64,000 nt of DNA. It comes from a plasmid. The notes under the pieces were generated by a model. The model was not told where the DNA came from. It did no database searches and saw only the letters and a program-made list of their open reading frames with translations. The stretch lies in the sequence record NZ_CP069608.1. The stretch is one strand, 5' to 3'. Position 1 is the first letter of the stretch; each line of letters begins with the position of its first letter. This document shows positions 1 to 64,000 of the stretch, one piece after another. Position numbers and translations under genes: made by a program.

Positions 1-842
1 ATCTTCACAAACACAAAATTATGGTCCGGGTTATATTCATCAACCACTTCGTACAAATAATCGTCGTATAGGTTCATGAGACCCTGAGAGATGTCTAATT
101 TTCGCTCTCCAGTCTTCAATTTACCTCCGTTTGGCAATTCACCTCTATTGGTCAGTTGGATTTTGTGCTTTCTTTGTTTAGCATCGAATTGAAGATCTTC
201 AAGAAACAGGGAGAGAACCTCTCCGATACGCAATCCACTTTCAAAAAGCAACCGCACAAGAAATTTATCTCTTATATTTGTAGTAGAATAATAGATTTCT
301 TCGACTTGTTCTTTCGTAAATACTTGGACGCGTTTCCTGGGTTCCTTCAGCTTTAGAATATTTTTAGAGATAGGTTTCCCTCCATTTACATGGTGTAAGA
401 AACCCTTGTACCCATTCCCACCAGCACCAATGAACATCTTCTTCATAAGCTTTTCAACCATGTCTGAGTCCACTAAATCATTTCTGTATAAGTAATCATA
501 AAATGATGCCACGACCGTAAGGTAATTGTTTACTGTGCTTTCCCTGCGTTTAGCTTTTGCTGTTTTATGGATTACAACGTTATTGTTTTCATAGGGATTT
601 CTAAGCCAAACAACGAAGTTAGATAACTTTTCAAAGCTCACCTGTTGATAATCAATTCCTGTTTGCTCCAAGTATGTAAAGTAAAATTTCAAAGCCGTAC
701 AGTACGTCTGTAAAGTATTACTGCTCCTCTCACTGTTGTATAGGTATTTCATATACTTTGCAACAGGTTCAACAGGTAATCCACTTGTACCAATTAGAAG
801 ATATGCCTTTCTATTACCAACAGATATTTCTTCTACTCTCAT
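1..842 (-). CDS. Tyrosine recombinase / integrase, partial. The start codon is at 840-842 and the gene runs off the window start.
   Basis: My own translation of the minus strand from ATG at 842, preceded by a GGGAGG ribosome-binding site. It gives MRVEEISVGNRKAYLLIGTSGLPVEP... with a SAM-like N-domain and the start of the catalytic domain (RLLFESGLRIGEVLSL). The ORF track omits it because no stop codon falls inside the window. Confidence 0.55.
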   Translation of the reverse strand, partial: MRVEEISVGNRKAYLLIGTSGLPVEPVAKYMKYLYNSERSSNTLQTYCTALKFYFTYLEQTGIDYQQVSFEKLSNFVVWLRNPYENNNVVIHKTAKAKRRESTVNNYLTVVASFYDYLYRNDLVDSDMVEKLMKKMFIGAGGNGYKGFLHHVNGGKPISKNILKLKEPRKRVQVFTKEQVEEIYYSTTNIRDKFLVRLLFESGLRIGEVLSLFLEDLQFDAKQRKHKIQLTNRGELPNGGKLKTGERKLDISQGLMNLYDDYLYEVVDEYNPDHNFVFVK

Positions 843-1094
843 GAAAACGCCTCCCACATAATGTTATCTAGTTATCGTTATTTCTTTAAGATCCTCGAAC
901 CTAACGGTTCTGCGGAGTGCTGTCCTCGCACCGAGGCTTTGTCCTCCACTTAAAACCAAACTAACACTCTTATCTACAATCACATTTTATACATATTAAA
1001 CTATTATTTCAATATTCATTTTTCTAATCTATTATGTAAATAAAAAAGGATAGTTAGACCACATAGCAGACTAACTATCCTATGAATTATTACC

Positions 1095-1239
1095 TTAATT
1101 TAAATTGTAGTATTTATTAATGATAATTAAATCTTGATTCACTGGTTTGCTTGCTGCTTCTGTTTTTCCTCCATTAACTCCACACAATGCGACCATTAGT
1201 AACGTAAGAACGGTCATTGATTTGATAAAGATGTTCTTC
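1095..1239 (-). CDS. Small putative lipoprotein/secreted peptide, about 48 aa from the internal Met.
   Basis: Signal-peptide-like MKNIFIKSMTVLTLLMVALCGVNG with a lipobox-like LCG. An AGAGGAGA ribosome-binding site precedes the ATG at 1239. Confidence 0.25.
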
Positions 1240-1469
1240 ATAAAAACTCTCCTCTTTTTTATATTTTTATAGGAAACAAAAAAAGCACCTTCTTTATATG
1301 AAAAAGATGCTCTTCGTAACAATCATTTATGAACAAAAACCTATTAAATTATCGATTTTGACATGCAGAGAAACGCTCTCTGACGAAATTAACTTTTATT
1401 TCTCGTATAATTGCCCATTCGATGCAAATTTCAGCGTTCTAAAAACCGTCTATTTCTTTGCTCCTACCT

Positions 1470-2108
1470 TTACTTATTTATTTTTTCGGTATGACGACAG
1501 GAAGGAAAAGATGAACAGCCAAAAAAACGATCTCCCTTTCCTTGTCTCACCACTAATTGCTTACCGCACTTTGGACACTTGCGTGCTTCCGGTGTGACAT
1601 TTTCATAGATTTCTTTTGCTTCGAACGTAGGGTTAATGGCACGAATAAGTTCTTGCAGATCCTCACGATCAACCAACTTTACATCACATGCAGCTGCCAA
1701 CTCTTTGGCTTGTTTGGTGAAATAGCTATTCGTCACCACCCAAGCTTGATTAGCTCGATAATAGGCTTTCGCCCCGTGTACCTCTTGCACAGCTGATAAA
1801 CTTACTCGGTTTTTGTGGCCGTATCGTTTGGCTTGAACCACGATTTTTTCATCTCTCTCCATAACTAAATCAGCGCCAAAATCCCCTGTTTGCTTGGTTA
1901 CTTCTGGATGATATCCTAAATGTCGAAAAAGAATTTGTAAATAGATTTCAAATTGCCTACCATCCATTTTATCAATATAAGGCATATCAGCTTTCAATAA
2001 TGCCTTATGCTGTTTACGCGTTCGAATAACCTGATAAAGCATAAGAGAACCTTTAAACAATATGACAAAAAGAAGAAAATATCCGATACTTGTGATGAAA
2101 TTATCCAT
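1470..2108 (-). CDS. Mrr-like restriction endonuclease domain protein with an N-terminal TM helix and a C-terminal topoisomerase-type C4 zinc ribbon.
   Basis: Mrr_cat-like core (GDFGADLVMERDEKIVVQAKRY) and a C-terminal CPKCGKQLVVRQGKGDRFFGCSSFPSC. Confidence 0.55.
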   Translation of the reverse strand: MDNFITSIGYFLLFVILFKGSLMLYQVIRTRKQHKALLKADMPYIDKMDGRQFEIYLQILFRHLGYHPEVTKQTGDFGADLVMERDEKIVVQAKRYGHKNRVSLSAVQEVHGAKAYYRANQAWVVTNSYFTKQAKELAAACDVKLVDREDLQELIRAINPTFEAKEIYENVTPEARKCPKCGKQLVVRQGKGDRFFGCSSFPSCRHTEKINK

Positions 2109-3096
2109 TCATTGAAAGCTCCTGTTCATTCGGTTTGTTTCTCGAAGGAGAAAAGTGTTTGGAAAAAGGCTTTTCTTTTGCTCCTTTTTTTAGCTCATCG
2201 TTCCAATCCTTTCCTGTAGACGGTAGTTTTCCTTTGATGAGATCCGCATTGACAATTTGATTCATTTTCGTGATAAATTCCTTTCCTCCTTGGTCATGAT
2301 CCACAGCTAATATCAGTTCCTTGATGGGAAGACCTTCACGTCGAGCTGCAAGATACGACTGCGCAACCGTTTTAGGCTTCAAGCCATTCATACTAATGAG
2401 GCGTGTATTCTGCAACTCTTTCTCTTGTATACTCCAATAGGAAAGGAGATCAATCGGACTTTCAAAGAAATGAATACTCGTTGGTTTTCCTACATCAACG
2501 GAAAATCCTGTATGAGGGCTATCATTGGGCAGGACTTGTTTAAAGGAACCACGCTTATTTTTCATCGGTACGGTTCCTTGTCGATCCGCCCCAATGACTT
2601 TCCCTTTGCCTCCCTGTTCTCGCCATTTAAATACCACATTATTACGTTTGTCTTGGGCAATTAAATCTTTTTGAAAGAGCCAATGAACAAGCCGAGGATC
2701 AATGTGCCGTTCCCTGATAAGATACTCTTTTGCTTTCGTTTGATCCTGTACCTCTAATTCCTTTGGATATCGAAAAGGCTCTTTTGACGTTGAAACCGAC
2801 GGTTGTTCATAGGAATGAGAAATTTCTTTATAATCGCCTTTATTAATATCTAACACGGCTTGTGGAAACGACATGCCATAATACATTTGAGCAAAACTAA
2901 TCGCTCCGTACCCTGTCTCATTCCGGCTATTCCATGCATACATATTCCCTTTAATCAGCAGGCTATCATGTTCGGTATGACGATAATACTGGCCCTCTTT
3001 CACAAATGTTTCGCCTTTGGCTTCCAGATACGACAATAAATCAACATCTCTCGCTTTCATAGACTCCTCCTTTCGGACATAAAGGCGTTTTTCCAT
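2101..3096 (-). CDS. DUF3991/Toprim-domain primase-like protein, of the kind found on conjugative elements.
   Basis: C-terminal Toprim signature LILAVDHDQGGKEF (DxD). The N-terminal region resembles DUF3991. The start overlaps the upstream gene. Confidence 0.5.
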   Translation of the reverse strand: MEKRLYVRKEESMKARDVDLLSYLEAKGETFVKEGQYYRHTEHDSLLIKGNMYAWNSRNETGYGAISFAQMYYGMSFPQAVLDINKGDYKEISHSYEQPSVSTSKEPFRYPKELEVQDQTKAKEYLIRERHIDPRLVHWLFQKDLIAQDKRNNVVFKWREQGGKGKVIGADRQGTVPMKNKRGSFKQVLPNDSPHTGFSVDVGKPTSIHFFESPIDLLSYWSIQEKELQNTRLISMNGLKPKTVAQSYLAARREGLPIKELILAVDHDQGGKEFITKMNQIVNADLIKGKLPSTGKDWNDELKKGAKEKPFSKHFSPSRNKPNEQELSMNG

Positions 3097-3174
3097 CTCA
3101 CTCCCTCCTCCTTTTCACCCTATGAAAAAAGAGAGGGAATCATCCCCCTCTAGTTATTCCATCTTTTGCCTTTT

Positions 3175-4209
3175 TTAACGTTCTACTTCGTGTGAATCAT
3201 GTTGTTTTGTCTTAGAATGTGCACCATTTTTCCGTGCGAAAAATTTCACAAAGCCATTTTGTGATTTCTCTTCTTTTTTCTGTTGGTCATGATTCTTTTT
3301 CTCCGTATCTAAGTTTTTTTCCAATTTGGTTAACTTTTCACGTTGCGAATCCGTCAAATCTAACCCTTTTAATTCCCTCAGCACTTCTTTTTTCAACTTA
3401 TAAACCTTATCAAACGAATGTTTTTGTTCAAATTCTCTCATCTTGGCCAAACGCTGCTCTTTCGCCTGTGGTGTTTCTTCTTTCGCCTTTGGTTGAACAG
3501 GTTCTTGTTTCTCCTGATCTCCTTGCTTATTTGATTCTTTTTCGGTTGTTTTTTCTTGTGATATGCCTAACTGTGTAAGCAACTGTTGTTTATAAACTGC
3601 TTTATATTGTGATTCTTCACTCGGCTTCTCCAGCTCATGAAGAAGTTCTTGCTTGTAATCATCTTTATATTGTCCTTGTTCTTTCGCCTGTTTTTGATCG
3701 TAGTAGTGCACCGATACACGAGACTCCATCGCATCCACCTGTTCCCTCGTAAAAGTGCCTTCTTTTATGGTCAGTCCTTTTAACTGTACATAGTCCTTTT
3801 CGGCATTCACACGCGCCAACATACTTTCGACATGTTGTGGCTGTTCTTGGTCATGTGCTTCTAACAACTTTTGATAACTCACTTGTAGCTGTTGGTCCCG
3901 ATCTTGTGGTAGTACAGGACTGACATCATGACTCGTTAAAAACTCAAGTGTTGTGTCACTTTCATACGCTTGTTTTTTTCCGGTTTCGTCTGTCGACACC
4001 AATAAAACCTGCGGTTTTCCTTCGCCTAATGCGGACTGCGTGAGGTAGATCGCGCCAGAAGGAATGTCTTGCAGCTGTTCACCACTGACATTCGCCCATC
4101 CTGCCTCAATTTTTTCATTCTGTGGGTGTTTCATAAACGTTTTTAACGCTCGTTTATCCGCAATAAGGGTATTAAATTGGTCATTTGAAAGAGATGTCAC
4201 TTTTTTCAT
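3175..4209 (-). CDS. Hypothetical highly charged Glu/Lys/Gln-rich protein.
   Basis: Complete 344-aa ORF in the operon. It is low-complexity and coiled-coil-like, and I recognise no catalytic motif. Confidence 0.35.
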   Translation of the reverse strand: MKKVTSLSNDQFNTLIADKRALKTFMKHPQNEKIEAGWANVSGEQLQDIPSGAIYLTQSALGEGKPQVLLVSTDETGKKQAYESDTTLEFLTSHDVSPVLPQDRDQQLQVSYQKLLEAHDQEQPQHVESMLARVNAEKDYVQLKGLTIKEGTFTREQVDAMESRVSVHYYDQKQAKEQGQYKDDYKQELLHELEKPSEESQYKAVYKQQLLTQLGISQEKTTEKESNKQGDQEKQEPVQPKAKEETPQAKEQRLAKMREFEQKHSFDKVYKLKKEVLRELKGLDLTDSQREKLTKLEKNLDTEKKNHDQQKKEEKSQNGFVKFFARKNGAHSKTKQHDSHEVER

Positions 4210-4265
4210 CGTTATTCCTCCATTTAAGTTTTATTTAGGCATAAAAAAAGAGCGTGCACGCTCGC

Positions 4266-4937
4266 TTATCTTTCCATTTCCTGTTCATCTTTTTTGTGTT
4301 TGACGGTACCTGTTCGCTTTTGAAAATATGGCTGATGCTCCTTTTCATGATGTGTTTTGAAAGTAAGAGGCTCTTTTTGAATTTGACCATGTATAACTCC
4401 CTGTTCATTTTTTTTCGTCACGGAATCTATTTGATGCTCAAGTTTTACCACTTCTTCTTTCGTCATCCATCCATTTTTAATGACTTTGACTTTGATTGAA
4501 TAATAGGTTTCCTCAGCCCTCACGCGCTCGAATACACTCTTTACATCGTCCGAAGATTCATTCTGCTGTTTTTCTCTATAAGCCTCATATCCTTCTTTCA
4601 ATTTTTTACGCACATTTTGAGGAAAAAGAGGCTCTTGTTGATCTATCTTCTTCTCAGATGATGGGTGTTTTTCTCGTTCATTGACAAGAGTTTCTTCCAT
4701 CGTTCCAATAAACTCAGCCGACGTTTCATGTACTTCTTTTAACAGGTTGGTTTTATCTTCAAAGGTTTTCCCCTTCGTCCAGTTCGACAGGTAATCGAGT
4801 GAGTACGAGCTCGTGTCGATTCCAAAGTAAGACGAAACGGTATAAGCTGTCATTTCAGCTTGAAACTCCTTTTCCGCCGCCGTATAGTTCATATGTGTTT
4901 CTTTTGTATGAAGCTTGGCGTGGGTCAACAAATCCAA
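4266..4937 (-). pseudogene. ardC: C-terminal fragment of an ArdC-like anti-restriction / zincin-like protein, separated from its N-terminal part by the RIT insertion.
   Basis: Begins ...DLLTHAKLH. Together with the end of ORF 8373-9077 (...LLHELT) this reconstitutes an HExxH-like LLHELTHAKLH motif across the insertion. Confidence 0.5.
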
Positions 4938-5042
4938 ACGTTTGGATTTGTTGACTTATCCCAACTAATTTTAAATCCAAACCTTTTTTTCGAATCGGTA
5001 TAAAAAAAGATTCTTATGATAAAAAGGTTTGGATTTTATTTA

Positions 5043-6092
5043 TTACTTTGCTAGAGCCTTTAATCCGCAGAATGAGCTTAGATCTTTACTATTAGATTTC
5101 CACTTTTTCGAGACCTTTGCATCATTCTCATCCTCCAAAGTTGCCATGGCTTTTAACTCTGCATCTGTTGTAATGTCGAGATAAATCATTGTAGTCTGAA
5201 CATTGGAATGACCGAGCAGAAAAGAAATCTGTACGATATTCATACCGTCTTCAAGCCAGTGGGATGCTTTAGCATGGCGAAATTGATGTGCATGGAGACT
5301 TAACGGTACATCACCACATATCTCATGTGCTGCTTTAGCATGTTTTTTTAACATCTTGGCAATAGCTGGTTGCGTGAGCTTCCCGTTTTTACCAGTGTTT
5401 CTAGAGTAAAACACATAGTCATCTGGGGTAGGCTTGTTACCATGAAACTCTTTTAAATAGCTTTTCACATGGGCTACGGCTTTCGGCAGAAGGTATAAAG
5501 TCCGTATTTTTCGACCTTTTCCAATGATAATTGCATATGGCTTTTGGTCATTTAAATGAAGTTGAGATATTTTCATATCCAATAGTTCATCCAATCGTGC
5601 TGCAGTTCCGTATAAAAAAACCATAAATGTGATATCTCTTTTTCCTGTTCTGGTCTGTGGATTAGGAACTGCCAGAAGCGCCTTTACTGCTTCACGACTC
5701 ATTCCCTGTACATTTTTCTTTGTCGTTTTCCGGGACTCGATTCTCGTAGCATCATTAGATAAGTATAGATATTTAATATCCCGGCTTCCAAGAAATTTTA
5801 AGAATACTCGTAACGAAGATAACCTAAGATTACAAGTTTCCGGACTACAGTTTCTGTTTTTCATCAGCCAAGTGAGCCATTCCTCAATCACAGGTTGTTC
5901 AAAACAGCCTGCTGAAAGATTCTCTGGGGATACAGATTTTACATCTGATAAAAATCCGATGTAGAGTGTTAGGGCAATATTATAGGACTTTAGGGTGTGC
6001 TGGCTTGTAGTTTTTTGTGTAGGAGCATAGTTGTCTAAAAAGGTATGGATGTATTGTGCCAATTCCCGTGCTTCAACATTAGCCTTCTTCAT
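5043..6092 (-). CDS. ritC: Tyrosine recombinase (third gene of the RIT trio).
   Basis: Catalytic region HAHQFRHAKASHWLEDGMNIVQISFLLGHSNVQTTMIYL carrying the R..H..R..Y signature. It overlaps the upstream recombinase gene. Confidence 0.8.
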   Translation of the reverse strand: MKKANVEARELAQYIHTFLDNYAPTQKTTSQHTLKSYNIALTLYIGFLSDVKSVSPENLSAGCFEQPVIEEWLTWLMKNRNCSPETCNLRLSSLRVFLKFLGSRDIKYLYLSNDATRIESRKTTKKNVQGMSREAVKALLAVPNPQTRTGKRDITFMVFLYGTAARLDELLDMKISQLHLNDQKPYAIIIGKGRKIRTLYLLPKAVAHVKSYLKEFHGNKPTPDDYVFYSRNTGKNGKLTQPAIAKMLKKHAKAAHEICGDVPLSLHAHQFRHAKASHWLEDGMNIVQISFLLGHSNVQTTMIYLDITTDAELKAMATLEDENDAKVSKKWKSNSKDLSSFCGLKALAK

Positions 6093-7050
6093 AGTCCACC
6101 TCCGGAATCAATTCATTAAACCCTGTTTCAGTTTGTTCCAAAAGGACTTCCGAGAGAGCTGGAACCAATGAGTAATAATACTTTACGGTGATATCGGCAG
6201 AAGTGTGTCCCATGCTTTTGCTAAGGTAAATGAGATTATCTTCAAATGACATCCCATGACCTACTAGCTTATTGATATTCTCAATAGCATAATTATGACG
6301 AAGTTCATAAGCCGTAGCGTATGTTGATTCAACTTGTTCCCACATAACCTTAAAATAATGTTGAACCCATGTACGACTTCTAAAACCAGTCGGTCCATTC
6401 GGGAAGAAATACATTCTTCCTGGATATAAATCTTCTATAACAAAATCGTATGTCTTCATCAGTACCAACATGCTGTCATGCATTACGACATAGTGCTGCT
6501 CATAACCTTTCGTGTTTACAATGCTGATAACACCTGTGTCAAGATTCACATTACACCGTCGAAGTTTTCTGGCTTCCGTTGTACGCATCCCCGTACTATA
6601 GAGAAGCCTAAAAAAAACAGGCAATGTATATTTGATGTTCAGGTGACTGGCAGTACGAAAGTTAAACGGCTTATAGCTGTCACAGGCCCTGAAGAAGAGC
6701 TGAAGCTCTTCTTTTGTGAACGGATGCGGAATATATAATCGCTTTTCAGCAGAGGGAATAACAGGTTCATTAGCATTCGTTAGACCCCTTTCCCTTAAAA
6801 ATCTGACAAGACTGACAATGGCATATATCCTAGAAATACAGCCATTGTTTGATTCTGACTCTCTTTGATTACACCAGGAATCTACCATGTCCTGAGTAAG
6901 AACTTTTTCTTCTGGAAAGTGCTGCAGGCAATGCTTATCAAACAAAAGGAGATTCATTCCATAAGAAGTATCATTCCATTTCATACAAGCTTTCCTAAAT
7001 CGTACAAAAGCTTCAAACTGTTCAGCTAGAGGAGATTTAAATTCGCTCAC
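6079..7050 (-). CDS. ritB: Tyrosine recombinase (second gene of the RIT trio).
   Basis: TAYELRHNYAIENI...GHTSADITVKYY integrase catalytic motifs. It overlaps both neighbouring genes. Confidence 0.8.
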   Translation of the reverse strand: MSEFKSPLAEQFEAFVRFRKACMKWNDTSYGMNLLLFDKHCLQHFPEEKVLTQDMVDSWCNQRESESNNGCISRIYAIVSLVRFLRERGLTNANEPVIPSAEKRLYIPHPFTKEELQLFFRACDSYKPFNFRTASHLNIKYTLPVFFRLLYSTGMRTTEARKLRRCNVNLDTGVISIVNTKGYEQHYVVMHDSMLVLMKTYDFVIEDLYPGRMYFFPNGPTGFRSRTWVQHYFKVMWEQVESTYATAYELRHNYAIENINKLVGHGMSFEDNLIYLSKSMGHTSADITVKYYYSLVPALSEVLLEQTETGFNELIPEVDYEEG

Positions 7051-8272
7051 TACAGAATACCCCCTCTCGCACTGGAAATGCTTCTATGCTTAGTGAACAT
7101 TCCTTCAGATGAATCATGTCAGCAGACAGATAAGCCTCAGTGGAGGCTGGGGAAGTGTGCCCCAAGATTCTGCTAATAACAGCTCTTGGTGCACCATTTT
7201 CAAGCATAGATGTTGCAAAGTTATGTCGGAACAGATGCCCACCTCTGCGATCGTTTGGATTCTGTCTGATTTCGGCATTTTTATAGATTTGATCTGCAAT
7301 AACGCCTATGGATCCTGGTTTTAGCTTTCCATAAGGGTAATTATAGGATAGAAAAATGTAAGGTTCATCAGATGTTTTCCTTTCCTGGGTAATGTAATCG
7401 TAAATAGCATTTCCTATTATAGCTGTCATAGGCAACTTCAATGGCACATCTGTTTTCTGCTGGTCAATGAATAGTTCATCCTTATCCCAGTCAATGTCAG
7501 AAAGTGTGAGATTGGAAATATCACAGCAACGAATTCCAGTAAAGTATAGTAAACAGCCAATTGCTCGATTTCGTTGACTTAAGGTATTATCGGCATTCTT
7601 TAAAGCACTTTTGACTTTTGTTCTTTCATGAGGCTCAAGATACTGGATATTTTTTCTATGTTTTCTGATTACCGGAATGCATAGAAGAATCCTCTGGCAT
7701 TCTTGACTCCATTCGATGGCACCTCTAAAAACTGCGATGATCTGCATCACATACGATGCGCTTTTAGTAGGGTAGCCAGAATCATCTGTAAGAACATGCA
7801 AGATGGCATCCTCTGTAATCTCTGTTAATGAGTTATATCCAGCTTTCTGGAGTGCAAGTAAAAATGAACTGGTATTCCAGCATTCATTACGGATAGTGGT
7901 TTCTTTTTTTAGTGCTTGATCTGTATTCGCATTGTAATAATCTATAAGGCTTTTAAATTCAGGATTCAGATAGTCATACGAAGATGGTTTTTGGAAATAA
8001 ATTGTTTTATCCTTTGCGCCAGGGAAAGCACCATAGCAATCAAATGAAGCAATTAAGTTTAGGATAGCCTTTTTCTTCGAAAAGTCCTTACCACTAATTG
8101 CTGCTTTCTTGTAATAATCCAAAATTTCATCATATGACTGCCATTGTTCGCTTTTAGACAGTATAAATTTCAGAACTTGCTTAACAACTTGCACATAGTT
8201 TTTGGAATATCCCGCAGCATACATGAAATCTACGAGCTGTGGATATGTGTTTTGCAAGTTTTCTACATTCAT
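7037..8272 (-). CDS. ritA: Tyrosine recombinase (first gene of the RIT trio).
   Basis: GHLFRHNFATSMLENGAPRAVISRILGHTSPASTEAYL catalytic region. Long N-terminal domain. Confidence 0.8.
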   Translation of the reverse strand: MNVENLQNTYPQLVDFMYAAGYSKNYVQVVKQVLKFILSKSEQWQSYDEILDYYKKAAISGKDFSKKKAILNLIASFDCYGAFPGAKDKTIYFQKPSSYDYLNPEFKSLIDYYNANTDQALKKETTIRNECWNTSSFLLALQKAGYNSLTEITEDAILHVLTDDSGYPTKSASYVMQIIAVFRGAIEWSQECQRILLCIPVIRKHRKNIQYLEPHERTKVKSALKNADNTLSQRNRAIGCLLYFTGIRCCDISNLTLSDIDWDKDELFIDQQKTDVPLKLPMTAIIGNAIYDYITQERKTSDEPYIFLSYNYPYGKLKPGSIGVIADQIYKNAEIRQNPNDRRGGHLFRHNFATSMLENGAPRAVISRILGHTSPASTEAYLSADMIHLKECSLSIEAFPVREGVFCSERI

Positions 8273-8372
8273 AATAATGTCCTCCTTTTAACCTGAAGAC
8301 ATTATTAACAAAATCCAAACCTTTTATTCATAAGAATCTTCTCTTATACCGATTCAGAAAAAAGGTTTGGAT

Positions 8373-9077
8373 TTAAAAATAGTAGGGATAAGTCAACTCG
8401 TGTAACAGGGTTTTGACATTTTGTTTTTCAGAGTTTCGAGGATTGAGGGCTACTTCTTTTGTTAGAGTATAGCTCACACCCTTAGCACTCCCTAGTTCCT
8501 CTTTTGGTGCAATAATTGCGATGCCGTTCTTTTCTGCGATAGCTTCCATTCCTTTATATAACGCCTTGTAATCCTCCACACTTCCCTCTAACCAACGATT
8601 TGGAAAGACTTTAGGTAAATCACTCGATTTTACGTTCGTCTGGACCACATCAAAAACATGGCCGACTGAAAAGTACAGTCGGCCTTGAGACACTTCTTTT
8701 TTTCCATCTTGTATCAGCTTCTTTTCTTGAGGAGTCGCTTTATTAATCGACTTCCACTTTCCCTTTTCATCTTGAAACTTAGGAACGGTTTTGTTTGGGA
8801 CCAGAATTTTAATCCCTTTCTCTCCTTTATTGACAGAGAATCCTTTTTCTTTCCAGAAAGCAAAGGAGCCAACGGCTTGTGCTCCCATGAATTGGTGTTG
8901 AATTAGTTGAGTGTTTGATAAAGAATATTGATGGAACTTACCCATGAAAGAGAGATACTCTTTTAAATCTTCTGGTGAATGAAAATGCTGTTCCATACGC
9001 TTCTCCATGTCCTTGGTGAGTGATTCAATTTCTTTTCTCTTCTCTTCGGCTGATTTTTTCACATATCCTTTACTCAT
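8373..9077 (-). pseudogene. ardC: N-terminal part of the ArdC-like anti-restriction protein (ssDNA-binding domain), truncated by the RIT insertion.
   Basis: ArdC/DUF1738-like N-domain. The ORF ends ...LLHELTYPYYF, and the last residues are encoded by the RIT terminal repeat. Confidence 0.55.
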
Positions 9078-9351
9078 CGTTCTCGTTCTCCTTTTGGTAT
9101 GAGATTTCTTTTAATTCCTCTAATTCTTGTTCAACCCAAGGTTCATCTACTTCGACAAAGAGCTTCTTCGTTTTGATATTCATCGGGATCAACATATCAC
9201 CTAGATGACTGATATATTGATGAAACTCCTTCGCTTCTTCTGGTGTAAAAAACACTTCCTCTTCTTGATCGCGATACTGTACAATCGCACTCTTTTCACC
9301 AATCGCTTTGATTGATACCAACACCACATCTTTTTGAAAAAACATATTCAT
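9070..9351 (-). CDS. Hypothetical small acidic protein.
   Basis: 93-aa ORF translationally coupled to the downstream gene. Confidence 0.3.
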   Translation of the reverse strand: MNMFFQKDVVLVSIKAIGEKSAIVQYRDQEEEVFFTPEEAKEFHQYISHLGDMLIPMNIKTKKLFVEVDEPWVEQELEELKEISYQKENENDE

Positions 9352-9378
9352 TTCCTCCTTCTATTTCGTTACACCTAT

Positions 9379-9819
9379 TCATTGAGTAGATGTAGATTTC
9401 CCTCTTGATTCTTCCCAATCAATTCGTTTTTGTCGCTGATGAGCAATACGTTCCTCCACTAATTCTCGTGCAATTCTCGTACTATCCATTTCTCGCATTT
9501 GAGTAGTAATGAGTCCTTTAAAACCTTGGAAAGCAAATAAGCCATTCATATACTCAATTAAAATCTGCGTATTTTTATCTGTCGCATTTGTGCCAAGACG
9601 GATCTTCTTAAGTTCCTCTTTTAGTACGTCATACAAGTTTTGACTGACGACTTCAGAAATATATTTCAATGACCATTCTTTACTTTGTTCGTTTCGATAC
9701 TTTTGGCAAATATCCATAATGGCTTCGCCAGGAAAACGAAAATGATGCTCTTCCATATAAGATTGAATATACTCGTCTGTTTCCATATCTAATGAAATGG
9801 TACGTCTCTGTTTTTCCAT
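9379..9819 (-). CDS. Relaxosome accessory protein, paralogue of ORF 11012-11389.
   Basis: N-terminus RRTISLDMETDEYIQSYMEEHHFRFPGEAI. The paralogue reads RRMVSFDIKTDEYLQKYMKEQQFRFPGDAI. Confidence 0.4.
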   Translation of the reverse strand: MEKQRRTISLDMETDEYIQSYMEEHHFRFPGEAIMDICQKYRNEQSKEWSLKYISEVVSQNLYDVLKEELKKIRLGTNATDKNTQILIEYMNGLFAFQGFKGLITTQMREMDSTRIARELVEERIAHQRQKRIDWEESRGKSTSTQ

Positions 9820-11015
9820 TATTCATACCCTCTTTCCGTTGTATGTTTATGTTCGATTTCTTTTTGTAATCGTTCATAGTGCTGTTGGTTTTTCCAACTT
9901 TCATATTCACTTTTAAAAGCTCGTTCCATTCTTTTTAAGGATGCATGCATCGACACATGCTGCTGAAATCCTTTGGGACGTTTGGATGTTTTCCCATGCT
10001 CGATAAGACGTTGAGCACGCTGTTGCTTTTCATCATAAGTCTTCATTTCTTGTAAAAAAGCATTGCCCATTCGCTGATATAACTCATCGATTTTATTCTG
10101 CTTATAATCTTTATATCGTTTTTGATCATTTGTTCCTTCCCCATAAGCTTTCTTTAATTCTTTGACCTCTTCATCTAGTTTTTTAAGTAGCTGTTGGTAC
10201 TCTTTTTGATGATGTTTTTCAATATAGTGTTGACTTAACATATTGATTAAAGGTTTAAGAGGCTTTATGGTTTGATATCCATAGTGCCATTGTCTTTTAT
10301 CAACCGGTAGATGATTATAAATTTGTAGAAACAAAGGTTTCATGTGACGGTTTTTCCATGTCATCGAGGAATCTTGTTTCTTTCTATCTACAATGCGCGC
10401 ACGGATTAACTCATTAATTTCTTTTTGATAATCGCCTCTCTCTATGATTTGATTCACTACTTTAGACTTCATTGCATCTAATGTTTGAGGTTTTCGTTTT
10501 CCTCGTTTGCGTGTAGGATCTGGCTCTACGGTAGCAACATGAATATGGATGTTTTGGGTATTATAATGAATAGCAGCCGACCAAACAGCCGACTGATCTA
10601 ACTTTTCCCTTTTAAGCATTTCCTCCATTGATTGACGAGTCACATGCATTAACTTTTGTTCATTAACTGTATGAGTACGTGCATCATATAGCCCATTTTC
10701 TTCGAGCCACGCATTATGGAAGGTGATAACATCTTGCCACATGATACTCTGATTTTTTTGTGCGGTTTCAAACAGTATTTTTAATTGTTGCTTCTCTTCT
10801 TTGTTTAACTGATCAGCGTGTTTTGTAAATAACGCTGAGGTCTTTTCAGGGTTATCCATGTAATCATGATAATGTGAAAAATGTAGCTCAGGACTCTCTT
10901 CTTTTTGGGCTTCTTCACGATCGACATACTCTACATAATCTTGAAAGGCTTTTTGATTGGCTGTAATGAATTTTGTTTTCAGTACGACACCCGGTGTAAG
11001 AGAAGCTACACTCAT
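9819..11015 (-). CDS. Conjugative relaxase with a MOB-type histidine triad.
   Basis: HYNTQNIHIHVATVEP matches the HxH motif III of MOB relaxases. It sits beside the oriT-like repeats and the T4SS operon. Confidence 0.65.
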   Translation of the reverse strand: MSVASLTPGVVLKTKFITANQKAFQDYVEYVDREEAQKEESPELHFSHYHDYMDNPEKTSALFTKHADQLNKEEKQQLKILFETAQKNQSIMWQDVITFHNAWLEENGLYDARTHTVNEQKLMHVTRQSMEEMLKREKLDQSAVWSAAIHYNTQNIHIHVATVEPDPTRKRGKRKPQTLDAMKSKVVNQIIERGDYQKEINELIRARIVDRKKQDSSMTWKNRHMKPLFLQIYNHLPVDKRQWHYGYQTIKPLKPLINMLSQHYIEKHHQKEYQQLLKKLDEEVKELKKAYGEGTNDQKRYKDYKQNKIDELYQRMGNAFLQEMKTYDEKQQRAQRLIEHGKTSKRPKGFQQHVSMHASLKRMERAFKSEYESWKNQQHYERLQKEIEHKHTTERGYE

Positions 11016-11389
11016 TGGTTATACCTTTCTAAAATAGCTGCCACCAATTCTCCTCGTTTGGCAGCTTGTTTTTCTTCTACTTCTTGAAAGATTTCCATTA
11101 TCGATCGCTTCATACTTTCTTCCATGCAAAACCATTCATTTCGTAGAAAGAGGCGCTCCGTTTCCATGAGTTGATTTATTTTTTCAGCGATGGCTCCTAC
11201 CATTTCCTCGACAGATGGAACAGGTACAATCTGACTTGGTGTTTCTTGTTTTTCTTCTTTTAGTGTTTGATGCTCTAAACAGATACGAGCAATCGCATCT
11301 CCAGGAAAACGAAATTGTTGTTCTTTCATATATTTTTGAAGGTATTCGTCTGTTTTTATATCGAAAGAAACCATTCTTCTTTGTTTCAT
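11012..11389 (-). CDS. Relaxosome accessory protein, paralogue of ORF 9379-9819.
   Basis: Conserved N-terminal 40 aa shared with ORF 9379-9819. Overlaps the relaxase start. Confidence 0.4.
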   Translation of the reverse strand: MKQRRMVSFDIKTDEYLQKYMKEQQFRFPGDAIARICLEHQTLKEEKQETPSQIVPVPSVEEMVGAIAEKINQLMETERLFLRNEWFCMEESMKRSIMEIFQEVEEKQAAKRGELVAAILERYNQ

Positions 11390-11646
11390 TACTCTTCATC
11401 TCCCTCCATTAATTCGGTGATAAATTGATTCATCGTTTCCATGACTTCTGTACATTTTTCTACAGTTTGAATATTGAAATGGACCAGATTCTCTAACTCC
11501 TTTTCTCGGTCTGTTTGTGCTTGAAATAACGTAAGTGTTTCAAGCTGACCTTTTAAAAATTCTTGACGAGACAACTTCTTTTTCTTGGCCAATTCATCTA
11601 TCTTTTTAACGGCAATTGGATCTACATTTCGTATTTTAATCTCCAT
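11389..11646 (-). CDS. Ribbon-helix-helix (CopG-like) DNA-binding protein, first gene of the mob operon.
   Basis: MEIKIRNVDPIAVKKIDELAKKKKLSRQEFL is an RHH-like N-terminus. Confidence 0.4.
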   Translation of the reverse strand: MEIKIRNVDPIAVKKIDELAKKKKLSRQEFLKGQLETLTLFQAQTDREKELENLVHFNIQTVEKCTEVMETMNQFITELMEGDEE

Positions 11647-11893
11647 TTTATCTTCCCTCTCTTTTTTAGTAGTGCTCTCCCCTCAAAAAAAGAGAAGAGC
11701 ATAAGGGGTTTTTGCCCCCACAGACTGTGTGGGGCTAGGCAAAGCCTAGCAAAACCATGGGGTCAAGAAAACCGTCTTCCTGTGAACCTACTGTGAACCT
11801 GAAACCACTTATGTGAACCTGCTGTGAACCTCAAAAAATACAAAAATTGGATAAAAAACCAAGCATGTGAACCTACTGTTAACATGCCTTTTT
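11647..11893 (-). promoter_or_regulatory. Candidate oriT and promoter region: two hairpins followed by five direct repeats of TGTGAACCT.
   Basis: GCCCCCACAGACTGTGTGGGGC (11713-11735), CTAGGCAAAGCCTAG (11736-11750), and TGTGAACCT at 11782, 11793, 11813, 11824 and 11867. Confidence 0.5.
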
Positions 11894-12790
11894 TCACTTC
11901 ATGACCAAATCCTGTTCTTTTTCGTTCAACATTTTCAGCTTTTCTTGCAAACTTTTTTGTTCCGTTTTATAGAGTTCGATGGTTTCATCACTCGACTGTA
12001 TACGATCTTTTTTCATGGCGATTTTCGATTCGGTATCTGCTTTTTCTTCATCTACTTGGTACTTCATATCACGTTGTAAATCATTCATTTCCTGTTGCGT
12101 TTGACGTTTTTGTTTCGCTTCCAGAGCGATCGCTTTTTCATAGTTTTGCATCTTCTTTTTGACGATTTTTTTCTCCAATGCATTTACTAAAAGGGAATAG
12201 TCTTGCTTCTGTTGAAGGCTCTTTCCTTTCCCTTTTTTTGTCTTTGTCTGATCGGAATAAAGGGTCGTAAGGAATGATTGACTGTCTTCTTTTTCAGCTG
12301 AATCTGTTGAATAGTGGCTCGTCATATCCTCCACGTTCACCGTTTCATTTTCTTCCTCTTCTTGATACAAATCAAAGGCAAGTGCTTCCCAGTGAGGTGA
12401 TAAATTATTTACCCTTACTACGTAATATCCTTCATCTTCATAGATGACTTTCACAGGTAATTTCACGTTTGGGTTTGCTTTTTCCATCGCAGAAAAGGAG
12501 AGGTTTTCGTCCTCTCCTTGATCGATTTTCACCACCATATCCAATGCATGGGCTGTTGGATAATACACACGTTCTTCAAGCGTAATGTTTCCAGTTCCTG
12601 CCGTTGAAATCGGCTCAAACGTTTTCGTATGATAGAGCCTGTCGTCCGTATGAATATAAAATTTTGACGTTAAGAGAGACAAAAAACCAAGAAAGAAAAA
12701 GGCTAAAATGGCTGTGTATTTCCATGACTGTTTTCTCCGTAAATTAAATCGATAATCATCTAGTTTCTTTTTAATTGTCAATGTGTTCAC
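11894..12790 (-). CDS. Conjugation-associated membrane protein: N-terminal TM then a coiled-coil Lys/Glu-rich tail.
   Basis: TM segment YTAILAFFFLGFLSLL. Last gene of the T4SS operon. Confidence 0.4.
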   Translation of the reverse strand: MNTLTIKKKLDDYRFNLRRKQSWKYTAILAFFFLGFLSLLTSKFYIHTDDRLYHTKTFEPISTAGTGNITLEERVYYPTAHALDMVVKIDQGEDENLSFSAMEKANPNVKLPVKVIYEDEGYYVVRVNNLSPHWEALAFDLYQEEEENETVNVEDMTSHYSTDSAEKEDSQSFLTTLYSDQTKTKKGKGKSLQQKQDYSLLVNALEKKIVKKKMQNYEKAIALEAKQKRQTQQEMNDLQRDMKYQVDEEKADTESKIAMKKDRIQSSDETIELYKTEQKSLQEKLKMLNEKEQDLVMK

Positions 12791-12791
12791 C

Positions 12792-13376
12792 TCATTTCAA
12801 GATCTCTGTTTTTAATTCTTCGACACTATAAACGATCCACTTCTTTTCTTCCTTTCGCAATAAAACCTGAATGATGTCATGCGTTTGATCGTCTACATTT
12901 TCCTCTTTGATAACCAGATGATTGGTAAACTCTGCGATCACTTTCACCTCATCTTGTCCCCCATCAAACTGTTGAACATAAAGATGAAGGTCACTTGGGT
13001 TAGAGCTATACGTATTGCCATAATCAAAGGTTTCTGTTGGATAAAATTGCGCATAAAGTTCTTTGTCCATAATCGCTTTTGCAATCTTTTTTCGTTCCTC
13101 AAATCCTTCTTTTTCACGATGGTAGGACACATCAATAAACTGTCTGACGGTATCTAGGTACGCTCGCTTTTGTTGTTCTTGCGCAGAAGGAAGCACCTCA
13201 TTCAATTGCTTTTTCAATTCATTATTTTCCTGTTTTAATGTGTCATTAGTGACTTGAAGTTGTTTCGAAGCTGTCGCTTGAGAGATATTCTGATTGAGGT
13301 AGATATTCCAAATGGTCACGCCTGCAAGCGCAACGGCAAGCGCTCCAAATAATATGACACCAGCTTTGTTTTTCAT
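12792..13376 (-). CDS. Conjugation-associated membrane-anchored protein.
   Basis: N-terminal TM (AGVILFGALAVALAGVTIW). Sits downstream of the cell-wall hydrolase, as in ICEBs1/Tn916-type operons. Confidence 0.4.
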   Translation of the reverse strand: MKNKAGVILFGALAVALAGVTIWNIYLNQNISQATASKQLQVTNDTLKQENNELKKQLNEVLPSAQEQQKRAYLDTVRQFIDVSYHREKEGFEERKKIAKAIMDKELYAQFYPTETFDYGNTYSSNPSDLHLYVQQFDGGQDEVKVIAEFTNHLVIKEENVDDQTHDIIQVLLRKEEKKWIVYSVEELKTEILK

Positions 13377-13389
13377 CCTACATTCTCCT

Positions 13390-14505
13390 TTAAAATCGTT
13401 TTACGCGACCGTTAAATTTGTCACCAAAGTAGGTGCCTTTCTCCATACTCGCAACAGCCACACCCGTTTTTCCTTGGCAACCTAAGAACTTATTGTCACC
13501 CACGTAAATACCCACGTGGCCGTCTTTTTTATACGTATCAAAGAACACCACATCACCAGGCTTCATGTCTTTTGGATTGATCGCTTGCCCTTGTGTTTTA
13601 AGGGTATCGGTTGTCACACCGGACAATGGACCGACATTCACTCCTACCTGTTCAAACGCCCAACGCACAAAACTTGAACAATCAAACCTTCCTGCGTTAA
13701 TATCAGATTGAGAGCGTCCCCCACCGAATACGTAACGTGTTTTTCCTATGAGGGTTTCTCCTGCTTCAATGACTTTTACACCGGATTTACTTCCACTTCC
13801 ACCACCTGAAGGGGTCATAGGCTTTCCATCAGCTGCAATCGTTCCTGTGTAATATTTCAACACGGCATCTACATATTTTGCGTCGCCATAACATGCCCCG
13901 TAGGGTATCATTTCAGGACGTACACAGTGATAATTTCCGGTATGTTTAACTCGTTGATATTGCATTTGCGAAAAGGAAATCGCTAACTCTGGGGTGTACT
14001 TTCCTCCATTTTTCATCACATAATTGATAAATCCACCGCCAAAATTATAACTCTGTAGACATAATTTCAAATCATAATTCGCTTTTTCTAGTACACTTTT
14101 GAAGTGTAAAACCCCTTTATCAATCGATAATTCCGGGCTCTTAATACAGCCAACCTTACCGTCACAATAGGACTCTGAGCTTTGCATCGGATCGCTTCCG
14201 CGTCCGCCACTTTCTTGCATCATGAGAGCCATCATAATTGGCACATACGAAGTATCTAACCCGTGCTTTTGAGCGTACTTTTCAAGCAAAGGTTGATATC
14301 TCATGACCTCTGATGAGACATTCGCTGTTCCTGCCCCAATGCCTCCACCTTCAATTTCTGTTACTTCTCCTTGTTCATTCTGGCTTTCAAATCCGCCTGT
14401 TATGGCGACAAAGGTTCCCATGAGTAAGAGGCCCGATAATCCTAACAGGATCAACGCGCCCCCAATCAAATATTTTTTAGGAATGAGATGCAAAACGACA
14501 TGCAA
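13390..14505 (-). CDS. cwlT: Bifunctional cell-wall hydrolase (lytic transglycosylase/muramidase plus NlpC/P60 peptidase), CwlT-like.
   Basis: MMQESGGRGSDPMQSSE lysozyme-like motif and a C-terminal NlpC/P60 domain (CSSFVRWAF...DGHVGIYVG). Confidence 0.75.
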   Translation of the reverse strand: MHVVLHLIPKKYLIGGALILLGLSGLLLMGTFVAITGGFESQNEQGEVTEIEGGGIGAGTANVSSEVMRYQPLLEKYAQKHGLDTSYVPIMMALMMQESGGRGSDPMQSSESYCDGKVGCIKSPELSIDKGVLHFKSVLEKANYDLKLCLQSYNFGGGFINYVMKNGGKYTPELAISFSQMQYQRVKHTGNYHCVRPEMIPYGACYGDAKYVDAVLKYYTGTIAADGKPMTPSGGGSGSKSGVKVIEAGETLIGKTRYVFGGGRSQSDINAGRFDCSSFVRWAFEQVGVNVGPLSGVTTDTLKTQGQAINPKDMKPGDVVFFDTYKKDGHVGIYVGDNKFLGCQGKTGVAVASMEKGTYFGDKFNGRVKRF

Positions 14506-14508
14506 GAC

Positions 14509-16443
14509 TTACGCACCTCCTCCGTATAGAGCTTTCTCTTCTTCATCCACTTCGATATGGAAAGGAATGTTTTTTACGGCATCAATAGATAAGATCACGT
14601 CCCCTGTGGCAAGCTTTGGGATCTCCTCAAGTTCACTGGATGTGATCCCCGTTCCAAAAACGCGTTGAATCGTTTCAATGCTGTTTCGGTCTTGCTGCAT
14701 GATAAATTTATACTGCGTAAATTCAAATAGTTTTTTGATTTCCTCGACGGCTGTTTGATCCGAACCCTCTGGCACAAAGTCACGGATTGAGTGACTCGCA
14801 AAGATTAATCCGCCAAAGTACTTTCGGGCTTCTCGGCTGAATTTTCCTAGAAACTGTAGGGCATGTTCATTCCCTTTCCGCGTGTTAATAATATGATGCG
14901 CCTCGTCAATGACGATGAGATAACGAATGGCATCTTCAAAGGGAAGTTCGCCACGCCCGTAAGCTTCCATTTGAGGAGCTCCTTTTTGAAGCATGTTATC
15001 CCACAACATGTTCATTACATTAAACAGCTGTGCTTGAAAGATTTCACTTTTCAAACTAGATAAGTGTCGAAGCGAAAAGAAGACAATTTGTTCTTCCGCA
15101 AAATTATCAATCGTTGAAATACCATCAAACAATTGAGCATAGGTTTCAACTAAGTTTGTGATGTGTAGCTCCATTAGTTCTAATCGCTCTTTACGCCCTT
15201 CACCTAGATGCGGATGGTGAATTTTCCGTTCACGATCCGCATAGAGTTCTTGACGAATATACGCTAAAAAATCACTGAACGTCGGATATTCTTCGGGACT
15301 AAGACTTGTAATGGTGTTATCATCGCCTTTTTCTTCATCCCATAATTCCCTTTTAATATAAAACTTTCGCAGAAGGTTTTCATATTCTTTAAGTTCAGCG
15401 TCTGTTGCTTCGGGCGCAATAAAACGGTAGAAAATGGTCAGTTTAGACAAGTGATGCGTAAAACTTAGCGTCTCTTTTTCATCCGTTTTATAGACTTGTA
15501 GGGGGTTAATTTGCCCTTCCGATCCATCAAGGGAAACTTGCTTTCCTCCCAGTTGCTGCACAAGATCTTTAAACTCCCCAACGATGTCTAGTCCACGGAT
15601 CTTATAGCCTTTGATCGCGTTATCCATCGTGACTTTTTTGAGGAAGGTCGATTTCCCAGCCCCCATGCGCCCAATCATGACCGCATTGTAACTTTTTCGT
15701 TGTTCATCTTTATGAAACAAATCAAAAATGACGCTGCCGCCTGTGCCAGTTGTGCCTTGATAGGTCCCGTAAGGATCATCTAGCTTCATAAAATGAAAAG
15801 GAAACCCTCCGGCTAACGCAAGTGCGGGGATTTCCTTTCCTTTTCGTCTATTGGGGTATTTCTTTTGAATATGAAAAGGCGTGACCATCGACTCCCATTC
15901 ATACTCTTGTTCATTTAAGAAAATGGATCCTCGGAAGTTATGGGTTTCAAGGTGATGAATGACTTCTTTCACGTGTTGTTCCAAGTCAGGAATCGTTTTA
16001 GCTGCAAGGTAAATACGAAGATGAACACGTTTAATGACTTCGCCATTCACCACATGCCGGTACAAGTCTTTCATGTCTAAATATTGTTCCTGGGCATCCA
16101 TTCGATCAATGTTTTCTTTGGCATTAATATGACGAGCGTTTTGTTCACTCATGTTTTTACTAATGGCTGCCACGACTTCTTTACGGTTGTCACTGATCAC
16201 ATCAAGTGTCGTAATCGCATTCGGCATATTCATAATCGGGGCTAACCAGAAGTTATTCACGTTGGTTGGGTAGCCGTATACATGAACGCATGTGGTATAA
16301 CCGTCACCATTGCGCGTCACATTTTCTTTGAAGCTCACGCCTCCTTGCGGCTGAATTTGAGCAATTAAGCGTGGGTTGTATCCTTTCTTTTGTTTTTCTT
16401 GTTCAGGCGTTTTCTCTTTTTTACGAAATGGAATAGACATCAT
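14509..16443 (-). CDS. virB4: VirB4-family conjugation ATPase (ATPase portion).
   Basis: Walker A MIGRMGAGKSTFLKK and Walker B LIVIDEAHHI. 644 aa. Confidence 0.8.
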   Translation of the reverse strand: MMSIPFRKKEKTPEQEKQKKGYNPRLIAQIQPQGGVSFKENVTRNGDGYTTCVHVYGYPTNVNNFWLAPIMNMPNAITTLDVISDNRKEVVAAISKNMSEQNARHINAKENIDRMDAQEQYLDMKDLYRHVVNGEVIKRVHLRIYLAAKTIPDLEQHVKEVIHHLETHNFRGSIFLNEQEYEWESMVTPFHIQKKYPNRRKGKEIPALALAGGFPFHFMKLDDPYGTYQGTTGTGGSVIFDLFHKDEQRKSYNAVMIGRMGAGKSTFLKKVTMDNAIKGYKIRGLDIVGEFKDLVQQLGGKQVSLDGSEGQINPLQVYKTDEKETLSFTHHLSKLTIFYRFIAPEATDAELKEYENLLRKFYIKRELWDEEKGDDNTITSLSPEEYPTFSDFLAYIRQELYADRERKIHHPHLGEGRKERLELMELHITNLVETYAQLFDGISTIDNFAEEQIVFFSLRHLSSLKSEIFQAQLFNVMNMLWDNMLQKGAPQMEAYGRGELPFEDAIRYLIVIDEAHHIINTRKGNEHALQFLGKFSREARKYFGGLIFASHSIRDFVPEGSDQTAVEEIKKLFEFTQYKFIMQQDRNSIETIQRVFGTGITSSELEEIPKLATGDVILSIDAVKNIPFHIEVDEEEKALYGGGA

Positions 16444-16614
16444 CTTGGTTTCATCCTCTCTTCTTGATTTTATCGTTTCTCTATGGGTTCATGAACAAGG
16501 TGAAAAGGATTCACGTTTCCCTTTTTGACCTCTATCACTAATTTCGTTCCTCCTACTTGCTGCAGCATATGAGTAAAGCTCTCTGTTTTTTTATTCATTA
16601 AGTATTCTCCTTCT

Positions 16615-17259
16615 CTATTGTTTATTGCCGAGCTTGGCATTTTGATTATAAAGTTTGTAAAGCAAATCAATTTTCTTTTCTTGTGATACGGTTGATAAAG
16701 GCAAAACGGATTGAACATCACGCATGAATTGAGCATGACGGGCGATGACATCCGTTTCCTTGTCACCATAGAGAAAGAGGAAGTATTCACGATTGGTGCG
16801 CCCCCACTCTAAGTATTGCAGTTCCTTTAATTTTTTCTGTAGGAACCGTAAGAATAAGGCATCCTCTGATTGTTGGATTTTCTTCTGTAAAAACTGTTGT
16901 TGTTTTTGAGTGGATACAGGTAAATTCAAGGACACCACTTTGAGCGACTTCTCATCCCCTTGATATCCTTTCGCTAGCATATAAATGTGACGATTCGCAT
17001 CTTCCTCATTTAATGAGTTTACATCGGTACTTTGAATTTGCCAGATATCAAAATAACCTCCTTCTTCTTTCAGTTCAAACAGGCCATTCTTGGTTTGATC
17101 GATAATGGGAATAATATCCGTTACACTCTTTTTAATTTCTGGCGGTTTTTCCTTTTTCTTTTTTATTTCTCCTTTTGACCCTTCACGACTAAAAGGAAAA
17201 AGCTTTTTTGAGGAACGTGCTGCTTGTTTTTGGATCTCCTTTTCATCAAATATCGCCAT
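16615..17259 (-). CDS. Possible detached N-terminal domain of VirB4, or a separate soluble T4SS component.
   Basis: 214-aa charged protein with no TM. FDIWQIQSTDVNSLNEED...LKVVSLNLPV resembles VirB4 N-domain patterns. 214 + 644 aa is close to the usual VirB4 length. Confidence 0.35.
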   Translation of the reverse strand: MAIFDEKEIQKQAARSSKKLFPFSREGSKGEIKKKKEKPPEIKKSVTDIIPIIDQTKNGLFELKEEGGYFDIWQIQSTDVNSLNEEDANRHIYMLAKGYQGDEKSLKVVSLNLPVSTQKQQQFLQKKIQQSEDALFLRFLQKKLKELQYLEWGRTNREYFLFLYGDKETDVIARHAQFMRDVQSVLPLSTVSQEKKIDLLYKLYNQNAKLGNKQ

Positions 17260-17273
17260 GTGGTAAGCCCCCT

Positions 17274-17564
17274 TTATTCATAATCCCGATCAATGGCGCA
17301 ATAGGTGCTTTTCTTGCGCACCATCGTGAGTAATAAGATTTCATACATCCGTTTTTGAGGATTGGTTAAGGGTCGAAGAATCATCACTAAACCAAATAGG
17401 CTCATAAACACGTAAAATGGAATATGGAGCATCGGATGAATAAAATAGCGTAGCATCATCGTAAAAAGCAATAAGCCGATGATGAACAGCAGATCAAACA
17501 AGTAAAGAGATTTATTAATCTTCAATTCCGTTGAAATTTCTTTTGGGATTGTATAGTTTGCCAT
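17274..17564 (-). CDS. Small integral membrane protein.
   Basis: Two hydrophobic helices within 96 aa. Confidence 0.4.
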   Translation of the reverse strand: MANYTIPKEISTELKINKSLYLFDLLFIIGLLLFTMMLRYFIHPMLHIPFYVFMSLFGLVMILRPLTNPQKRMYEILLLTMVRKKSTYCAIDRDYE

Positions 17565-17604
17565 CTAGGAATCTCCTTTCCATAAAAAAGAGAAGTAACG
17601 TCGG

Positions 17605-20223
17605 TTACTTCTCATCTAATTTCTTCTGTTTCTTAGACACAAGTTTACGTAAGTCTTGCCCCGTATTACGCCCAATTTGATACGAGCGCTTTGTCTTATG
17701 AAGCGTTGGTGAGCTTTCAATTCGGTTCTTGACGTTTCCTATTTTTCCTTTAACATTATCACGCACGACATGGGCGATATTCCGCGTTTCTGTCCGATGT
17801 TGATGTGGCATTGGAATATCGCTTGTGGAAGCAGGAACCGGATCTTGCTTGATGGTTTCTTTTACCTGACGAGGTTCTTGGGTAGTTGCCACTTGCCTTT
17901 GTGCTTGATCCATGTCTCTCGGCATCGTAATAGAAGGTTCATTTATTGATGAAGGAACCTTTGTACTCCCTATAGAAGAGCTGCTTTCACTCGGGCTTCC
18001 ACTATAACCGGAAGTTTGGATCTCCCCTTGAACAGGTGTACTTACACTTCCTATAGAAGAGCTGCTTTCACTCGGGCTTCCACTATAACCGGAAGTTTGG
18101 ATCTCCTCTTGAACAGGCGTACTTACACTTCCTATAGAAGAACTACTTTCACTTGGGCTTCCACTATAACCGGAAGTTTGGATCTCCTCTTGAACAGGCG
18201 TACTTACACTTCCTATAGAAGAACTACTTTCACTTGGGCTTCCACTATAACCGGAAGTTTGAATCTCCTCTTGAACAGGTGTGCTTACACTTCCTATAGA
18301 AGAACCGCCTTCACTTGGGCTACCACTATTTCCAGAAGCCTGCATTTCTTCGTGAAGAGAAGCCCCTCCATTTTCTACACTAGAAGATGTTCCTTCACTT
18401 GAGCTGTTGTCATCATAACCAGAAGCCTGCATTTCTTCATGAAGAGAAGCCCCTCCGTTTTCTACACTAGATGATGTTCCTTCACTTGAGCTGTTGTCAT
18501 CATAACCAGAAGCCTGCATTTCTTCATGAAGAGAAGCCCCTCCGTTTTCTACACTAGATGATGTTCCTTCACTTGAGCTGTTGTCATCATAACCAGAAGC
18601 CTGCATTTCCTCGTGAAGAGAAGCTCCTCCGTTTTCTACACTAGATGATGTTCCTTCACTTGAGCTGTTGTCATCATAACCAGAAGCCTGCATTTCCTCG
18701 TGAAGAGAAGCTCCTCCATTTCCTGCGATGGCTGTATTTCCTTGTTGCTCTCCTTTTCCTTGGGCGTAGTTAACATTCCCTTTTTGTCCACCTTCTTGTT
18801 GACCGGCTTCTTTGCCTGGTGCGGCTCCTTGCTTCTTACCCCCTCCCTGTTGTCCTTTAGAAGCATCGTTTCCTTTTCCATTTCCTCCTCCAACTCCTGC
18901 TTTTTTCATTTCTTCGTGTAGACTTGATTGTTGTCCATTATTCCCTTTACCTCCTACTAATCCTTTACTAAGTCCCCCAACACCTGCGGCAGCTTGAAGA
19001 GCACTGCTAGCTGCACCTTTTCCAAGACCTCCAATCCCCTTTGCAAGATCTGTTGCATTTTTGAACGTCCCTTTCGCACCATTCATGGTACTTTCCATTC
19101 CTTTCATCATCGCAAGACCTCCTGCGACTGCACCCCAGCCACTTCTGAGGCCAGCATCAATTCCGAAGAGACGCTCACACATGACCGGTCCATCTACAAC
19201 TGCAATACTAAAGGCAATCTGAAGAATAAGCGTTGTGACACCTTCTGTGTGTTCAGCTATATAAGTCATGCCTATCAGATAGACCTTCATCGAAATGAAA
19301 ATCATAATAATTACCAAGAACGTATTCAATATGTTTTGTAGAACAGTTTTTAACTTTTGTCCATCTCCTACATCCGCAGGAGCTACTAATTGAGCCAAAA
19401 TCGCATTAAACCCTAGCTCATAACATAACTTTGCTAGTTTAATAGATGTAAACAGCATCGTCATCCCTGTGACAAAAAGGGAAATTGCAATCGTCCAAAA
19501 GTTCCAGTGCCACCGATAATAAAGCTCTGGAAAGAAATCAAACCATCCATTTTCAAGCTCTACTAGGCCTTCCTTTCCATCAGGAGTAATAGCTGCTTTA
19601 TGGGTTAAAATTTCCCTCCCTTCTTTGCTCATCTCCTTATCTTCTCCTAATTTAAACTTATCATCTATTTTCTCCGTAATGTCAATCATATCAATACGGC
19701 TTTGTGGCACTTTATTGGATTCTTTAAGTTTAGGTGTTTTCCACTTATTTACATCAAATTGAGCAACATCCGTAGTATTTTGCTTAATAATCTTTTCACT
19801 AACTGTACTTTCACCCTTTAAATCAACGGCATCTATGGCCTCATCTGTAAATTTATCAGCCTTTACCATTCCTGCGTTGAGCAATAACAAAACAGCCATC
19901 GATAGAAAGATGTTAATCATAATTTGTTCTCGATTGACTTTTTTATGGATGATTAACATATAGCCGATATACAGGAAGGAAAATGCCCACAAGATATAGA
20001 GAAACGGCTGGATCTCTTTAATAAAATCTTGAATCGCAGGTGAATTGAAAAAGAGCTTAATGCCCAATACATTGTTTGTAATGCCTTCTAAACTATCCAC
20101 AAGGAAGGATAGTACTTGTATAATGCCCCACCCTATTTTTCTCAATAAATAAGAAGCAATATTTCCTTTATCAAGGTAATCAGCAAATTCATGTAGCTTT
20201 TTCAGAATCTCTTCATCTTTCAT
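17605..20223 (-). CDS. VirB6/TcpH/ConG-like polytopic T4SS membrane protein with a C-terminal serine-rich tandem-repeat domain.
   Basis: Multiple N-terminal TM helices. The C-terminal half is Gly/Ser-rich with 29-aa and 27-aa repeats. Confidence 0.6.
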   Translation of the reverse strand: MKDEEILKKLHEFADYLDKGNIASYLLRKIGWGIIQVLSFLVDSLEGITNNVLGIKLFFNSPAIQDFIKEIQPFLYILWAFSFLYIGYMLIIHKKVNREQIMINIFLSMAVLLLLNAGMVKADKFTDEAIDAVDLKGESTVSEKIIKQNTTDVAQFDVNKWKTPKLKESNKVPQSRIDMIDITEKIDDKFKLGEDKEMSKEGREILTHKAAITPDGKEGLVELENGWFDFFPELYYRWHWNFWTIAISLFVTGMTMLFTSIKLAKLCYELGFNAILAQLVAPADVGDGQKLKTVLQNILNTFLVIIMIFISMKVYLIGMTYIAEHTEGVTTLILQIAFSIAVVDGPVMCERLFGIDAGLRSGWGAVAGGLAMMKGMESTMNGAKGTFKNATDLAKGIGGLGKGAASSALQAAAGVGGLSKGLVGGKGNNGQQSSLHEEMKKAGVGGGNGKGNDASKGQQGGGKKQGAAPGKEAGQQEGGQKGNVNYAQGKGEQQGNTAIAGNGGASLHEEMQASGYDDNSSSEGTSSSVENGGASLHEEMQASGYDDNSSSEGTSSSVENGGASLHEEMQASGYDDNSSSEGTSSSVENGGASLHEEMQASGYDDNSSSEGTSSSVENGGASLHEEMQASGNSGSPSEGGSSIGSVSTPVQEEIQTSGYSGSPSESSSSIGSVSTPVQEEIQTSGYSGSPSESSSSIGSVSTPVQEEIQTSGYSGSPSESSSSIGSVSTPVQGEIQTSGYSGSPSESSSSIGSTKVPSSINEPSITMPRDMDQAQRQVATTQEPRQVKETIKQDPVPASTSDIPMPHQHRTETRNIAHVVRDNVKGKIGNVKNRIESSPTLHKTKRSYQIGRNTGQDLRKLVSKKQKKLDEK
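17950..18330. repeat. About 4.7 tandem copies of an 81-bp coding repeat (SGSPSESSSSIGSVSTPVQEEIQTSGY).
   Basis: Near-identical 81-bp units are visible in the nucleotide sequence. Confidence 0.8.
18330..18740. repeat. About 4.7 tandem copies of an 87-bp coding repeat (GGASLHEEMQASGYDDNSSSEGTSSSVEN).
   Basis: Near-identical 87-bp units are visible in the nucleotide sequence. Confidence 0.8.
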
Positions 20224-20246
20224 TCTCTTGCCTCCTTTCTACATCT

Positions 20247-20453
20247 TTACAATCCTTGAAATAAGGCATCTACCGTCATATTTAATCGCTGATTGAGAAG
20301 AGAAACACGAATTTGAATCGGTGCTTCTCCTCTTCTTCCTTTTTCAAGATGGACAGTGCCATCTAATAAGCCGATTGCGATCTGTCTCCCTTCCTGTACA
20401 AGAGGCGAATACGCCTCTAAAATTTGTTCTAACTCCTTTGAAATAGCTCTCAT
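20247..20453 (-). CDS. Hypothetical small soluble protein.
   Basis: 68-aa ORF between the coupling protein and the VirB6-like gene. Confidence 0.3.
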   Translation of the reverse strand: MRAISKELEQILEAYSPLVQEGRQIAIGLLDGTVHLEKGRRGEAPIQIRVSLLNQRLNMTVDALFQGL

Positions 20454-20478
20454 CCTGTTTCCCCTCCTTTAATATACG

Positions 20479-21390
20479 TTAGTTTTTGGCATGTTCTTTA
20501 TCTTGCTGACATTGTATTAAGATCTTATTAATCGTTTCTTCAATGAGCTGATAATCTTGTTCATCCAGCTGATCTGCATAAGCTGATCCCATAAACGCGT
20601 CGTAAAAAGCTCCCATCGACTGTTGTTTAAATACTTCAGATGGGATAGATAAGGAAGGAGCGACTGTGGTTTGCATATATGTCCATACTCCTTCATCCAA
20701 TGAAAAGAATGCTTCAACCGTTTGACTTTTCCAGTTCTCACTATTCACATCGGCAAAAGGTTGATCCTTCTCTTCTACAGATGATTCTTCTTGTAACTCC
20801 TCTTCTTTTACTGGTTCTGGCTCTTGTTTGGCTTGTTTTTGGAAGGAGAAGAAGTTTTCAATCACTAATTCTCTTGGATTCACTTCCTTATGCAATGATT
20901 CAATATCAATGTCTAACAGCGAACGATCCGTGTTAAAATCGTCTCCAAGATATTCCCATCGGTATTTAAGAGCCGTTTTTCCTGTGTTATGAATGGGATG
21001 AGCCTTAATACGGCGGCGTGATTGGTCTTGACGTTTGACGACACGCACCACGACGCTTTCTCCTTCTTTCAGTTCCATCAGCTCGTTGGGTGTTAATAAT
21101 GGCTTAGCATCCACACCCTCCGTCTTATTTTTATCAGTTGATAAGGTCTTTCCACTTCGAGACATAGAATTGATGGTCCCGTCTCCTAACTTCTTTGAAA
21201 TTTCTTGTGCTGTTTCATAGTTATTCGTTAAAATATAAATGGTGTTTCCGCAGTTCCCTTCAATCGTAGCTGCGTCTTCACCATATTTATTTTTGAGCTG
21301 CGGATAGGCTTGAATCACTAAGTTGAAGCGTATATTTCGTCCTAAACAAACCGTGATAATGTTTGCCATTCCTTCAATCGCCGGCATATT
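20479..21390 (-). CDS. virD4: Type IV coupling protein (VirD4/TraG family), exon 2.
   Basis: Begins NMPAIEGMAN...QAYPQLKNKYGEDAATIEGNCGNTIYI, the conserved T4CP C-terminal region. It is in frame with exon 1 after intron removal. Confidence 0.75.
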   Translation of the reverse strand, partial: NMPAIEGMANIITVCLGRNIRFNLVIQAYPQLKNKYGEDAATIEGNCGNTIYILTNNYETAQEISKKLGDGTINSMSRSGKTLSTDKNKTEGVDAKPLLTPNELMELKEGESVVVRVVKRQDQSRRRIKAHPIHNTGKTALKYRWEYLGDDFNTDRSLLDIDIESLHKEVNPRELVIENFFSFQKQAKQEPEPVKEEELQEESSVEEKDQPFADVNSENWKSQTVEAFFSLDEGVWTYMQTTVAPSLSIPSEVFKQQSMGAFYDAFMGSAYADQLDEQDYQLIEETINKILIQCQQDKEHAKN

Positions 21391-23920
21391 GTAGGGTAAG
21401 AACCCGGCGCCTTAAGACCTCTCGGTCTTAGGTTTCCGAGAACTCCCCCCCGAACCGTACGTACCCCTCTCAAGGTATACGGCTCTCCGTCTCTTCAGTC
21501 TAGCTTCCCGTTATGCAGGTCACGATGACACTTTCGACAAAGTATCATTGTTTTACGGTTCCTTGCTATCATCTGTCTTTCCCATTTCTTTTTCCCTTTA
21601 AGGTTCTTTAACTTTCGAACATGATGAACTTCCATTGAACCTTCTTCAGCCTTACACCATTCACATTGATTAGCCATCAACCTTTGAATAAGGGATGTTC
21701 GGGATTGGTATGATACTTCCGAAGGAAGTTTTTCTATATCCTTTTTTGTTATAGGAGCTTTATTCCTACGAAATCCCTTATCATAAAGCACTTCTGTTTT
21801 CTTACCGGACTTTGTCATATAACTGACTTGGAATATTCCGTTCACCATAAATTTTCGTTTAGCTTTACTTAAGGTCGTACGGTACTTATTTGCTAAGGTT
21901 TTATACATAGAATATTCAAGGAGATACTTATAACTATTTAAGTGGCACACATTCACTGCCAGTTGATAATATTGATAGGTTCCACGTATTTGGGCATTAT
22001 AGTTCCTTAGAATCTCAAGAGGAACCAATTTAATTAATTCCGGACGATGCATTGGTTTCCATTTTCCTGTCTTTTGGTTGACCTTTATTGCCCCTTTTTT
22101 AAATAAGCGACTATAAACAAGATCAGTAGGCATATATAGTTCGCACTTTAACGAAAATGCTCTTGTTTTTATTCCATCACTTCGTCGTTTAGAGTGAAAA
22201 TCTCGCCCAACTTTAACGTCATAACCTAAAAATCGAGCCTTATGCCTCGTATTTGTTATAAGTGTTTTCTCCTCGGATAACGTTAGCTTAAGTTCAGATT
22301 TCAAGAAATTAGCGATGTCTTTCTTTGCTCTACACGCATCTTCCTTACTCCCAATGACTCCAATCAGAAAGTCATCTGCGTATCTCACATATTGAATTCG
22401 TTTGTAGTTTTCATCCATTGGATACCGTTGGGGAGTGCGTTCTCTTTCAGCTAATAACTGGCGTATCCTATTACTCAACTCTTTTTCCCGTACTTCATCT
22501 TTTTCTTTAGCTTCCCTTAGTTCTTTCTTAGCCCCACTTATCTGATGCTGAATTTTAGAATAGGCTGGATTTGTCCTTTTAGCTTTTCCTATATCAAAAG
22601 TTGACTTATATCTACTCATAAAGTTGTCTAATTCATTCAGATAGATATTTGCTAATAGAGGGCTAAGAATACCACCTTGTGGTGTACCACTAAACGTCTT
22701 ATGGAACTTCCAATCTTCCAAGTAACCAGCTCTAAGAAACTTCCATATAAGCGAAATAAATTGTTCATCATCAATCCTCTTCCTTAGGATATTGATAAGA
22801 ATATGATGATTAATATTGTCAAAAAAGCCTTCAATATCACCTTCGATGAACCATCTGCTCCCCGTAAATGTGCCTTTAACCTGAATCAGAGCTGTATGGC
22901 AGCTCTTTTCAGGGCGAAAGCCATGAGAGAACTTACTAAAAGTTGGTTCATAGATGGATTCTAATAGGTTTTTGATGACCTCTTGAACTAATTTATCTTC
23001 TACTGAAGGTATGCCTAATGGACGCTTTTTTCCATTTTTCTTTGGAATATAAACTCTTCTTACTGGTTGTGGCTGATAAGAAAAATCTCGTAATTTATCG
23101 ACTAACCCTGAGATTCTTTTTGTAGACATTCCGTCAATGGTCTTTCCATCTGTTCCAGCAGTCATGTTTCCTTCGCTGGCGTATATGTTTTGATAGGCAT
23201 CAAGGAAAAATAATGGATTGTACAGATTTCGATATAACTTCTTGTATTTATATCCTGCTTTGTTACTGTAAGATGCTAGATTTTCTAATACGATTTTTGG
23301 GCTTCGCAAGAGCCTCACGCCCCTTCCCAATTTAATATTAGTCGAAAAGACTGTTCTCCTTCGCCTTGTACGAGGCTTTCCCTCGCTCTGACTACTACGA
23401 GAACTCCGTTACCATATTGGATTTTCATGAGCCACATACCTTGCTTTTTACACTTGGTATCATCCTCAATAGCCTCCTTACGAGGCGCTCCAGGTTAGGT
23501 AATCCCCATTTAGTACATATAGAGACTAGACTCGTTATGATGTCGGATGCCACTTTCGTCCGTTACTTGTTATCCAAGTTAGTCAGTCTTTGGTCTGCCA
23601 TACGTATCACGTATGTTCAATGGAAACTTCGGAAACATTTCCATTCTTTGACTGCGAAGCGTTTCAATGACCCTTCACTTCGGGCGACGATACTCCACTT
23701 TAGACTATGGTTGAAGCAGTTTAGCCTTCATCCTTATTCACAACATTTTTTTACCTTGCCCCTCAGTCGTACCTAGGTCATTTTGGTAACTTAGGGCTTT
23801 CCTTGCATGCTCTGGTCCCCTCCGGGTTTCCCCATGTAGGTAAGCAAGGTGGTAACTGGGTTAAGCGCAGACTCCCATCTCTTGTCTAAGGAGATTCTCT
23901 ATATGCCCGTATGGGCGCAC
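21391..23920 (-). mobile_element. Group II intron (ORF-containing) inserted in the coupling-protein gene.
   Basis: 5-prime GTGCGCCCATACGGGC at 23920 on the minus strand. Domain V GAGCCGTATACCTTGAGAGGGGTACGTACGGTTCGGG. Domain VI ends ...CCCTAC at 21391. Removing it joins LLDEFG to NMPAIEG in frame. Confidence 0.8.
21495..23330 (-). CDS. Group II intron-encoded reverse transcriptase/maturase with a C-terminal HNH endonuclease.
   Basis: RT domains with YADD, an X/maturase region, and C-terminal CEWCKAEEGSMEVHHVRKLKNLKGK...CRKCH. Confidence 0.9.
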   Translation of the reverse strand: MGRGVRLLRSPKIVLENLASYSNKAGYKYKKLYRNLYNPLFFLDAYQNIYASEGNMTAGTDGKTIDGMSTKRISGLVDKLRDFSYQPQPVRRVYIPKKNGKKRPLGIPSVEDKLVQEVIKNLLESIYEPTFSKFSHGFRPEKSCHTALIQVKGTFTGSRWFIEGDIEGFFDNINHHILINILRKRIDDEQFISLIWKFLRAGYLEDWKFHKTFSGTPQGGILSPLLANIYLNELDNFMSRYKSTFDIGKAKRTNPAYSKIQHQISGAKKELREAKEKDEVREKELSNRIRQLLAERERTPQRYPMDENYKRIQYVRYADDFLIGVIGSKEDACRAKKDIANFLKSELKLTLSEEKTLITNTRHKARFLGYDVKVGRDFHSKRRSDGIKTRAFSLKCELYMPTDLVYSRLFKKGAIKVNQKTGKWKPMHRPELIKLVPLEILRNYNAQIRGTYQYYQLAVNVCHLNSYKYLLEYSMYKTLANKYRTTLSKAKRKFMVNGIFQVSYMTKSGKKTEVLYDKGFRRNKAPITKKDIEKLPSEVSYQSRTSLIQRLMANQCEWCKAEEGSMEVHHVRKLKNLKGKKKWERQMIARNRKTMILCRKCHRDLHNGKLD

Positions 23921-25648
23921 TCCAAATTCATCCAGTAAAAACACCACTTCACGGTGACACTTATTTCCTTTAGCCAGCGACGCATTTTTGGCTAATACAT
24001 AATACAGTTGACGCACAAAAATAGAGGCAATCACATGATTACTAGAATCATAGTCAGGTGTAACCATAAAGATCGCAATTGGCTTTGTAAAATACGTCAC
24101 TTCGCTTACGTGGATGTCTGGATGTTGTTTCTCTACGCGAAAAGAAGTGGTTCCTTTTTTTCGGTCTATATTATAGACCGATACAACCGTTTCATTTTTA
24201 TGATCGGTGACAATCTGATCGTTCACTTTTTCAGCAATCCGAATTTCATTTTCTTTTGGCTTAATCTCACTTGTAAAATTAAGTTCAAATAAACCTTTGG
24301 CATCCGTTTTAATACTTTCCACTTTCCCATCGGGAAAGGTCACCTCTAAACGTGTAAGAGGCATCGCTTTTCCTTTCAGGGTCTTTCCAAAGCCTACGCG
24401 CTTTAGATCCACACTATTTTTAGCCGTCATTTTTGCAATTTCGTCAAACGTGAAAATAGACAATCCATTCATCGTTTGGGTAAAGATCCCGCCCCGTGTT
24501 GTGCCTTTCGAGAAGTTTGATGTCGCATATTGCATTTTCGCGACACTATTCGTTGGTAAATCATCGAAATACATATCCAGTGCATTTTGTGTATTTCCTT
24601 TTTTATCAATCACGACTTCTTTTGATCCTAACTCTGACAACATATTAGCTACCGTGTACATCGTAATCTTTTCTTCTGTTTTTTCATTAATACACTTATC
24701 TGTTACAGCTAGAATCATGGCATTACAAAGACTCATCGCACATTGTTGCCAAAAGGGATCTTTGGCATTAGGGTTGTAGTAAAGCGTATACGATAAGGTA
24801 TTACACAATGCTTGAGCTGTTGAGTAATCGTCGTCTTTATACGTTTCTTTTATCATCTCCAATAGGTTATAGCTCATGGATTCTAATGGATTTAATAAAT
24901 TTAGAACTTCAATATGATATCCTCTCTTTTCAAGCGTTTCCTTCGAAGCTGCAAGCAATTCTGCCTTGGGATCGTTGAGGATCAACGAAGGCTGTTTTTC
25001 AGCCCTTGAATATACGTCAATCGCTGGAATGACAAAAGTTTCTCCTTTTCCTGATCGTGTAATCCCTATAATGAGATTATTTACAGGTGTATCATCAATT
25101 AATAAATGATTACGAGTCGTAAATAGTTGATGTGCTTTAAATAATTTATCCATCCCCTTTAACTTTTGATAGTCGCACCAATTGTGAATGAGATTACGCG
25201 TTTTGATACGGGATATTGGTACACCACCTCCGCCTTGATAATATTCGGTTTTTTCGGGTACTTTCCGATATTGTTTTTGAAGCTCTCGACGTGTTGTAAA
25301 GCGTCCAGATCCTTTTTGGTTTTGGTTTAAGTCTTTGAAGTTGGATCGTACATCATACGTCAATTTGGCCGTCAGTAAGCAGGAAACAAGTGCCATCATG
25401 CAGTAGATGGCTGCATACTGATGGGTGTTCATCTGCCAGAAAAACGAGAGAGACAAATGAAATGGCTGCGGATCAAACACATCACTAAACGTAGTTTGAA
25501 TGAGACTTCGCAGCGTATTGAATAAAAAGTTTAAAATCAGAAAAATAAGTACAAAAAAACAAGCACTTAAAGGAATAAGCACTTGTTTCTCAGCTATGAT
25601 ATATTTGATAGATTTAGTAGGTTGCATGCTGTACCTCCTGTTGCACAT
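23921..25648 (-). CDS. virD4: Type IV coupling protein (VirD4/TraG family), exon 1.
   Basis: N-terminal TM helices and Walker A GITRSGKGETFVIP. The ORF ends ...VVFLLDEFG immediately before the intron GTGCG. Confidence 0.75.
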
Positions 25649-26047
25649 GAGTGGACAGTGGAATCACATACGATGAGCTAGGTGTAAACAAAAAATGCGA
25701 TTGATCTCTAGCCTCATACTCTTGTTGAAGGTAATGAAAAGCTGTCTTGATGTCCCAACTGACCTCTTTCATATCCTCTTCAGTCACGATATACGCTTGA
25801 TTTCGGATAAACTCCTCTCTCTCTTGATGAGTAAGTACTGATAATTCTAGAGGCGGTAACTTAGGCTTTATACATACTCTAAACTTATATGCGTGTTTGA
25901 GAAAATCATCATTAATCGTGATTGAATCAGCATTTTTGAAAATAACTACCATGTGATCTTTCAGAAGAATAATACTGTTTACACTATTCACAATCCGTTG
26001 GGCATGAAGAGGAGTCGTATGGAACGTTCCCAACTCTAATTGTGCCG
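25614..26047 (-). CDS. Conjugation-operon protein of unknown function, exon 2 (spliced product about 171 aa).
   Basis: Frame continuity with exon 1 (28783-28864) after intron removal gives ...EDLFL|AAQLELGTFHTTPLHAQRIV.... Confidence 0.45.
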
Positions 26048-28782
26048 ATAGGTAAGAGTTTGATGTAATCTCCGTCTTTTCCCCCGGTTAACACTGTACG
26101 TGCGACTTTCACCGCATACAGCGTCCCATCATTATTTGTTAACATTCACATAAATTAATTTAGCCTCTTTCTCGAAAGAGAAGTTAAGCAGGTTCACTTA
26201 GTAATTCCTTAAGTTTTATAACGGAATTTCCAGCTGTCTTACGAAATTTGTTCAGCTTCTTGAGCGATTGCTGGTTTAGGTTGAGTAAAGCAATATACTT
26301 TAAGATTGTTTCTTCTCTAGTGGCATGAATTAGTTTATGAACATCTTTTGTTACCCAAATGAGATTTTTGTACTCATTGGTTCCTCCTCTTCTAAGGGGG
26401 ATAATATGATGACATTCCATTGAGCCAATTTCTAGAGATTGCTTGGATATACCACATAACCCAGCTTGACCGACATATAACGATATCCTATTGTCATTGT
26501 ATAAAACAGTGCTGTTAGTAATAGGGTTTTTCATTATATATGCGAGAACAGAAAGATTTACCTTCTTGAGATTTTCGTGGACTTTCGCTCTACCTATCAC
26601 GGTATAGTTACAAATATCCTGTGAAAACATCATTGGTTTTGCGAATTTTACATACGAGATAGGTAATACAGGTACATAGTTTTTAGCGTATAGCTTCCCC
26701 TTGTACTCTTTGTAGTACTTATTGTATGTTCCATATCTTTTAACCTTTTGTCTCTTTTGGTGTTCATTAGCTTTGATAATTTGTGTCCAAGATCTTAACC
26801 TGTTGTACATTGCATTCCTGACTGAAAAGGCAATTTTGCTGAAATCTTCGGCAACATTGGTAGCAATTTTATAGTAATTATGCTGACCAATGATGATGGA
26901 GTTCAGTTTGTTAATAGCTGCTACGGTTTTAAGTCTCTGTACATTCTTTATTCCATCCATTAGTGTCTCACGAATGTTCTTTGCCGCCTTGGGACTGATA
27001 TTAGATTCGATAACATATCCCTTTTTGGTTTTGCCTTTCCTTCTGACCTTGAAGGTAAACCCAAGAAAATTTGAGTGTTTTTGTTTAAGATTTATGATTT
27101 GGGATTTTTCAGGATTAGCTTTTAAACCAAGTCTTTCACCAAGCCACTTTACAGTAGCAATTGAGACTTTTTTTGCTGTGTGGTGATTTGGACAAAAGAT
27201 TTTCAGGTCGTCTGCAAACCTAACAATGTAACATTCTTTAAGATTCGTCTGGTCTTTCAATGCTTTAAACCTGTTAGATCCGAGAGTGCCTTTATAGGTA
27301 TGTTTCGTAGGGAAGTTCTCCCATTGTGAACTAATCCACCAATCTAATTCATTAAGGACTATATTAGACAGCAAAGGAGACAAAATTCCACCTTGCGGTG
27401 TACCTTTATTAGGGACTCCTTCACCTTCGATTTCAGCTTTAATGAGCTTTGAAATGATGCGGATCAGATTTTTATCCCTAATGCCCATTGTCCAGATTTG
27501 TTTTAACAGTTTAGAGTGGTTAACATTGTCAAAAAATCCTTCAATGTCTATATCTACTACGTGATGGAGTCCTTGCATATTCACAAGGAAATGTACTTTT
27601 GCCATAGCATGATGCTGATTTCGGTTCGGTCTGAATCCATAACTATATGGGTAAAATTTGGCCTCACATATAGGTTCCATTACTTGAAGAATGCATTGTT
27701 GTAAAAGTCTATCTTCAATTGATGGAATTCCCAAGGGCCTTTTCTTCCCACTTCTGTCGTTTTTGGGAATCAATTTCCTTCTCACCATATGTGGCGTAAA
27801 GTTTTCAATTCGATTTTGGACGTATTTTATCAGTTCCGATTCCGTAAACTTTTCCAAATCCGTTATAGTATGTCCATTCACACCTGGGGTTTTAGAGCCT
27901 TTTCTCGATTTAATGTTTCGAAATGCAAGCTTTATGTTTTCTTCAGCAGTAATAATTGGAACTAGATTTTTAAATACTCTGTCCCTCTTACTTCCCGCGT
28001 ACAAATTATCGTAGGTTTGTTGCATATCATAATACTCATTGAACCTAAGTTTCTTTCGCTTATTCTTTTTGATAGAGTTCACTGGTCGGTTAATCTTCCT
28101 TCCTTTGGAATTTCGCCTCTTTTAGTCATACTCGAACCCAGCAAATAAATTAATTTTTAATAGTTAACAAATAATGACTAGTGGCTATCCCTCCACGTTT
28201 ATTAGACGTTTCATTGGTACCGTGCCACCACCTTCACCAGTGCTAAACAAGTTATATTTAACAAGGTTAAACTTTCCTTGTACTGTTTCACAACGGATAA
28301 TCGCTCCACATCACTGGCTTACCCAGTTCCCATAGTTCTATCCTTACATATTTCCTTAGGTGCTTTCTATAAGCCTACAAGCTCCAATAACTCCAATTAA
28401 GTTATAGGGATTTTCATATCTTAGAATCTTACTTACCCCCGGCTTGCCCCATCATCGATGGTAAATGCATTTCTACATTTTTCTCTTTTAGACCCGTACA
28501 TTCGAAAGTTCGTCAGTTCTTAAGAACATTCTCACCATAGAAATTTTATGGACTCCCGATCTATCATCTACACTATCTGCCTCCAGATAGCTTTCCTCAA
28601 CCAAATGTTAGGGTAGACTTCAACCGACTTCACCGAGCTTCGAACAATTTCCCAATTATCTGAGAAACTGCACGTCGGAATATTAGAGGGACCCTTCTGG
28701 ACGTTACTCCATCATTTGATCTCTCGAACTAAGAGTTTCCCTAATTAGGGAGCCAACCTTTTCAGTTAGCAACTGGTCGCAC
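26048..28782 (-). mobile_element. Group II intron (ORF-containing, distinct lineage) interrupting the 171-aa gene.
   Basis: 5-prime GTGCGACCAGTTGC at 28782. Domain V GACGCTGTATGCGGTGAAAGTCGCACGTACAGTGTT. Ends ...CTTACCTAT at 26048. Confidence 0.75.
26184..28082 (-). CDS. Group II intron-encoded reverse transcriptase/maturase with HNH endonuclease (second lineage).
   Basis: RT motifs including FADD, and C-terminal CHHIIPLRRGGTNEYKNLIWVTKDVHKLIH. Confidence 0.9.
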   Translation of the reverse strand: MNSIKKNKRKKLRFNEYYDMQQTYDNLYAGSKRDRVFKNLVPIITAEENIKLAFRNIKSRKGSKTPGVNGHTITDLEKFTESELIKYVQNRIENFTPHMVRRKLIPKNDRSGKKRPLGIPSIEDRLLQQCILQVMEPICEAKFYPYSYGFRPNRNQHHAMAKVHFLVNMQGLHHVVDIDIEGFFDNVNHSKLLKQIWTMGIRDKNLIRIISKLIKAEIEGEGVPNKGTPQGGILSPLLSNIVLNELDWWISSQWENFPTKHTYKGTLGSNRFKALKDQTNLKECYIVRFADDLKIFCPNHHTAKKVSIATVKWLGERLGLKANPEKSQIINLKQKHSNFLGFTFKVRRKGKTKKGYVIESNISPKAAKNIRETLMDGIKNVQRLKTVAAINKLNSIIIGQHNYYKIATNVAEDFSKIAFSVRNAMYNRLRSWTQIIKANEHQKRQKVKRYGTYNKYYKEYKGKLYAKNYVPVLPISYVKFAKPMMFSQDICNYTVIGRAKVHENLKKVNLSVLAYIMKNPITNSTVLYNDNRISLYVGQAGLCGISKQSLEIGSMECHHIIPLRRGGTNEYKNLIWVTKDVHKLIHATREETILKYIALLNLNQQSLKKLNKFRKTAGNSVIKLKELLSEPA

Positions 28783-28864
28783 CTAAAAAGAGATCCTCAT
28801 GTCCATATTCGACACCCACCACAAAAGAGTGTCGCTGATTCTTTGTTGTGCTCTGATTGAACAT
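28783..28864 (-). CDS. Exon 1 of the 171-aa conjugation-operon gene.
   Basis: ATG at 28862-28864. MFNQSTTKNQRHSFVVGVEYGHEDLFL then a split codon completed in exon 2. Confidence 0.45.
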
Positions 28865-28896
28865 TCTTTTCATCCTTTCTTTAAACTGGAATTAAT

Positions 28897-29013
28897 TCAC
28901 CCTCCAAATGATAAAGGAGTTGCAACTCCTCGTACGATGTCTGGATGCTTGATGGCTATATATATAATCACTCCCAATAAAAAAGATACCGTGAAGCCCA
29001 TGTATTTTCTCAT
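28897..29013 (-). CDS. Putative 38-aa membrane peptide.
   Basis: Strong AGAGGAGG ribosome-binding site. MRKYMGFTVSFLLGVIIYIAIKH... is a single TM. Absent from the ORF track because it is under 60 aa. Confidence 0.25.
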   Translation of the reverse strand: MRKYMGFTVSFLLGVIIYIAIKHPDIVRGVATPLSFGG

Positions 29014-29034
29014 CCTAGCTGCCTCCTCTTTTCC

Positions 29035-30150
29035 TTATATATTTTTCATGGTATCTTCTTGTTTCTTTTGTTGGTCGGCTAGAGATTTAATTTTCTCCTC
29101 GTCTTTTTGATCTTTCTTACCTTCGTCCTCCATCTGCTTTTTCGTTGATTCTAATTCTTTTTTGGCTTTTTCATACACAACAATCTTTTGATTCAAGTCT
29201 TGATTCTGAATGTGAGCTGCTTCTTCTTTTGCCTCCTTCACTTTATCGAGCTTCAAATACCCGTAAGCCTTCATTTCATACCTTTTATCGGTCATTTCCA
29301 CTCCCGGTTGCTTCACCATCTCTTCCCACCGTTGTTCTTGATAAGCCAAATCAAATGCACCATTAGGGGTAGGAAACAATTGCTGAAATGCTTTTAAAGC
29401 GTCTATATCTTCTTTTTGAGCAATCATATTTTCTACAGTTTGTGGATGATGGTCTTGAAGCTTTACAGCTTCCTTATAATTTTTTTGACTAATAAGAAGG
29501 CTCGTATAGACGTTTTTTTGTTCTTTCGTTAGGTTTTTCTTTGGAATAGTTGAAAGCTTTTTTAAAGCCCCTTTCTGCTCTCCTAAAAGAGCATCCTCAT
29601 AAACACTAGTTATTTGTTGCTCGAATTTGACTTGTTTTTGTAAATCTTGGATAGTTTCAGCTCGATTGTGAGAAGTAGCCACTGTTGAAAAACATGTAGC
29701 TGAAAGGATGAGAAGGGCAAGAACTCCTCCTCCATACATCCATTTTCGATGATGATTAGATGATGAAACGTTCGTCAGGAGATGTTCTCTGGAAGTAGAA
29801 AGACCACCTGAATGCCTCAGATGGTCCGGTACCTGTTCGTTCAGTCGTTTCAGAAAAATTCGCTTTCGCGCTTCTTGTTGATCGTTCATTTTTACACCTA
29901 TTAATGTCTTACAGATATGATCCACCACATGAGAAGCAGCACCTGATCCAAAAGATAAGGCTCCACGGTAAAACTCTACGCCATCGTTGTCAAGGACAAC
30001 AAAATCAACCTTAGCTTTTTTCTGTTGCTCTTGGTACTCTTTTTCAATCTGTGATGTGACTTCGCATGCTTCTCCAACCGGCATCTTATGAAATGCCTTC
30101 AATTGGTCAATTTGGTTTTGCATAAATAGGACAGATAGCATGTTTTCCAT
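29035..30150 (-). CDS. Conjugation-associated bitopic membrane protein with an extracellular coiled-coil domain.
   Basis: A TM at about residue 130 (WMYGGGVLALLILSATCFS) followed by a Lys/Glu-rich region. Position in the operon. Confidence 0.4.
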   Translation of the reverse strand: MENMLSVLFMQNQIDQLKAFHKMPVGEACEVTSQIEKEYQEQQKKAKVDFVVLDNDGVEFYRGALSFGSGAASHVVDHICKTLIGVKMNDQQEARKRIFLKRLNEQVPDHLRHSGGLSTSREHLLTNVSSSNHHRKWMYGGGVLALLILSATCFSTVATSHNRAETIQDLQKQVKFEQQITSVYEDALLGEQKGALKKLSTIPKKNLTKEQKNVYTSLLISQKNYKEAVKLQDHHPQTVENMIAQKEDIDALKAFQQLFPTPNGAFDLAYQEQRWEEMVKQPGVEMTDKRYEMKAYGYLKLDKVKEAKEEAAHIQNQDLNQKIVVYEKAKKELESTKKQMEDEGKKDQKDEEKIKSLADQQKKQEDTMKNI

Positions 30151-30165
30151 TCCTTCCTTCTAAAA

Positions 30166-30200
30166 ATGGGCATAGAAAAAAGCTATACAACCCTCGTGTA
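30166..30200 (-). terminator. Intra-operon stem-loop with flanking A/T runs (attenuator or partial terminator).
   Basis: AAAAAGCTATACAACCCTCGTGTATAGCTTTT between two operon genes. Confidence 0.35.
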
Positions 30201-30209
30201 TAGCTTTTC

Positions 30210-30437
30210 TTAACCACCGAAATGAACATTTGTGTTAACCCCTTCGGCTAACTGATACGCTCCCATGACAACAATCAAACCAATTGCTCCTCCTACAAAC
30301 CACGCGATACATTTATGACGACCTCGTTCACCTCCCAAAATTAAATGGTAGCCTCCTACACAAAACGCAAGTGCTGCGGCTACCATGGCGATTCGTTGCA
30401 TCCATTTGATAATCGATTTTCCACTTTCAATTAGCCC
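30210..30437 (-). CDS. Small two-TM conjugation membrane protein, exon 2 (spliced product 101 aa).
   Basis: Spliced product MLDLLNSVDVTQLTSHLTLGAADGMT|GLIESGKSIIKWMQRIAMVAAALAFCVGGYHLIL.... Confidence 0.55.
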   Translation of the reverse strand, partial: GLIESGKSIIKWMQRIAMVAAALAFCVGGYHLILGGERGRHKCIAWFVGGAIGLIVVMGAYQLAEGVNTNVHFGG

Positions 30438-32957
30438 ATAGGGTAGACACCCAACGCCTTTCCATATTATTATGGTAGGTTTTCAAATGTCCCCCTCCAA
30501 ACCGTACGTACACCTCTCAGCGTATACGGCTTTCCACTTACTCCTAATCTAATCTCCCACTGTGAAGTTTTTTATGACAGGGAATACACATAGCCAGCGT
30601 TTTTCGTTTTCTAGCTATCATGTGTTTTTCCCATTTAGCTTTACCCTTCAGGTTTTTTAATTTCCTAACGTGGTGCATTTCTAAAGGAACGTTTTCTGTC
30701 CCACACCACTCACATTTTTTTGCTCGGAGTCTATCTGCTAGACTTGTACTAGCTCCAAATATTTTCACTGACTCTTCAATGTTATCCACTTTATAGTGTG
30801 TATTAGGTCTATCTTGCTTCCTGAAGCTTTTTTCGTGGAACAACATTACCTTTTCGCCTTTTTTAGTTTTATATTTAACGCCAATTTTGCCTTCAAATGA
30901 ATATTTTTTGAATGCTTTTTGTTTAGAGGTTCTATATTTACCAGCTAGTGTTTTGAGAAAACTTTGCTCCATAATCCAGTGAAATTTATTTAAAACACTT
31001 ACATTTTTAGCTAGTTTATAATAATTGTACAATCCTCTGATTTCAGCGTTAAATATAGATATAATCTCTAGGTCATCAAGATTTCTCATATTCGACCTAC
31101 TCTTACCCTGCCATTCGCCATTCATTGTTTTTAAATTTAGTGCTCCCAAGTTTTTGAGCTTATTAACCCACACTTCTTGTGGTACATAAAGAACTATATG
31201 ACCTTTCTTAAACGTTCTATAGCCGGTTTTGACATAAATCGTCTTTGCATTTTTTTCAGTCGCAATGTTGTAACCGAGAAATGTAGCGAATTTGTCATGG
31301 TGAGTAATAAGAGTTTTTTCTTGGGATAGCTCAAGTTTTAGCTTTTCTTTTAGAAAGTTTGTAATATCTGCTTTAATATTTTCAGCCTCTTCTTTACTGC
31401 CAATTACGCTAATAATGAAGTCATCTGCATACCTGACATATTGGATTCTTCTGAAGGTTTTATCCATTGGGTCCGTTGCCTTAAGTTTATCCATCATATC
31501 TCTATCTTCTTTAATATCGTAAAGTCTCTTGGTTATTTCCTCTTTATTCATCTTATGTCTATTATTCTCCAGGTCTCTTACTTTGGCTGACTTCACACGT
31601 GTTAGGTCAGAATATTCAGGGTTGGCTTTTCTTTTCTTACCTCTGTCAAACTTAGATTTGTATTCTTCCATGTACTTATCAAGTTCGTTAAGGTATATAT
31701 TGGAGAGAATAGGACTGATGATTCCACCTTGCGGTGCACCACTATAGGTTTTATGGAATTTCCAATCTTCCAGATATCCTGCCTTTAGGAATTTATAAAT
31801 TAATCCAATAAATTTTTCATCATCGATATGCTTTCGTAAGATATTAATGAGAATATGATGGTCAATGTTGTCAAAGAACCCTTTTATATCTCCTTCAATA
31901 AACCATTTGGCTGAACTGAATTTATTTTTAATTTGTATTAAAGCAGTGTGGCAACTTTTCCCCCTTCTAAAGCCGTGTGATCTATCAGAGAATTTACTCT
32001 CATAAATTGCTTCAAGCATTGACTTTACAATTGCTTGCACAAGTTTATCCTCCATAGAAGGTATACCTAATGGGCGTTTACCACCTTTAGCTTTCGGTCT
32101 ATAGACTCTTTTAACTGGCATTGGCTTATAAGTGTGATTTTTAAGGCTTTCAATCAGTGAATTTATTTTTTCCAAGCTCATTCCATCGATTGTTTTACCG
32201 TCAACTCCACTAGTCATATTACCTTCGTTAGGATGCATTTTATTATATACATCAAGGTAAAAATCTATATTGTACAAGTTACGATATAATCTTTGGAATT
32301 TATAGTTAGGATTTCCTGCGTGTTTGATTAGATTGTCTAATACTATCGCTGGACTTCTCATAGTGTCTCTCACACCTTTCCGCAATTTGTATTAGTACCA
32401 AGTAAGCTGCTCCCCTTCGCCATGTAGTAGGCTTTCCCTACCTCGGACTACTACGGGAACTCTGTTGCCATATCGAATTTTCATGAGCCACATACCTCGC
32501 TTTTTACACTTGGTATCATCCTCAATAGCCTAATATATAGGCGCTTCAACTTAGGCAATCCCCATTTAGTACAATTAAGTATGGCTTGATATAGTGTCGG
32601 ATGTGACTTTCAGCCTTTACTTCCTTATTGGTATGAGTAGATAGGATTCACTGATAAAACACATGACCGGCTTATTTTATCCACTATCTAAGTGACGTTT
32701 CAATCATCTTTCGTCACTGGAGACGCTATTCCCTCTCGGCTTATCATTCAAGCAGTATAGCTTTCATCCTCGTCTATATCCTTTTGTCTTGCCTTTCGTC
32801 TTCACTTTTGATGATTAAGTGGATTAAGGCTTTATCACCATGCTGCGGTCCCCAACCTTGTTTCCAAGATTAAGTAAGGTGTTGACAACAAGCTTATTGT
32901 GAATTTCAGCTTGCAACTTTGCCAGAGTTGAATACTTAATTGCCCTTATGGGCGCAC
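30438..32957 (-). mobile_element. Group II intron (ORF-containing), paralogue of the 21391-23920 intron.
   Basis: 5-prime GTGCGCCCATAAGGGC at 32957. Domain V GAAAGCCGTATACGCTGAGAGGTGTACGTACGGTTTGG. Ends ...CTACCCTAT at 30438. Confidence 0.8.
30544..32385 (-). CDS. Group II intron reverse transcriptase/maturase/HNH protein.
   Basis: Close paralogue of ORF 21495-23330, with the same motif order, YADD, and CEWCGTENVPLEMHHVRKLKNLKGK. Confidence 0.9.
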   Translation of the reverse strand: MRKGVRDTMRSPAIVLDNLIKHAGNPNYKFQRLYRNLYNIDFYLDVYNKMHPNEGNMTSGVDGKTIDGMSLEKINSLIESLKNHTYKPMPVKRVYRPKAKGGKRPLGIPSMEDKLVQAIVKSMLEAIYESKFSDRSHGFRRGKSCHTALIQIKNKFSSAKWFIEGDIKGFFDNIDHHILINILRKHIDDEKFIGLIYKFLKAGYLEDWKFHKTYSGAPQGGIISPILSNIYLNELDKYMEEYKSKFDRGKKRKANPEYSDLTRVKSAKVRDLENNRHKMNKEEITKRLYDIKEDRDMMDKLKATDPMDKTFRRIQYVRYADDFIISVIGSKEEAENIKADITNFLKEKLKLELSQEKTLITHHDKFATFLGYNIATEKNAKTIYVKTGYRTFKKGHIVLYVPQEVWVNKLKNLGALNLKTMNGEWQGKSRSNMRNLDDLEIISIFNAEIRGLYNYYKLAKNVSVLNKFHWIMEQSFLKTLAGKYRTSKQKAFKKYSFEGKIGVKYKTKKGEKVMLFHEKSFRKQDRPNTHYKVDNIEESVKIFGASTSLADRLRAKKCEWCGTENVPLEMHHVRKLKNLKGKAKWEKHMIARKRKTLAMCIPCHKKLHSGRLD

Positions 32958-33035
32958 TGTCATCCCATCTGCGGCTCCCAGTGTTAAATGAGAGGTTAAC
33001 TGTGTCACATCTACGCTATTCAATAAATCTAACAT
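32958..33035 (-). CDS. Exon 1 of the small two-TM conjugation membrane protein.
   Basis: GAGGAGTG ribosome-binding site then ATG at 33033-33035. 26 codons end exactly at the intron GTGCG. Confidence 0.55.
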
Positions 33036-33056
33036 GTCTTTCACTCCTCTTATTTG

Positions 33057-33305
33057 TTAATTTTGCATTGCTGGAATACTTGTTGGCTTTACAGAAACTT
33101 GTTCATTTTCCTTTGGTTCGCTTTTCTCCTCCTCTTCTCCTTGGCCTGTAAAAGCACTCAATGCTTGAAGAATTAAATCTTGATTTTCTTCAATGAACTG
33201 TTGATGCTGTTGGTGAAGCCAATCGTTGTATTTTTGGTCATTAACTTTCAACAACTTCTCGACCAGATCCTTTGACTTCTTTACATCTTTTTGCGAAACG
33301 GTCAT
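33057..33305 (-). CDS. Hypothetical small protein (start taken at the internal Met, MTVSQKD).
   Basis: GGAAGGTGGTGA ribosome-binding site before ATG 33303-33305. Acidic C-terminus. Confidence 0.35.
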   Translation of the reverse strand: MTVSQKDVKKSKDLVEKLLKVNDQKYNDWLHQQHQQFIEENQDLILQALSAFTGQGEEEEKSEPKENEQVSVKPTSIPAMQN

Positions 33306-33333
33306 CTTATCACCACCTTCCAAGGGAAAACAT

Positions 33334-33801
33334 TTATTCTTCAAAGTACAGTTCTTTTGATGTTCCAATGAAATGAGATAATTCACCCTCTAATTCAGAT
33401 GGATCATATTCATCAAGCTTAATCTGTTGTTTCAATTCTCCATTCTTATAAGCAGCTAATGTGTCAGTATCCTGTTGTAAACCATAATAAGTTTGGCTCT
33501 TTTTTTGATTGTAAAGAGGATCATAACTGTAAATCTCTTTAGCATCTACATCATTTTCCTTTAACGCCTTTTGCACTTCATTCATGTAAACTACACGTTT
33601 TTCCTCATCGAACGAACACATCACAAATCCCGTACCATCTTCTTTCATGAACTTTTTCATTTCAAGAGGTTTTAATTCTTCTAGCTGACCATTTCCTTGT
33701 ACTGGACTTGAATTCTGAGAAGAGATTGCTGCCGTTCCAATTCCTAATGCAACGACAATCCCTGCGGCTGCCGCCATGATTTTTTGTTTACGATTCATCA
33801 T
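33334..33801 (-). CDS. Secreted/membrane-anchored protein, first sizeable gene of the transfer operon.
   Basis: N-terminal signal/TM segment IMAAAAGIVVALGIGTAAI. Confidence 0.45.
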   Translation of the reverse strand: MMNRKQKIMAAAAGIVVALGIGTAAISSQNSSPVQGNGQLEELKPLEMKKFMKEDGTGFVMCSFDEEKRVVYMNEVQKALKENDVDAKEIYSYDPLYNQKKSQTYYGLQQDTDTLAAYKNGELKQQIKLDEYDPSELEGELSHFIGTSKELYFEE

Positions 33802-34286
33802 TCATTCTCCTTTATTCTTAATATTCAGACATAACAAGCGATTCTGAAACCTACCGAGAGGTATTCATAGTTTATCATACATGTTGGCATCTACTCTGTC
33901 TTTTCAAGTACTAAAAGGAAATATATACCCATTTCTGGCTGGAAGGGCAAACCCTATATTGGCATGCATAGTTTTCACTAAGCCCAATAATGCACAACGT
34001 TTTCGGCATGTACGAAGAACCTCGTGTATCTACTGCTTGGAGTGTCGTCGCTTCGTCGGAATTACCCTCACGCCATCACTCTTCACAGATCGTGGATACA
34101 CCGTCACTGTTTTGTTGCTAGATCACCAATGAGTTTTAGGACGCACTCATCGAACCTTTCTTTTTAACCGTATACCTTGACCCCCTTGTGATCCGTTTAG
34201 GGGAGGCACGCAATATGAAGTTGTCTAGGTTCCATTCCTCGTGCTCTCGGCACGTTTCAAAATCGCTTGTCTGTTTGGTTTAAGAA

Positions 34287-34541
34287 TTAAGAACTTTTTT
34301 GAATCACTTCTGTTAATTCTTCTTCTCTTTTTCTTCGCTTGGCGACGATGGTATGAGACTGATCCATCACTGAGCGTACGTCATAATAGATATCAGCTAC
34401 ACTCTTAATGTCGCCCGTTCCATTGTCAACAGCTATACCACCTTTTAAGCTGTATGTTCTTCCATCAAAGGTTTTGGCACTTTTCGCCCGTGCGTCTGAT
34501 ATATCATAGAATGCTAGTCGCTTTTGTGCTTCCATGTTCAT
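34287..34541 (-). CDS. Hypothetical small protein downstream of the Cro-like regulator.
   Basis: 84-aa ORF with no recognisable motif. Confidence 0.35.
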   Translation of the reverse strand: MNMEAQKRLAFYDISDARAKSAKTFDGRTYSLKGGIAVDNGTGDIKSVADIYYDVRSVMDQSHTIVAKRRKREEELTEVIQKSS

Positions 34542-34574
34542 CTCGCCCCTTTTAACCGTTAAGTATTATTAAAA

Positions 34575-34790
34575 TCACTTCATATCCTTATGATTCGGTA
34601 AGAAAATATCTTCTAATCTAAGATCCAATGCCTCTGCAATCTTCTTCATATTTTCAAACGTTGGATATTGACGAGTCCCATTTTCGATTTGAGAAATAGT
34701 AGGTTGCGGGACTCCCGACAGTTGAGCTAGATAGGTTTGACTCCACTTTTTCTCCAACCTCTTTTCTTTTATGGTCTTTATTTCCAGCAC
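34575..34790 (-). CDS. XRE-family HTH regulator (Cro-like) heading the transfer operon.
   Basis: KRLEKKWSQTYLAQLSGVPQPTISQIENGTR is a canonical XRE helix-turn-helix. Confidence 0.7.
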   Translation of the reverse strand: MLEIKTIKEKRLEKKWSQTYLAQLSGVPQPTISQIENGTRQYPTFENMKKIAEALDLRLEDIFLPNHKDMK

Positions 34791-34934
34791 CTCCTTGATT
34801 ACATTATATTCGTTATCGACTAAGTTGTAAACATTTTTTATTGAAATAAATTTAAATTTTTACGGTTAATTTCACAATAACTATTTATTTTGATAAAATT
34901 AATAAATAAATCTAAGGAAAGTAGATAGATAATT
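34791..34934. promoter_or_regulatory. AT-rich divergent promoter/operator region between the two XRE genes.
   Basis: 144 bp of about 80% A+T between divergent HTH genes. Confidence 0.4.
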
Positions 34935-35345
34935 ATGGATGAGCTAAAAAAATATATTGGTACAAAAATCAAAGAGTATCGTAAAAGCCTAGGTATGACC
35001 ACCATTGAATTAGGCAAGTTATCTAACACTTCTCAGACTACTATTAGTGCTATTGAACGCGGAACGAGATTTGGCACATTTGAATCAATGCTAAAGATCT
35101 GTGAAGTATTAGGCATTACCCTTTACGACATATTACCTTCTGAGCAAAGTGAAAATTTAAATGTTCCTCAGATTCATAATGAACGCATCGCACTTATATT
35201 AGATAGGTTATCTTCTGAAGATATTGAAGTAACAGAAACTCTTGTTATAAACGATATGTCGCTCTTAAGAACACTGAATAAATTAACCCCTAATCAGAAA
35301 AGACATTTATCCAATCACCTAAATTCGATAATAAATAATGATTGA
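34935..35345 (+). CDS. XRE-family HTH regulator (CI/ImmR/Rco-like repressor candidate) with a C-terminal extension.
   Basis: YRKSLGMTTIELGKLSNTSQTTISAIERGTR HTH. Divergent from the Cro-like gene. Confidence 0.7.
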   Translation: MDELKKYIGTKIKEYRKSLGMTTIELGKLSNTSQTTISAIERGTRFGTFESMLKICEVLGITLYDILPSEQSENLNVPQIHNERIALILDRLSSEDIEVTETLVINDMSLLRTLNKLTPNQKRHLSNHLNSIINND

Positions 35346-35517
35346 TTATGTAATTTAAATGTTACAGGACTTAATACTTTTAAGGGAGGGTCAAAAAAAT
35401 ACCCCTCCTCAAACAAGCATAAGTGTAGTATAATATTTAACCTTCTTTTATAGATTGTGGTTCTCCAAAACATAAAAAAAGCAAAATGCAATGAAAAATT
35501 AGCTACAAACTAACTTC

Positions 35518-36105
35518 TCATTGCATTTTGCTTTTTATAATTCGTAATTGTCTTTTTATTGTTTCGACAGATTTATATAATTTGTCAGCGATTTGTGATT
35601 TATTTAACCCTTGTTCTTTTAAGGTATAAACTTCACGTTCTGTTGGTGTTAATATCTTTACTTTTCTTTCTTTCCTTAATTCTCCAACCAATAAATTTGT
35701 AACATCAGCATGGAGACTAACTTTTCCTCTAAACGCTTCTCTAATAGCGTTAGGGATATCTCTATAAGATGTTTTCGTTATGTAATTAACAACCCCTGTA
35801 TCAAAGCATTCAAGTATAATATCCTTTTCATCCCAAGAGGTTAGCATAATAGTTTTCTTTAGACCTTTTTTATATAAATGTCTAGCGACTTCAAGACCAC
35901 TTAGGTTTTCTTCGTCACCCTCATCTTTTAATAACGTTAAATCCAATAAAACTACATCAATATTATTATAATCAACTTGTAAGGCTTCTTCTTTGTTGTA
36001 AGCTTGTTTAACAACAATGATATCGTTCTCTTTTTCTATATAATCACTTATACATTGCATCCAAACAGGATCATCTTCTACAATCATTAATTTTATTTTG
36101 TCCAT
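35518..36105 (-). CDS. Response regulator, NarL/FixJ (LuxR-type HTH) family.
   Basis: Receiver MIVEDDP...DVVLLDL, and a C-terminal LuxR HTH LTPTEREVYTLKEQGLNKSQIADKLYKSVETIKRQL. Confidence 0.8.
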   Translation of the reverse strand: MDKIKLMIVEDDPVWMQCISDYIEKENDIIVVKQAYNKEEALQVDYNNIDVVLLDLTLLKDEGDEENLSGLEVARHLYKKGLKKTIMLTSWDEKDIILECFDTGVVNYITKTSYRDIPNAIREAFRGKVSLHADVTNLLVGELRKERKVKILTPTEREVYTLKEQGLNKSQIADKLYKSVETIKRQLRIIKSKMQ

Positions 36106-37487
36106 TGGCTATTCTCTCCTATTAGTTTAGAGTTAGATTGTTCATTTACCCTAAATTCAATAATTCTCTTGGAAGGCAAAGTTAATGTAAAAGTTGTTCC
36201 TTTTTTAACTTTACTTTTTACCAAAATATCGCCACCATGTTTTTTGAGGACATTGTAACAATAGGTTAAGCCAAGTCCAAAATTTGTTTGATTATGTTTA
36301 GTTGAATAAAATGGATCTAACACGTGAGTAAGTTCATCTTTTTCGATCCCTTTACCCTCATCAATAAAGTCAATATGAATCTTCTTTCGAGTTTTGTAGA
36401 CTTTTATTAAAATTACACCTTGACCATTCATTGCCTCACTGGCATTTTTGATTATATTTAAATAAGTTTCTTGTAATTGTTCGGTATCACCAAAGACTAT
36501 AGCATCAACTTCATATTGTTTAATGATTTTGATACCGGGATTCATATTTAAATAAGGTTTAAGCAAGATAATTGCTGAATCTATACTTTCTCTGAGGGAA
36601 AATTCAGATTCTTTAAGGTTTATAACATCTAACTTACTTTGAATACGCCTTGAAAGTTCTAAAACGTGATTTGTTGAATTTAAAACTAACCCTAGATTTT
36701 CAGCAGACCTTTCTTCAGGTGGAATTTGTTCTTTGATCTGATTCACTAATAAATCAATTTTAGCTATTTCATTTTTTATTGTATGGTTGAACAACGCTGT
36801 ACCAGAACGCGCTGCTTTCATTGTGGAATCACGCATTTCTTTTTCAAACCTAATCCGCACTCCAAGAATTCCATATTTAACTCCAAAGTAAACAAATACA
36901 AGAAATTGGATTACAATAACCCAAGGATTATAATGCCATACGCCCACAATCCCCAACGCTTCTAAGATAATATTTGTAGTCAGTGCAAATGTAAACATTG
37001 GAACTACAAATACACAAGTCAATATTTTTCTTCTTTTAATAATTGGACGATCTTCCCGCCATGCGGAGTATATCAATAAAATATTAGCTGCTATCACATA
37101 TGGTACTACCCAAATCGCTAAAATACGAAAATCAACTCTAAACTCTGGGTATACTTGAAACATAGGATACATAATGAAGACCGGAATTAGTAAAAGCAGC
37201 TTTACTAAATTTCTCTTTCGTTCATTACCAATGGCATCTGAATAAACTATTCCAAAAATCAACATACCATATGGAGTGAAATAGTGTCCTATTGACGTAA
37301 ATATCCCATCCAAGTGTAATACCCACTCTGGCCGTTGTATGCCTTTTCCTAGTAAAGCTCCTATCCCTCCAAAGCCACCACAAAACCCTATAACACTTGC
37401 CCATCTAATTTTCTCATTTTGAGGATTTCTAAAAAAGAGAATTGAACTCATTAACCACAGTAAAGCCACCATTATAAACATAAACAT
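36093..37487 (-). CDS. Sensor histidine kinase with about 6 N-terminal TM helices and an unusual H-box (FNHTIKNEIAKI).
   Basis: HATPase_c motifs (NIIKNASEAM, DEGKGIEKDE, GLGLTYC). Start overlaps the regulator gene. Confidence 0.7.
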   Translation of the reverse strand: MFMFIMVALLWLMSSILFFRNPQNEKIRWASVIGFCGGFGGIGALLGKGIQRPEWVLHLDGIFTSIGHYFTPYGMLIFGIVYSDAIGNERKRNLVKLLLLIPVFIMYPMFQVYPEFRVDFRILAIWVVPYVIAANILLIYSAWREDRPIIKRRKILTCVFVVPMFTFALTTNIILEALGIVGVWHYNPWVIVIQFLVFVYFGVKYGILGVRIRFEKEMRDSTMKAARSGTALFNHTIKNEIAKIDLLVNQIKEQIPPEERSAENLGLVLNSTNHVLELSRRIQSKLDVINLKESEFSLRESIDSAIILLKPYLNMNPGIKIIKQYEVDAIVFGDTEQLQETYLNIIKNASEAMNGQGVILIKVYKTRKKIHIDFIDEGKGIEKDELTHVLDPFYSTKHNQTNFGLGLTYCYNVLKKHGGDILVKSKVKKGTTFTLTLPSKRIIEFRVNEQSNSKLIGENSQWTK

Positions 37488-37494
37488 ATGTCCA

Positions 37495-38475
37495 TTACCT
37501 CTTTAGCTTATTTTGTAGAAACGAAATGGTATCCTTTGCAATTTTTTTTCGTTTAAGAACTATTCCTGCATGTCCACAATTGTAGACATACCGTGTAGGT
37601 TTCCCCCAAGATTCCCATAACAGATCTGCATCTTGAATGTGAACGTACTGATCGTGTTTAGCAGAAATCAGTAGTATATTATCTTTATTCATTTTTGGAA
37701 TGGCTTGATTTGGCTCGGTTAATTCCCAATATTTCACTAAATCGTTGTAATTCACACCATGAGACTCTAAGTCTTGTCTTATATACTTACCAGGAATCGT
37801 ATTCCATATCGAATAACTAAGGCGATTAGAATAGAATATAGAAACTAATGCATCGATCTCTGACTCAAGTGTAGCAACTAAATTTGAGATAAAGCCACCA
37901 AGACTAACACCTATTATAATTACGGAACCTTGTTTGTTATTTTTTATCCATTGGATCAAAGCCCTTAGATCAACAATTGCCTGTCTAGTAGATTCAACAG
38001 TCCTATTGATATTGGCACTAACCATAAACTCCCCACTATAAAGTGATGCCTCTGGCTGACGTTCCAAGTGGTAAGGAAGAGTATAGTAGTACATATTCCA
38101 TCCTAAACTATTCATAATCGAATTATGAAAAATCTTCTTTACCCTATCGAATCCTTTCATTCGCCAACCATGTACAAAAATAACATTAGGCTTACTTTCA
38201 GCTTCATTTAAGTAAGCCTCTCCTCTTACATAGTCATTGGGATCATCCCCTGAAGGTATCAAACTTTCAAATCCAAATTCACCCATGCTATATCCTTTGT
38301 CTGTAGAAGTTATGTTCAAGCCAATATCTGAAAGTGATACTGGTACTTCAAAAAAAGTTTCTCTATCTATGTTTATTGGTATATGAGCAGAATCAATATA
38401 GTATTGATACTCCTCACTTCGGTCTTTATGCAAATCATTTAAAGCGTAATGATCTATAAGTTTCGAAAATAACAA
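37495..38475 (-). CDS. Alpha/beta-hydrolase fold protein.
   Basis: Nucleophile elbow GVSLGG, with VIFVHGW upstream and a CGHAGI C-terminal His region. Confidence 0.6.
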   Translation of the reverse strand: MLFSKLIDHYALNDLHKDRSEEYQYYIDSAHIPINIDRETFFEVPVSLSDIGLNITSTDKGYSMGEFGFESLIPSGDDPNDYVRGEAYLNEAESKPNVIFVHGWRMKGFDRVKKIFHNSIMNSLGWNMYYYTLPYHLERQPEASLYSGEFMVSANINRTVESTRQAIVDLRALIQWIKNNKQGSVIIIGVSLGGFISNLVATLESEIDALVSIFYSNRLSYSIWNTIPGKYIRQDLESHGVNYNDLVKYWELTEPNQAIPKMNKDNILLISAKHDQYVHIQDADLLWESWGKPTRYVYNCGHAGIVLKRKKIAKDTISFLQNKLKR

Positions 38476-38715
38476 ATTAATTTCTCCCTACGACCTAAAA
38501 ATTAGATATATTTTAGTTTTTTTGTTAAATTTTTGTACTCTTTTTCATGATATCAAACTTGTGTTCTGATTTACATGCACCCACATTCCTTTTATATCCA
38601 ATAATTAAGACCTAAATTATTGGATATTATTTGAATTATAGGTAATAAATTAAATATATATCATATATTTACCATTTAAAGAGATTCAAAATTCCTATAA
38701 CAGCCCTATATTCCC

Positions 38716-39012
38716 CTAAAAAATCCACATAAATATTCCAATTATTAATAACAAGCCAATAATAGGAGCTACTATACCTATTACCCCCAATAAAATATAA
38801 CCGAACAAATACAAGCCACATAAAATACAAAAAACTACTGCAACAATAATTAAAGCTGCTCCTATAAGCTGTAATAATAACCCTTTAAGCATAAATAAAA
38901 CCGTAAGAATTAAACCTAATATAAGAAAAGATATAAAGATTGGAATTGCATTATGCTTCAACAGCTTCATATAAACCCCTCCCCACTCCATTTCTGTAAT
39001 TATCCTTTTCAT
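38716..39012 (-). CDS. Extremely hydrophobic 98-aa membrane protein (3 TM helices).
   Basis: More than 70% hydrophobic residues, including IGIVAPIIGLLLIIGIFMWIF. Confidence 0.4.
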   Translation of the reverse strand: MKRIITEMEWGGVYMKLLKHNAIPIFISFLILGLILTVLFMLKGLLLQLIGAALIIVAVVFCILCGLYLFGYILLGVIGIVAPIIGLLLIIGIFMWIF

Positions 39013-39239
39013 AAATTAAAATTAGCTGGTTCATCTTAAATTTAACTTTCTACCCTCAATTTTCCAATAGGGCCATTTTCACACACCAATAATAATAGAA
39101 AATGCAGCTCAAATTTATACTAAATGCTACATATATTATATTCTTTATACTTTACAGAGAGTGATTACCCTCATTTTCAGAGAATAGTGCTTCCTCTCTA
39201 TATTGTTTTGTGATTGACAAAACACAATATGCCTATATC

Positions 39240-39410
39240 TTTTTAAAAAAAGAGCCCTAGCTCACCTTAAGTTCACCTTTAGTTTAACTTAAGGTGAACT
39301 CACCCTAAAAACTCACGCAAACATATCACTCACCCACCATGGAGTTCAACTCGAAAGCGAATGAGTTTAACTAAAGCTCACTCACTCACGAAAGAAGGAT
39401 AATGCTTGTT
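39240..39410. repeat. Iteron/operator-like cluster of short repeats (TCACC, TTAAG/GTGAAC) upstream of the MerR-like gene.
   Basis: GCTCACCTTAAGTTCACCTTTAGTTTAACTTAAGGTGAACTCACCC...ATCACTCACCCACC...GCTCACTCACTCAC. Confidence 0.45.
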
Positions 39411-39461
39411 TTTGTTGAATCTGTTAGAATAAGTGAGTGGTAAGCAAAAGGAGGTGATTGT

Positions 39462-40007
39462 GTGAGTGAATGGTTTACCGTACCTCAAATAAGCGAAAAA
39501 ACAGGTATTCCGCAACAAACATTACGAAGATACATAGCTTCTCATGCACATTTATTACGCATTAAAAAGGAACATAAAGCTTATCAACTTCATAAAGATT
39601 GTTTAGATGTACTAGCGAGAATACGTGAGTTATATGGGAATGGTAAAAATGCGGAAGAGGTAGACAAAATCCTTACATCACAAGGGGTTCCAGTAACTGT
39701 AGAGGTTGTGAGTGAGACTGGTGAGCAAGAGAGTGCAGAGCTGAGCGAAGTTGTGATGGACATAAAAAAAGCCTTAGATGAGCAAAAAGAGTTTAACAAG
39801 CAACTTTTAGAAAAATTTAAAGAACAAGAAGAACTATTAGTTTCTCAACAAAAGTACATTGATGAAAAGTTGAAGCAACGTGACGAGCAACTGATGTTAT
39901 CAATAAGGGAAGTGCAAGAAACAAAATTATTAGCATCTATTAGTAAAGAAGGTGTCAATACTGAAGAAAAAAAGGAGTCTTGGTTTACAAAGCTGTTTAA
40001 GAAGTAA
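39462..40007 (+). CDS. MerR/excisionase-type HTH protein with a coiled-coil tail.
   Basis: FTVPQISEKTGIPQQTLRRYI HTH, then a Glu/Lys/Gln-rich heptad region. Confidence 0.5.
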   Translation: MSEWFTVPQISEKTGIPQQTLRRYIASHAHLLRIKKEHKAYQLHKDCLDVLARIRELYGNGKNAEEVDKILTSQGVPVTVEVVSETGEQESAELSEVVMDIKKALDEQKEFNKQLLEKFKEQEELLVSQQKYIDEKLKQRDEQLMLSIREVQETKLLASISKEGVNTEEKKESWFTKLFKK

Positions 40008-40449
40008 AGTTGCACATTATACCACATAAAACGGAAATAGGGGAGGGGTAAAAAAATACCCCTCCCCAAATCTATTAAATTCATATATGATGAAGTTGAT
40101 TCCTCCAATAAACAGTGAAGGATCGATTGTAGCTAAATATACTTGTTTTGATATATTTTGCTATTTTTTATTGAATTTTGAGATGAGTTAACGCTATAAT
40201 AAAACTAACAAAAAGGTTCGGAATAGAAAAAAGACTTCAACTGTTTAAGAAGTGTTGGTCGCACTCTTAAACCGTTCCCCCTAAATCCGGTAGGGAAAAC
40301 ACTTGTCGAAGTCTCTTGTTAATAGATTCATTTTTTTATAAAATAAAACTTATGTTTTTATTTTATACGAAATTGACATCTATTTCAAGGGCTTAGTTCA
40401 TCAAAATCAAGGCATTGTTTTCCTTTCTCAAGGGAAACAGTGTCTTTTT

Positions 40450-41778
40450 TTGTTCCTAAAAGGAGACGATGAACAAATGACAAAGATATTAACCTGCTAT
40501 TTAAAAGATGTAGATACCTTCAATGGACGGTTCAAATGGTTATGGACCAACAAGTCCACGCTTCGTAAAAAGAAAGGAGAGTTTTTAGACATTCTTCGTA
40601 CCCACTTTAAACAACAACAATCTGCTATACATAAAGAATTTCCTAAAAAGAGAATGGAAATGCTCGATCACGTCATCTATAACCTAGTGGCTACAGGCAT
40701 TCAAGCAATCCGTTCTGAAACGCTTATGAAGAAATTTAACGTGTCCAAAAGTACGGTTTCTCGTTTTGTACGCTCACTAAAGGCAACGCCCTTTGTACTT
40801 GTGGCGCGATACATTAAAGAGGATGCAACAGGTACTCATCCTGACAGTTATGTATTTATCCTTAAAAGCCATAAGAACTTTCAGCATATTTGCGACGAGA
40901 TCTTTTTTGCCCATGATACAACAGGGATACAAACACTTCAACAAGAAGAAATGACCACTCCTGTGACACGTCCTGTGACGTCTCCAGAAAGTGCTGAAAA
41001 CGTTGATACACCAAGCTTAGAGGACGATAAATCACCTGATGCCTTTATTAACCTTGATTTACCTGTAAATCATATAAATAATCATTTAATATCTGTTTCA
41101 CAGTCCTTCAGTTATATCAAAGGTGTGCCTAAGAAAGTCAATCAAGTCTATGCAGGTAAATATGGTCATCAACTAAAAGACTTCTATGCTCGCATTCAAA
41201 ATGCTGCAAAAGCAGTAAAAAGAGATACAGAGATTACGATTGAGAAAGAGCAAGTACATGACATTGCGTATACATCCATTGTGGGATTAGATAAATATGT
41301 CCATGAAGCTAATCAACAAGGCAATCCTTTATCCCTACGGGATATGTGTCGATTAATCTATCAAATTGCGAAAAATCAATTCTATGAATGGGTAAACCCT
41401 AAAGGACAGGATCATTCATCAGTATACGCAAACCAACAAGAAGTTATACATAACGAAAGTCAATCAATAACATTGGCTAAACCGAAACATATTATCCGTA
41501 AAGAATTGGTTCCTGATTGGTTAAAAGCTGAACAGCAGCAAGAAGAAGTTCCAAAAGAAACAGAGATTTCTTTGGATCAACAGCTTGAAATGATTCAGTT
41601 AAAGCAAGATTTAGGACAAGAGCTAACACCAGAAGAAGAGAATTTGCTGGAGGAGCACAGCTCCACGTATAGCTTGTTGGAGATAGCTCAGGTGAAACAG
41701 GACTTAGGACAAGCTTTAACACTAGAGGAACAAGAATGTTTACGTCAGCATAACCAGCTAGAAGACACAGCTTCCTAA
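40450..41778 (+). CDS. Putative plasmid replication initiator (HTH-containing) with C-terminal 22-aa repeats.
   Basis: FNVSKSTVSRFVRSL HTH-like segment. C-terminal repeats IQLKQDLGQELTPEEENLLEEH and IAQVKQDLGQALTLEEQECLRQH. The call rests on context only. Confidence 0.3.
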   Translation: MFLKGDDEQMTKILTCYLKDVDTFNGRFKWLWTNKSTLRKKKGEFLDILRTHFKQQQSAIHKEFPKKRMEMLDHVIYNLVATGIQAIRSETLMKKFNVSKSTVSRFVRSLKATPFVLVARYIKEDATGTHPDSYVFILKSHKNFQHICDEIFFAHDTTGIQTLQQEEMTTPVTRPVTSPESAENVDTPSLEDDKSPDAFINLDLPVNHINNHLISVSQSFSYIKGVPKKVNQVYAGKYGHQLKDFYARIQNAAKAVKRDTEITIEKEQVHDIAYTSIVGLDKYVHEANQQGNPLSLRDMCRLIYQIAKNQFYEWVNPKGQDHSSVYANQQEVIHNESQSITLAKPKHIIRKELVPDWLKAEQQQEEVPKETEISLDQQLEMIQLKQDLGQELTPEEENLLEEHSSTYSLLEIAQVKQDLGQALTLEEQECLRQHNQLEDTAS

Positions 41779-41887
41779 TCAAAAAAAGTAGAAATTCCTT
41801 AGAAGCTGATGTTTTAATAGAATATGTTTATTTAGAACCGTGTTCTAAATAAACAATAACCAATAATCTACGCAGGAGGAGACTATT

Positions 41888-42682
41888 ATGCCACATAAAA
41901 TTACCTTAACCGGATCAGCCACAGGACCACTACGAGAATATGATCGCTACGTTGCCTTTGATATGCGTGAAAAAGGGTCACCATCTGCACCGAAAGGATT
42001 AAAGAAGAGTACCTTTATTTCGTATACCGTATTTGTTGCTAAGAAAGCCTTTAATAAAACAGGCCTCACGAAGAAAAGTATCATGCATGAAAAAATCTTA
42101 ATTCAAGGAGAACCAACGTTAGATATTCCGATTGATGAATGCCCTGGCGAAGTAGGGGTGATCTGTTTCCAGATTACCGTTCTACCGAATAAAAACGACA
42201 AAGAGAATGAGTCGGATGCAAAAAAAGAAAGTAAACAAGAAGCTTCTGCGCCGTCTCAATCCCAAAAGAATACGGAACCTACTAAACAGGAAGAAGACCA
42301 AGCACCTGTTTCTCAACCTGTAGCAAAAGAGGAGAAAAAAGAAGCAGAAACGGTACAGACAGAAGCAAAAGAAACAAAAGAAACACCTGTACAAGAGAAA
42401 AAGGCTGAGCCAAAACCGAAAACACTACCGAATCAACCAAAAGGGACACAGGATCTTTTGAGCTTTGATGATATTATCGTACCTGAAGCATTCTTAAACA
42501 CACGTCCGAACCCTGAGAAAACACAAAAGGTCATTGATTATGTGAAGCGTACAGGACGCTTAGATGAGCCATTAACGATTGAAAAAGGCTCCAAGGTTTT
42601 AAAAGATGGCTATCGTCGTTATGTCGTGGCTAAAACTGTGAAAATGGAGAAAGTTCCTGTGGTCTATGAATATCAAAAGTAA
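41888..42682 (+). CDS. ParB/sulfiredoxin-fold (ParB-like nuclease domain) protein with a low-complexity KE-rich linker.
   Basis: C-terminal LTIEKGSKVLKDGYRRYVVAKTVKMEKVPVV resembles the ParB N-domain core. Confidence 0.4.
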   Translation: MPHKITLTGSATGPLREYDRYVAFDMREKGSPSAPKGLKKSTFISYTVFVAKKAFNKTGLTKKSIMHEKILIQGEPTLDIPIDECPGEVGVICFQITVLPNKNDKENESDAKKESKQEASAPSQSQKNTEPTKQEEDQAPVSQPVAKEEKKEAETVQTEAKETKETPVQEKKAEPKPKTLPNQPKGTQDLLSFDDIIVPEAFLNTRPNPEKTQKVIDYVKRTGRLDEPLTIEKGSKVLKDGYRRYVVAKTVKMEKVPVVYEYQK

Positions 42683-42983
42683 ATAAAGTGGGAGTAGAAT
42701 GGTATAGAGAGAGAACATCTTGACTCAAGTTGAAAAAGAGAACCCTAATATCGAGCGTGAGGACCTATGTTATCCCATGACTATGAGAATATTAAGCTGT
42801 TCATTATTAACGGTAAAACATGAATTGAAATCAATAGCTGAACGTACTATCCTACCTTCAGCCAACACTGTTCCTTGGTACATTAACGGCAAAATGACAA
42901 AACACCAAAGATGGTCCTCTTATTATTTGAAGGTTTTTACGTATATACCTAGAATAGTTCTCTTGATAAGAGGAGGTGATCAT

Positions 42984-43457
42984 ATGTTGAGAGTCATAAC
43001 CGCAGAAGCAGCATATACCACCGAAGAATTAGCCGATATACTTGGTTTGCCTATATCAACTATACGAAAATACAACTTCCATTTTACCAAAATAGGAGTG
43101 CAGTTTACTAAAAAACAAGGTAGATTAGCTTATACGAATGACGACGTTACCATCTTTCATGAACTTAAAAAAATGTATGCCCATCCCGAAATGACCTTAG
43201 AAAAAGCCGTTATAACCGTTGCAAAAAAATTCAACTTAGTACCAGACACTCCACCTAACATTTCAACTGAAAAACAAACCCTTAGCTTAGAACCATTCGA
43301 CGTACAAATGAAAAAAATACAAAGCTATATCGATGCAAAATTTGAAGAACGCGAACGTCAATTAATTTCAATGGCTCGCGAAATTCGGGCGTTAAAAAAA
43401 GCACAACAACAAAAGAAGAGTTTTTATAAGTGGTTAAAAACCTTTTTTGAAAAATGA
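42984..43457 (+). CDS. MerR/excisionase-type HTH protein with a coiled-coil tail, paralogue of ORF 39462-40007.
   Basis: AGAGGAGGTGAT ribosome-binding site. YTTEELADILGLPISTIRKY HTH, then a coiled coil. Confidence 0.5.
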   Translation: MLRVITAEAAYTTEELADILGLPISTIRKYNFHFTKIGVQFTKKQGRLAYTNDDVTIFHELKKMYAHPEMTLEKAVITVAKKFNLVPDTPPNISTEKQTLSLEPFDVQMKKIQSYIDAKFEERERQLISMAREIRALKKAQQQKKSFYKWLKTFFEK

Positions 43458-43663
43458 TTTGCTAGAATGGTGTTATCTAATATTCTCTAAAAAACAAGCC
43501 CTTTTTCCTTTACCTAAAGGAAAAAGGGTTTGTTTATGTGAAGTTCAATTTTGAGGAATATCTATAACAAAGACCGCCCATTATGTATCAGTCTATAAGG
43601 CGGTCTTACCTGTATTCATGCTATATGTTTATGACAAAAATATCGACAATATTTTAAAAGAGA

Positions 43664-44038
43664 TTAAGAGAAGAACGCAATGGCTAAAATAGCAGCCACA
43701 CAACCTAGATAAATGTTTCCACTCCAATCTCTTTTATCTTTTTCATCAACAGAGTAGCTATTATACGAGCCAGCAATTGGCTCTATTTTTAATTTACGTT
43801 TTGTCTCTTGTTCACTATCGAAGATCAAGTCTGATTCCTCCATTATTTGAGAATTGTACGATAGGAAGCGTCCCTGTTCGTCTCTCAGACGTTGGCTCAC
43901 ATCGTGAAGGTGACTCTTTTTCACTGTAGGAGGAACGTGAGGGTTGAATACTTGCTTCTGGTATTCGTCTGCTACCAGTTGGTGTTCTAAGTACTTTAGA
44001 AGCGCTTGAAGACGTTCCTTTTCCTTCCATGACATCAT
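43664..44038 (-). CDS. Hypothetical C-terminally membrane-anchored protein.
   Basis: 124 aa ending in the TM LGCVAAILAIAFFS. Confidence 0.35.
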   Translation of the reverse strand: MMSWKEKERLQALLKYLEHQLVADEYQKQVFNPHVPPTVKKSHLHDVSQRLRDEQGRFLSYNSQIMEESDLIFDSEQETKRKLKIEPIAGSYNSYSVDEKDKRDWSGNIYLGCVAAILAIAFFS

Positions 44039-44622
44039 ATATAATGCTCCCTTCTTCTTTTACATTCGCGTCTTGCTCCAGCCATAAATAATGGGCAGAA
44101 GCGTCCCATGGTGGAGAGGGGGGAGTGACATCACTTCGTTTATAGTGACTCATAATTTCTAGAAATAACGGATTGTTGGCAGCTGTAAACAATGCACATC
44201 TGACAATTTGATTTCGACTTAGGGATGTTTGCTGAAACCATTCATCAATATATGTACGATAGACGTCGCTACACCTTAAAGTGAGTCGATACACAGAATC
44301 CTCTCCTTATTAATATATTTATCTCTTAGATCCTTTTTATTTTGCTGTATACGCTGTTTTTTTATTTAAAATGGTTTCTAATACCTTCTTACCTTCTGAT
44401 GTCAGGAAGACACCATTTTGTGAGTTTAATAATTGAATGGCTAATTCTTTATTCATGTCGTTCACTCCTATCCTCATGTTATGACACTAGTGTGATGCCT
44501 TCGTGACATCTTACTTGAATGATATGAAGGAGAGCTTGTACACTATTCCTCATCTTTCAGGAAGAATGGGTTTATTTTTCAGGATTATTGGACACTACTG
44601 GAAAATGAAGGAGAGTGAAAGT

Positions 44623-44847
44623 ATGTTTGGACTTGGAAAAAGACGCACAAAGTTAGGTAAATGGCTGGATAGACGGGGAATATCTCAAGCATGGTTAAAG
44701 GATAAAACTGGATTAAATAAAAACACTATTGGAGATTTAACGAGTGATATGGATCGATCACCAACTCAAAAGACTATGAAGAAAATACTTAAAGCACTAA
44801 GGGAGATTGATCCTAATCTTAAAAGTGATGATTTTTGGGATATTTAA
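44623..44847 (+). CDS. Small XRE-like HTH protein.
   Basis: GAAGGAGAGTGA ribosome-binding site. LGKWLDRRGISQAWLKDKTGLNKNTIGDL. Confidence 0.45.
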   Translation: MFGLGKRRTKLGKWLDRRGISQAWLKDKTGLNKNTIGDLTSDMDRSPTQKTMKKILKALREIDPNLKSDDFWDI

Positions 44848-44883
44848 AAAACTCCTATTTATACAGGAGTCTTTTCTTACTCG

Positions 44884-45969
44884 TTATTCTAATGCAACAC
44901 TCGTCATCAACCCTAAATAAGTACTTATAATAAAACTGATTACTAAGAAGACAGCTAAAACAGGTGTTTTTTTCTTATAAAAACTAAGGACAATCATAAT
45001 AAGAAACAGAACTCCAAAAATAAAGGAAACTATTCCCTGAGATGAGCCTATTATCTCTAAATTTACTGGTATTTTAATAGAACTACCAAGTAAATTAGTA
45101 ACCCAATTTACGGCTCCTTCAGATTTGACGGTCTGATCAATATCATGTGGTGGAGATAATGTGCCTAAAACTCCTGTGAAAAAGAAGATTATTACTAAAC
45201 ATATACTTTCAGCTTTCACCCAAAGACGAGGATCAAATGTAGGCGTTTTCCTCATTCTCCTTACTAAAATCCCATTAATAAACGCAAAGACGAGAAGAGG
45301 GATAATACTTATATGTTTAAATAGTAACATCTGTCCATAGGGCAAAACCCAGGCATTTACGTAATCTTTGAAATCTATAACAAATAACATTACAATGACA
45401 CCACTTATTAAAATAACGATCATACAACTAACTGCAAATGGCGTAAACCAACGTAAGAATCTATCCCAATTTGTAGAATCTTTACTGAACCATGAAACTT
45501 GTATTAAAATACCTGCCCATAAAGTGACAGCTAAGAAATGCACTGTATGAGAAGTAAATCCTGTCCAAAAAGATAAGGAGGCTACATGACTAGCATATCC
45601 TATGCTTAATACCATTAAAAATAATAAAACAGCTTGAATATATTTGGAGCTTTCTAGATAGATAGCTAACCATAAAAGGATGGAACACCAAACGATAGCA
45701 ATCCATGCTTTACCTATTTCAAAAGTAAATAAAACAGAAAATAAAGTTTGAGCCACCCCAACACTTCCGCCAAAATAGGCAACTACTTGCAAAAGAGGAC
45801 CAAAAGTGAAGAGAATAATTCCTAAAACACAGCTTAATAAAAACCTTCTGGATATATATATACTAGGTTTCTTTTCAGGTGAAACAAATTGAAGAGCAAC
45901 ATGCCCTATTAAGATAGAAAAAAGTATATACGTTATCAGTTCAGTAAGAGGTACTAGTACGTTCAACAT
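44884..45969 (-). CDS. copD: CopD-family polytopic membrane protein (copper resistance/import).
   Basis: Ten or more TM helices with CopD-like conserved His-containing helices. Confidence 0.55.
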   Translation of the reverse strand: MLNVLVPLTELITYILFSILIGHVALQFVSPEKKPSIYISRRFLLSCVLGIILFTFGPLLQVVAYFGGSVGVAQTLFSVLFTFEIGKAWIAIVWCSILLWLAIYLESSKYIQAVLLFLMVLSIGYASHVASLSFWTGFTSHTVHFLAVTLWAGILIQVSWFSKDSTNWDRFLRWFTPFAVSCMIVILISGVIVMLFVIDFKDYVNAWVLPYGQMLLFKHISIIPLLVFAFINGILVRRMRKTPTFDPRLWVKAESICLVIIFFFTGVLGTLSPPHDIDQTVKSEGAVNWVTNLLGSSIKIPVNLEIIGSSQGIVSFIFGVLFLIMIVLSFYKKKTPVLAVFLVISFIISTYLGLMTSVALE

Positions 45970-46592
45970 TAATCACCTTTCTTCTGCAATATAATCTTCC
46001 TATATAACCCTTTCATCATAACATCTACGTCTTCTTGAATTTCACACTGATTTTCAACATTTTTGTAAACACTTTCAAAGGATAGCCCAATATCTGTTCC
46101 GAGCAACTTAATGAGAGGTCGAAGCATCTTTTTACCGAAAGAAAGTTGCTGATTAGTTGGTTCAAATTTATCGAAAATTAGGATCGTTCCTTTATCCTTG
46201 GTTACTCGAATCATTTCATTTAATGATTTATTGGCGTTAGGAACAACACTAAGAAGTAGGCTGGCCACAACAATATCAAACGAATTTGATTTAAAGTCTA
46301 GTTCCTGAGCATCCATCTGTAAAAACTCAATGGAACTATTTTTATATTTATCTTTTGCTTTTTGAAGCATTTCGTCTGAATAGTCAATAGCTTTCACTTG
46401 TAAGTCATCGTAGGGTATAAATGTTAAGTCTGCGCCTGTTCCAATTCCCACAAATAAAACACGTTGTTTTGGTTTAAATAAAATATTTTGAAACACTTTC
46501 TTTCTAGCTTTATAAAATGTTCCATGGTTAAAAAAAACATCATAGAAGGGTGCCCAACATCTATAAATAAACTGATTCCACTGGTTATTCAT
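45969..46592 (-). CDS. Class I SAM-dependent methyltransferase.
   Basis: Motif I VLFVGIGTGAD and post I-III motifs (DIVVASLLL, GTILIFD). Confidence 0.7.
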   Translation of the reverse strand: MNNQWNQFIYRCWAPFYDVFFNHGTFYKARKKVFQNILFKPKQRVLFVGIGTGADLTFIPYDDLQVKAIDYSDEMLQKAKDKYKNSSIEFLQMDAQELDFKSNSFDIVVASLLLSVVPNANKSLNEMIRVTKDKGTILIFDKFEPTNQQLSFGKKMLRPLIKLLGTDIGLSFESVYKNVENQCEIQEDVDVMMKGLYRKIILQKKGD

Positions 46593-46652
46593 CCTATTTC
46601 CTCCTTATAAAAAGGGCTTTCCAACTATCGATGGAAAGCCACTACATGATGT

Positions 46653-49343
46653 TTATTCTTTCATTTTTAATATTCGAAGACTATTTAAGATAACGAGTAA
46701 GGCGGCTCCTGTATCACTGAGGACAGCAATCCAAAGCGTTAACCAACCAGGGAAAATAAATACTAAAGCAATTACTTTGATAATAATCGAAAACCAAATG
46801 TTTTGTTTGATAACCGTCAATGCTTTTCGACTTAATTTCATGGTATGAGGTAGCTTTTCTAAGTTATCCGCCATCAATACAATATCTGCTGTCTCCATAG
46901 CTGTGTCTGTACCTGCACCACCCATTGCAATTCCAAGGTCTGCTGTCGCCAATGCAGGGGCATCATTAATGCCGTCTCCAACCATAGCTGTTTTATAACC
47001 TTCGCTTTGTAACTGCTTGATTGCTGTTACTTTATCTTCAGGTAGAAGGTCTGCAAAATAGCGATTTACACCTGACTGAGAGGCAATCATTTTTGCTGTA
47101 CCTTCATTATCGCCTGTTAACATGACAATTTGTTCAATTCCATTTTGTTTAAGGCTATCTAAAGCTGATATCGTTGTTTTTCTGATGATATCAGCTACTC
47201 CTACAATTCCTAACACTTCTTCTTTTGTTCCCACAATAATAATGGTTTTTCCTTCAGTTTGAAGCTTTTCAATATGTGTTAAAGAATTAGATAATGGTGT
47301 TCCTATATCTGAGAATAAATTTGCATTCCCAGCATAATAGATAGTTCCATCAATTGTTGCTTGCACACCTTTACCTGTTATACTTTTAAAATTTGAACCT
47401 TCTAAAGAAGTAATATCTTGATTATCAGCATGGGCAACAATTGCTCGTGCAATTGGATGATTTGAATACTCTTCTAACGTTTTAGTGATGGATAGAAGCT
47501 GTTCTTCTGTAGAAGTATAAGGAATTACGTTTGAAACGGCTGGTTTACCTTCCGTAAGCGTACCAGTCTTATCAAAAGCAATTGCGCTTATAGCTCCTGC
47601 TTTTTCTAAGAATGTTCCACCTTTTATAAGGACACCATTCTTAGCCGCATTACCAATAGCTGATACAATAGCCACTGGCGTAGAAATAACCAACGCACAA
47701 GGACATGCTACTACTAATAATTCAAGCCCTTTGTAGAACCAGTCACCCCATGATCCACCGAATAAAGGAGGGACCACCATCACTAATAAAGCTAGGATAA
47801 AAACAATAGGTGTATAAATCGTTGCAAATTTATCGACAAATGCTTGAGTTGGAGCTTTCTTTTCTTGAGCTTCTTCAACCAAGTGAATAATTTTAGAAAT
47901 GGTCGTGTCTTCTACCAGTTTTGTCACTTTGATTTCTAATGAACCACTCTCATTAATTGTTCCAGCATAAACAGTATCGCCAATTTCTTTATCAACTGGA
48001 ATCGATTCACCAGTAATAGGGGCTTGATTAATACTAGATTCTCCTTTTACTACTTCTCCATCTAAAGGAATTCGATCTCCCGGTTTGACCACAATGATAT
48101 TTCCTATAGATACTTCTTCTACGGCTTTTTTTAGCAATTGGTCACCTTGTTTTACCCAAGCTTCAGGAGGAGCTAAATCCATTAAGTTTCGTATCGAATT
48201 CCTTGTTTGTTCGATGGACCTAGTTTGTAATGCTACTCCTAGGGCAAATAGCCATACAACTGTAGCACCTTCGAGCCATTCACCAATAATAGCAGCTCCA
48301 AGCGCTGCAACGGTCATTAATACATTCATATCTAATGAACGACTTTTAACAGCATAAAAAGCACTTTTAGCAGGCTTATATCCACTAATGACCATAGCTA
48401 CTGCATACATAATGTTATTAATAAAAGGAGAAACCCCTGTATAAGAGCCGATGAAACCTAACGCGATAAGAATTCCTGAAAAAATAATAGGTCCATTTTT
48501 TCCTTTATTATGATTTGTTTCGACAGCTTTTCTATTATTAGTTAGTAAAGTCGCGGTATATCCTGCTTTAGAGACTTCCTTAATAATTTCTTCTACATCA
48601 TTATCATGGTCAATCTGTGCTTTTCCCGTTGAAAAGTTCACACTGACATCTTTAACAGCAGGTACAGTCTTTAAATGATTAACAATTGTGTTCGCACAAG
48701 CAGCACAATCCATTCCTTCAATCAAATAAGTTTTCATTCGCTTATTTTGATTGATTGGCTCAATACTAAAACCTAGTTTCTCAACTCGGTTTGGGATAGG
48801 GGAAAAAGCCAATTGGTTGTTTGCTACTACTTGCAATTTTCCTGTGCTGTAATTTACTTTTACATCTTGTATATCGTCTAAAGTTCTTAGACTTTTTTCA
48901 ATTGTAGCAGCACAAGCTGGACAATCCATTCCAAACACTCGATATTCGCTTTTTTCTCCAGTTCCATTTGTAACAAGTTCTTTGTCTTCAGAAGCATTAC
49001 TGTCACTGCTACAACAACTTGACTTATGTTGTAGATTTTCTTCTTTGGTTAAGGCAACACTATCTGAACTGCAGCAACTATCTAGCTTTACATTGTTTGA
49101 TGAAGCATTTGAAGCATTACTGCTACAACAATTTGATTGTGGTTCTTCATGTTTTTCCTCAACTGCTGAGGAGTTATTTGAACTACAACAGCTCGATTTC
49201 TTCTGGAGATTTTCCTCTTTTATTAAAGGAATAATATTTGAGCTACAGCAACTATCGCTTTTCACTTCATCTTTTAGCTTATTTGAAGGATTGCTACTGC
49301 AACAACTCTTATTTGATTCATCTTGTACATTTTTAGGTGCCAT
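46653..49343 (-). CDS. cadA: Cd/Zn/Pb-translocating P1B-type ATPase with an N-terminal CCSS-repeat region and two HMA domains.
   Basis: GMDCPACA and GMDCAACA. CPC motif ACPCALVISTP. DKTGTLT. GDGINDAPAL. Start assigned to MAPKNV (ATG 49341-49343). Confidence 0.85.
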   Translation of the reverse strand: MAPKNVQDESNKSCCSSNPSNKLKDEVKSDSCCSSNIIPLIKEENLQKKSSCCSSNNSSAVEEKHEEPQSNCCSSNASNASSNNVKLDSCCSSDSVALTKEENLQHKSSCCSSDSNASEDKELVTNGTGEKSEYRVFGMDCPACAATIEKSLRTLDDIQDVKVNYSTGKLQVVANNQLAFSPIPNRVEKLGFSIEPINQNKRMKTYLIEGMDCAACANTIVNHLKTVPAVKDVSVNFSTGKAQIDHDNDVEEIIKEVSKAGYTATLLTNNRKAVETNHNKGKNGPIIFSGILIALGFIGSYTGVSPFINNIMYAVAMVISGYKPAKSAFYAVKSRSLDMNVLMTVAALGAAIIGEWLEGATVVWLFALGVALQTRSIEQTRNSIRNLMDLAPPEAWVKQGDQLLKKAVEEVSIGNIIVVKPGDRIPLDGEVVKGESSINQAPITGESIPVDKEIGDTVYAGTINESGSLEIKVTKLVEDTTISKIIHLVEEAQEKKAPTQAFVDKFATIYTPIVFILALLVMVVPPLFGGSWGDWFYKGLELLVVACPCALVISTPVAIVSAIGNAAKNGVLIKGGTFLEKAGAISAIAFDKTGTLTEGKPAVSNVIPYTSTEEQLLSITKTLEEYSNHPIARAIVAHADNQDITSLEGSNFKSITGKGVQATIDGTIYYAGNANLFSDIGTPLSNSLTHIEKLQTEGKTIIIVGTKEEVLGIVGVADIIRKTTISALDSLKQNGIEQIVMLTGDNEGTAKMIASQSGVNRYFADLLPEDKVTAIKQLQSEGYKTAMVGDGINDAPALATADLGIAMGGAGTDTAMETADIVLMADNLEKLPHTMKLSRKALTVIKQNIWFSIIIKVIALVFIFPGWLTLWIAVLSDTGAALLVILNSLRILKMKE

Positions 49344-49374
49344 TTCTTCCAACTCCTCATATAGTAAGAAAAGC

Positions 49375-49734
49375 TTAAAGCGTAATTTCTTCCTTCTCAG
49401 TAAACATGACTTCAATCAACTGCTTAATATGTTCATCATTCAAAGAATAGAAAGCTAGTTTTCCTTCTTTACGGTAGCTTGCAATTCCCATATTACGAAG
49501 AAGTCTCAAATGATGAGAAGCTGTTGCTACTGTAGATCCAACAATATTAGCTACGTCACAAACACATAATTCTTCCCCCTTATACAAAGCAAGGACAATC
49601 TTCAATCTTGTTTCATCTGCTAAAGCTTTTAGGGTTTTTGTTACATCTTGAGCTTCCTTAACATCTATAGAAGACTTAATACGATTAACTTTTTCTTCGT
49701 TATAACAATAAATATCGCAGCGATCTTTTGCCAT
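49375..49734 (-). CDS. cadC: ArsR/SmtB-family metalloregulator, CadC-like.
   Basis: N-terminal Cys pair (CDIYC), metal-site CVCDV, and HTH STVATASHHLRLL. AAGGAGG ribosome-binding site before the MAKDRC start. Confidence 0.8.
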   Translation of the reverse strand: MAKDRCDIYCYNEEKVNRIKSSIDVKEAQDVTKTLKALADETRLKIVLALYKGEELCVCDVANIVGSTVATASHHLRLLRNMGIASYRKEGKLAFYSLNDEHIKQLIEVMFTEKEEITL

Positions 49735-49757
49735 AATTTCCTCCTTATATTCAAACA

Positions 49758-49830
49758 TTCAAATGTGTATTTGTTTATAATATATGCCATTTTTTAAAAA
49801 TGTTCAAATGTTTATTTGATTATTTTAATT
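49758..49830 (-). promoter_or_regulatory. cad promoter with two CadC-type operators.
   Basis: TCAAATGTTTATTTGA (49804-49819) and TCAAATGTGTATTTG (49758-49772). TTGAAC-17-TATATT on the minus strand. Confidence 0.4.
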
Positions 49831-49921
49831 ATATTTTTAAACTAGCACTAAATTACCGATAAAAAAGCATATGTTGGATATTAGGGGATAGTTTAAGGTT
49901 GATAGCAAAAGGGGGAAAGAC

Positions 49922-50173
49922 ATGAAATGTCTTAAAGCATTGAAAGTATTTTATGTACTTTTAGCTGTAGTGGGAGCCATTCTAGCTATCGTTTCTTACT
50001 TTCAGCATTCACTTTACTTGAAGTCATTTGGTCTTGTTTTGTTAGGAGCATCACTCGTTTTTAATGGTTACGCTACTCATTTAGAGTGGAAAGGAAAGGG
50101 ACCCTTTCTTTACATGGGTATAGGCCTAATAGTGATTGTGATAGCTATAGGTGGTTTTACTGAGGCATGGTAA
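49922..50173 (+). CDS. Small membrane protein.
   Basis: Three hydrophobic segments within 83 aa. Confidence 0.3.
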   Translation: MKCLKALKVFYVLLAVVGAILAIVSYFQHSLYLKSFGLVLLGASLVFNGYATHLEWKGKGPFLYMGIGLIVIVIAIGGFTEAW

Positions 50174-50413
50174 CTATTCTTTATTAAAGAAGGAAGGTCT
50201 ATAGAAATAGAAAATATGTTGAATGTTTTAGGTTCCAACATCTAAGAACAACCAAACTATCCTCATTTTCAGCAAAGGTTTCTTACTATTATTATCTCTT
50301 TTATAAGTGAGTGCCGTTATTTCTGCTGAAAATCTATAAAACATAGGTATGATTGCCTTTTCATCGAATAGGTTAATTGTAAATAACAATATAGCCGAAA
50401 GGAAGTAACAATT

Positions 50414-51139
50414 ATGCACATAGAAATGAATTTATTATTCACTTTAGGTTCATTACTTGGCTTGTTAGTAGGCGGTGGCCTCCTTAAAATAGTGAGCTAT
50501 GTAGTTCAGGGAAGGATCCAGTTTATGTATGCCATTTGTGGAGGAATCTTATTAGGATTATTGTTATTTGATATCCTTCCCTCTACTTGGCATATATACG
50601 ACCTAAAAGGAGTACTATTGGGAATTGTTGCAGGATATATCGTAATGCTATGTATTGATCTCTTTTTGCATAAGAAAAATAGTGAAATTTCACCTTTACA
50701 AGCACTCATTTTATTAACAGTTGCTATATTCTTTCATAATGTAATTACTGGAATTACATTTGGTATAACCGATATACATGAATCAACTTCTGTATTTGTA
50801 GCCACCATTTTACACCAGGTCCCAGAGGGCATGGCGATCATGACTGTTCTTTCCGTAGCAAAAGTCCCTCAATTATTCTTCTTACTAATTGTAGCCTTCT
50901 TATCTCTATCCTTAGGTGGGAGTTTATTGATTGGAGAAAGCGTACAAGCTTCCTCACTTAAATTACAAGCTTTATCGACCGGGGGAGCAATCGGAACATT
51001 GTCCTTTGTTATCTTTCATGAAGTAATAGGCAAGGCTGTGATTCATTTCAGACGTCTACATGTATGGATGCTTATAGGCTTAGGAGTATTAATTATTTAC
51101 GTTTATCAGTATTCTCTTTCATTGTTTCACGGTCATTAA
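50414..51139 (+). CDS. ZIP-family metal permease (ZupT-like).
   Basis: HNVITGI and HQVPEG signature helices. 7-8 TM helices. Confidence 0.6.
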   Translation: MHIEMNLLFTLGSLLGLLVGGGLLKIVSYVVQGRIQFMYAICGGILLGLLLFDILPSTWHIYDLKGVLLGIVAGYIVMLCIDLFLHKKNSEISPLQALILLTVAIFFHNVITGITFGITDIHESTSVFVATILHQVPEGMAIMTVLSVAKVPQLFFLLIVAFLSLSLGGSLLIGESVQASSLKLQALSTGGAIGTLSFVIFHEVIGKAVIHFRRLHVWMLIGLGVLIIYVYQYSLSLFHGH

Positions 51140-51252
51140 TGGGATTTTATTTTTAGTTGTTTTAAAAACGCCAAGAATGATGAATATACCTTGTAGGCTG
51201 AACTTTTCCCTACTATTATAGAATTAGTTACTAAAATAAATAGTAGGAAAGG

Positions 51253-51786
51253 ATGTTTCAGTTGCATAAAAGGTCTCTATTTGTACTAATCATGTTAGTC
51301 GTTAGTTTTATCTCGGTGGCTTGTTCAAACACAAACGAAGAAAAGGTAAGCAAAGAAACAACAAGCCAAACAAAGAAAGACCACGAACAGCACTCAGAAG
51401 TCGCTAGTGGTGATATTAGAGAAGAAACAACAAGTAATGGAGTTTTACCTGAATTTTTAAAAGATAAATCGGAAGATATGCAAGTCATTTATGCAGATGC
51501 TGCACAAAACAAAGAGCTATTAGAGAATATTCCATGTTACTGTGGCTGTGGTGAATCTGCAGGGCACAAAAATAACTATGATTGCTTCATCTATAAGAAT
51601 AAAGAAGATGGAAAGGTAGTATGGGATGACCATGGAACAAAATGTGGTGTTTGTCTCGAGATTGCAGCTCAGTCAGTTTCTGATTTGAAATCCGGCAAAT
51701 CAATTAAACAAATTCGTCAATCAATTGATGAAAAATATAAAAGTGGTTATGCTAAACCAACACCAACACCAACTCCAGAGGTTTAA
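51253..51786 (+). CDS. Lipoprotein with a PCYCGCGE...NYDCF Cys motif and a TPTPTPEV tail.
   Basis: Lipobox SVAC. Paralogue of ORF 53511-54008. Confidence 0.5.
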   Translation: MFQLHKRSLFVLIMLVVSFISVACSNTNEEKVSKETTSQTKKDHEQHSEVASGDIREETTSNGVLPEFLKDKSEDMQVIYADAAQNKELLENIPCYCGCGESAGHKNNYDCFIYKNKEDGKVVWDDHGTKCGVCLEIAAQSVSDLKSGKSIKQIRQSIDEKYKSGYAKPTPTPTPEV

Positions 51787-52004
51787 AATCCCTTTTATAA
51801 AAGGAGAGAATGATGATAGTATTCCTTATCTTGATGGCTTGTTTTGGATTAACTTTAACCCTTTTAGGCTTATGGTTTGTAATTAAAGATGGTAAGAGGA
51901 ATATAAAAAATAATTGGAAAGAAAGGTAAAGAGATTAGAAGTTTTATTTATGGAGGAATAGTGATTGTTTAAATTACTTTTTTTTGGAAAATATAAAGTA
52001 TTTT

Positions 52005-53339
52005 GGTTCATCACCAAAAGTTGTACTTGCACCTGTCATGAAAGTATGTTAGCTGTTTCTAGCCGAACCCGCAATGCAAAACGCTGGATATTTCTGTATC
52101 CGTATCCCCGACGTTTCATCAGCTTGATCTTGTTATTTGTTCCCTCCATTTTCCCATTTGAATAAGGGGATAAAATGCACGATATGATTTCGTCTGTTCG
52201 TTTGACGAGTGATTTTGCGATGGCGCGAACAGCAGAACAAGGACAAAACAAATACCGATGAACCCAGGCGTTCAAACGACGTTTCGCTTGTCGCTCGTTT
52301 TGGCTTTTGGATACATAACGAAAATGTTGAAGGGATTGATAGACAGCCTGCAAGGAATCGCTCTCTTTCTGCCACTCCCGCACCGTTTGGCGTTCCTCCT
52401 CGGTGAGCTTCTCGGGGCGCTGGGTCAATAAGCGGCAAACATACCGGACATGCCCATGTTTCTTGTTCCCTTTTCCGAAGGATTTGCGGCATCGATCCAA
52501 CGCTTCCGTAAACAATTGAATCACATGAAAATAATCGACCACATGCTTCGCTTCCGGACACGCCCCTTGAATCGCTTTTTTCATCGCTGGAGCCAAATCG
52601 CTCACGACATACTGAACAGAATCAGACACAGGAGCCAACACACGTCCAATGGCTTCCTCGTTCTTTCCTGCTTCAACGGCATACACTTCTCCCGTTTCGG
52701 CATCCATGATCGCCACTCCGTAATCATGCCCTTTTCGAAACGCAAACTCATCGACACAAACTGCCTTTGGTTGGATGTCATTCGATAGGAAGGAAGGGGC
52801 ATGGGTATAAAACCAACGTTCCACGGTCGTGTAAGGAAGCTTGAGCATACGAGCCACCGCCTGAATGGATGTTCCGATGCAAGATTGCGCCACCCATTGC
52901 TGAAACGCATCCGTCGCTACACTTCGAGGGGAAATTCCGGGATAAGACGTGCTGAATGTCATGCCACATGTACCACAACGTCTACGCTCCACAGGGAGTT
53001 CCACCCAAAAGATGCCGATCCGTTGAGCATACCCATGCATCCATTGCTTCTTTTTGCCTGTCATTTTGATTGTACGCTTCAAGCAGACAGGACATAATGG
53101 GCATTGTTCGGGTAGAGAAAGTTCGAAAATCCAACGTTCTTCTTCTTTTCGCACCTTTTGAATCAAAACATCTGGTAAATCGATGAGTTCTTTGATAAAC
53201 TGAGCGTACATGCGAATTTTCCTCCAATGGTTTGGTTTGGTCACCTTTACCATACAGGAAAATTCGCATTTTTTGTATCCTCTATTTTCCCTATGCATAC
53301 CTATCTTAAAATCTCAAGTACAACTTGTGGTGAAGAGCC
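52005..53339 (-). mobile_element. ISL3-family insertion sequence (1335 bp) with 25-bp imperfect inverted repeats and an 8-bp target-site duplication.
   Basis: IRL GGTTCATCACCAAAAGTTGTACTTG. IRR reverse-complement GGCTCTTCACCACAAGTTGTACTTG. AGTATTTT direct repeats at 51997-52004 and 53340-53347. Markedly higher GC than the flanks. Confidence 0.8.
52036..53211 (-). CDS. ISL3-family DDE transposase.
   Basis: N-terminal zinc-finger (CPLCPVC...CGTCG) and a DDE_Tnp_ISL3-like core. Start taken at MYAQFIKE after a GGAGG ribosome-binding site. Confidence 0.85.
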   Translation of the reverse strand: MYAQFIKELIDLPDVLIQKVRKEEERWIFELSLPEQCPLCPVCLKRTIKMTGKKKQWMHGYAQRIGIFWVELPVERRRCGTCGMTFSTSYPGISPRSVATDAFQQWVAQSCIGTSIQAVARMLKLPYTTVERWFYTHAPSFLSNDIQPKAVCVDEFAFRKGHDYGVAIMDAETGEVYAVEAGKNEEAIGRVLAPVSDSVQYVVSDLAPAMKKAIQGACPEAKHVVDYFHVIQLFTEALDRCRKSFGKGNKKHGHVRYVCRLLTQRPEKLTEEERQTVREWQKESDSLQAVYQSLQHFRYVSKSQNERQAKRRLNAWVHRYLFCPCSAVRAIAKSLVKRTDEIISCILSPYSNGKMEGTNNKIKLMKRRGYGYRNIQRFALRVRLETANILS

Positions 53340-53510
53340 AGTATTTTATTATAAATAAATGAGAATAAACATTTTGAAGAAGTCTTTACGGTTTTTAAGT
53401 AAAGACTTCTTTCTTTTATAAAATTGTGAACAAACAGTGACATAGCTTGCTGTTTGGACTGCTACTATTTATGATTATAGAGCTAGTAATAATAATATAC
53501 GGAAGAAAGG

Positions 53511-54008
53511 ATGCTTAGATTGTTTAAAAAACTTTTATTTTTATCAGCAGTATTAATAATCACTACTATATGGGTTATTTTACCAAATGCGAATATAGGA
53601 AAAGATGCTCAAATAAATAATAACACAGCAGATGCTAGTGAGGATGTCAGGGAAGAGACAGAGAGCCAAACCTTACCTACATTTTTGAGTGAGAAACCTG
53701 ACAATATAAAAATAGTCTATACAGAAGTTTCGAAAAACAAAAAGTTATTGGAGAATATTCCATGTTATTGTGGCAGTGGGGAAGCAGAAGGTCATAAGAG
53801 TAACTACGATTGTTTTATTAAAGAGAACAAAGATAACGGTAGAGTAGTATGGGATGATCATGCAACAAAGTCTCGAATCTGTCCAAATATTGCGTCTCAA
53901 GCGATTGTAGACTATAACGATGGAAAATCAATCAAGGAAATTCGCCAGGGTGTTGAGGATAAGTTTAAAGAAGGATACCCTAATCCTACTCCAACTCCTG
54001 AAGTATGA
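53511..54008 (+). CDS. Secreted/lipoprotein paralogue with a PCYCGSGE...NYDCF motif.
   Basis: About 60% identical to ORF 51253-51786 over the C-terminal 110 aa. Confidence 0.5.
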   Translation: MLRLFKKLLFLSAVLIITTIWVILPNANIGKDAQINNNTADASEDVREETESQTLPTFLSEKPDNIKIVYTEVSKNKKLLENIPCYCGSGEAEGHKSNYDCFIKENKDNGRVVWDDHATKSRICPNIASQAIVDYNDGKSIKEIRQGVEDKFKEGYPNPTPTPEV

Positions 54009-54175
54009 TTCTAAATTGAGCAACAATCGTAAAATTATACACACTAAAAAGCCAGCAGATACTATTAATCGTCTGGCTTTTTCAATTAAGAACAAGTAGA
54101 ATTTTAAGAACAATATTAGGATTCTTCTCACCATCTTACCTAGAAGCAGCTACTATAGTGTGTTAACAAGGAATG

Positions 54176-54230
54176 TTGACACATTAATCTTGAAATGCAT
54201 ATAATCAATATATGAACAATTGTTCATATA
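54176..54230 (+). promoter_or_regulatory. Sigma-A-type promoter (TTGACA-18-TATAAT) followed by a 22-bp perfect palindrome operator.
   Basis: TTGACA 54176-54181, TATAAT 54200-54205, TATATGAACAATTGTTCATATA 54209-54230. Confidence 0.5.
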
Positions 54231-54338
54231 TTCACCTTAATGAAAACATGTTCAGGTAGATTACAGTTAACAACTATACTACGTATATTAAAAGTTTAAC
54301 TATTTAAAATCCTGAATATGCATATAGGAGGGAGAAAA

Positions 54339-54680
54339 ATGTCAGATTTTTTTAGACGTTTATTAGGTGATCATCATGACGACCATCACCGTCGACATGG
54401 GCATCACGGGGACCATCACGGGCATCACGATGACCATCACGGGCATCAGGATTATTATGAAGAGCCTCGTCCATATCGATATGAGGACCCAAGAACTACA
54501 CCAAGGCCTTCAAATATGATTGTTTGTCGGCGCTGTAATGCTTCTAATGATGTGAGTCATAAGTTTTGTTATGAATGTGGAGATCGGCTTCAAAAAGATC
54601 CTGTACTTTGTCCAAAATGCAATAATACTGTAATGGCACACGCAAAATTTTGTCAGCAGTGTGGAACATCTATTAGATGA
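54339..54680 (+). CDS. His-rich N-terminus plus double zinc-ribbon protein.
   Basis: GDHHDDHHRRHGHHGDHHGHHDDHHGH followed by CRRC...CYEC...CPKC...CQQC. Confidence 0.5.
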   Translation: MSDFFRRLLGDHHDDHHRRHGHHGDHHGHHDDHHGHQDYYEEPRPYRYEDPRTTPRPSNMIVCRRCNASNDVSHKFCYECGDRLQKDPVLCPKCNNTVMAHAKFCQQCGTSIR

Positions 54681-54958
54681 ACAAAACCTTCTCTTCTTAC
54701 AACCTGAAGAGAAGGTTTTGTCATTAAAAGCTAATTTTATTTACCTATACTATAAAGAGCACATATTTATTTTGTTTTTAAAACATCAAAACAACTACTC
54801 ATTAGGCTTTCCATATATTAAATTAAAGATGCGAAATTAACCTTTCACGCACTTTACAGCTTGATTTAGAAACCCGAAGTCTTGTGTTATGGTTTCAAAG
54901 AGACAAATCTGAAACAGATGCTAAATTCTCATTAGCATAAAGTAGAGAAATTGTATTT

Positions 54959-55951
54959 TTATTCTTTGCCATTCCAGTTCTTATCAATGTCAAACATTTC
55001 TTCTCCATGGGCATGTTGTTCGTCCTCTACTTGAATTGTCACGTGACCAATTTGAAACTTTTTCTCTAGAACTTGTTCAATGTTACGAATAATGTTCATA
55101 GTTTCTCGAACTGTGATACTTCCATCTACTTCAATATGACTACTCATCGCGTTTTTATTCGAAGTTAAACTCCAAATATGAAGATCATGAATGTCTTTAA
55201 CATCTGGTATAGATTTAATTTCTGTTTCTACTTCTGAAAATTCGATTCCAGCAGGGGTGCCTTCCATTAATACAACATAGGTTTCTTTTATGATACGCCA
55301 CGCCCCAACTGCCACAAGTAGGGCAATTAAAATACTTAAAATAGGATCTAGAATGTACCACTGTGTAAAATACATAATTATACCTGCTACAATAACCCCT
55401 GCTGAAGCTGCAGCATCACCCATTACGTGAAGCATGGCACTTCGAATGTTTACGTTGTCAGCTTGATTTTTCATACCTAGACCTATGTAAAGGTTTACAA
55501 CAAGTCCAATCCCTGCGGTAATAAATAAAACAGTTCCTTGAACGGGTTCGGGATTTGTAATACGTTTATAAGCTTCTCCACCAATAAAGATGGCTATTCC
55601 AATTAATGTTAATGCATTTAAAAGCGCGGCAAGTATCGTAATACGGTGATAGCCGTATGTCATAGAAGGCGAAGGGGGATTCAACGACATTCGAATGGCT
55701 AGCCAGGCCACAATTAGTGAGGCCACGTCGGTTAACATGTGCCCAGCATCACTTAATAAAGCCAAGCTATTTGCTAAAAAACCGCCTATCACTTCTGCAA
55801 TTAATACTAATAAGCCTAAAAAGATTGCTTTTTTTAATTTGTCTTGTGCAACGTGAACATGTCCCATTCCATGAGCATGTTCATCATGGTTATCATTATG
55901 TTGATGAACATGCCCGTTATTTTCTAGAATTTTCTCCATCATATCCTCCAT
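54959..55951 (-). CDS. czcD: Cation diffusion facilitator (CzcD-like Zn/Co/Cd efflux).
   Basis: CDF signature in TM2 (SDAGHMLTD) and TM5. His-rich N- and C-termini. Confidence 0.8.
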   Translation of the reverse strand: MEDMMEKILENNGHVHQHNDNHDEHAHGMGHVHVAQDKLKKAIFLGLLVLIAEVIGGFLANSLALLSDAGHMLTDVASLIVAWLAIRMSLNPPSPSMTYGYHRITILAALLNALTLIGIAIFIGGEAYKRITNPEPVQGTVLFITAGIGLVVNLYIGLGMKNQADNVNIRSAMLHVMGDAAASAGVIVAGIIMYFTQWYILDPILSILIALLVAVGAWRIIKETYVVLMEGTPAGIEFSEVETEIKSIPDVKDIHDLHIWSLTSNKNAMSSHIEVDGSITVRETMNIIRNIEQVLEKKFQIGHVTIQVEDEQHAHGEEMFDIDKNWNGKE

Positions 55952-56278
55952 GTAACATATTATTGTTATTAAAAATCGAGATGATTTTATAACTTCTTTC
56001 AGTTAATTCATTAATTTTTAATAAAGAAGCGCACATTTTGAACATTATCTTTATTTTTTATCCCCACTTTATATCTAGAACATATTTTAGATAATGATTG
56101 GAAACTTTCTCCGTTAACTACGTTAATGCTAGTATTTGTTTGTTCAGAAAACTTTATGCCGTGCTAGGAAGCGTTCTTGAGTACAAGATAAAAACAGTGA
56201 TCTTACACTTTATGGATTAAGAGCTGAATATTAAGTTCTTAAGAAAGGAAATATTATTAATTGTTTAGTAAATATCCA

Positions 56279-56346
56279 TTGACACATTAGAAGTATGCTA
56301 CATATAATGAAAACAAACATATGAACATATGAGTTATTGTTCATAT
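56279..56346 (+). promoter_or_regulatory. Second copy of the TTGACACATTA-type promoter with a TGAACA/TGTTCA operator.
   Basis: TTGACA 56279-56284, TATAAT 56303-56308, ATATGAACATATGAGTTATTGTTCATAT. Confidence 0.45.
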
Positions 56347-56364
56347 ATTCAAGGATGTGAAAAT

Positions 56365-56766
56365 ATGATAACAAATAAAGAAACTAAAACAGTGGCGACA
56401 ATTCAGGAAACGTGCAGTCAAACGGTTATTCACGAAGAAGTCGTAGCAAAAGTAAAAGAGACAACACCAGATCAAGAAGTCTTAACAAATGTCGCAGAGC
56501 TATTTAAGGTATTAGGCGATCGAACAAGAACACGTATTCTCCATGCTTTATTTGAAACAGAAATGTGTGTATGTGACTTGGCTTATCTATTAGAAATGAC
56601 ACAATCATCCATTTCTCATCAGTTACGTGTCTTGAAGCAAGCTAAGCTGGTTAAAAATCGTAAAGCAGGAAAAGTAGTATATTACTCACTTGCTGATCAT
56701 CATGTGATTCAAATTTTCAATCAGGCATTCCAACATGTCACTGAAGATAGCATAAAAGAAGAATAG
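56365..56766 (+). CDS. ArsR/SmtB-family metalloregulator (CzrA/CadC-like).
   Basis: LGDRTRTRILHAL...CVCDLAYLLEMTQSSISHQLRVL. Confidence 0.75.
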   Translation: MITNKETKTVATIQETCSQTVIHEEVVAKVKETTPDQEVLTNVAELFKVLGDRTRTRILHALFETEMCVCDLAYLLEMTQSSISHQLRVLKQAKLVKNRKAGKVVYYSLADHHVIQIFNQAFQHVTEDSIKEE

Positions 56767-56779
56767 AGGCGAGGAATCG

Positions 56780-59167
56780 ATGGAAGAACAAAAGCAAAAA
56801 GTGAAACGGGAACTGTTACTTGAAGGATTAGATTGTGCCAACTGTGCTCTTAAAATTGAAAATGGAGTAAAGGGTATACAAGGAGTATCTTCATGTTCTG
56901 TTAACTTTGTTACAAAGACTCTTACCTTAGAGACTGATAATACTCAAGAAGGAACAGTTATATTAGAGGCAAAGAAAAAAGTGAAAACGTTAGAACCTCA
57001 TATCAATATACAAGAAAAAGGGGCTTCTAAAAGAACTGCTGCTGTAAGAACTTTTTATCTAAAAGGATTAGATTGTGCAAATTGCGCAGCCAAAATTGAA
57101 CAAGGAGTAGGAAAACTAGAAGGAGTAACATCTTCTACTGTTGATTTTGTTTCTAAAAAACTAATTATGGAAGCTTCTAACCCAGATCAACTAGATCAAT
57201 TAGAAAATGAAGCTACAAAGATTGTGAAGAAGTTAGAGCCCGAAGTAGAAGTTATATCAGAGTCTCATAAACACGATGACGGTCATGATCATGGTCATGG
57301 TCACGACCATGATCACGGAAGTGAAAATACTAAAAAAATGTTTGCACGATTAGGAATAGGTGCTGTGCTAGCCGGAATCGGAATGTTTGCTCCTGTTTCC
57401 GGAGTGGCAGAGCTTGGATTATTTCTCATTGCTTATCTCATTATAGGTGGAGATATCGTTTTACGAGCTGTTAAAAATATTCTAAGAGGGCAAGTCTTTG
57501 ATGAACATTTTCTTATGGCTTTAGCAACCATCGGAGCATTTGCTATTAAACAGTACCCTGAAGGGGTTGCAGTTATGCTCTTCTACCAAGTGGGAGAATT
57601 ATTCCAAAGCATTGCTGTAAATCGTTCTCGTAAGTCTATTAGCGCATTGATGGATATTCGACCAGATTCTGCGAATGTAAAACGTGGAAGTGAATTCATA
57701 AAAGTTTCTCCAGAAGACGTAAATATAGGCGATATCATCTTGATTAAACCTGGCGAAAAAGTTCCACTAGATGGAAAAGTATTAGTTGGTACTTCAATGA
57801 TGGATACATCAGCTTTAACGGGAGAATCTGTACCACGAGAAGTAGAAGTCGGAAGCGATGTGCTTAGTGGGTTTATTAATAAGAATGGTGTCTTAACCGT
57901 AGAAGTAACAAAAGGATTTGAAGAATCAACCGTATCTAAAATTTTAGAGTTAGTTCAAAATGCAAGTAGTCGAAAAGCACCAACAGAAAACTTCATTACA
58001 AAATTTGCTCGTTATTACACTCCAGTTGTAGTAATTGTGGCAACAGCATTAGCTGTTTTACCACCGTTATTGATTAGTGGTGCTACTTTTTCAGATTGGA
58101 TTTATCGTGCACTAGTATTCTTAGTTATTTCTTGTCCTTGTGCACTTGTCGTTTCAATTCCATTAGGATTCTTTGGAGGAATAGGTGCTGCATCCAAAAC
58201 AGGTATTCTTGTAAAAGGAAGTAACTATTTAGAAGCGTTAAACGACGTTAAATATGTTGTATTTGATAAAACTGGTACATTGACCAAAGGTGTATTTAAA
58301 GTAACAAGTATTCGTCCTAAGTTTAACTTTACAAAAGAACAAGTTTTGGAATATGCAGCTTTAGCTGAAGTTCATTCTAATCATCCAATTGCGGAGTCTA
58401 TCCGCAAGGCATATGGAAAGAAAATAAATGAAGATGCAATACAGGAATATAATGAAATTTCAGGACATGGTATTTCGGTTACAGTAGATGGAAAAGAAAT
58501 TGCAGCTGGAAATGCTAAGCTTATGAACAAAGAACAAATCTCTTTTCAACGACCAGATGAAATTGGAACCATTGTTCATGTCGCTGTAGATAAACAATAC
58601 GCTGGATACATTGTTATTTCAGATGAAGTGAAAGAGGATTCTAATCAAGCCATTCAAGCCTTAAAAGCATTAGGCATTAAAAAGACAGTCATGCTAACTG
58701 GAGATGCGAAAGCAGTTGGAGATTCTGTGGGTAAACAGTTAGGGTTGGATGAAGTTCATGCAGAGTTGTTACCTCAACATAAGGTAGAGAAAATCGAGAA
58801 TTTAGATAAAGAAAAATCTCCAAAAGAAAAAATTATATTTGTAGGCGATGGTATTAACGATACACCTGTTTTAGCACGAGCAGATGTTGGAATTGCCATG
58901 GGGGGACTAGGGTCAGATGCAGCCATTGAGGCAGCAGACATTGTCATTATGACAGATGAGCCTTCTAAAATCCCAACAGCTATTGGTATCGCTAAACGTA
59001 CTCGTCGCATCGTATGGCAAAATATTTTATTTGCCTTGGGAGTTAAAGTTATCTTCTTACTATTAGGTGCATTTGGAATTGCAACCATGTGGGAAGCTGT
59101 CTTTTCAGATGTGGGTGTAACGTTGCTAGCTGTTTTAAATGCCATGCGTGTATTACGTTTGAAATAA
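56780..59167 (+). CDS. cadA: Cd/Zn-translocating P1B-ATPase with two HMA domains and a His-rich linker.
   Basis: GLDCANCA twice. SCPCALVVSIP. DKTGTLT. GDGINDTPVL. HKHDDGHDHGHGHDHDHG. Confidence 0.85.
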   Translation: MEEQKQKVKRELLLEGLDCANCALKIENGVKGIQGVSSCSVNFVTKTLTLETDNTQEGTVILEAKKKVKTLEPHINIQEKGASKRTAAVRTFYLKGLDCANCAAKIEQGVGKLEGVTSSTVDFVSKKLIMEASNPDQLDQLENEATKIVKKLEPEVEVISESHKHDDGHDHGHGHDHDHGSENTKKMFARLGIGAVLAGIGMFAPVSGVAELGLFLIAYLIIGGDIVLRAVKNILRGQVFDEHFLMALATIGAFAIKQYPEGVAVMLFYQVGELFQSIAVNRSRKSISALMDIRPDSANVKRGSEFIKVSPEDVNIGDIILIKPGEKVPLDGKVLVGTSMMDTSALTGESVPREVEVGSDVLSGFINKNGVLTVEVTKGFEESTVSKILELVQNASSRKAPTENFITKFARYYTPVVVIVATALAVLPPLLISGATFSDWIYRALVFLVISCPCALVVSIPLGFFGGIGAASKTGILVKGSNYLEALNDVKYVVFDKTGTLTKGVFKVTSIRPKFNFTKEQVLEYAALAEVHSNHPIAESIRKAYGKKINEDAIQEYNEISGHGISVTVDGKEIAAGNAKLMNKEQISFQRPDEIGTIVHVAVDKQYAGYIVISDEVKEDSNQAIQALKALGIKKTVMLTGDAKAVGDSVGKQLGLDEVHAELLPQHKVEKIENLDKEKSPKEKIIFVGDGINDTPVLARADVGIAMGGLGSDAAIEAADIVIMTDEPSKIPTAIGIAKRTRRIVWQNILFALGVKVIFLLLGAFGIATMWEAVFSDVGVTLLAVLNAMRVLRLK

Positions 59168-59381
59168 ATAACAAATAGAGCTGACCAATTTTATACTGGT
59201 CAGCTTTATTTGTTATTTATAACACCTGTAATTAAGAATTTTCTACTACAATCTTTGTCATATTTTGACCACTTTTTCTTCATAACTATTTTATATAATT
59301 GAATATGATCCATGTTGAAAATTAACTACCTATGACTATGAGAAAAATCATTTGATAAAACACGAAGAGAGGCCTTAATCA

Positions 59382-59603
59382 ATGTTAACGCAAAAAATTA
59401 TCATACTGCTATTCATTATAGTATTCACCCTTGCAGCTTTTTCTACTTATCATCTGTTTGTCACTGATTCATATTTTAACCTAAAAACAGCTTTTCGTTT
59501 ACTGAATCATATTCCTTTTAGTTTGACAAACATATTTATTTTAATATTCGGTGTCTTAGGTGGTGTAGTGTTCTTTCTTAAACGATTTAAGGTCAAGAAA
59601 TAA
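59382..59603 (+). CDS. Small membrane protein.
   Basis: Two TM helices within 73 aa. Confidence 0.3.
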   Translation: MLTQKIIILLFIIVFTLAAFSTYHLFVTDSYFNLKTAFRLLNHIPFSLTNIFILIFGVLGGVVFFLKRFKVKK

Positions 59604-59767
59604 ATACTGTAATAAGCGTATTTATGAGGCTTAAAAATGCACCTAAAGTCTTCAAAGGAAGCTTAAAATATAGGAAATAAAAAGTTATGAGCTGTTTTAA
59701 ATTACATGAGGGACATTAATGTAATGTCCCTCACCTTTTTAGTCTTACATTATTTATAACTAATTTA

Positions 59768-61030
59768 TTATTTTGTTTCCTTTAATTCATTATGATTATT
59801 CTTCATTCCCTTTTTTAGAAAAAATAAGAAAGATAAACATAGTCCTGCTCCAATCCCCACTGTTAAATTAGTAAAGACGGTGAGCAAAAAAGTGGTCGTT
59901 AAAATCAATGAATGTGTAGATTTATCTTTTAGAATAGTAGAGAATTGTTCTCTTTTACTTATATTCCATGCTACCATCATTAAAACAGGAGCCAAACTAG
60001 CAAGGGAAACGTATGAAGCATATGGTGCAAGTAATAATAAAACAAATAACACAAATAAAGCATGCGTTATTCCTGCAATAGGTGAAGAGGCGCCATTTTT
60101 TATATTTGTTACAGTCCGTGCTATTTCTCCTGCAGCTGGAATTCCATGAAATAAAGGGGTAACCATATTTACAATTCCCTGACCGATTAACTCCCTTTTG
60201 CTACAATGTTTGGATTGAGTCATTTCGTCCGCAACCCGAGCTGTCAACAAAGATTGCAACCCTACAAGTACTGCTATGACAAAAGATGAGGGTAAGAGAG
60301 TTATCATCTTGTCAACGGTAACTTGGGGGAAATGAGGTATAGGAAGCTGATTTGGAATTTTTCCATAAATTGAACTGATGGTTTCAATTTGACTTGAAAA
60401 GAGCATAGATGAAATTAAACTCGAAAAAAGTATTCCTAACAAATAAGAAACCCCTATAGATTTAGGAAAAAAATGCAGAACAACTAGAATGATTAACAAA
60501 CAAAGGGCTGCAGTAATTACACTATAGATATTCACTCTAGTAAGGTTTTCAAATATTTCTTTCATATTTAGATAGAAGTATTTGGATTTATCAATATTAT
60601 GCAACCCTAACAGATTTGGGATTTGTCCAGTAAAAATAATAACAGCAATACCAGACTGAAAGCCTATAATTGTTGATTGAGGGAAAAACTTAATTAAGCT
60701 TCCTACTTTGCATATTGCAAAGATAATTAGTAAAATACCTGACATAAATCCTGCAATTAAGAGGTTTTCATATCCAAATTGCAACATAATACCTAATAAA
60801 ACCGGAACAAAAGCACCAGTGGGCCCACCAATTTGAAATCGAGAACCTCCAAATATAGAAATTAATAAACCAGCTACAATGGTTGTGTAAAGTCCTGTAA
60901 CAGGGTTTATACCTGAAGCAATAGCAAATCCTAAACCTAACGGAATAGCTATGATACCAACTACAATTCCTGATAGTACGTCCCTTTTTAAATGATCTAC
61001 AGAGTATCCTCTAAGTGTCTCTAATTTCAT
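59768..61030 (-). CDS. SulP-family anion permease, transmembrane core only (no STAS domain).
   Basis: SulP N-terminal signature GLYTTIVAGLLISIFGGSRFQIGGPTGAF. 420 aa. Confidence 0.5.
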   Translation of the reverse strand: MKLETLRGYSVDHLKRDVLSGIVVGIIAIPLGLGFAIASGINPVTGLYTTIVAGLLISIFGGSRFQIGGPTGAFVPVLLGIMLQFGYENLLIAGFMSGILLIIFAICKVGSLIKFFPQSTIIGFQSGIAVIIFTGQIPNLLGLHNIDKSKYFYLNMKEIFENLTRVNIYSVITAALCLLIILVVLHFFPKSIGVSYLLGILFSSLISSMLFSSQIETISSIYGKIPNQLPIPHFPQVTVDKMITLLPSSFVIAVLVGLQSLLTARVADEMTQSKHCSKRELIGQGIVNMVTPLFHGIPAAGEIARTVTNIKNGASSPIAGITHALFVLFVLLLLAPYASYVSLASLAPVLMMVAWNISKREQFSTILKDKSTHSLILTTTFLLTVFTNLTVGIGAGLCLSFLFFLKKGMKNNHNELKETK

Positions 61031-61603
61031 GGATATATATTACCCTCCTAATTGATAAAGAATCTGCTATAGACTTTATTTTTATGCTGCATTAATAACT
61101 TGTTTTTTATTTTTAAAGGTTAATTCCATATCTAGGTCAGACATTCCAATAATTCCGCAATGTTCATCTTAATTAAAATGTTATAGAACAGACGTTCCGT
61201 TGGTAGGCACATGTATTGAGGTCATAGTATTCAGATTATTGTATTTAACCGTTTTATGTGTTTTACTTCTCCTTTATTAAAATTTTACTATCACAAAACT
61301 CTATCACCTCTCTAAATTTAATTATTAACTACTTAATAATTTAAGAGATAAAATTGAAGAAATGGTGAAGTTTTCTACTTTAGATTCTTTTTACCTATTT
61401 TATTAAAAAGCGCGTCTTCTTACCTAAATAAAAACTTCATAATTTCTTCAAAGTTATAATGTAAAATTTAAAGTAAAATTGAAAATAATTAGTATAGAGG
61501 ATGTAATCTCAAAGTTTAGCAAAATTATAATAGTTTTGTTAGAAATGAACCTACTTTTGCTATAGTAGATTTTATCTTTTAATTGGATGCGGGAGGAACT
61601 TTT

Positions 61604-62302
61604 ATGAAAAAGAAGATATTAATTGTCGATGATGAGTGGAATATGAGGAATTTATTAAAAATTTATTTAAAAGATGAATTTCACGTTATAGAAGCTGATG
61701 ATGGGGGTACAGCTTTATCCCTTATCTATGCAGAACATTTTGACCTTATCATACTGGATATTATGCTACCAAATATAGATGGTTGGAAAATATGTAAAGA
61801 GATAAGAAAAGAAAAAAACACTCCTATCCTCATGTTAACAGCTCGTAACGAATTAAAGGATAAGGTTTATGGACTGGGAATTGGAGCTGATGATTATTTA
61901 GGAAAGCCCTTTGAACCTGATGAGTTAGTTGCTCGAGTAAAATCTTTGTTGAGACGATCATTTATGAATGAAAATCATCTTGAAAATGTTTTAGTATTTG
62001 GAGAACAGTTATTGATTATAAAGACAGATAGTAGAATAGTTTTTGTGAAAGGAGAGAAATTGGATTTGACTCCTAAAGAATATGATGTTTTTTACTTATT
62101 AGCTAAGCAACCTCATCGTTTATTTACAAGGGATGTATTATTAGATGTAGTTTGGGGGCTTAAGGATATAAAAGATGTAAGAACGGTTGATACACACATT
62201 AAAAATATTCGAATAAAGGTAAAACAGAAGATACCCACTTATAATCCTATAAAAACGGTCTGGGGTCTTGGATATAGATTTGACCCAGTAGATGAAGAAT
62301 GA
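61604..62302 (+). CDS. OmpR-family response regulator.
   Basis: Receiver (ILIVDDE...LILDIMLP) and winged-helix (LTPKEYDVFYLLAKQPHRLFTRDVLL). GGGAGG ribosome-binding site. Confidence 0.8.
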   Translation: MKKKILIVDDEWNMRNLLKIYLKDEFHVIEADDGGTALSLIYAEHFDLIILDIMLPNIDGWKICKEIRKEKNTPILMLTARNELKDKVYGLGIGADDYLGKPFEPDELVARVKSLLRRSFMNENHLENVLVFGEQLLIIKTDSRIVFVKGEKLDLTPKEYDVFYLLAKQPHRLFTRDVLLDVVWGLKDIKDVRTVDTHIKNIRIKVKQKIPTYNPIKTVWGLGYRFDPVDEE

Positions 62303-63717
62303 TGAGATGGAATAGTATTGTTTTTAAATTAGGACTCACTATTTTTATTATTTTAGTAAGTGTACTCTTACCACTTATTTATGCTATCAACCAGTTATTT
62401 TCTGGTTTCTATTTAAGTGAGAATCACCATCAAGTTGACCGATTAGCTGATAAATACTCTAATATTCTGAAGAGTACAGAAGATCTTGCTTCTCTTACAA
62501 CAGTTGCTAACTTAACAGAAACGGAAATCTGTATTATTGATCAAAAGGGAAAGATTCTATATAGCTCTAATAAAGGTCTCTTTCGCTCAGGTAACCATGT
62601 ATCAAATAAGTTATTACAAACGCTTAATTCAAAACAAACCGTCCAAATAGAATATCAGAACCCGACAAATAACACTAATTACATTGTTTCCGGAAAACCT
62701 CTACGTTTATCAAATAAAGTAAGTGGGGGATTATTAGTGTTTTCAGATGCTGAGCATATAAAAAACTCTGTTCGTCATATGCAATTGTTGTTAGTGGTAT
62801 CTTTAGTTGGAGCCTTGTTTATTGCATTAGGATTTACTTACATTGCCTCAAAGAAACTTGCTTCTCCCCTTCTAGAAATGGAAAAAGTAACACGGGAAGT
62901 AGCTAAAGGAAAATTCTATAATAAAGTAGATGTTTCTTCAAATGATGAAGTAAGGTCCTTAGCTTTAGCTATAAATGATTTAGGCCAAGAATTAGAAAGG
63001 TACAGAAATAGGCAGAGAGATTTCTTTGCTAATATCTCTCATGATTTAAGAACGCCTATCTCTTATATTAAAGGTTACACACAAGTAATTTACGATAAAC
63101 TTTATACAGATGAAAAAGAAAAAGAACAATATTTATCCATTATTATAAATGAAGTGAATCAACTAAATGTATTAATAGACGACCTATTTGAATTGTCTAA
63201 ACTTGAAGGAGGACAATTAGAGCTATATCTAAATTGGATTAATGTTCAAGAATTAATTGAGGGATGTCTCAATAAAGTAAGATTAAAAGCAAAACAGAAG
63301 AAGATACAACTCTCCATACAACTAAAGGATAATATTCCTTATATCTATACAGATGGTGCACGCTTAGAGCAGCTTTTAATGAACATACTAGAGAATGCAA
63401 TACGCTATAACAAGTTAAATGGTCATATAGAGATAAAAGGGTGGATAGAGAAAAAGAAAGTTTATTTATCCATAAAAGATACGGGCGTCGGTATAGCAGA
63501 AGAAGATCTTCCATACATTTTTGAAAGGTTTTATAAAACAGATAAATCTCGGTCAAATCGTTTAGGGAGCACAGGTCTCGGATTGTCAATAGTTAAACAC
63601 CTTGTTTTATTATTAGAAGGAGAAATAAAAGTAAAGAGCACCTTACATAAAGGAACTACTTTTCTTATTACCTTACCCTCTAAAATAAAGGGAGACGTAC
63701 AAGATGAAAAGCTTTAA
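62299..63717 (+). CDS. Sensor histidine kinase (two TM, HAMP, HisKA, HATPase_c).
   Basis: H-box FFANISHDLRTPISYIKGY. N, G1 and G2 boxes. Start overlaps the regulator gene. Confidence 0.8.
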   Translation: MMRWNSIVFKLGLTIFIILVSVLLPLIYAINQLFSGFYLSENHHQVDRLADKYSNILKSTEDLASLTTVANLTETEICIIDQKGKILYSSNKGLFRSGNHVSNKLLQTLNSKQTVQIEYQNPTNNTNYIVSGKPLRLSNKVSGGLLVFSDAEHIKNSVRHMQLLLVVSLVGALFIALGFTYIASKKLASPLLEMEKVTREVAKGKFYNKVDVSSNDEVRSLALAINDLGQELERYRNRQRDFFANISHDLRTPISYIKGYTQVIYDKLYTDEKEKEQYLSIIINEVNQLNVLIDDLFELSKLEGGQLELYLNWINVQELIEGCLNKVRLKAKQKKIQLSIQLKDNIPYIYTDGARLEQLLMNILENAIRYNKLNGHIEIKGWIEKKKVYLSIKDTGVGIAEEDLPYIFERFYKTDKSRSNRLGSTGLGLSIVKHLVLLLEGEIKVKSTLHKGTTFLITLPSKIKGDVQDEKL

Positions 63718-63889
63718 ACGATATCTTCCACTTTTATTTATTATTTTAGGTATTTTCTGTCTAGTAGCTGTTAGCAACTCTTTATATGTAGATAAGCATT
63801 TTCTTAAAGCGTTAATAGGAATAGTTGTTCTAATGTCCTTTCCTACTCTTTTTCTGTTTATTTATCGTAAGGTAATGAGAAAAAAGTGA
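63704..63889 (+). CDS. Small membrane protein translationally coupled to the kinase gene.
   Basis: 61 aa with two hydrophobic segments. Confidence 0.3.
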   Translation: MKSFKRYLPLLFIILGIFCLVAVSNSLYVDKHFLKALIGIVVLMSFPTLFLFIYRKVMRKK

Positions 63890-64000
63890 AAATTTTATAA
63901 AATATGTTATTTGTCTTCAAAAACTGAATCTGGTTAAGTATGTTCATTAAAAAACAGGATTTTCATTTCTTTTATCTAATTTTATCAAATAAAGATGCAT

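Follow-up and report, generated by a model that had tools for sequence, protein, structure and literature searches.

A recombinase-in-trio (RIT) element in an ArdC-like gene of a Priestia plasmid: candidate attachment sites and a proposed mode of movement

The window analysed here, i.e., the whole stretch of 64,000 nt of plasmid sequence NZ_CP069608.1, contains three overlapping tyrosine recombinase genes, which lie between inverted repeats and separate the two parts of an ArdC-like gene. The trio had been recognised in the original prediction, and all three genes (411, 323 and 349 aa, all on the minus strand) proved to be intact. The features of the locus are as follows.

4266-4923, minus strand: ArdC-like C-terminal part, starting (T)HAKLH...; called as ORF 4266-4937
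4924-4929, minus strand: attR hexamer, GTTGAC in gene sense; probably carried by the element, by analogy with pPmC-142-1
4930-4949: perfect 20-bp palindrome AAATCCAAAC/GTTTGGATTT, made up of the subterminal motif and its inverted copy
4950-4955: internal hexamer, GTTGAC on the plus strand, between tip arm and palindrome; putative spacer of an internal core site, "C1"
4956-5043: RitC-proximal terminal inverted repeat, including the tip arm TTATCCCAAC at 4956-4965
4973-4982 (plus) and 5027-5036 (minus): subterminal AAATCCAAAC motifs of the RitC-proximal repeat
5043-6092, minus strand: ritC, 349 aa, overlapping ritB by 14 nt; the most XerC/D-like of the trio
6079-7050, minus strand: ritB, 323 aa, GTG start, overlapping ritA by 14 nt
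7037-8272, minus strand: ritA, 411 aa, with R...HxxRH...Y motifs
8304-8391: RitA-proximal terminal inverted repeat, including the tip arm TTATCCCTAC at 8382-8391 (minus strand)
8365-8374 (minus) and 8311-8320 (plus): subterminal AAATCCAAAC motifs of the RitA-proximal repeat
8392-8397, minus strand: attL hexamer, GTTGAC in gene sense, running from the third base of the Glu codon through the Leu codon to the second base of the Thr codon; presumably target-derived, by analogy with locus L001 and the empty site L096
8392-9077, minus strand: ArdC-like N-terminal part with the ArdcN domain; its end reads ...LLHEL(T), and ORF 8373-9077 as called extends into the element

The unit is 3,468 bp (3.47 kb) long, and each of the three genes between its ends encodes a recombinase, with no cargo. 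The terminal repeats, which had been expected to be near-identical and ca. 95 bp long, are indeed inverted and measure 94 nt (arms at 4950-5043 and 8304-8397) but are imperfect, being 89% complementary, which is clearly above chance. The palindrome AAATCCAAACGTTTGGATTT (4930-4949) occurs at one end of the element only and belongs to the mobile unit. The proposal that this unit runs from repeat to repeat therefore needs extension: it is bounded by TTATCCC...GGGATAA but also includes a hexamer, the 20-bp palindrome and a carried hexamer, and by analogy with pPmC-142-1 (see below) it would span 4924-8391. GTCAAC does occur at both junctions (4924-4929 and 8392-8397), as had been noted, with a third, inverted copy at 4950-4955, but it is not part of the repeats and most likely no conventional target-site duplication either. 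A promoter and terminator scan of 4200-9200 returned sites no more frequently than in shuffled controls; it gave no promoter above chance level for ritABC, nor any site in the repeat upstream of ritA.

The assignment to the RIT class follows from the proteins, as all three match RitA, RitB and RitC of the reference RIT of Cupriavidus pHG1 one-to-one and in the same order. In a three-by-three BLASTP comparison the E-values were 3e-26 (A-A), 7e-26 (B-B) and 7e-41 (C-C), while all off-diagonal pairs gave 1e-10 or weaker. The model PF00589 scored above the Pfam cut-off in RitA (90 bits), RitB (52) and RitC (93). The catalytic motif reads HxxRH in RitA and RitC and ELRH in RitB, with a downstream GH...Y in all three, and R248, R349 and Y381 of RitA are invariant among 45 homologues. 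NCBIfam offered no RIT-specific model, with only sub-threshold Xer-type matches. Judged by its sequence, the segment is a true RIT element and an intact one.

The flanking ORFs were correctly predicted to be halves of one gene. In silico removal of 4930-8397 (equivalently 4924-8391) restores a single ArdC-like ORF of 447 aa reading ...KTLLHELTHAKLH..., and an intact ORF of the same length is present in Priestia megaterium plasmid pPmT-2, with 404 of 447 residues identical (90%) in a gapless alignment. The restored junction DNA aligns as one contiguous piece with 30 Priestia and Bacillus plasmids, and in most Priestia plasmids ardC is uninterrupted. The HELTH motif is split by the insertion (...LLHELT upstream, (M)DLLTHAKLH downstream) and returns on deletion. 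Also as foreseen, the repeat encodes the last residues of the truncated N-terminal product, since ORF 8373-9077 ends ...LLHELT/YPYYF*; the start of the called ORF 4266-4937 is a spurious TTG within the palindrome.

The case for an ArdC-like gene comes from its ArdcN domain, which PF08401 scores at 44.1 bits (E = 3e-11; cut-off 22.6). Its zincin part is represented by the HExxH motif and sub-threshold Peptidase_M78 and DUF6782 matches only; there was no significant match to the ArdC metalloprotease Pfam domain, and a sequence search of the PDB with the restored protein gave no meaningful match. Homologues are annotated as "ArdC-like ssDNA-binding domain-containing protein" or "ImmA/IrrE family metallo-endopeptidase." Next to the gene lies the relaxase (MobL), and the conjugation module around it also encodes a coupling protein and a VirB4-like protein; this context is what would support an anti-restriction role during conjugation, while the leading region named in the original prediction would be one possible setting. 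The trio reads in the same direction as the transfer operon. The gene resembles ArdC of pSa/R388 in its N-terminal ArdcN ssDNA-binding domain, its C-terminal HExxH region and its place in a transfer module, but differs in lacking a significant metalloprotease-domain or PDB match.

A 100% identical element is present in the finished RefSeq plasmid pPmC-142-1, where it occupies the same codon, in an ardC allele that has diverged, but has the opposite orientation, with the trio antisense to the target gene. The flanks of the two copies are only ~77% identical, right up to the hexamer. The empty site of this second insertion is found in a plasmid of P. megaterium DSM 32 (99.7% identical), where it reads CATGA-ACTCAC-ACATGCC. 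In pPmC-142-1 the junction hexamers differ, with ACTCAC at attL and GTTGAC at attR; from the empty site it follows that ACTCAC is native and GTTGAC imported. There is no target duplication, and the imported GTTGAC is exactly the hexamer of the copy in NZ_CP069608.1. Because the junction hexamers differ and the empty site lacks a duplication, GTCAAC most likely represents the 6-bp stretch at which core sites of a tyrosine recombinase cross over (coupling sequence). On the sequences compared, pPmC-142-1 appears to carry a second, independent insertion, as expected of an element that moves as a unit. The plasmid database yielded this one close copy only; all remaining RitA matches fell below 30% identity.

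Relatives were recovered from genome contigs. A search with the single RitA protein yielded none, whereas a 45-sequence alignment yielded 80 loci, ~35 of which have terminal inverted repeats of 85-100 nt, a length of 3.43-3.48 kb and the same end architecture. Twenty ends with a palindrome were catalogued, and as a rule an element has it on one side only. When element and palindrome are removed together, at least 15 loci regain an ORF that reads H(D/T/S)(L/F)/RH, and in all of these the palindrome lies on the C-terminal side of the target. We also considered that the palindrome is native to ardC or the footprint of an earlier element, but rejected this because intact homologues lack it and because its removal is needed for ORF restoration in at least 15 independent targets. 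Information content is 0.51 bits per position in the hexamers, as opposed to 1.76-1.80 in the arms, palindrome and subterminal repeats. Palindromes at both ends or at neither occur as well (L003, L004, L038, L011 and L026, among others); such forms need secondary rearrangement or chimeric assembly.

Most relatives are located where other recombinase genes encode HxLRH, in many cases in ritB of a different RIT, and closer relatives also in ArdC-like HExxH DNA (L092 and both flanks of L004). The DNA motif common to the targets is CAYGA-N6-NCAY, a loose one, with one unoccupied match within the 64-kb window; some relatives (e.g., L090, L064, L045) are at sites without it. In Salegentibacter both orientations of the element occur at identical flanks, with hexamers TCTTAG/CAGGTA/TCTTAG in L057 and TCTTAG/CTAAGA/TACCTG in L060, a difference that is exactly the one predicted for excision followed by reintegration via the other core. 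Only two or three pairs are informative on which junction keeps which hexamer.

Taken together, we consider it probable (roughly three chances in four) that this is an intact RIT of a Bacillota lineage, integrated site-specifically at the HELTH codons of an ArdC-like gene by way of a circular form with two alternative cores and hexamer carry-over. Tyrosine-recombinase site-specific recombination would have taken place into the HELTH (HExxH)-encoding DNA of the plasmid gene, leaving an ArdcN-only stub and a promoterless C-terminal part. The core sites would be classical, with 10-bp inverted arms (GTTTGGAT[T/A][T/A] and [T/A][T/A]ATCC[C/A]AAC) flanking a 6-bp overlap. In the circular form the 20-bp palindrome would connect the tips of the two repeats, giving two back-to-back, oppositely oriented cores (...GGGATAA-N6-AAATCCAAAC/GTTTGGATTT-N6-TTATCCC...), either of which could recombine with the degenerate target CAYGA-N6-NCAY. 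Since either core would be usable, the trio can be expected in both orientations, yet the palindrome always on the 3' (C-terminal) side of the target gene. The 5'-side junction would retain the hexamer of the target and the 3'-side junction would receive the hexamer carried from the previous site, without target duplication, as in Tn554 and SE elements. Recombination between attL and attR, with their identical GTTGAC overlaps in NZ_CP069608.1, should restore ardC precisely. Identity and boundaries of the element, restoration of the target gene, the empty site, the variability of the hexamers and the recurrence of targets are seen in the sequences themselves, while the circular intermediate, the assignment of proteins to arms and current activity are what we infer; the circle itself was not observed. 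The predicted circular junction had a single match among the metagenome contigs, L087, which was rejected: it equals its own reverse complement at 100% identity and is a fold-back assembly artefact. Short contigs, one at 1326x coverage, end at or 2-5 nt from the TTATCC arm, within the hexamer; those of 3.3-3.5 kb were rejected as assembled circles because they lack terminal direct overlaps, which marks them as collapsed repeats.

Movement as a linear hairpin-ended (telomere-like) or single-stranded fold-back form, with the palindrome as a trace of hairpin formation or resolution (an idea put forward for sphingomonad RITs), seems unlikely, although it is the strongest of the competing explanations. 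The perfect palindrome at one end would fit it, as would exonuclease-protected RIT DNA without a detectable circular junction in mobilome data (PMC5737581). A 7.2-kb perfectly palindromic contig centred on the palindrome might be cited as well, but is best read as an assembler fold-back. Against it, the arms with their 6-bp spacer resemble ordinary Xer/Cre-type cores, and both the use of two orientations and the recurrence of the donor's internal hexamer, reverse-complemented, at attR in the L057/L060 pair are what joined ends with two cores would directly produce. A domesticated reversible switch, in which regulated excision restores ardC (e.g., in donor or transconjugant), comparable to skin or phage regulatory switches, is distinctly improbable. 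It would account for the identical GTTGAC at attL and attR, with exact restoration of the reading frame on excision, for the occupation of the same gene position in several lineages and for the co-orientation of trio and transfer operon in NZ_CP069608.1. However, ardC is uninterrupted in most Priestia plasmids, the trio of pPmC-142-1 is antisense to its target, and most family members reside in unrelated genes (other recombinases), which agrees better with a recognised DNA motif than with control of ArdC.

The difference in orientation could also stem from a single ancient, vertically inherited insertion in ardC followed by invertase-type inversion in situ between inverted core sites. This is mechanistically plausible, as the site at attL recurs, inverted, at the internal core, and Salegentibacter shows both orientations at identical flanks. 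Three observations nevertheless make it very improbable: the element is 100% identical in the two plasmids while the flanks are only ~77% identical up to the hexamer, pPmC-142-1 has a 99.7%-identical empty site, and in L060 the attR hexamer is altered too, a change that cannot arise by inversion between attL and the internal core. An assembly artefact or chance juxtaposition without any real insertion is hardly conceivable; some metagenome relatives are indeed artefactual contigs, but nothing specific points this way here, and the same element and junction logic recur in a finished RefSeq plasmid as well as across dozens of independent genomes, with exact restoration of the reading frame.

Nature here provides a state before and a state after insertion, in the form of the near-identical empty site on the one hand and the identical copies of NZ_CP069608.1 and pPmC-142-1 on the other, which fixes candidate attL, attR, attP-like and attB sites to the base. 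Published work terms the ends of RITs "variable" (PMC10214605; PMC3414803), and these can be accounted for as 6-bp coupling sequences. RIT transposition has never been reproduced experimentally, and the target specificity is entered as "NT" or "not tested" (PMC10214605). The literature covered here gives no att sites, target specificity or mechanism for RITs; parts of this end architecture may already be described by Ricker et al. (2013), the main paper on the class. It is conceivable, though we put the chance at somewhat less than even, that this lineage follows a defined and hitherto undescribed logic, with the two-core palindrome circle, hexamer carry-over and homing to CAYGA-N6-NCAY DNA that happens to encode catalytic histidine motifs. 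It would then disrupt by preference the ritB of other RITs (RIT-in-RIT hyperparasitism) and other integrases (HxLRH), and in the Priestia lineage the zincin HExxH of ArdC-like genes, where this motif also occurs; precise excision would render such knock-outs reversible. The model predicts a specific circular junction, which makes the RIT mechanism directly testable. The comparison of copies suggests how a little-understood class of transposons chooses its target and moves: such a transposon may home to DNA encoding catalytic motifs, either of rival recombinases or of an anti-restriction-type gene of conjugative plasmids. The host plasmid loses the C-terminal HExxH part of its ArdC-like protein, possibly reversibly.

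RIT elements are widespread across bacterial phyla, and ritABC of Cupriavidus was reportedly described by Van Houdt in 2009 and 2012 and by Ricker in 2013. Like the RITs of C. metallidurans CH34 and C. necator pHG1, the present element has adjacent, overlapping genes in the order A (~410), B (~320) and C (~340 aa), measures ~3.5 kb, has flanking inverted repeats and interrupts a gene; the class occurs on both plasmids and ICEs. A one-sided palindromic sequence has been noted for RITs (PMC3414803), and published examples interrupt radC and an IS66 tnpA (PMC2864759). The protein identity to the pHG1 trio is only 24-28%, however, published RITs have gene overlaps of 4-8 nt as opposed to 14 nt here, and both the Priestia (Bacillota) host and the ArdC-like HExxH target set this element apart. 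"Tyrovirus" phages with three tyrosine recombinases are unrelated, their genes being dispersed. Tn916 and CTnDOT share a variable 6-bp overlap, tolerance of mismatch between element and target, and junction hexamers that may differ; they are conjugative, with one integrase plus Xis and no such repeat and palindrome architecture, whereas the present element is a 3.5-kb transposon.

Tn554 and SE elements leave the target unduplicated and bring 6 bp along from the previous site, which end up at one of the new junctions (PMC10214605), as seen here in pPmC-142-1 compared with its empty site and in L057/L060. Membership of the Tn554 family (TnpA, a long TnpB and a small TnpC) was rejected, given three recombinases of 323-411 aa, 94-nt terminal inverted repeats and no TnpC-like ORF, and so was that of the SE/GInt elements (four conserved genes including Tfp/GinC and Srap/GinD, plus cargo), given three recombinases and no cargo. 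Tn554 and SE elements include a non-recombinase protein (TnpC/Srap, Tfp) and are without long terminal inverted repeats, whereas the element of NZ_CP069608.1 consists of recombinases throughout, has 94-nt repeats and a palindrome and, with two apparent alternative cores, can be found in both orientations. The shared hexamer carry-over would nevertheless tie RITs mechanistically to Tn554 and SE elements.

In-silico removal of 4930-8397 from the window restores a single ORF of 447 aa containing ...LLHELTHAKLH..., which matches an uninterrupted 447-aa ORF of the Priestia megaterium plasmid pPmT-2 at 404/447 positions without gaps, and across the restored junction the DNA gives unbroken alignments with 30 Priestia/Bacillus plasmids. 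This confirms the insertion into an ArdC-like gene and bears out the original prediction of a single gene split into the two flanking ORFs by a RIT (recombinase in trio) element.

Features of the RIT element and the interrupted gene in the window
4266-4937: C-terminal gene half, ORF reading (M)DLL-THAKLH...
4924-4929: hexamer GTCAAC
4930-4949: AAATCCAAAC followed directly by GTTTGGATTT
4950-4955: hexamer GTTGAC, followed by TTATCCCAAC...
4950-5043 and 8304-8397: inverted repeats flanking the trio, 94 nt, 89% complementary
5043-6092, minus strand: ritC ORF, 349 aa, Phage_integrase catalytic domain above the Pfam threshold
6079-7050, minus strand: ritB ORF, 323 aa, Phage_integrase catalytic domain above the Pfam threshold
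7037-8272, minus strand: ritA ORF, 411 aa, Phage_integrase catalytic domain above the Pfam threshold
8373-9077: N-terminal gene half, ORF with ArdcN domain (44 bits vs. a cut-off of 22.6)

The N-terminal half ends in ...KTLLHELT followed by YPYYF*, for which the terminal repeat supplies the codons, as had been anticipated for its last residues. The ArdC-likeness of the C-terminal part consists of the HExxH motif and sub-threshold M78/DUF6782 matches. The gene, only putatively part of a leading region, belongs to a conjugation module with a MobL relaxase, a lysozyme/NlpC-P60 hydrolase, a VirB4-like ATPase and a coupling protein. The T4SS coupling-protein gene (23861-25648) is itself flanked by two minus-strand group II intron-type reverse transcriptase ORFs (21495-23330 and 26184-28082), one of which has maturase and HNH domains. 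Positions 1 to ~1100 are matched by only a subset of related plasmids; in pPmT-2 this stretch is part of a three-gene module (L002:2119-5842) of tyrosine recombinases of 389 and 711 aa and a DUF6262 protein, which resembles a Tn554-like transposon and adjoins restriction-endonuclease/Toprim genes.

RITs were described in 2009-2013. The predicted trio of overlapping tyrosine recombinase genes, with the predicted sizes and between inverted repeats, is indeed present; all three ORFs lie within 4924-8397, and the R...H-x-x-R-H...Y residues are retained in RitA, RitB and RitC. A 3x3 BLASTP comparison with ritABC of Cupriavidus necator pHG1 gave a clean diagonal (A-A 3e-26, B-B 7e-26, C-C 7e-41), all off-diagonal values being 1e-10 or weaker, and gene order and protein sizes agree with the RIT archetype (315-410 aa; PMC10214605). 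Judged by its sequence, the element is thus a true RIT. NCBIfam contains no RIT-specific model, and a promoter scan of the element region gave no signal exceeding chance. The fine structure of the left end, hexamer-palindrome-hexamer, had previously been overlooked. The 20 bp at 4930-4949 form a perfect palindrome, and the whole 64 kb of the window contains six copies of the 10-mer AAATCCAAAC (chance expectation 0.42), every one of them within the element: two copies make up the palindrome and two lie in each terminal repeat.

Among the plasmids of the collection, only P. megaterium pPmC-142-1 (NZ_CP069607.1) matches closely at the DNA level; it is 100% identical to 4954-8397 and carries the element at the same codon of an ardC homologue (...LLHEL-THAKLH), with the trio antisense to that gene, while the flanks are only about 77% identical. 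In gene sense, the two copies and the empty site of a P. megaterium DSM 32 plasmid, which is 99.7% identical to the pPmC-142-1 flanks, read:

Window copy: CACGA-[GTTGAC]-TTATCCCTAC...GGGATAA-[GTCAAC]-palindrome-[GTTGAC]-CCACGCC
pPmC-142-1 copy: CATGA-[ACTCAC]-TTATCCCAAC...GGGATAA-[GTCAAC]-palindrome-[GTTGAC]-ACATGCC
DSM 32 empty site: CATGA-ACTCAC-ACATGCC

On this comparison the pPmC-142-1 copy is a second, independent insertion. The empty site shows that no duplication occurred, that the junction on the gene's 5' side keeps the native hexamer (ACTCAC), that the 3' junction bears the hexamer of the window copy (GTTGAC), and that the palindrome came with the element; the palindrome lies on the gene-downstream side for either trio direction. 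A 98%-identical metagenomic variant (L003:395-425) has GTGAGT as the outer hexamer next to one of its palindromes. In reverse complement this is ACTCAC, the hexamer native to ardC in the pPmC-142-1-type allele, which would fit a coupling sequence acquired while the element resided in ardC and later brought to a site outside that gene.

RitA homologues at E<=1e-20 numbered 891, and an alignment-based scan with one genome per species yielded 80 loci (Bacillota, Desulfobacterota, Bacteroidota and others), about 35 of which have terminal repeats of 85-100 nt and a length of 3.43-3.48 kb. In the family, (G)TTATCCAAAC forms the tip, a 7-nt spacer separates it from AAATCCAAACC, and in most loci the 20-bp palindrome is one-ended, 6 nt away from the tip. 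Over 20 palindrome-bearing ends, the palindrome, the arm and the subterminal repeat carry 1.77, 1.76 and 1.80 bits of information per position, respectively, against 0.51 for the hexamers, a value comparable to that of flanking DNA. Changes in the palindrome half-sites are matched by changes in the arms (L080, L046, L076, L015). Many RitA homologues are encoded on contigs of almost exactly element length (3.3-3.5 kb; e.g., L043, L027, L052, L009, L017) whose ends coincide with the TTATCC arm or are a few nt away from it, which suggests that the elements in these samples are multicopy and were recently active; L043 measures 3,441 bp at 1326x coverage. Where elements are multicopy, the contigs break at the TTATCC arm or 2-5 nt from it, i.e., inside the hexamer.

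When the arm-to-arm segment is taken out together with hexamer, palindrome and hexamer, at least 15 loci regain an ORF that spans the junction. The restored family junctions always read ...H(D/T/S)(L/F)-RH(S/T)(F/Y)..., which is tyrosine recombinase box II, and the palindrome lies on the target's C-terminal side in every restored locus; the trio is sense to the target in 12 loci and antisense in 8. In eight loci (L008, L023, L051, L057, L060-L062, L069) the insertion is in the ritB of another, outer RIT of the pHG1 type: outer ritA is followed by the N-terminal part of ritB, then by the inner ritABC, the C-terminal part of ritB and outer ritC, at around locus coordinates 4200-11300. This looks like RIT-in-RIT hyperparasitism and may underlie what has been reported for pHG1 as "complex combinations" of RIT genes. 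Nearer relatives of the window element occupy zincin-type sites rather than recombinase genes: L092 (RitA identity 64%) is inserted in ...IIHELA-HANLHD, L004 (72%) has an ArdC-like C-terminal half on each flank, and L088 (58%) adjoins ...GHDILH. The DNA of HDLRH and HELTH is one motif in the same register, CAYGA-[N-YTN-NN]-N-CAY, from which we infer that the element recognises DNA rather than a gene. The loose target motif CAYGANYTNNNNCAY has one further match in the window (0.95 expected), at 33646-33660 (+), CATGAACTTTTTCAT, antisense to a 155-aa ORF and unoccupied.

With a variable 6-bp spacer between them, the tip arm (TTATCCAAAC) and the palindrome half-site (GTTTGGATTT) form an imperfect inverted repeat, arranged as in core sites of the Xer/Cre type. 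A model built from sequence comparison fits the data: a joined-ends (circular) form would carry two back-to-back cores with the palindrome common to both, and either core would recombine with a degenerate target. This would explain the occurrence of both orientations, the one-sidedness of the palindrome and its fixed place relative to the target. In Salegentibacter, L057, L061 and L062 have hexamers TCTTAG, CAGGTA and TCTTAG at attL (5' junction), the internal position and attR (3' junction), and L060, with the element inverted in the same target gene, has TCTTAG, CTAAGA and TACCTG. The L057-type arrangement would become that of L060 by attL x attR excision and reintegration via the other core; the L060 hexamers exactly match this predicted outcome, which supports the model, and those of the window/pPmC-142-1 pair obey the same rule.

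No genuine instance of the predicted circular junction was found; its single metagenomic match, L087:1-7242 (JGI contig Ga0123357_10031109), was rejected, since its 7,242 bp are 100% identical to their own reverse complement. The centre of this contig is the RIT palindrome, so that an assembler fold-back at the palindrome is most likely, a head-to-head dimer being possible. Five loci (L011, L026, L034, L054, L066) have no palindrome and two N-terminal target halves, while L003, L004 and L038 have palindromes at both ends and two C-terminal flanks; L088 also has a palindrome at both ends. Such forms would be the reciprocal products of an inversion involving two inverted copies; alternatively, they are assembly chimeras.

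The insertion per se is nothing unusual for elements of a known class; this one is in Priestia and in a new target gene, published RITs interrupting radC (two ICEs) and an IS66 tnpA (PMC2864759). What goes beyond the accessible literature is the explicit model of the att sites, together with the empty-site pair, a target motif common to both kinds of site and the nesting of RITs in ritB, although priority for these is uncertain. According to a 2023 overview, RIT target specificity and movement had not been tested and transposition not reproduced (PMC10214605), and a mobilome study found RIT DNA to be exonuclease-protected, but detected no circular junction (PMC5737581). The window locus and its sister copy provide a testable model, precise to the base, of how this transposon family may move. 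In Tn554 and the SEs, the donor hexamer is likewise moved to one junction without target duplication (PMC10214605), as proposed here for the RIT hexamers.

Follow-up and report, generated by a model that had tools for sequence, protein, structure and literature searches.

Group II introns inside conjugation genes are a known arrangement, of which the locus described here is an ordinary new example. Ll.LtrB, which encodes LtrA, lies in the relaxase gene ltrB of Lactococcus lactis pRS01 and the sex factor. Its RNA begins 5' GUGCGCCCA and has an extended domain VI (D6), with EBS2 just 5' of a conserved hairpin and EBS1 in a hairpin loop near nt 290, all as in the Priestia intron analysed here. 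The two introns are of similar size (about 2.5 kb), and their proteins have the same architecture and are colinear. Both lie in an essential conjugation gene, so that splicing should be needed for transfer. However, the host gene of Ll.LtrB is a relaxase gene in Lactococcus, whereas here it is a coupling-protein gene in Priestia and Bacillus with another target sequence; and that the intron splices, homes and affects conjugation is an experimental finding for Ll.LtrB and a prediction for the Priestia intron. Spread of Ll.LtrB by conjugation is attributed to Belhocine et al. where that work is cited in PMC1196294.

Spliced introns in conjugation genes, including one in a VirD4 homologue, have already been reported (PMC1196294, PMC9673590). 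The latter is B.th.I2 of Bacillus thuringiensis pAW63, likewise a group II intron in a VirD4-like gene of a Gram-positive conjugative plasmid, and the same transfer region holds a second intron, B.th.I1, in a hydrolase gene (PMC1196294, PMC9673590). The pAW63 coupling protein (H103) also belongs to the CD1115 family. Unlike the Priestia intron, which carries a full RT-maturase-HNH protein, B.th.I2 is an ORF-less 935-bp derivative, and it lies about 223 codons into the gene, away from Walker B; at the Priestia site the pAW63 gene runs on without a break. Closer in position is a class-B-like intron in Enterococcus faecium CP071273.1, which interrupts a CD1115 coupling gene within the same Walker B codons and whose removal gives ...ILDEFGNMPP... 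in frame. It is of a different lineage (Rfam group-II-D1D4-5; its 632-aa protein has a classic HNH domain) and is inserted in phase 1, 4 nt downstream of the Priestia site (GGGAATA|TGCC).

We analysed a window of 64,000 nt from the Priestia megaterium plasmid NZ_CP069608.1. We hold with high confidence that it contains an intact, recently mobile intron of the Ll.LtrB/LtrA type, inserted in phase 0 after the Walker B motif of the single coupling-protein gene of a pLS20-like operon. Its anatomy, boundaries, frame, pairings and presence or absence in relatives are read directly from the sequence. Besides this intron, the transfer region of the window is interrupted by a three-recombinase element and by two further introns, in a pilin-like gene and a 169-aa gene that are consecutive with the coupling protein gene. 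Intron 2 is class-B-like, and a search of PLSDB found no plasmid with all three introns. The parts of the interrupted gene are as follows.

23921 to 25627, minus strand: exon 1 of the VirD4-like type IV coupling protein gene (ORF list; tblastn of an intron-less allele; Cag5/VirD4 8dol alignment)
21391 to 23920, minus strand: complete group II intron, 2530 nt, 5'-GUGCG...CCCUAC-3' (Rfam D5/D6; empty-site alignment)
21495 to 23309, minus strand: ORF of the intron-encoded protein in domain IV, 604 aa from the TTG used by RefSeq in relatives
20479 to 21390, minus strand: exon 2 of the same coupling gene, from NMPAIEG... through the stop codon (ORF list; joined frame; domain search)

On the minus strand, exon 1 closes with ...GATGAATTTGGA at 23921 and the insert opens with GTGCGCCCATAC at 23920; the insert closes with ...CTTACCCTAC at 21391 and exon 2 opens with AATATGCCGGCG at 21390. 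Both ends agree with the group II consensus (5' GUGYG, 3' AY), with GUGCG at 23920-23916 and ...CCCUAC running to 21391. The Rfam model RF00029 (group II D5-D6) matched 21487 to 21391 of the minus strand at 59.7 bits (gathering threshold 40; E = 3.3e-09 for the whole window) and stopped precisely at 21391. Two intron-less P. megaterium plasmid alleles, NZ_CP058268.1 and NZ_CP071474.1, align to the joined exons without a gap, the insert falling cleanly between positions 9442 and 9443 of the former. Both boundaries are unambiguous because the bases on their two sides are unlike: A|G at the 5' end and C|A at the 3' end. The exons measure 1728 nt (exon 1, from its first ATG) and 912 nt, each divisible by three, and joined without the intron they read ...HREVVFLLDEFG|NMPAIEGMANII... 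in frame, with GATGAATTTGGA-AATATGCCG as the predicted spliced junction. The presence of the intron is thus far beyond chance and is a confirmed observation. An earlier note on this DNA had called a group II intron with these ends, splitting the gene after LLDEFG and rejoining VVFLLDEFG|NMPAIEG in frame. The identification stands on the D5/D6 model match, the RT/maturase protein and the empty-site alleles; the ends stand on the two gap-free alignments, which show the same phase 0 junction. The note had also asked whether a model-based boundary search would move the ends and break the frame: the RF00029 3' end is the one proposed, and the exons still join in frame.

The joined exons encode an 872-aa VirD4-like coupling protein, 97.8% identical to the product of an intron-less allele, and both exons are open. 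Exon 1 starts at the start codon of the intron-less alleles (MQPTKS...), with another in-frame ATG at 25648; residues 1-572 of an intron-less allele protein map to 25627..23912 at 98% (tblastn). Walker A (GITRSGKGET) lies within exon 1, which ends in Walker B, ...LLDEFG, as aligned to Cag5/VirD4 8dol. Exon 2 supplies most of the TraG-D_C domain and an acidic C-terminal tail. The intron therefore interrupts the gene directly after Walker B, inside TraG-D_C, in phase 0. The joined protein scored 525 bits against NCBIfam NF045973 conju_CD1115 (cutoff 250), contains the Pfam domains T4SS-DNA_transf and TraG-D_C, which span the exon junction, and has a hydrophobic N-terminus, seen by eye in the sequence, that agrees with the N-terminal transmembrane segment expected of the family. 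With every family feature found, the host gene is, judged by these comparisons, a VirD4-like type IV coupling protein gene of the CD1115 family. Genes of this family occur in 1445 plasmid records. There is no second coupling-protein gene within the window, and the other genes of the transfer operon (VirB4, hydrolase, MobP2 relaxase, p028) are intact and full-length there.

We give almost no credence to the reading that this coupling protein is naturally split, its halves made separately and assembling so that splicing is unneeded. The products would be 576 aa with a 19-aa tail from exon 1 and 302 aa from an ATG at 21387 in exon 2. Such a 302-aa ORF does exist, since exon 2 begins with N-M, and in relatives RefSeq gives exon 2 an entry of its own, a 302-aa 'TraG/TraD/VirD4 family protein'. 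However, uninterrupted alleles have the same NM residues, so the ATG is not an adaptation. It also lacks a Shine-Dalgarno-like sequence (the bases upstream are GGGTTCTTACCCTACAAT), carriers in which exon 2 starts otherwise (NIGQ in the B. cereus allele) have no ATG there, and the cut falls inside TraG-D_C, directly after Walker B.

The intron-encoded protein points to LtrA. Its open frame reaches a further TTG at 23330, giving 611 aa (21495-23330), and it contains RVT_1 with an intact YADD, Intron_maturas2 (maturase/X) and a C-terminal AI2M-like_HNH endonuclease domain; TIGR04416 ('group II intron reverse transcriptase/maturase') matched at 301 bits (cutoff 300). Among solved structures LtrA (5g2x_C) was the best match (E = 8.6e-154, 46% identity over 582 aligned residues), about 110 orders of magnitude in E-value ahead of class C and other reverse transcriptases. 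The alignment runs end to end and colinearly, residues 6-598 corresponding to LtrA residues 6-594, and indicates an LtrA-type domain order of RT, X/maturase, DNA-binding and HNH. Two introns have been described in B. megaterium, B.me.I1 (IepA) of class B and B.me.I2 of CL1B (PMC3552965). By class description the present intron is probably neither, its protein being LtrA-like. We assign it provisionally, from its protein and comparison by hand and not from Rfam, to the Ll.LtrB-like, mitochondrial-like lineage of IIA type; in a permissive run the Rfam D1-D4 models gave no match on the intron, and only D5/D6 did.

The ribozyme parts were placed on a consensus of 10 related introns.

23505 to 23920, minus strand: domain I (nt 1-416), closed by a helix of nt 6-25 with nt 396-416 (RNAalifold consensus)
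23409 to 23502, minus strand: domain II (consensus fold)
23405 to 23408, minus strand: J2/3 linker CGGA, with a gamma candidate G at 23407
23353 to 23404, minus strand: domain III (consensus fold)
21452 to 21485, minus strand: domain V, a 14-bp helix with a GAGA tetraloop (Rfam RF00029; consensus fold; pair counts)
21393 to 21449, minus strand: domain VI, an extended stem whose distal hairpin is capped by GNRA (consensus fold; pair counts)

The consensus of D1-D3 (RNAalifold) contains 136 pairs, and compensatory changes occur in 77. In D5 and D6 together there are 34 pairs, 11 of which show compensatory changes, with 99.3% of cells paired, values attained in 0 of 500 shuffles. Only relatives are in the alignment, which also served to predict the structure. 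With the ORF as D4, the result is a predicted six-domain secondary structure with co-variation support. Domain V has its AGC triad at 21482-21484 and an AC bulge at 21461-21462, and its helix is paired in 100% of cells across 8 distinct sequences. The predicted branch point is the lone bulged A of domain VI at 21397 (the A of CUUACCCUAC), position -7 from the 3' splice site, and this bulged A is kept in 10/10 aligned introns. The gamma candidate at 23407 is supported by one co-variation event: the G changes to A only in intron 3 of the window, where the last base is U in place of C.

Pairings between the intron and its exons involve the following positions.

23928 to 23932, minus strand: IBS2, GAUGA, exon -12 to -8 (5/5 pairs with EBS2, one G.U)
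23921 to 23926, minus strand: IBS1, UUUGGA, exon -6 to -1 (6/6 pairs with EBS1, one G.U)
23686 to 23690, minus strand: EBS2, UCGUC, nt 231-235, directly 5' of a hairpin at nt 239-266 (homologous positions pair with other exons)
23628 to 23634, minus strand: delta U287 and EBS1 UCCGAA, nt 288-293 (MFE fold)

Delta and EBS1 lie in the loop of the hairpin AAUGGAAA[UGUUUCCGAAG]UUUCCAUU, nt 276-302, and delta' is the +1 A at 21390, the first base of exon 2, which pairs with U287. In shuffled domain I sequences about 3.3 EBS1-like 6-mers are expected by chance. Because complementarity alone is thus near chance, the EBS1/IBS1 match counts by its position and by co-variation. The EBS1 of relatives, at about nt 287-289, has GUAUAU as its partner in L131 and GUCCAC in L132; the positions homologous to EBS2 pair with the unrelated exons of L131, L132, L133 and intron 3 of the window; and delta and +1 form U:A, G:C or G.U across related introns. 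Positions homologous to EBS1, EBS2 and delta therefore match four unrelated exon sets. In the B. cereus allele, L006, IBS2 is GACGA, which makes five Watson-Crick pairs with EBS2. Of the two intron-less alleles, NZ_CP071474.1 has identical IBS1 and IBS2, and NZ_CP058268.1 reads AUAUGGA, a mismatch at -5. Two other candidates for EBS2 were rejected, UCAUU (in the hairpin loop within nt 239-266) and CAUCCG (nt 372): both are invariant though the exons of relatives differ, and both pair weakly with the L004-L007 exons. The RT-maturase-HNH protein and canonical domain V that the earlier note had reported are thus both present, and the EBS/IBS pairing that it had suggested checking is found, delta included.

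Related introns, 73-97% identical, occupy the same codon boundary in coupling-protein genes that are 30-80% identical, always after LLDEF[G/A]. In the B. mycoides gene the intron is 94.5% identical and the coupling protein 41%; in the B. cereus gene the figures are 73% and 29.5%. About nine plasmid records carry the intron contiguously, and at least two near-identical alleles are without it. Already public P. megaterium plasmid sequences with the same intron at the same site include those of ATCC 14581. The same intron at the same site in diverged host genes, together with its presence and absence, points to recent movement by site-specific homing, and we infer that it may still be mobile. A scan of genome contigs with the intron 5' end GTGCGCCCATAMGGGCA found none at LDEF sites among the matches listed (at least 120 loci); this motif is common to many unrelated intron families across phyla.

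The intron family suggests how the locus would work. The intron would be transcribed inside the transfer-operon pre-mRNA, and the LtrA-like protein would be translated from domain IV and act as maturase. EBS2/IBS2, EBS1/IBS1 and delta/delta' would place the splice sites, the bulged A at 21397 would attack the 5' splice site, and exon ligation would yield ...LLDEFG-NMPAIEG... and the 872-aa ATPase. Self-splicing of the intron is an expectation of the same kind. Unspliced RNA would meet a stop 19 codons into the intron and give a product without most of TraG-D_C, so transfer should need splicing. The lariat-protein particle could then enter, by reverse splicing, coupling-protein alleles that lack the intron and are encountered after conjugation, through the same RNA-DNA pairings, HNH cleavage and reverse transcription. 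That conjugation would depend on splicing, as the earlier note concluded, is a reasonable inference, since the cut parts Walker B from most of TraG-D_C, the window has a single coupling gene and its other transfer genes are intact.

Quite improbable, in our judgement, is that the intron is instead a splicing-dead relic and the coupling gene a pseudogene, on a plasmid that does not conjugate by itself or receives its coupling protein in trans. A related carrier, NZ_CP032530.1 (L007), has exon 2 broken by a frameshift, and therefore some carriers have decayed; MOB-suite types several related plasmids as non-mobilizable, possibly a limit of the typing; exon -1 is mismatched in several close relatives (G/G in L003, G/A in L008); and three introns and a recombinase-trio insertion in one transfer region could be read as decay. 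In this window, however, the intron ORF, D5, D6, branch A and EBS/IBS pairings are all intact, the exons are open and encode a protein nearly identical to that of an intron-less allele, and the remaining transfer genes are all full-length. Both exons are also open and full-length in 5/6 other intron-bearing alleles, down to about 30% protein identity, a pattern that, from the sequences, is one of selection on the exons. We therefore favour an intact intron.

A wider claim, which we regard as doubtful, is that the Walker B codons are a recurrent homing hotspot reached independently by at least two intron lineages, LtrB-like in Priestia and the Bacillus cereus group and class-B-like 4 nt downstream in Enterococcus faecium, and that the three introns here gate conjugation. 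If true, transfer may need several splicing events at once, the operon being gated by introns and not merely tolerant of them.

In public records the locus is mis-annotated as a stand-alone reverse transcriptase and a 302-aa 'TraG/TraD/VirD4' fragment, with exon 1 often uncalled; therefore plasmid typing tools may underestimate how far these Priestia plasmids are conjugative. In practical terms the locus is of modest value. It is a clean natural case of an LtrB-type intron homing into a conserved ATPase motif, in coupling genes down to 30% identical, and the intron-less and apparently permissive allele of NZ_CP071474.1 would be a ready homing target. The operon with its three introns would lend itself well to studying how intron activity and transfer are coupled. 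If splicing limits the supply of coupling protein, the rate of transfer would be tied to intron activity, as with Ll.LtrB and its relaxase.

The VirD4-like coupling-protein gene of this Priestia megaterium plasmid is split by a 2530-nt group II intron (21391-23920, minus strand). Exon 1 is an open frame from 25648/25627 down to 23921 on the minus strand, ending in GTG GTG TTT TTA CTG GAT GAA TTT GGA (VVFLLDEFG); exon 2 starts with AAT ATG CCG GCG ATT GAA (NMPAIE) and remains open to 20479. The exon lengths, 1728 and 912 nt, place the junction between codons. From 23920 downward the intron begins GTGCGCCCATAC, and it finishes at 21391 with ...CTTACCCTAC. When the entire window was scanned with Rfam at gathering thresholds, the D5-D6 group II model matched 21487..21391 (minus strand; 59.7 bits, E=3.3e-09), its last base being exactly the 3' intron end named in the earlier note. 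The joined exons (120 nt) align gap-free with two intron-less alleles, NZ_CP058268.1 and NZ_CP071474.1, and whole-window comparison places the insertion between 9442 and 9443 of NZ_CP058268.1, the reference plasmid. The bases flanking the intron differ at both ends, so the boundaries are unambiguous. The D5-D6 match, the gap-free empty-site alignment and the in-frame junction thus confirm that the gene is intron-split; the Rfam match, the empty alleles and the intron protein domains support the earlier reading of a group II intron between in-frame exons.

The RT-maturase-HNH protein proposed from the sequence was borne out by the domains of its ORF:

21495-23309/23330, minus strand, intron-protein ORF with RVT_1, Intron_maturas2 and AI2M-like HNH domains

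The protein passes TIGR04416 and retains both YADD, the RT active site, and the HNH cysteines and histidines. Residues 6 to 598 align with LtrA of Ll.LtrB (5g2x chain C; E=8.6e-154, 46% identity), and this alignment provisionally assigns the intron to the lineage of LtrA-like introns (mitochondrial-like, IIA).

We aligned the intron with its copies in five other plasmids, with three LtrB-like introns that are more distantly related and lie in other conjugation genes, and with its paralogue in the window, the third intron. In the consensus structures, which derive from the very alignment used for the pair counts, D5/D6 has 34 pairs (99.3% of cells paired, 11 pairs changed on both sides), and the 5' 600 nt fold into 136 pairs, 77 with compensatory changes, which separate into domain I (nt 1-416, closed) and domains II and III. 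The D5/D6 pairing values were reached by 0/500 shuffles, and pairing was halved when partners were slid by one to three columns. The AGC triad, AC bulge and GAGA loop are all present in D5, and in D6 a single A (window 21397), 7 nt from the 3' end, is bulged.

EBS/IBS pairing with the end of exon 1 was also found, with all three partners present and co-varying with the exons:

Intron nt 288-293, hairpin loop, EBS1 UCCGAA, pairs with exon end UUUGGA
Intron nt 287, delta U287, pairs with +1 A
Intron nt 231-235, EBS2 UCGUC, pairs with GAUGA at exon -12..-8

The EBS1/IBS1 match alone is weak evidence, since a shuffled domain I would by chance contain about 3.3 six-mers complementary to IBS1. Co-variation makes the predicted pairings convincing. 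Among the copies in coupling-protein genes, the EBS1 G.U pair becomes G-C in L007 (exon UUCGGA) and A-U in L008 (EBS changed to CCAAA), and the L006 exon, GACGA, forms five Watson-Crick pairs with EBS2; exon -1 is mismatched in some close copies (L003, L008). Where related introns occupy unrelated sites, the EBS1 positions carry AUAUAU facing exon GUAUAU, or GUGGAC facing GUCCAC; at the EBS2 positions the intron-exon combinations are UCGAA with UUCGA (twice), UAUGG with CCAUA, and CGUCU with AGAUG. The delta/+1 pairs are U:A, G:C and G.U.

Nine plasmid records match the coupling-gene region from end to end at 88-94.5% identity: eight come from P. megaterium, including plasmids of type strain ATCC 14581, and one from Bacillus sp. 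H8-1. NZ_CP058268.1 and NZ_CP071474.1, both from P. megaterium, match it in two pieces with the insert absent; in each, the 872-aa gene is unbroken and bears the annotation 'VirD4-like conjugal transfer protein, CD1115 family'. The intron occupies a single codon boundary, after LLDEF[G/A], whether the coupling-protein gene comes from P. megaterium, B. mycoides or B. cereus; both exons are open in 5/6 other carriers (exon 2 of L007 is broken). Identities of intron and host protein are decoupled among copies:

Intron (nt) and host-protein (aa) identity in three carriers
B. mycoides p97 (L004): intron 94.5%, host protein 41%
pNCT2_2 (L007): intron 97.3%, host protein 80.5%
pMLY1.1 (L006): intron 73%, host protein 29.5%

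This decoupling, and the fact that near-identical alleles may either carry or lack the intron, together show horizontal, site-specific insertion by retrohoming. The intron is already in public sequences, though mis-annotated. In intron-bearing relatives RefSeq calls exon 2 (21387-20479) a separate 302-aa 'TraG/TraD/VirD4 family protein', often omitting exon 1, and several of these plasmids are typed by MOB-suite as non-mobilizable; the introns are the probable cause of both.

Three further insertions lie in the window:

26042-28782, minus strand, second group II intron, 2741 nt (Rfam group-II-D1D4-5 164 bits, plus D5/D6)
30438-32957, minus strand, third group II intron, 2520 nt, paralogous to the main intron and with an LtrA-like 613-aa protein at 30544-32385
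4923-8394, minus strand, 3.47-kb insertion absent from the reference plasmid, with three tandem tyrosine recombinases

With the main intron, the second and third make three introns in three genes of the same transfer operon; no PLSDB record with all three was found. The second, of a different class from the main intron, encodes a 632-aa protein with a classic HNH domain (26184-28082) and splits a 169-aa hypothetical gene (...HEDLFL/ELELG) immediately upstream of, and overlapping, the coupling-protein gene. It is a precise insertion between 7321 and 7322 of NZ_CP058268.1, and the Priestia plasmids in PLSDB yielded no close copy. The third splits a 101-aa small membrane protein (...GAADGMT/GLIESG) with weak, sub-threshold TrbC/VirB2-pilin similarity. 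The 3.47-kb insertion (ORFs 7037-8272, 6079-7050 and 5043-6092) resembles a 'recombinase in trio' element and divides an ArdC-N-like anti-restriction gene into two parts (8373-9077 and 4266-4937). In a pLS20_p028-family transmembrane protein (17605-20223, minus strand), long, near-perfect peptide repeats stand in tandem, four of GGASLHEEMQASGYDDNSSSEGTSSSVEN followed by four of SGSPSESSSSIGSVSTPVQEEIQTSGY. The protein shares only 81% identity with the reference allele, and blastn reveals differences in repeat number.

That group II introns interrupt conjugation genes is textbook knowledge; the standard example is Ll.LtrB in the pRS01 relaxase, and the main intron is a further example. No paper describing it was found in the searchable literature. 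Plasmid pAW63 carries the ORF-less B.th.I2 in a VirD4 homologue and B.th.I1 in a hydrolase gene (PMC1196294; reviewed in PMC9673590). However, B.th.I2 lies about 223 codons into its gene, whereas the main intron directly follows Walker B, where the pAW63 gene is uninterrupted. The B. megaterium introns named in the searchable literature, B.me.I1 (class B) and B.me.I2 (CL1B) (PMC3552965), belong to other classes. LtrB-like introns with 65-72% nt identity occupy other genes in B. mycoides NZ_CP136374.1, B. thuringiensis pMC189 and Clostridium sp. NZ_CP046517.1; two of the hosts are conjugation genes, one encoding a coupling protein of the TraG type, with the intron after ...DFDFDVH, and the other, which adjoins tcpH, a glucosaminidase-domain protein; the pMC189 host gene lies downstream of an LtrC-like gene. 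In Enterococcus faecium plasmid CP071273.1 (5248-7995), a CD1115-family coupling-protein gene is interrupted by a class-B-like group II intron that is unrelated to the main one. It is inserted 4 nt further downstream than the main intron (GGGAATA/TGCC), and its splicing restores ILDEFGNMPP in frame. Its position suggests that the Walker B codons may be a recurrent intron target.

The spliced product passes NCBIfam NF045973 (conju_CD1115; 525 bits, cutoff 250) and matches Pfam T4SS-DNA_transf, TraG-D_C and TrwB_AAD_bind. Alignment with a solved VirD4 homologue, Cag5 (8dol), identifies GITRSGKGETFVIP as Walker A and VVFLLDEFGNMP as Walker B, so the intron sits directly after the Walker B DEF, which it cuts off from most of the TraG-D_C domain. 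Unspliced message would encode 576 residues plus 19 intron-encoded residues before a stop. The transfer operon is pLS20-like and otherwise colinear with the intron-less reference plasmid. VirB4, the lytic transglycosylase/C40 hydrolase, the MobP2 relaxase and the p028-family protein are full-length, and no second coupling-protein gene was found in the window; both points support, without proving, the earlier proposal that conjugation depends on splicing. It is a sound inference that transfer of this plasmid would depend on splicing of the main intron.
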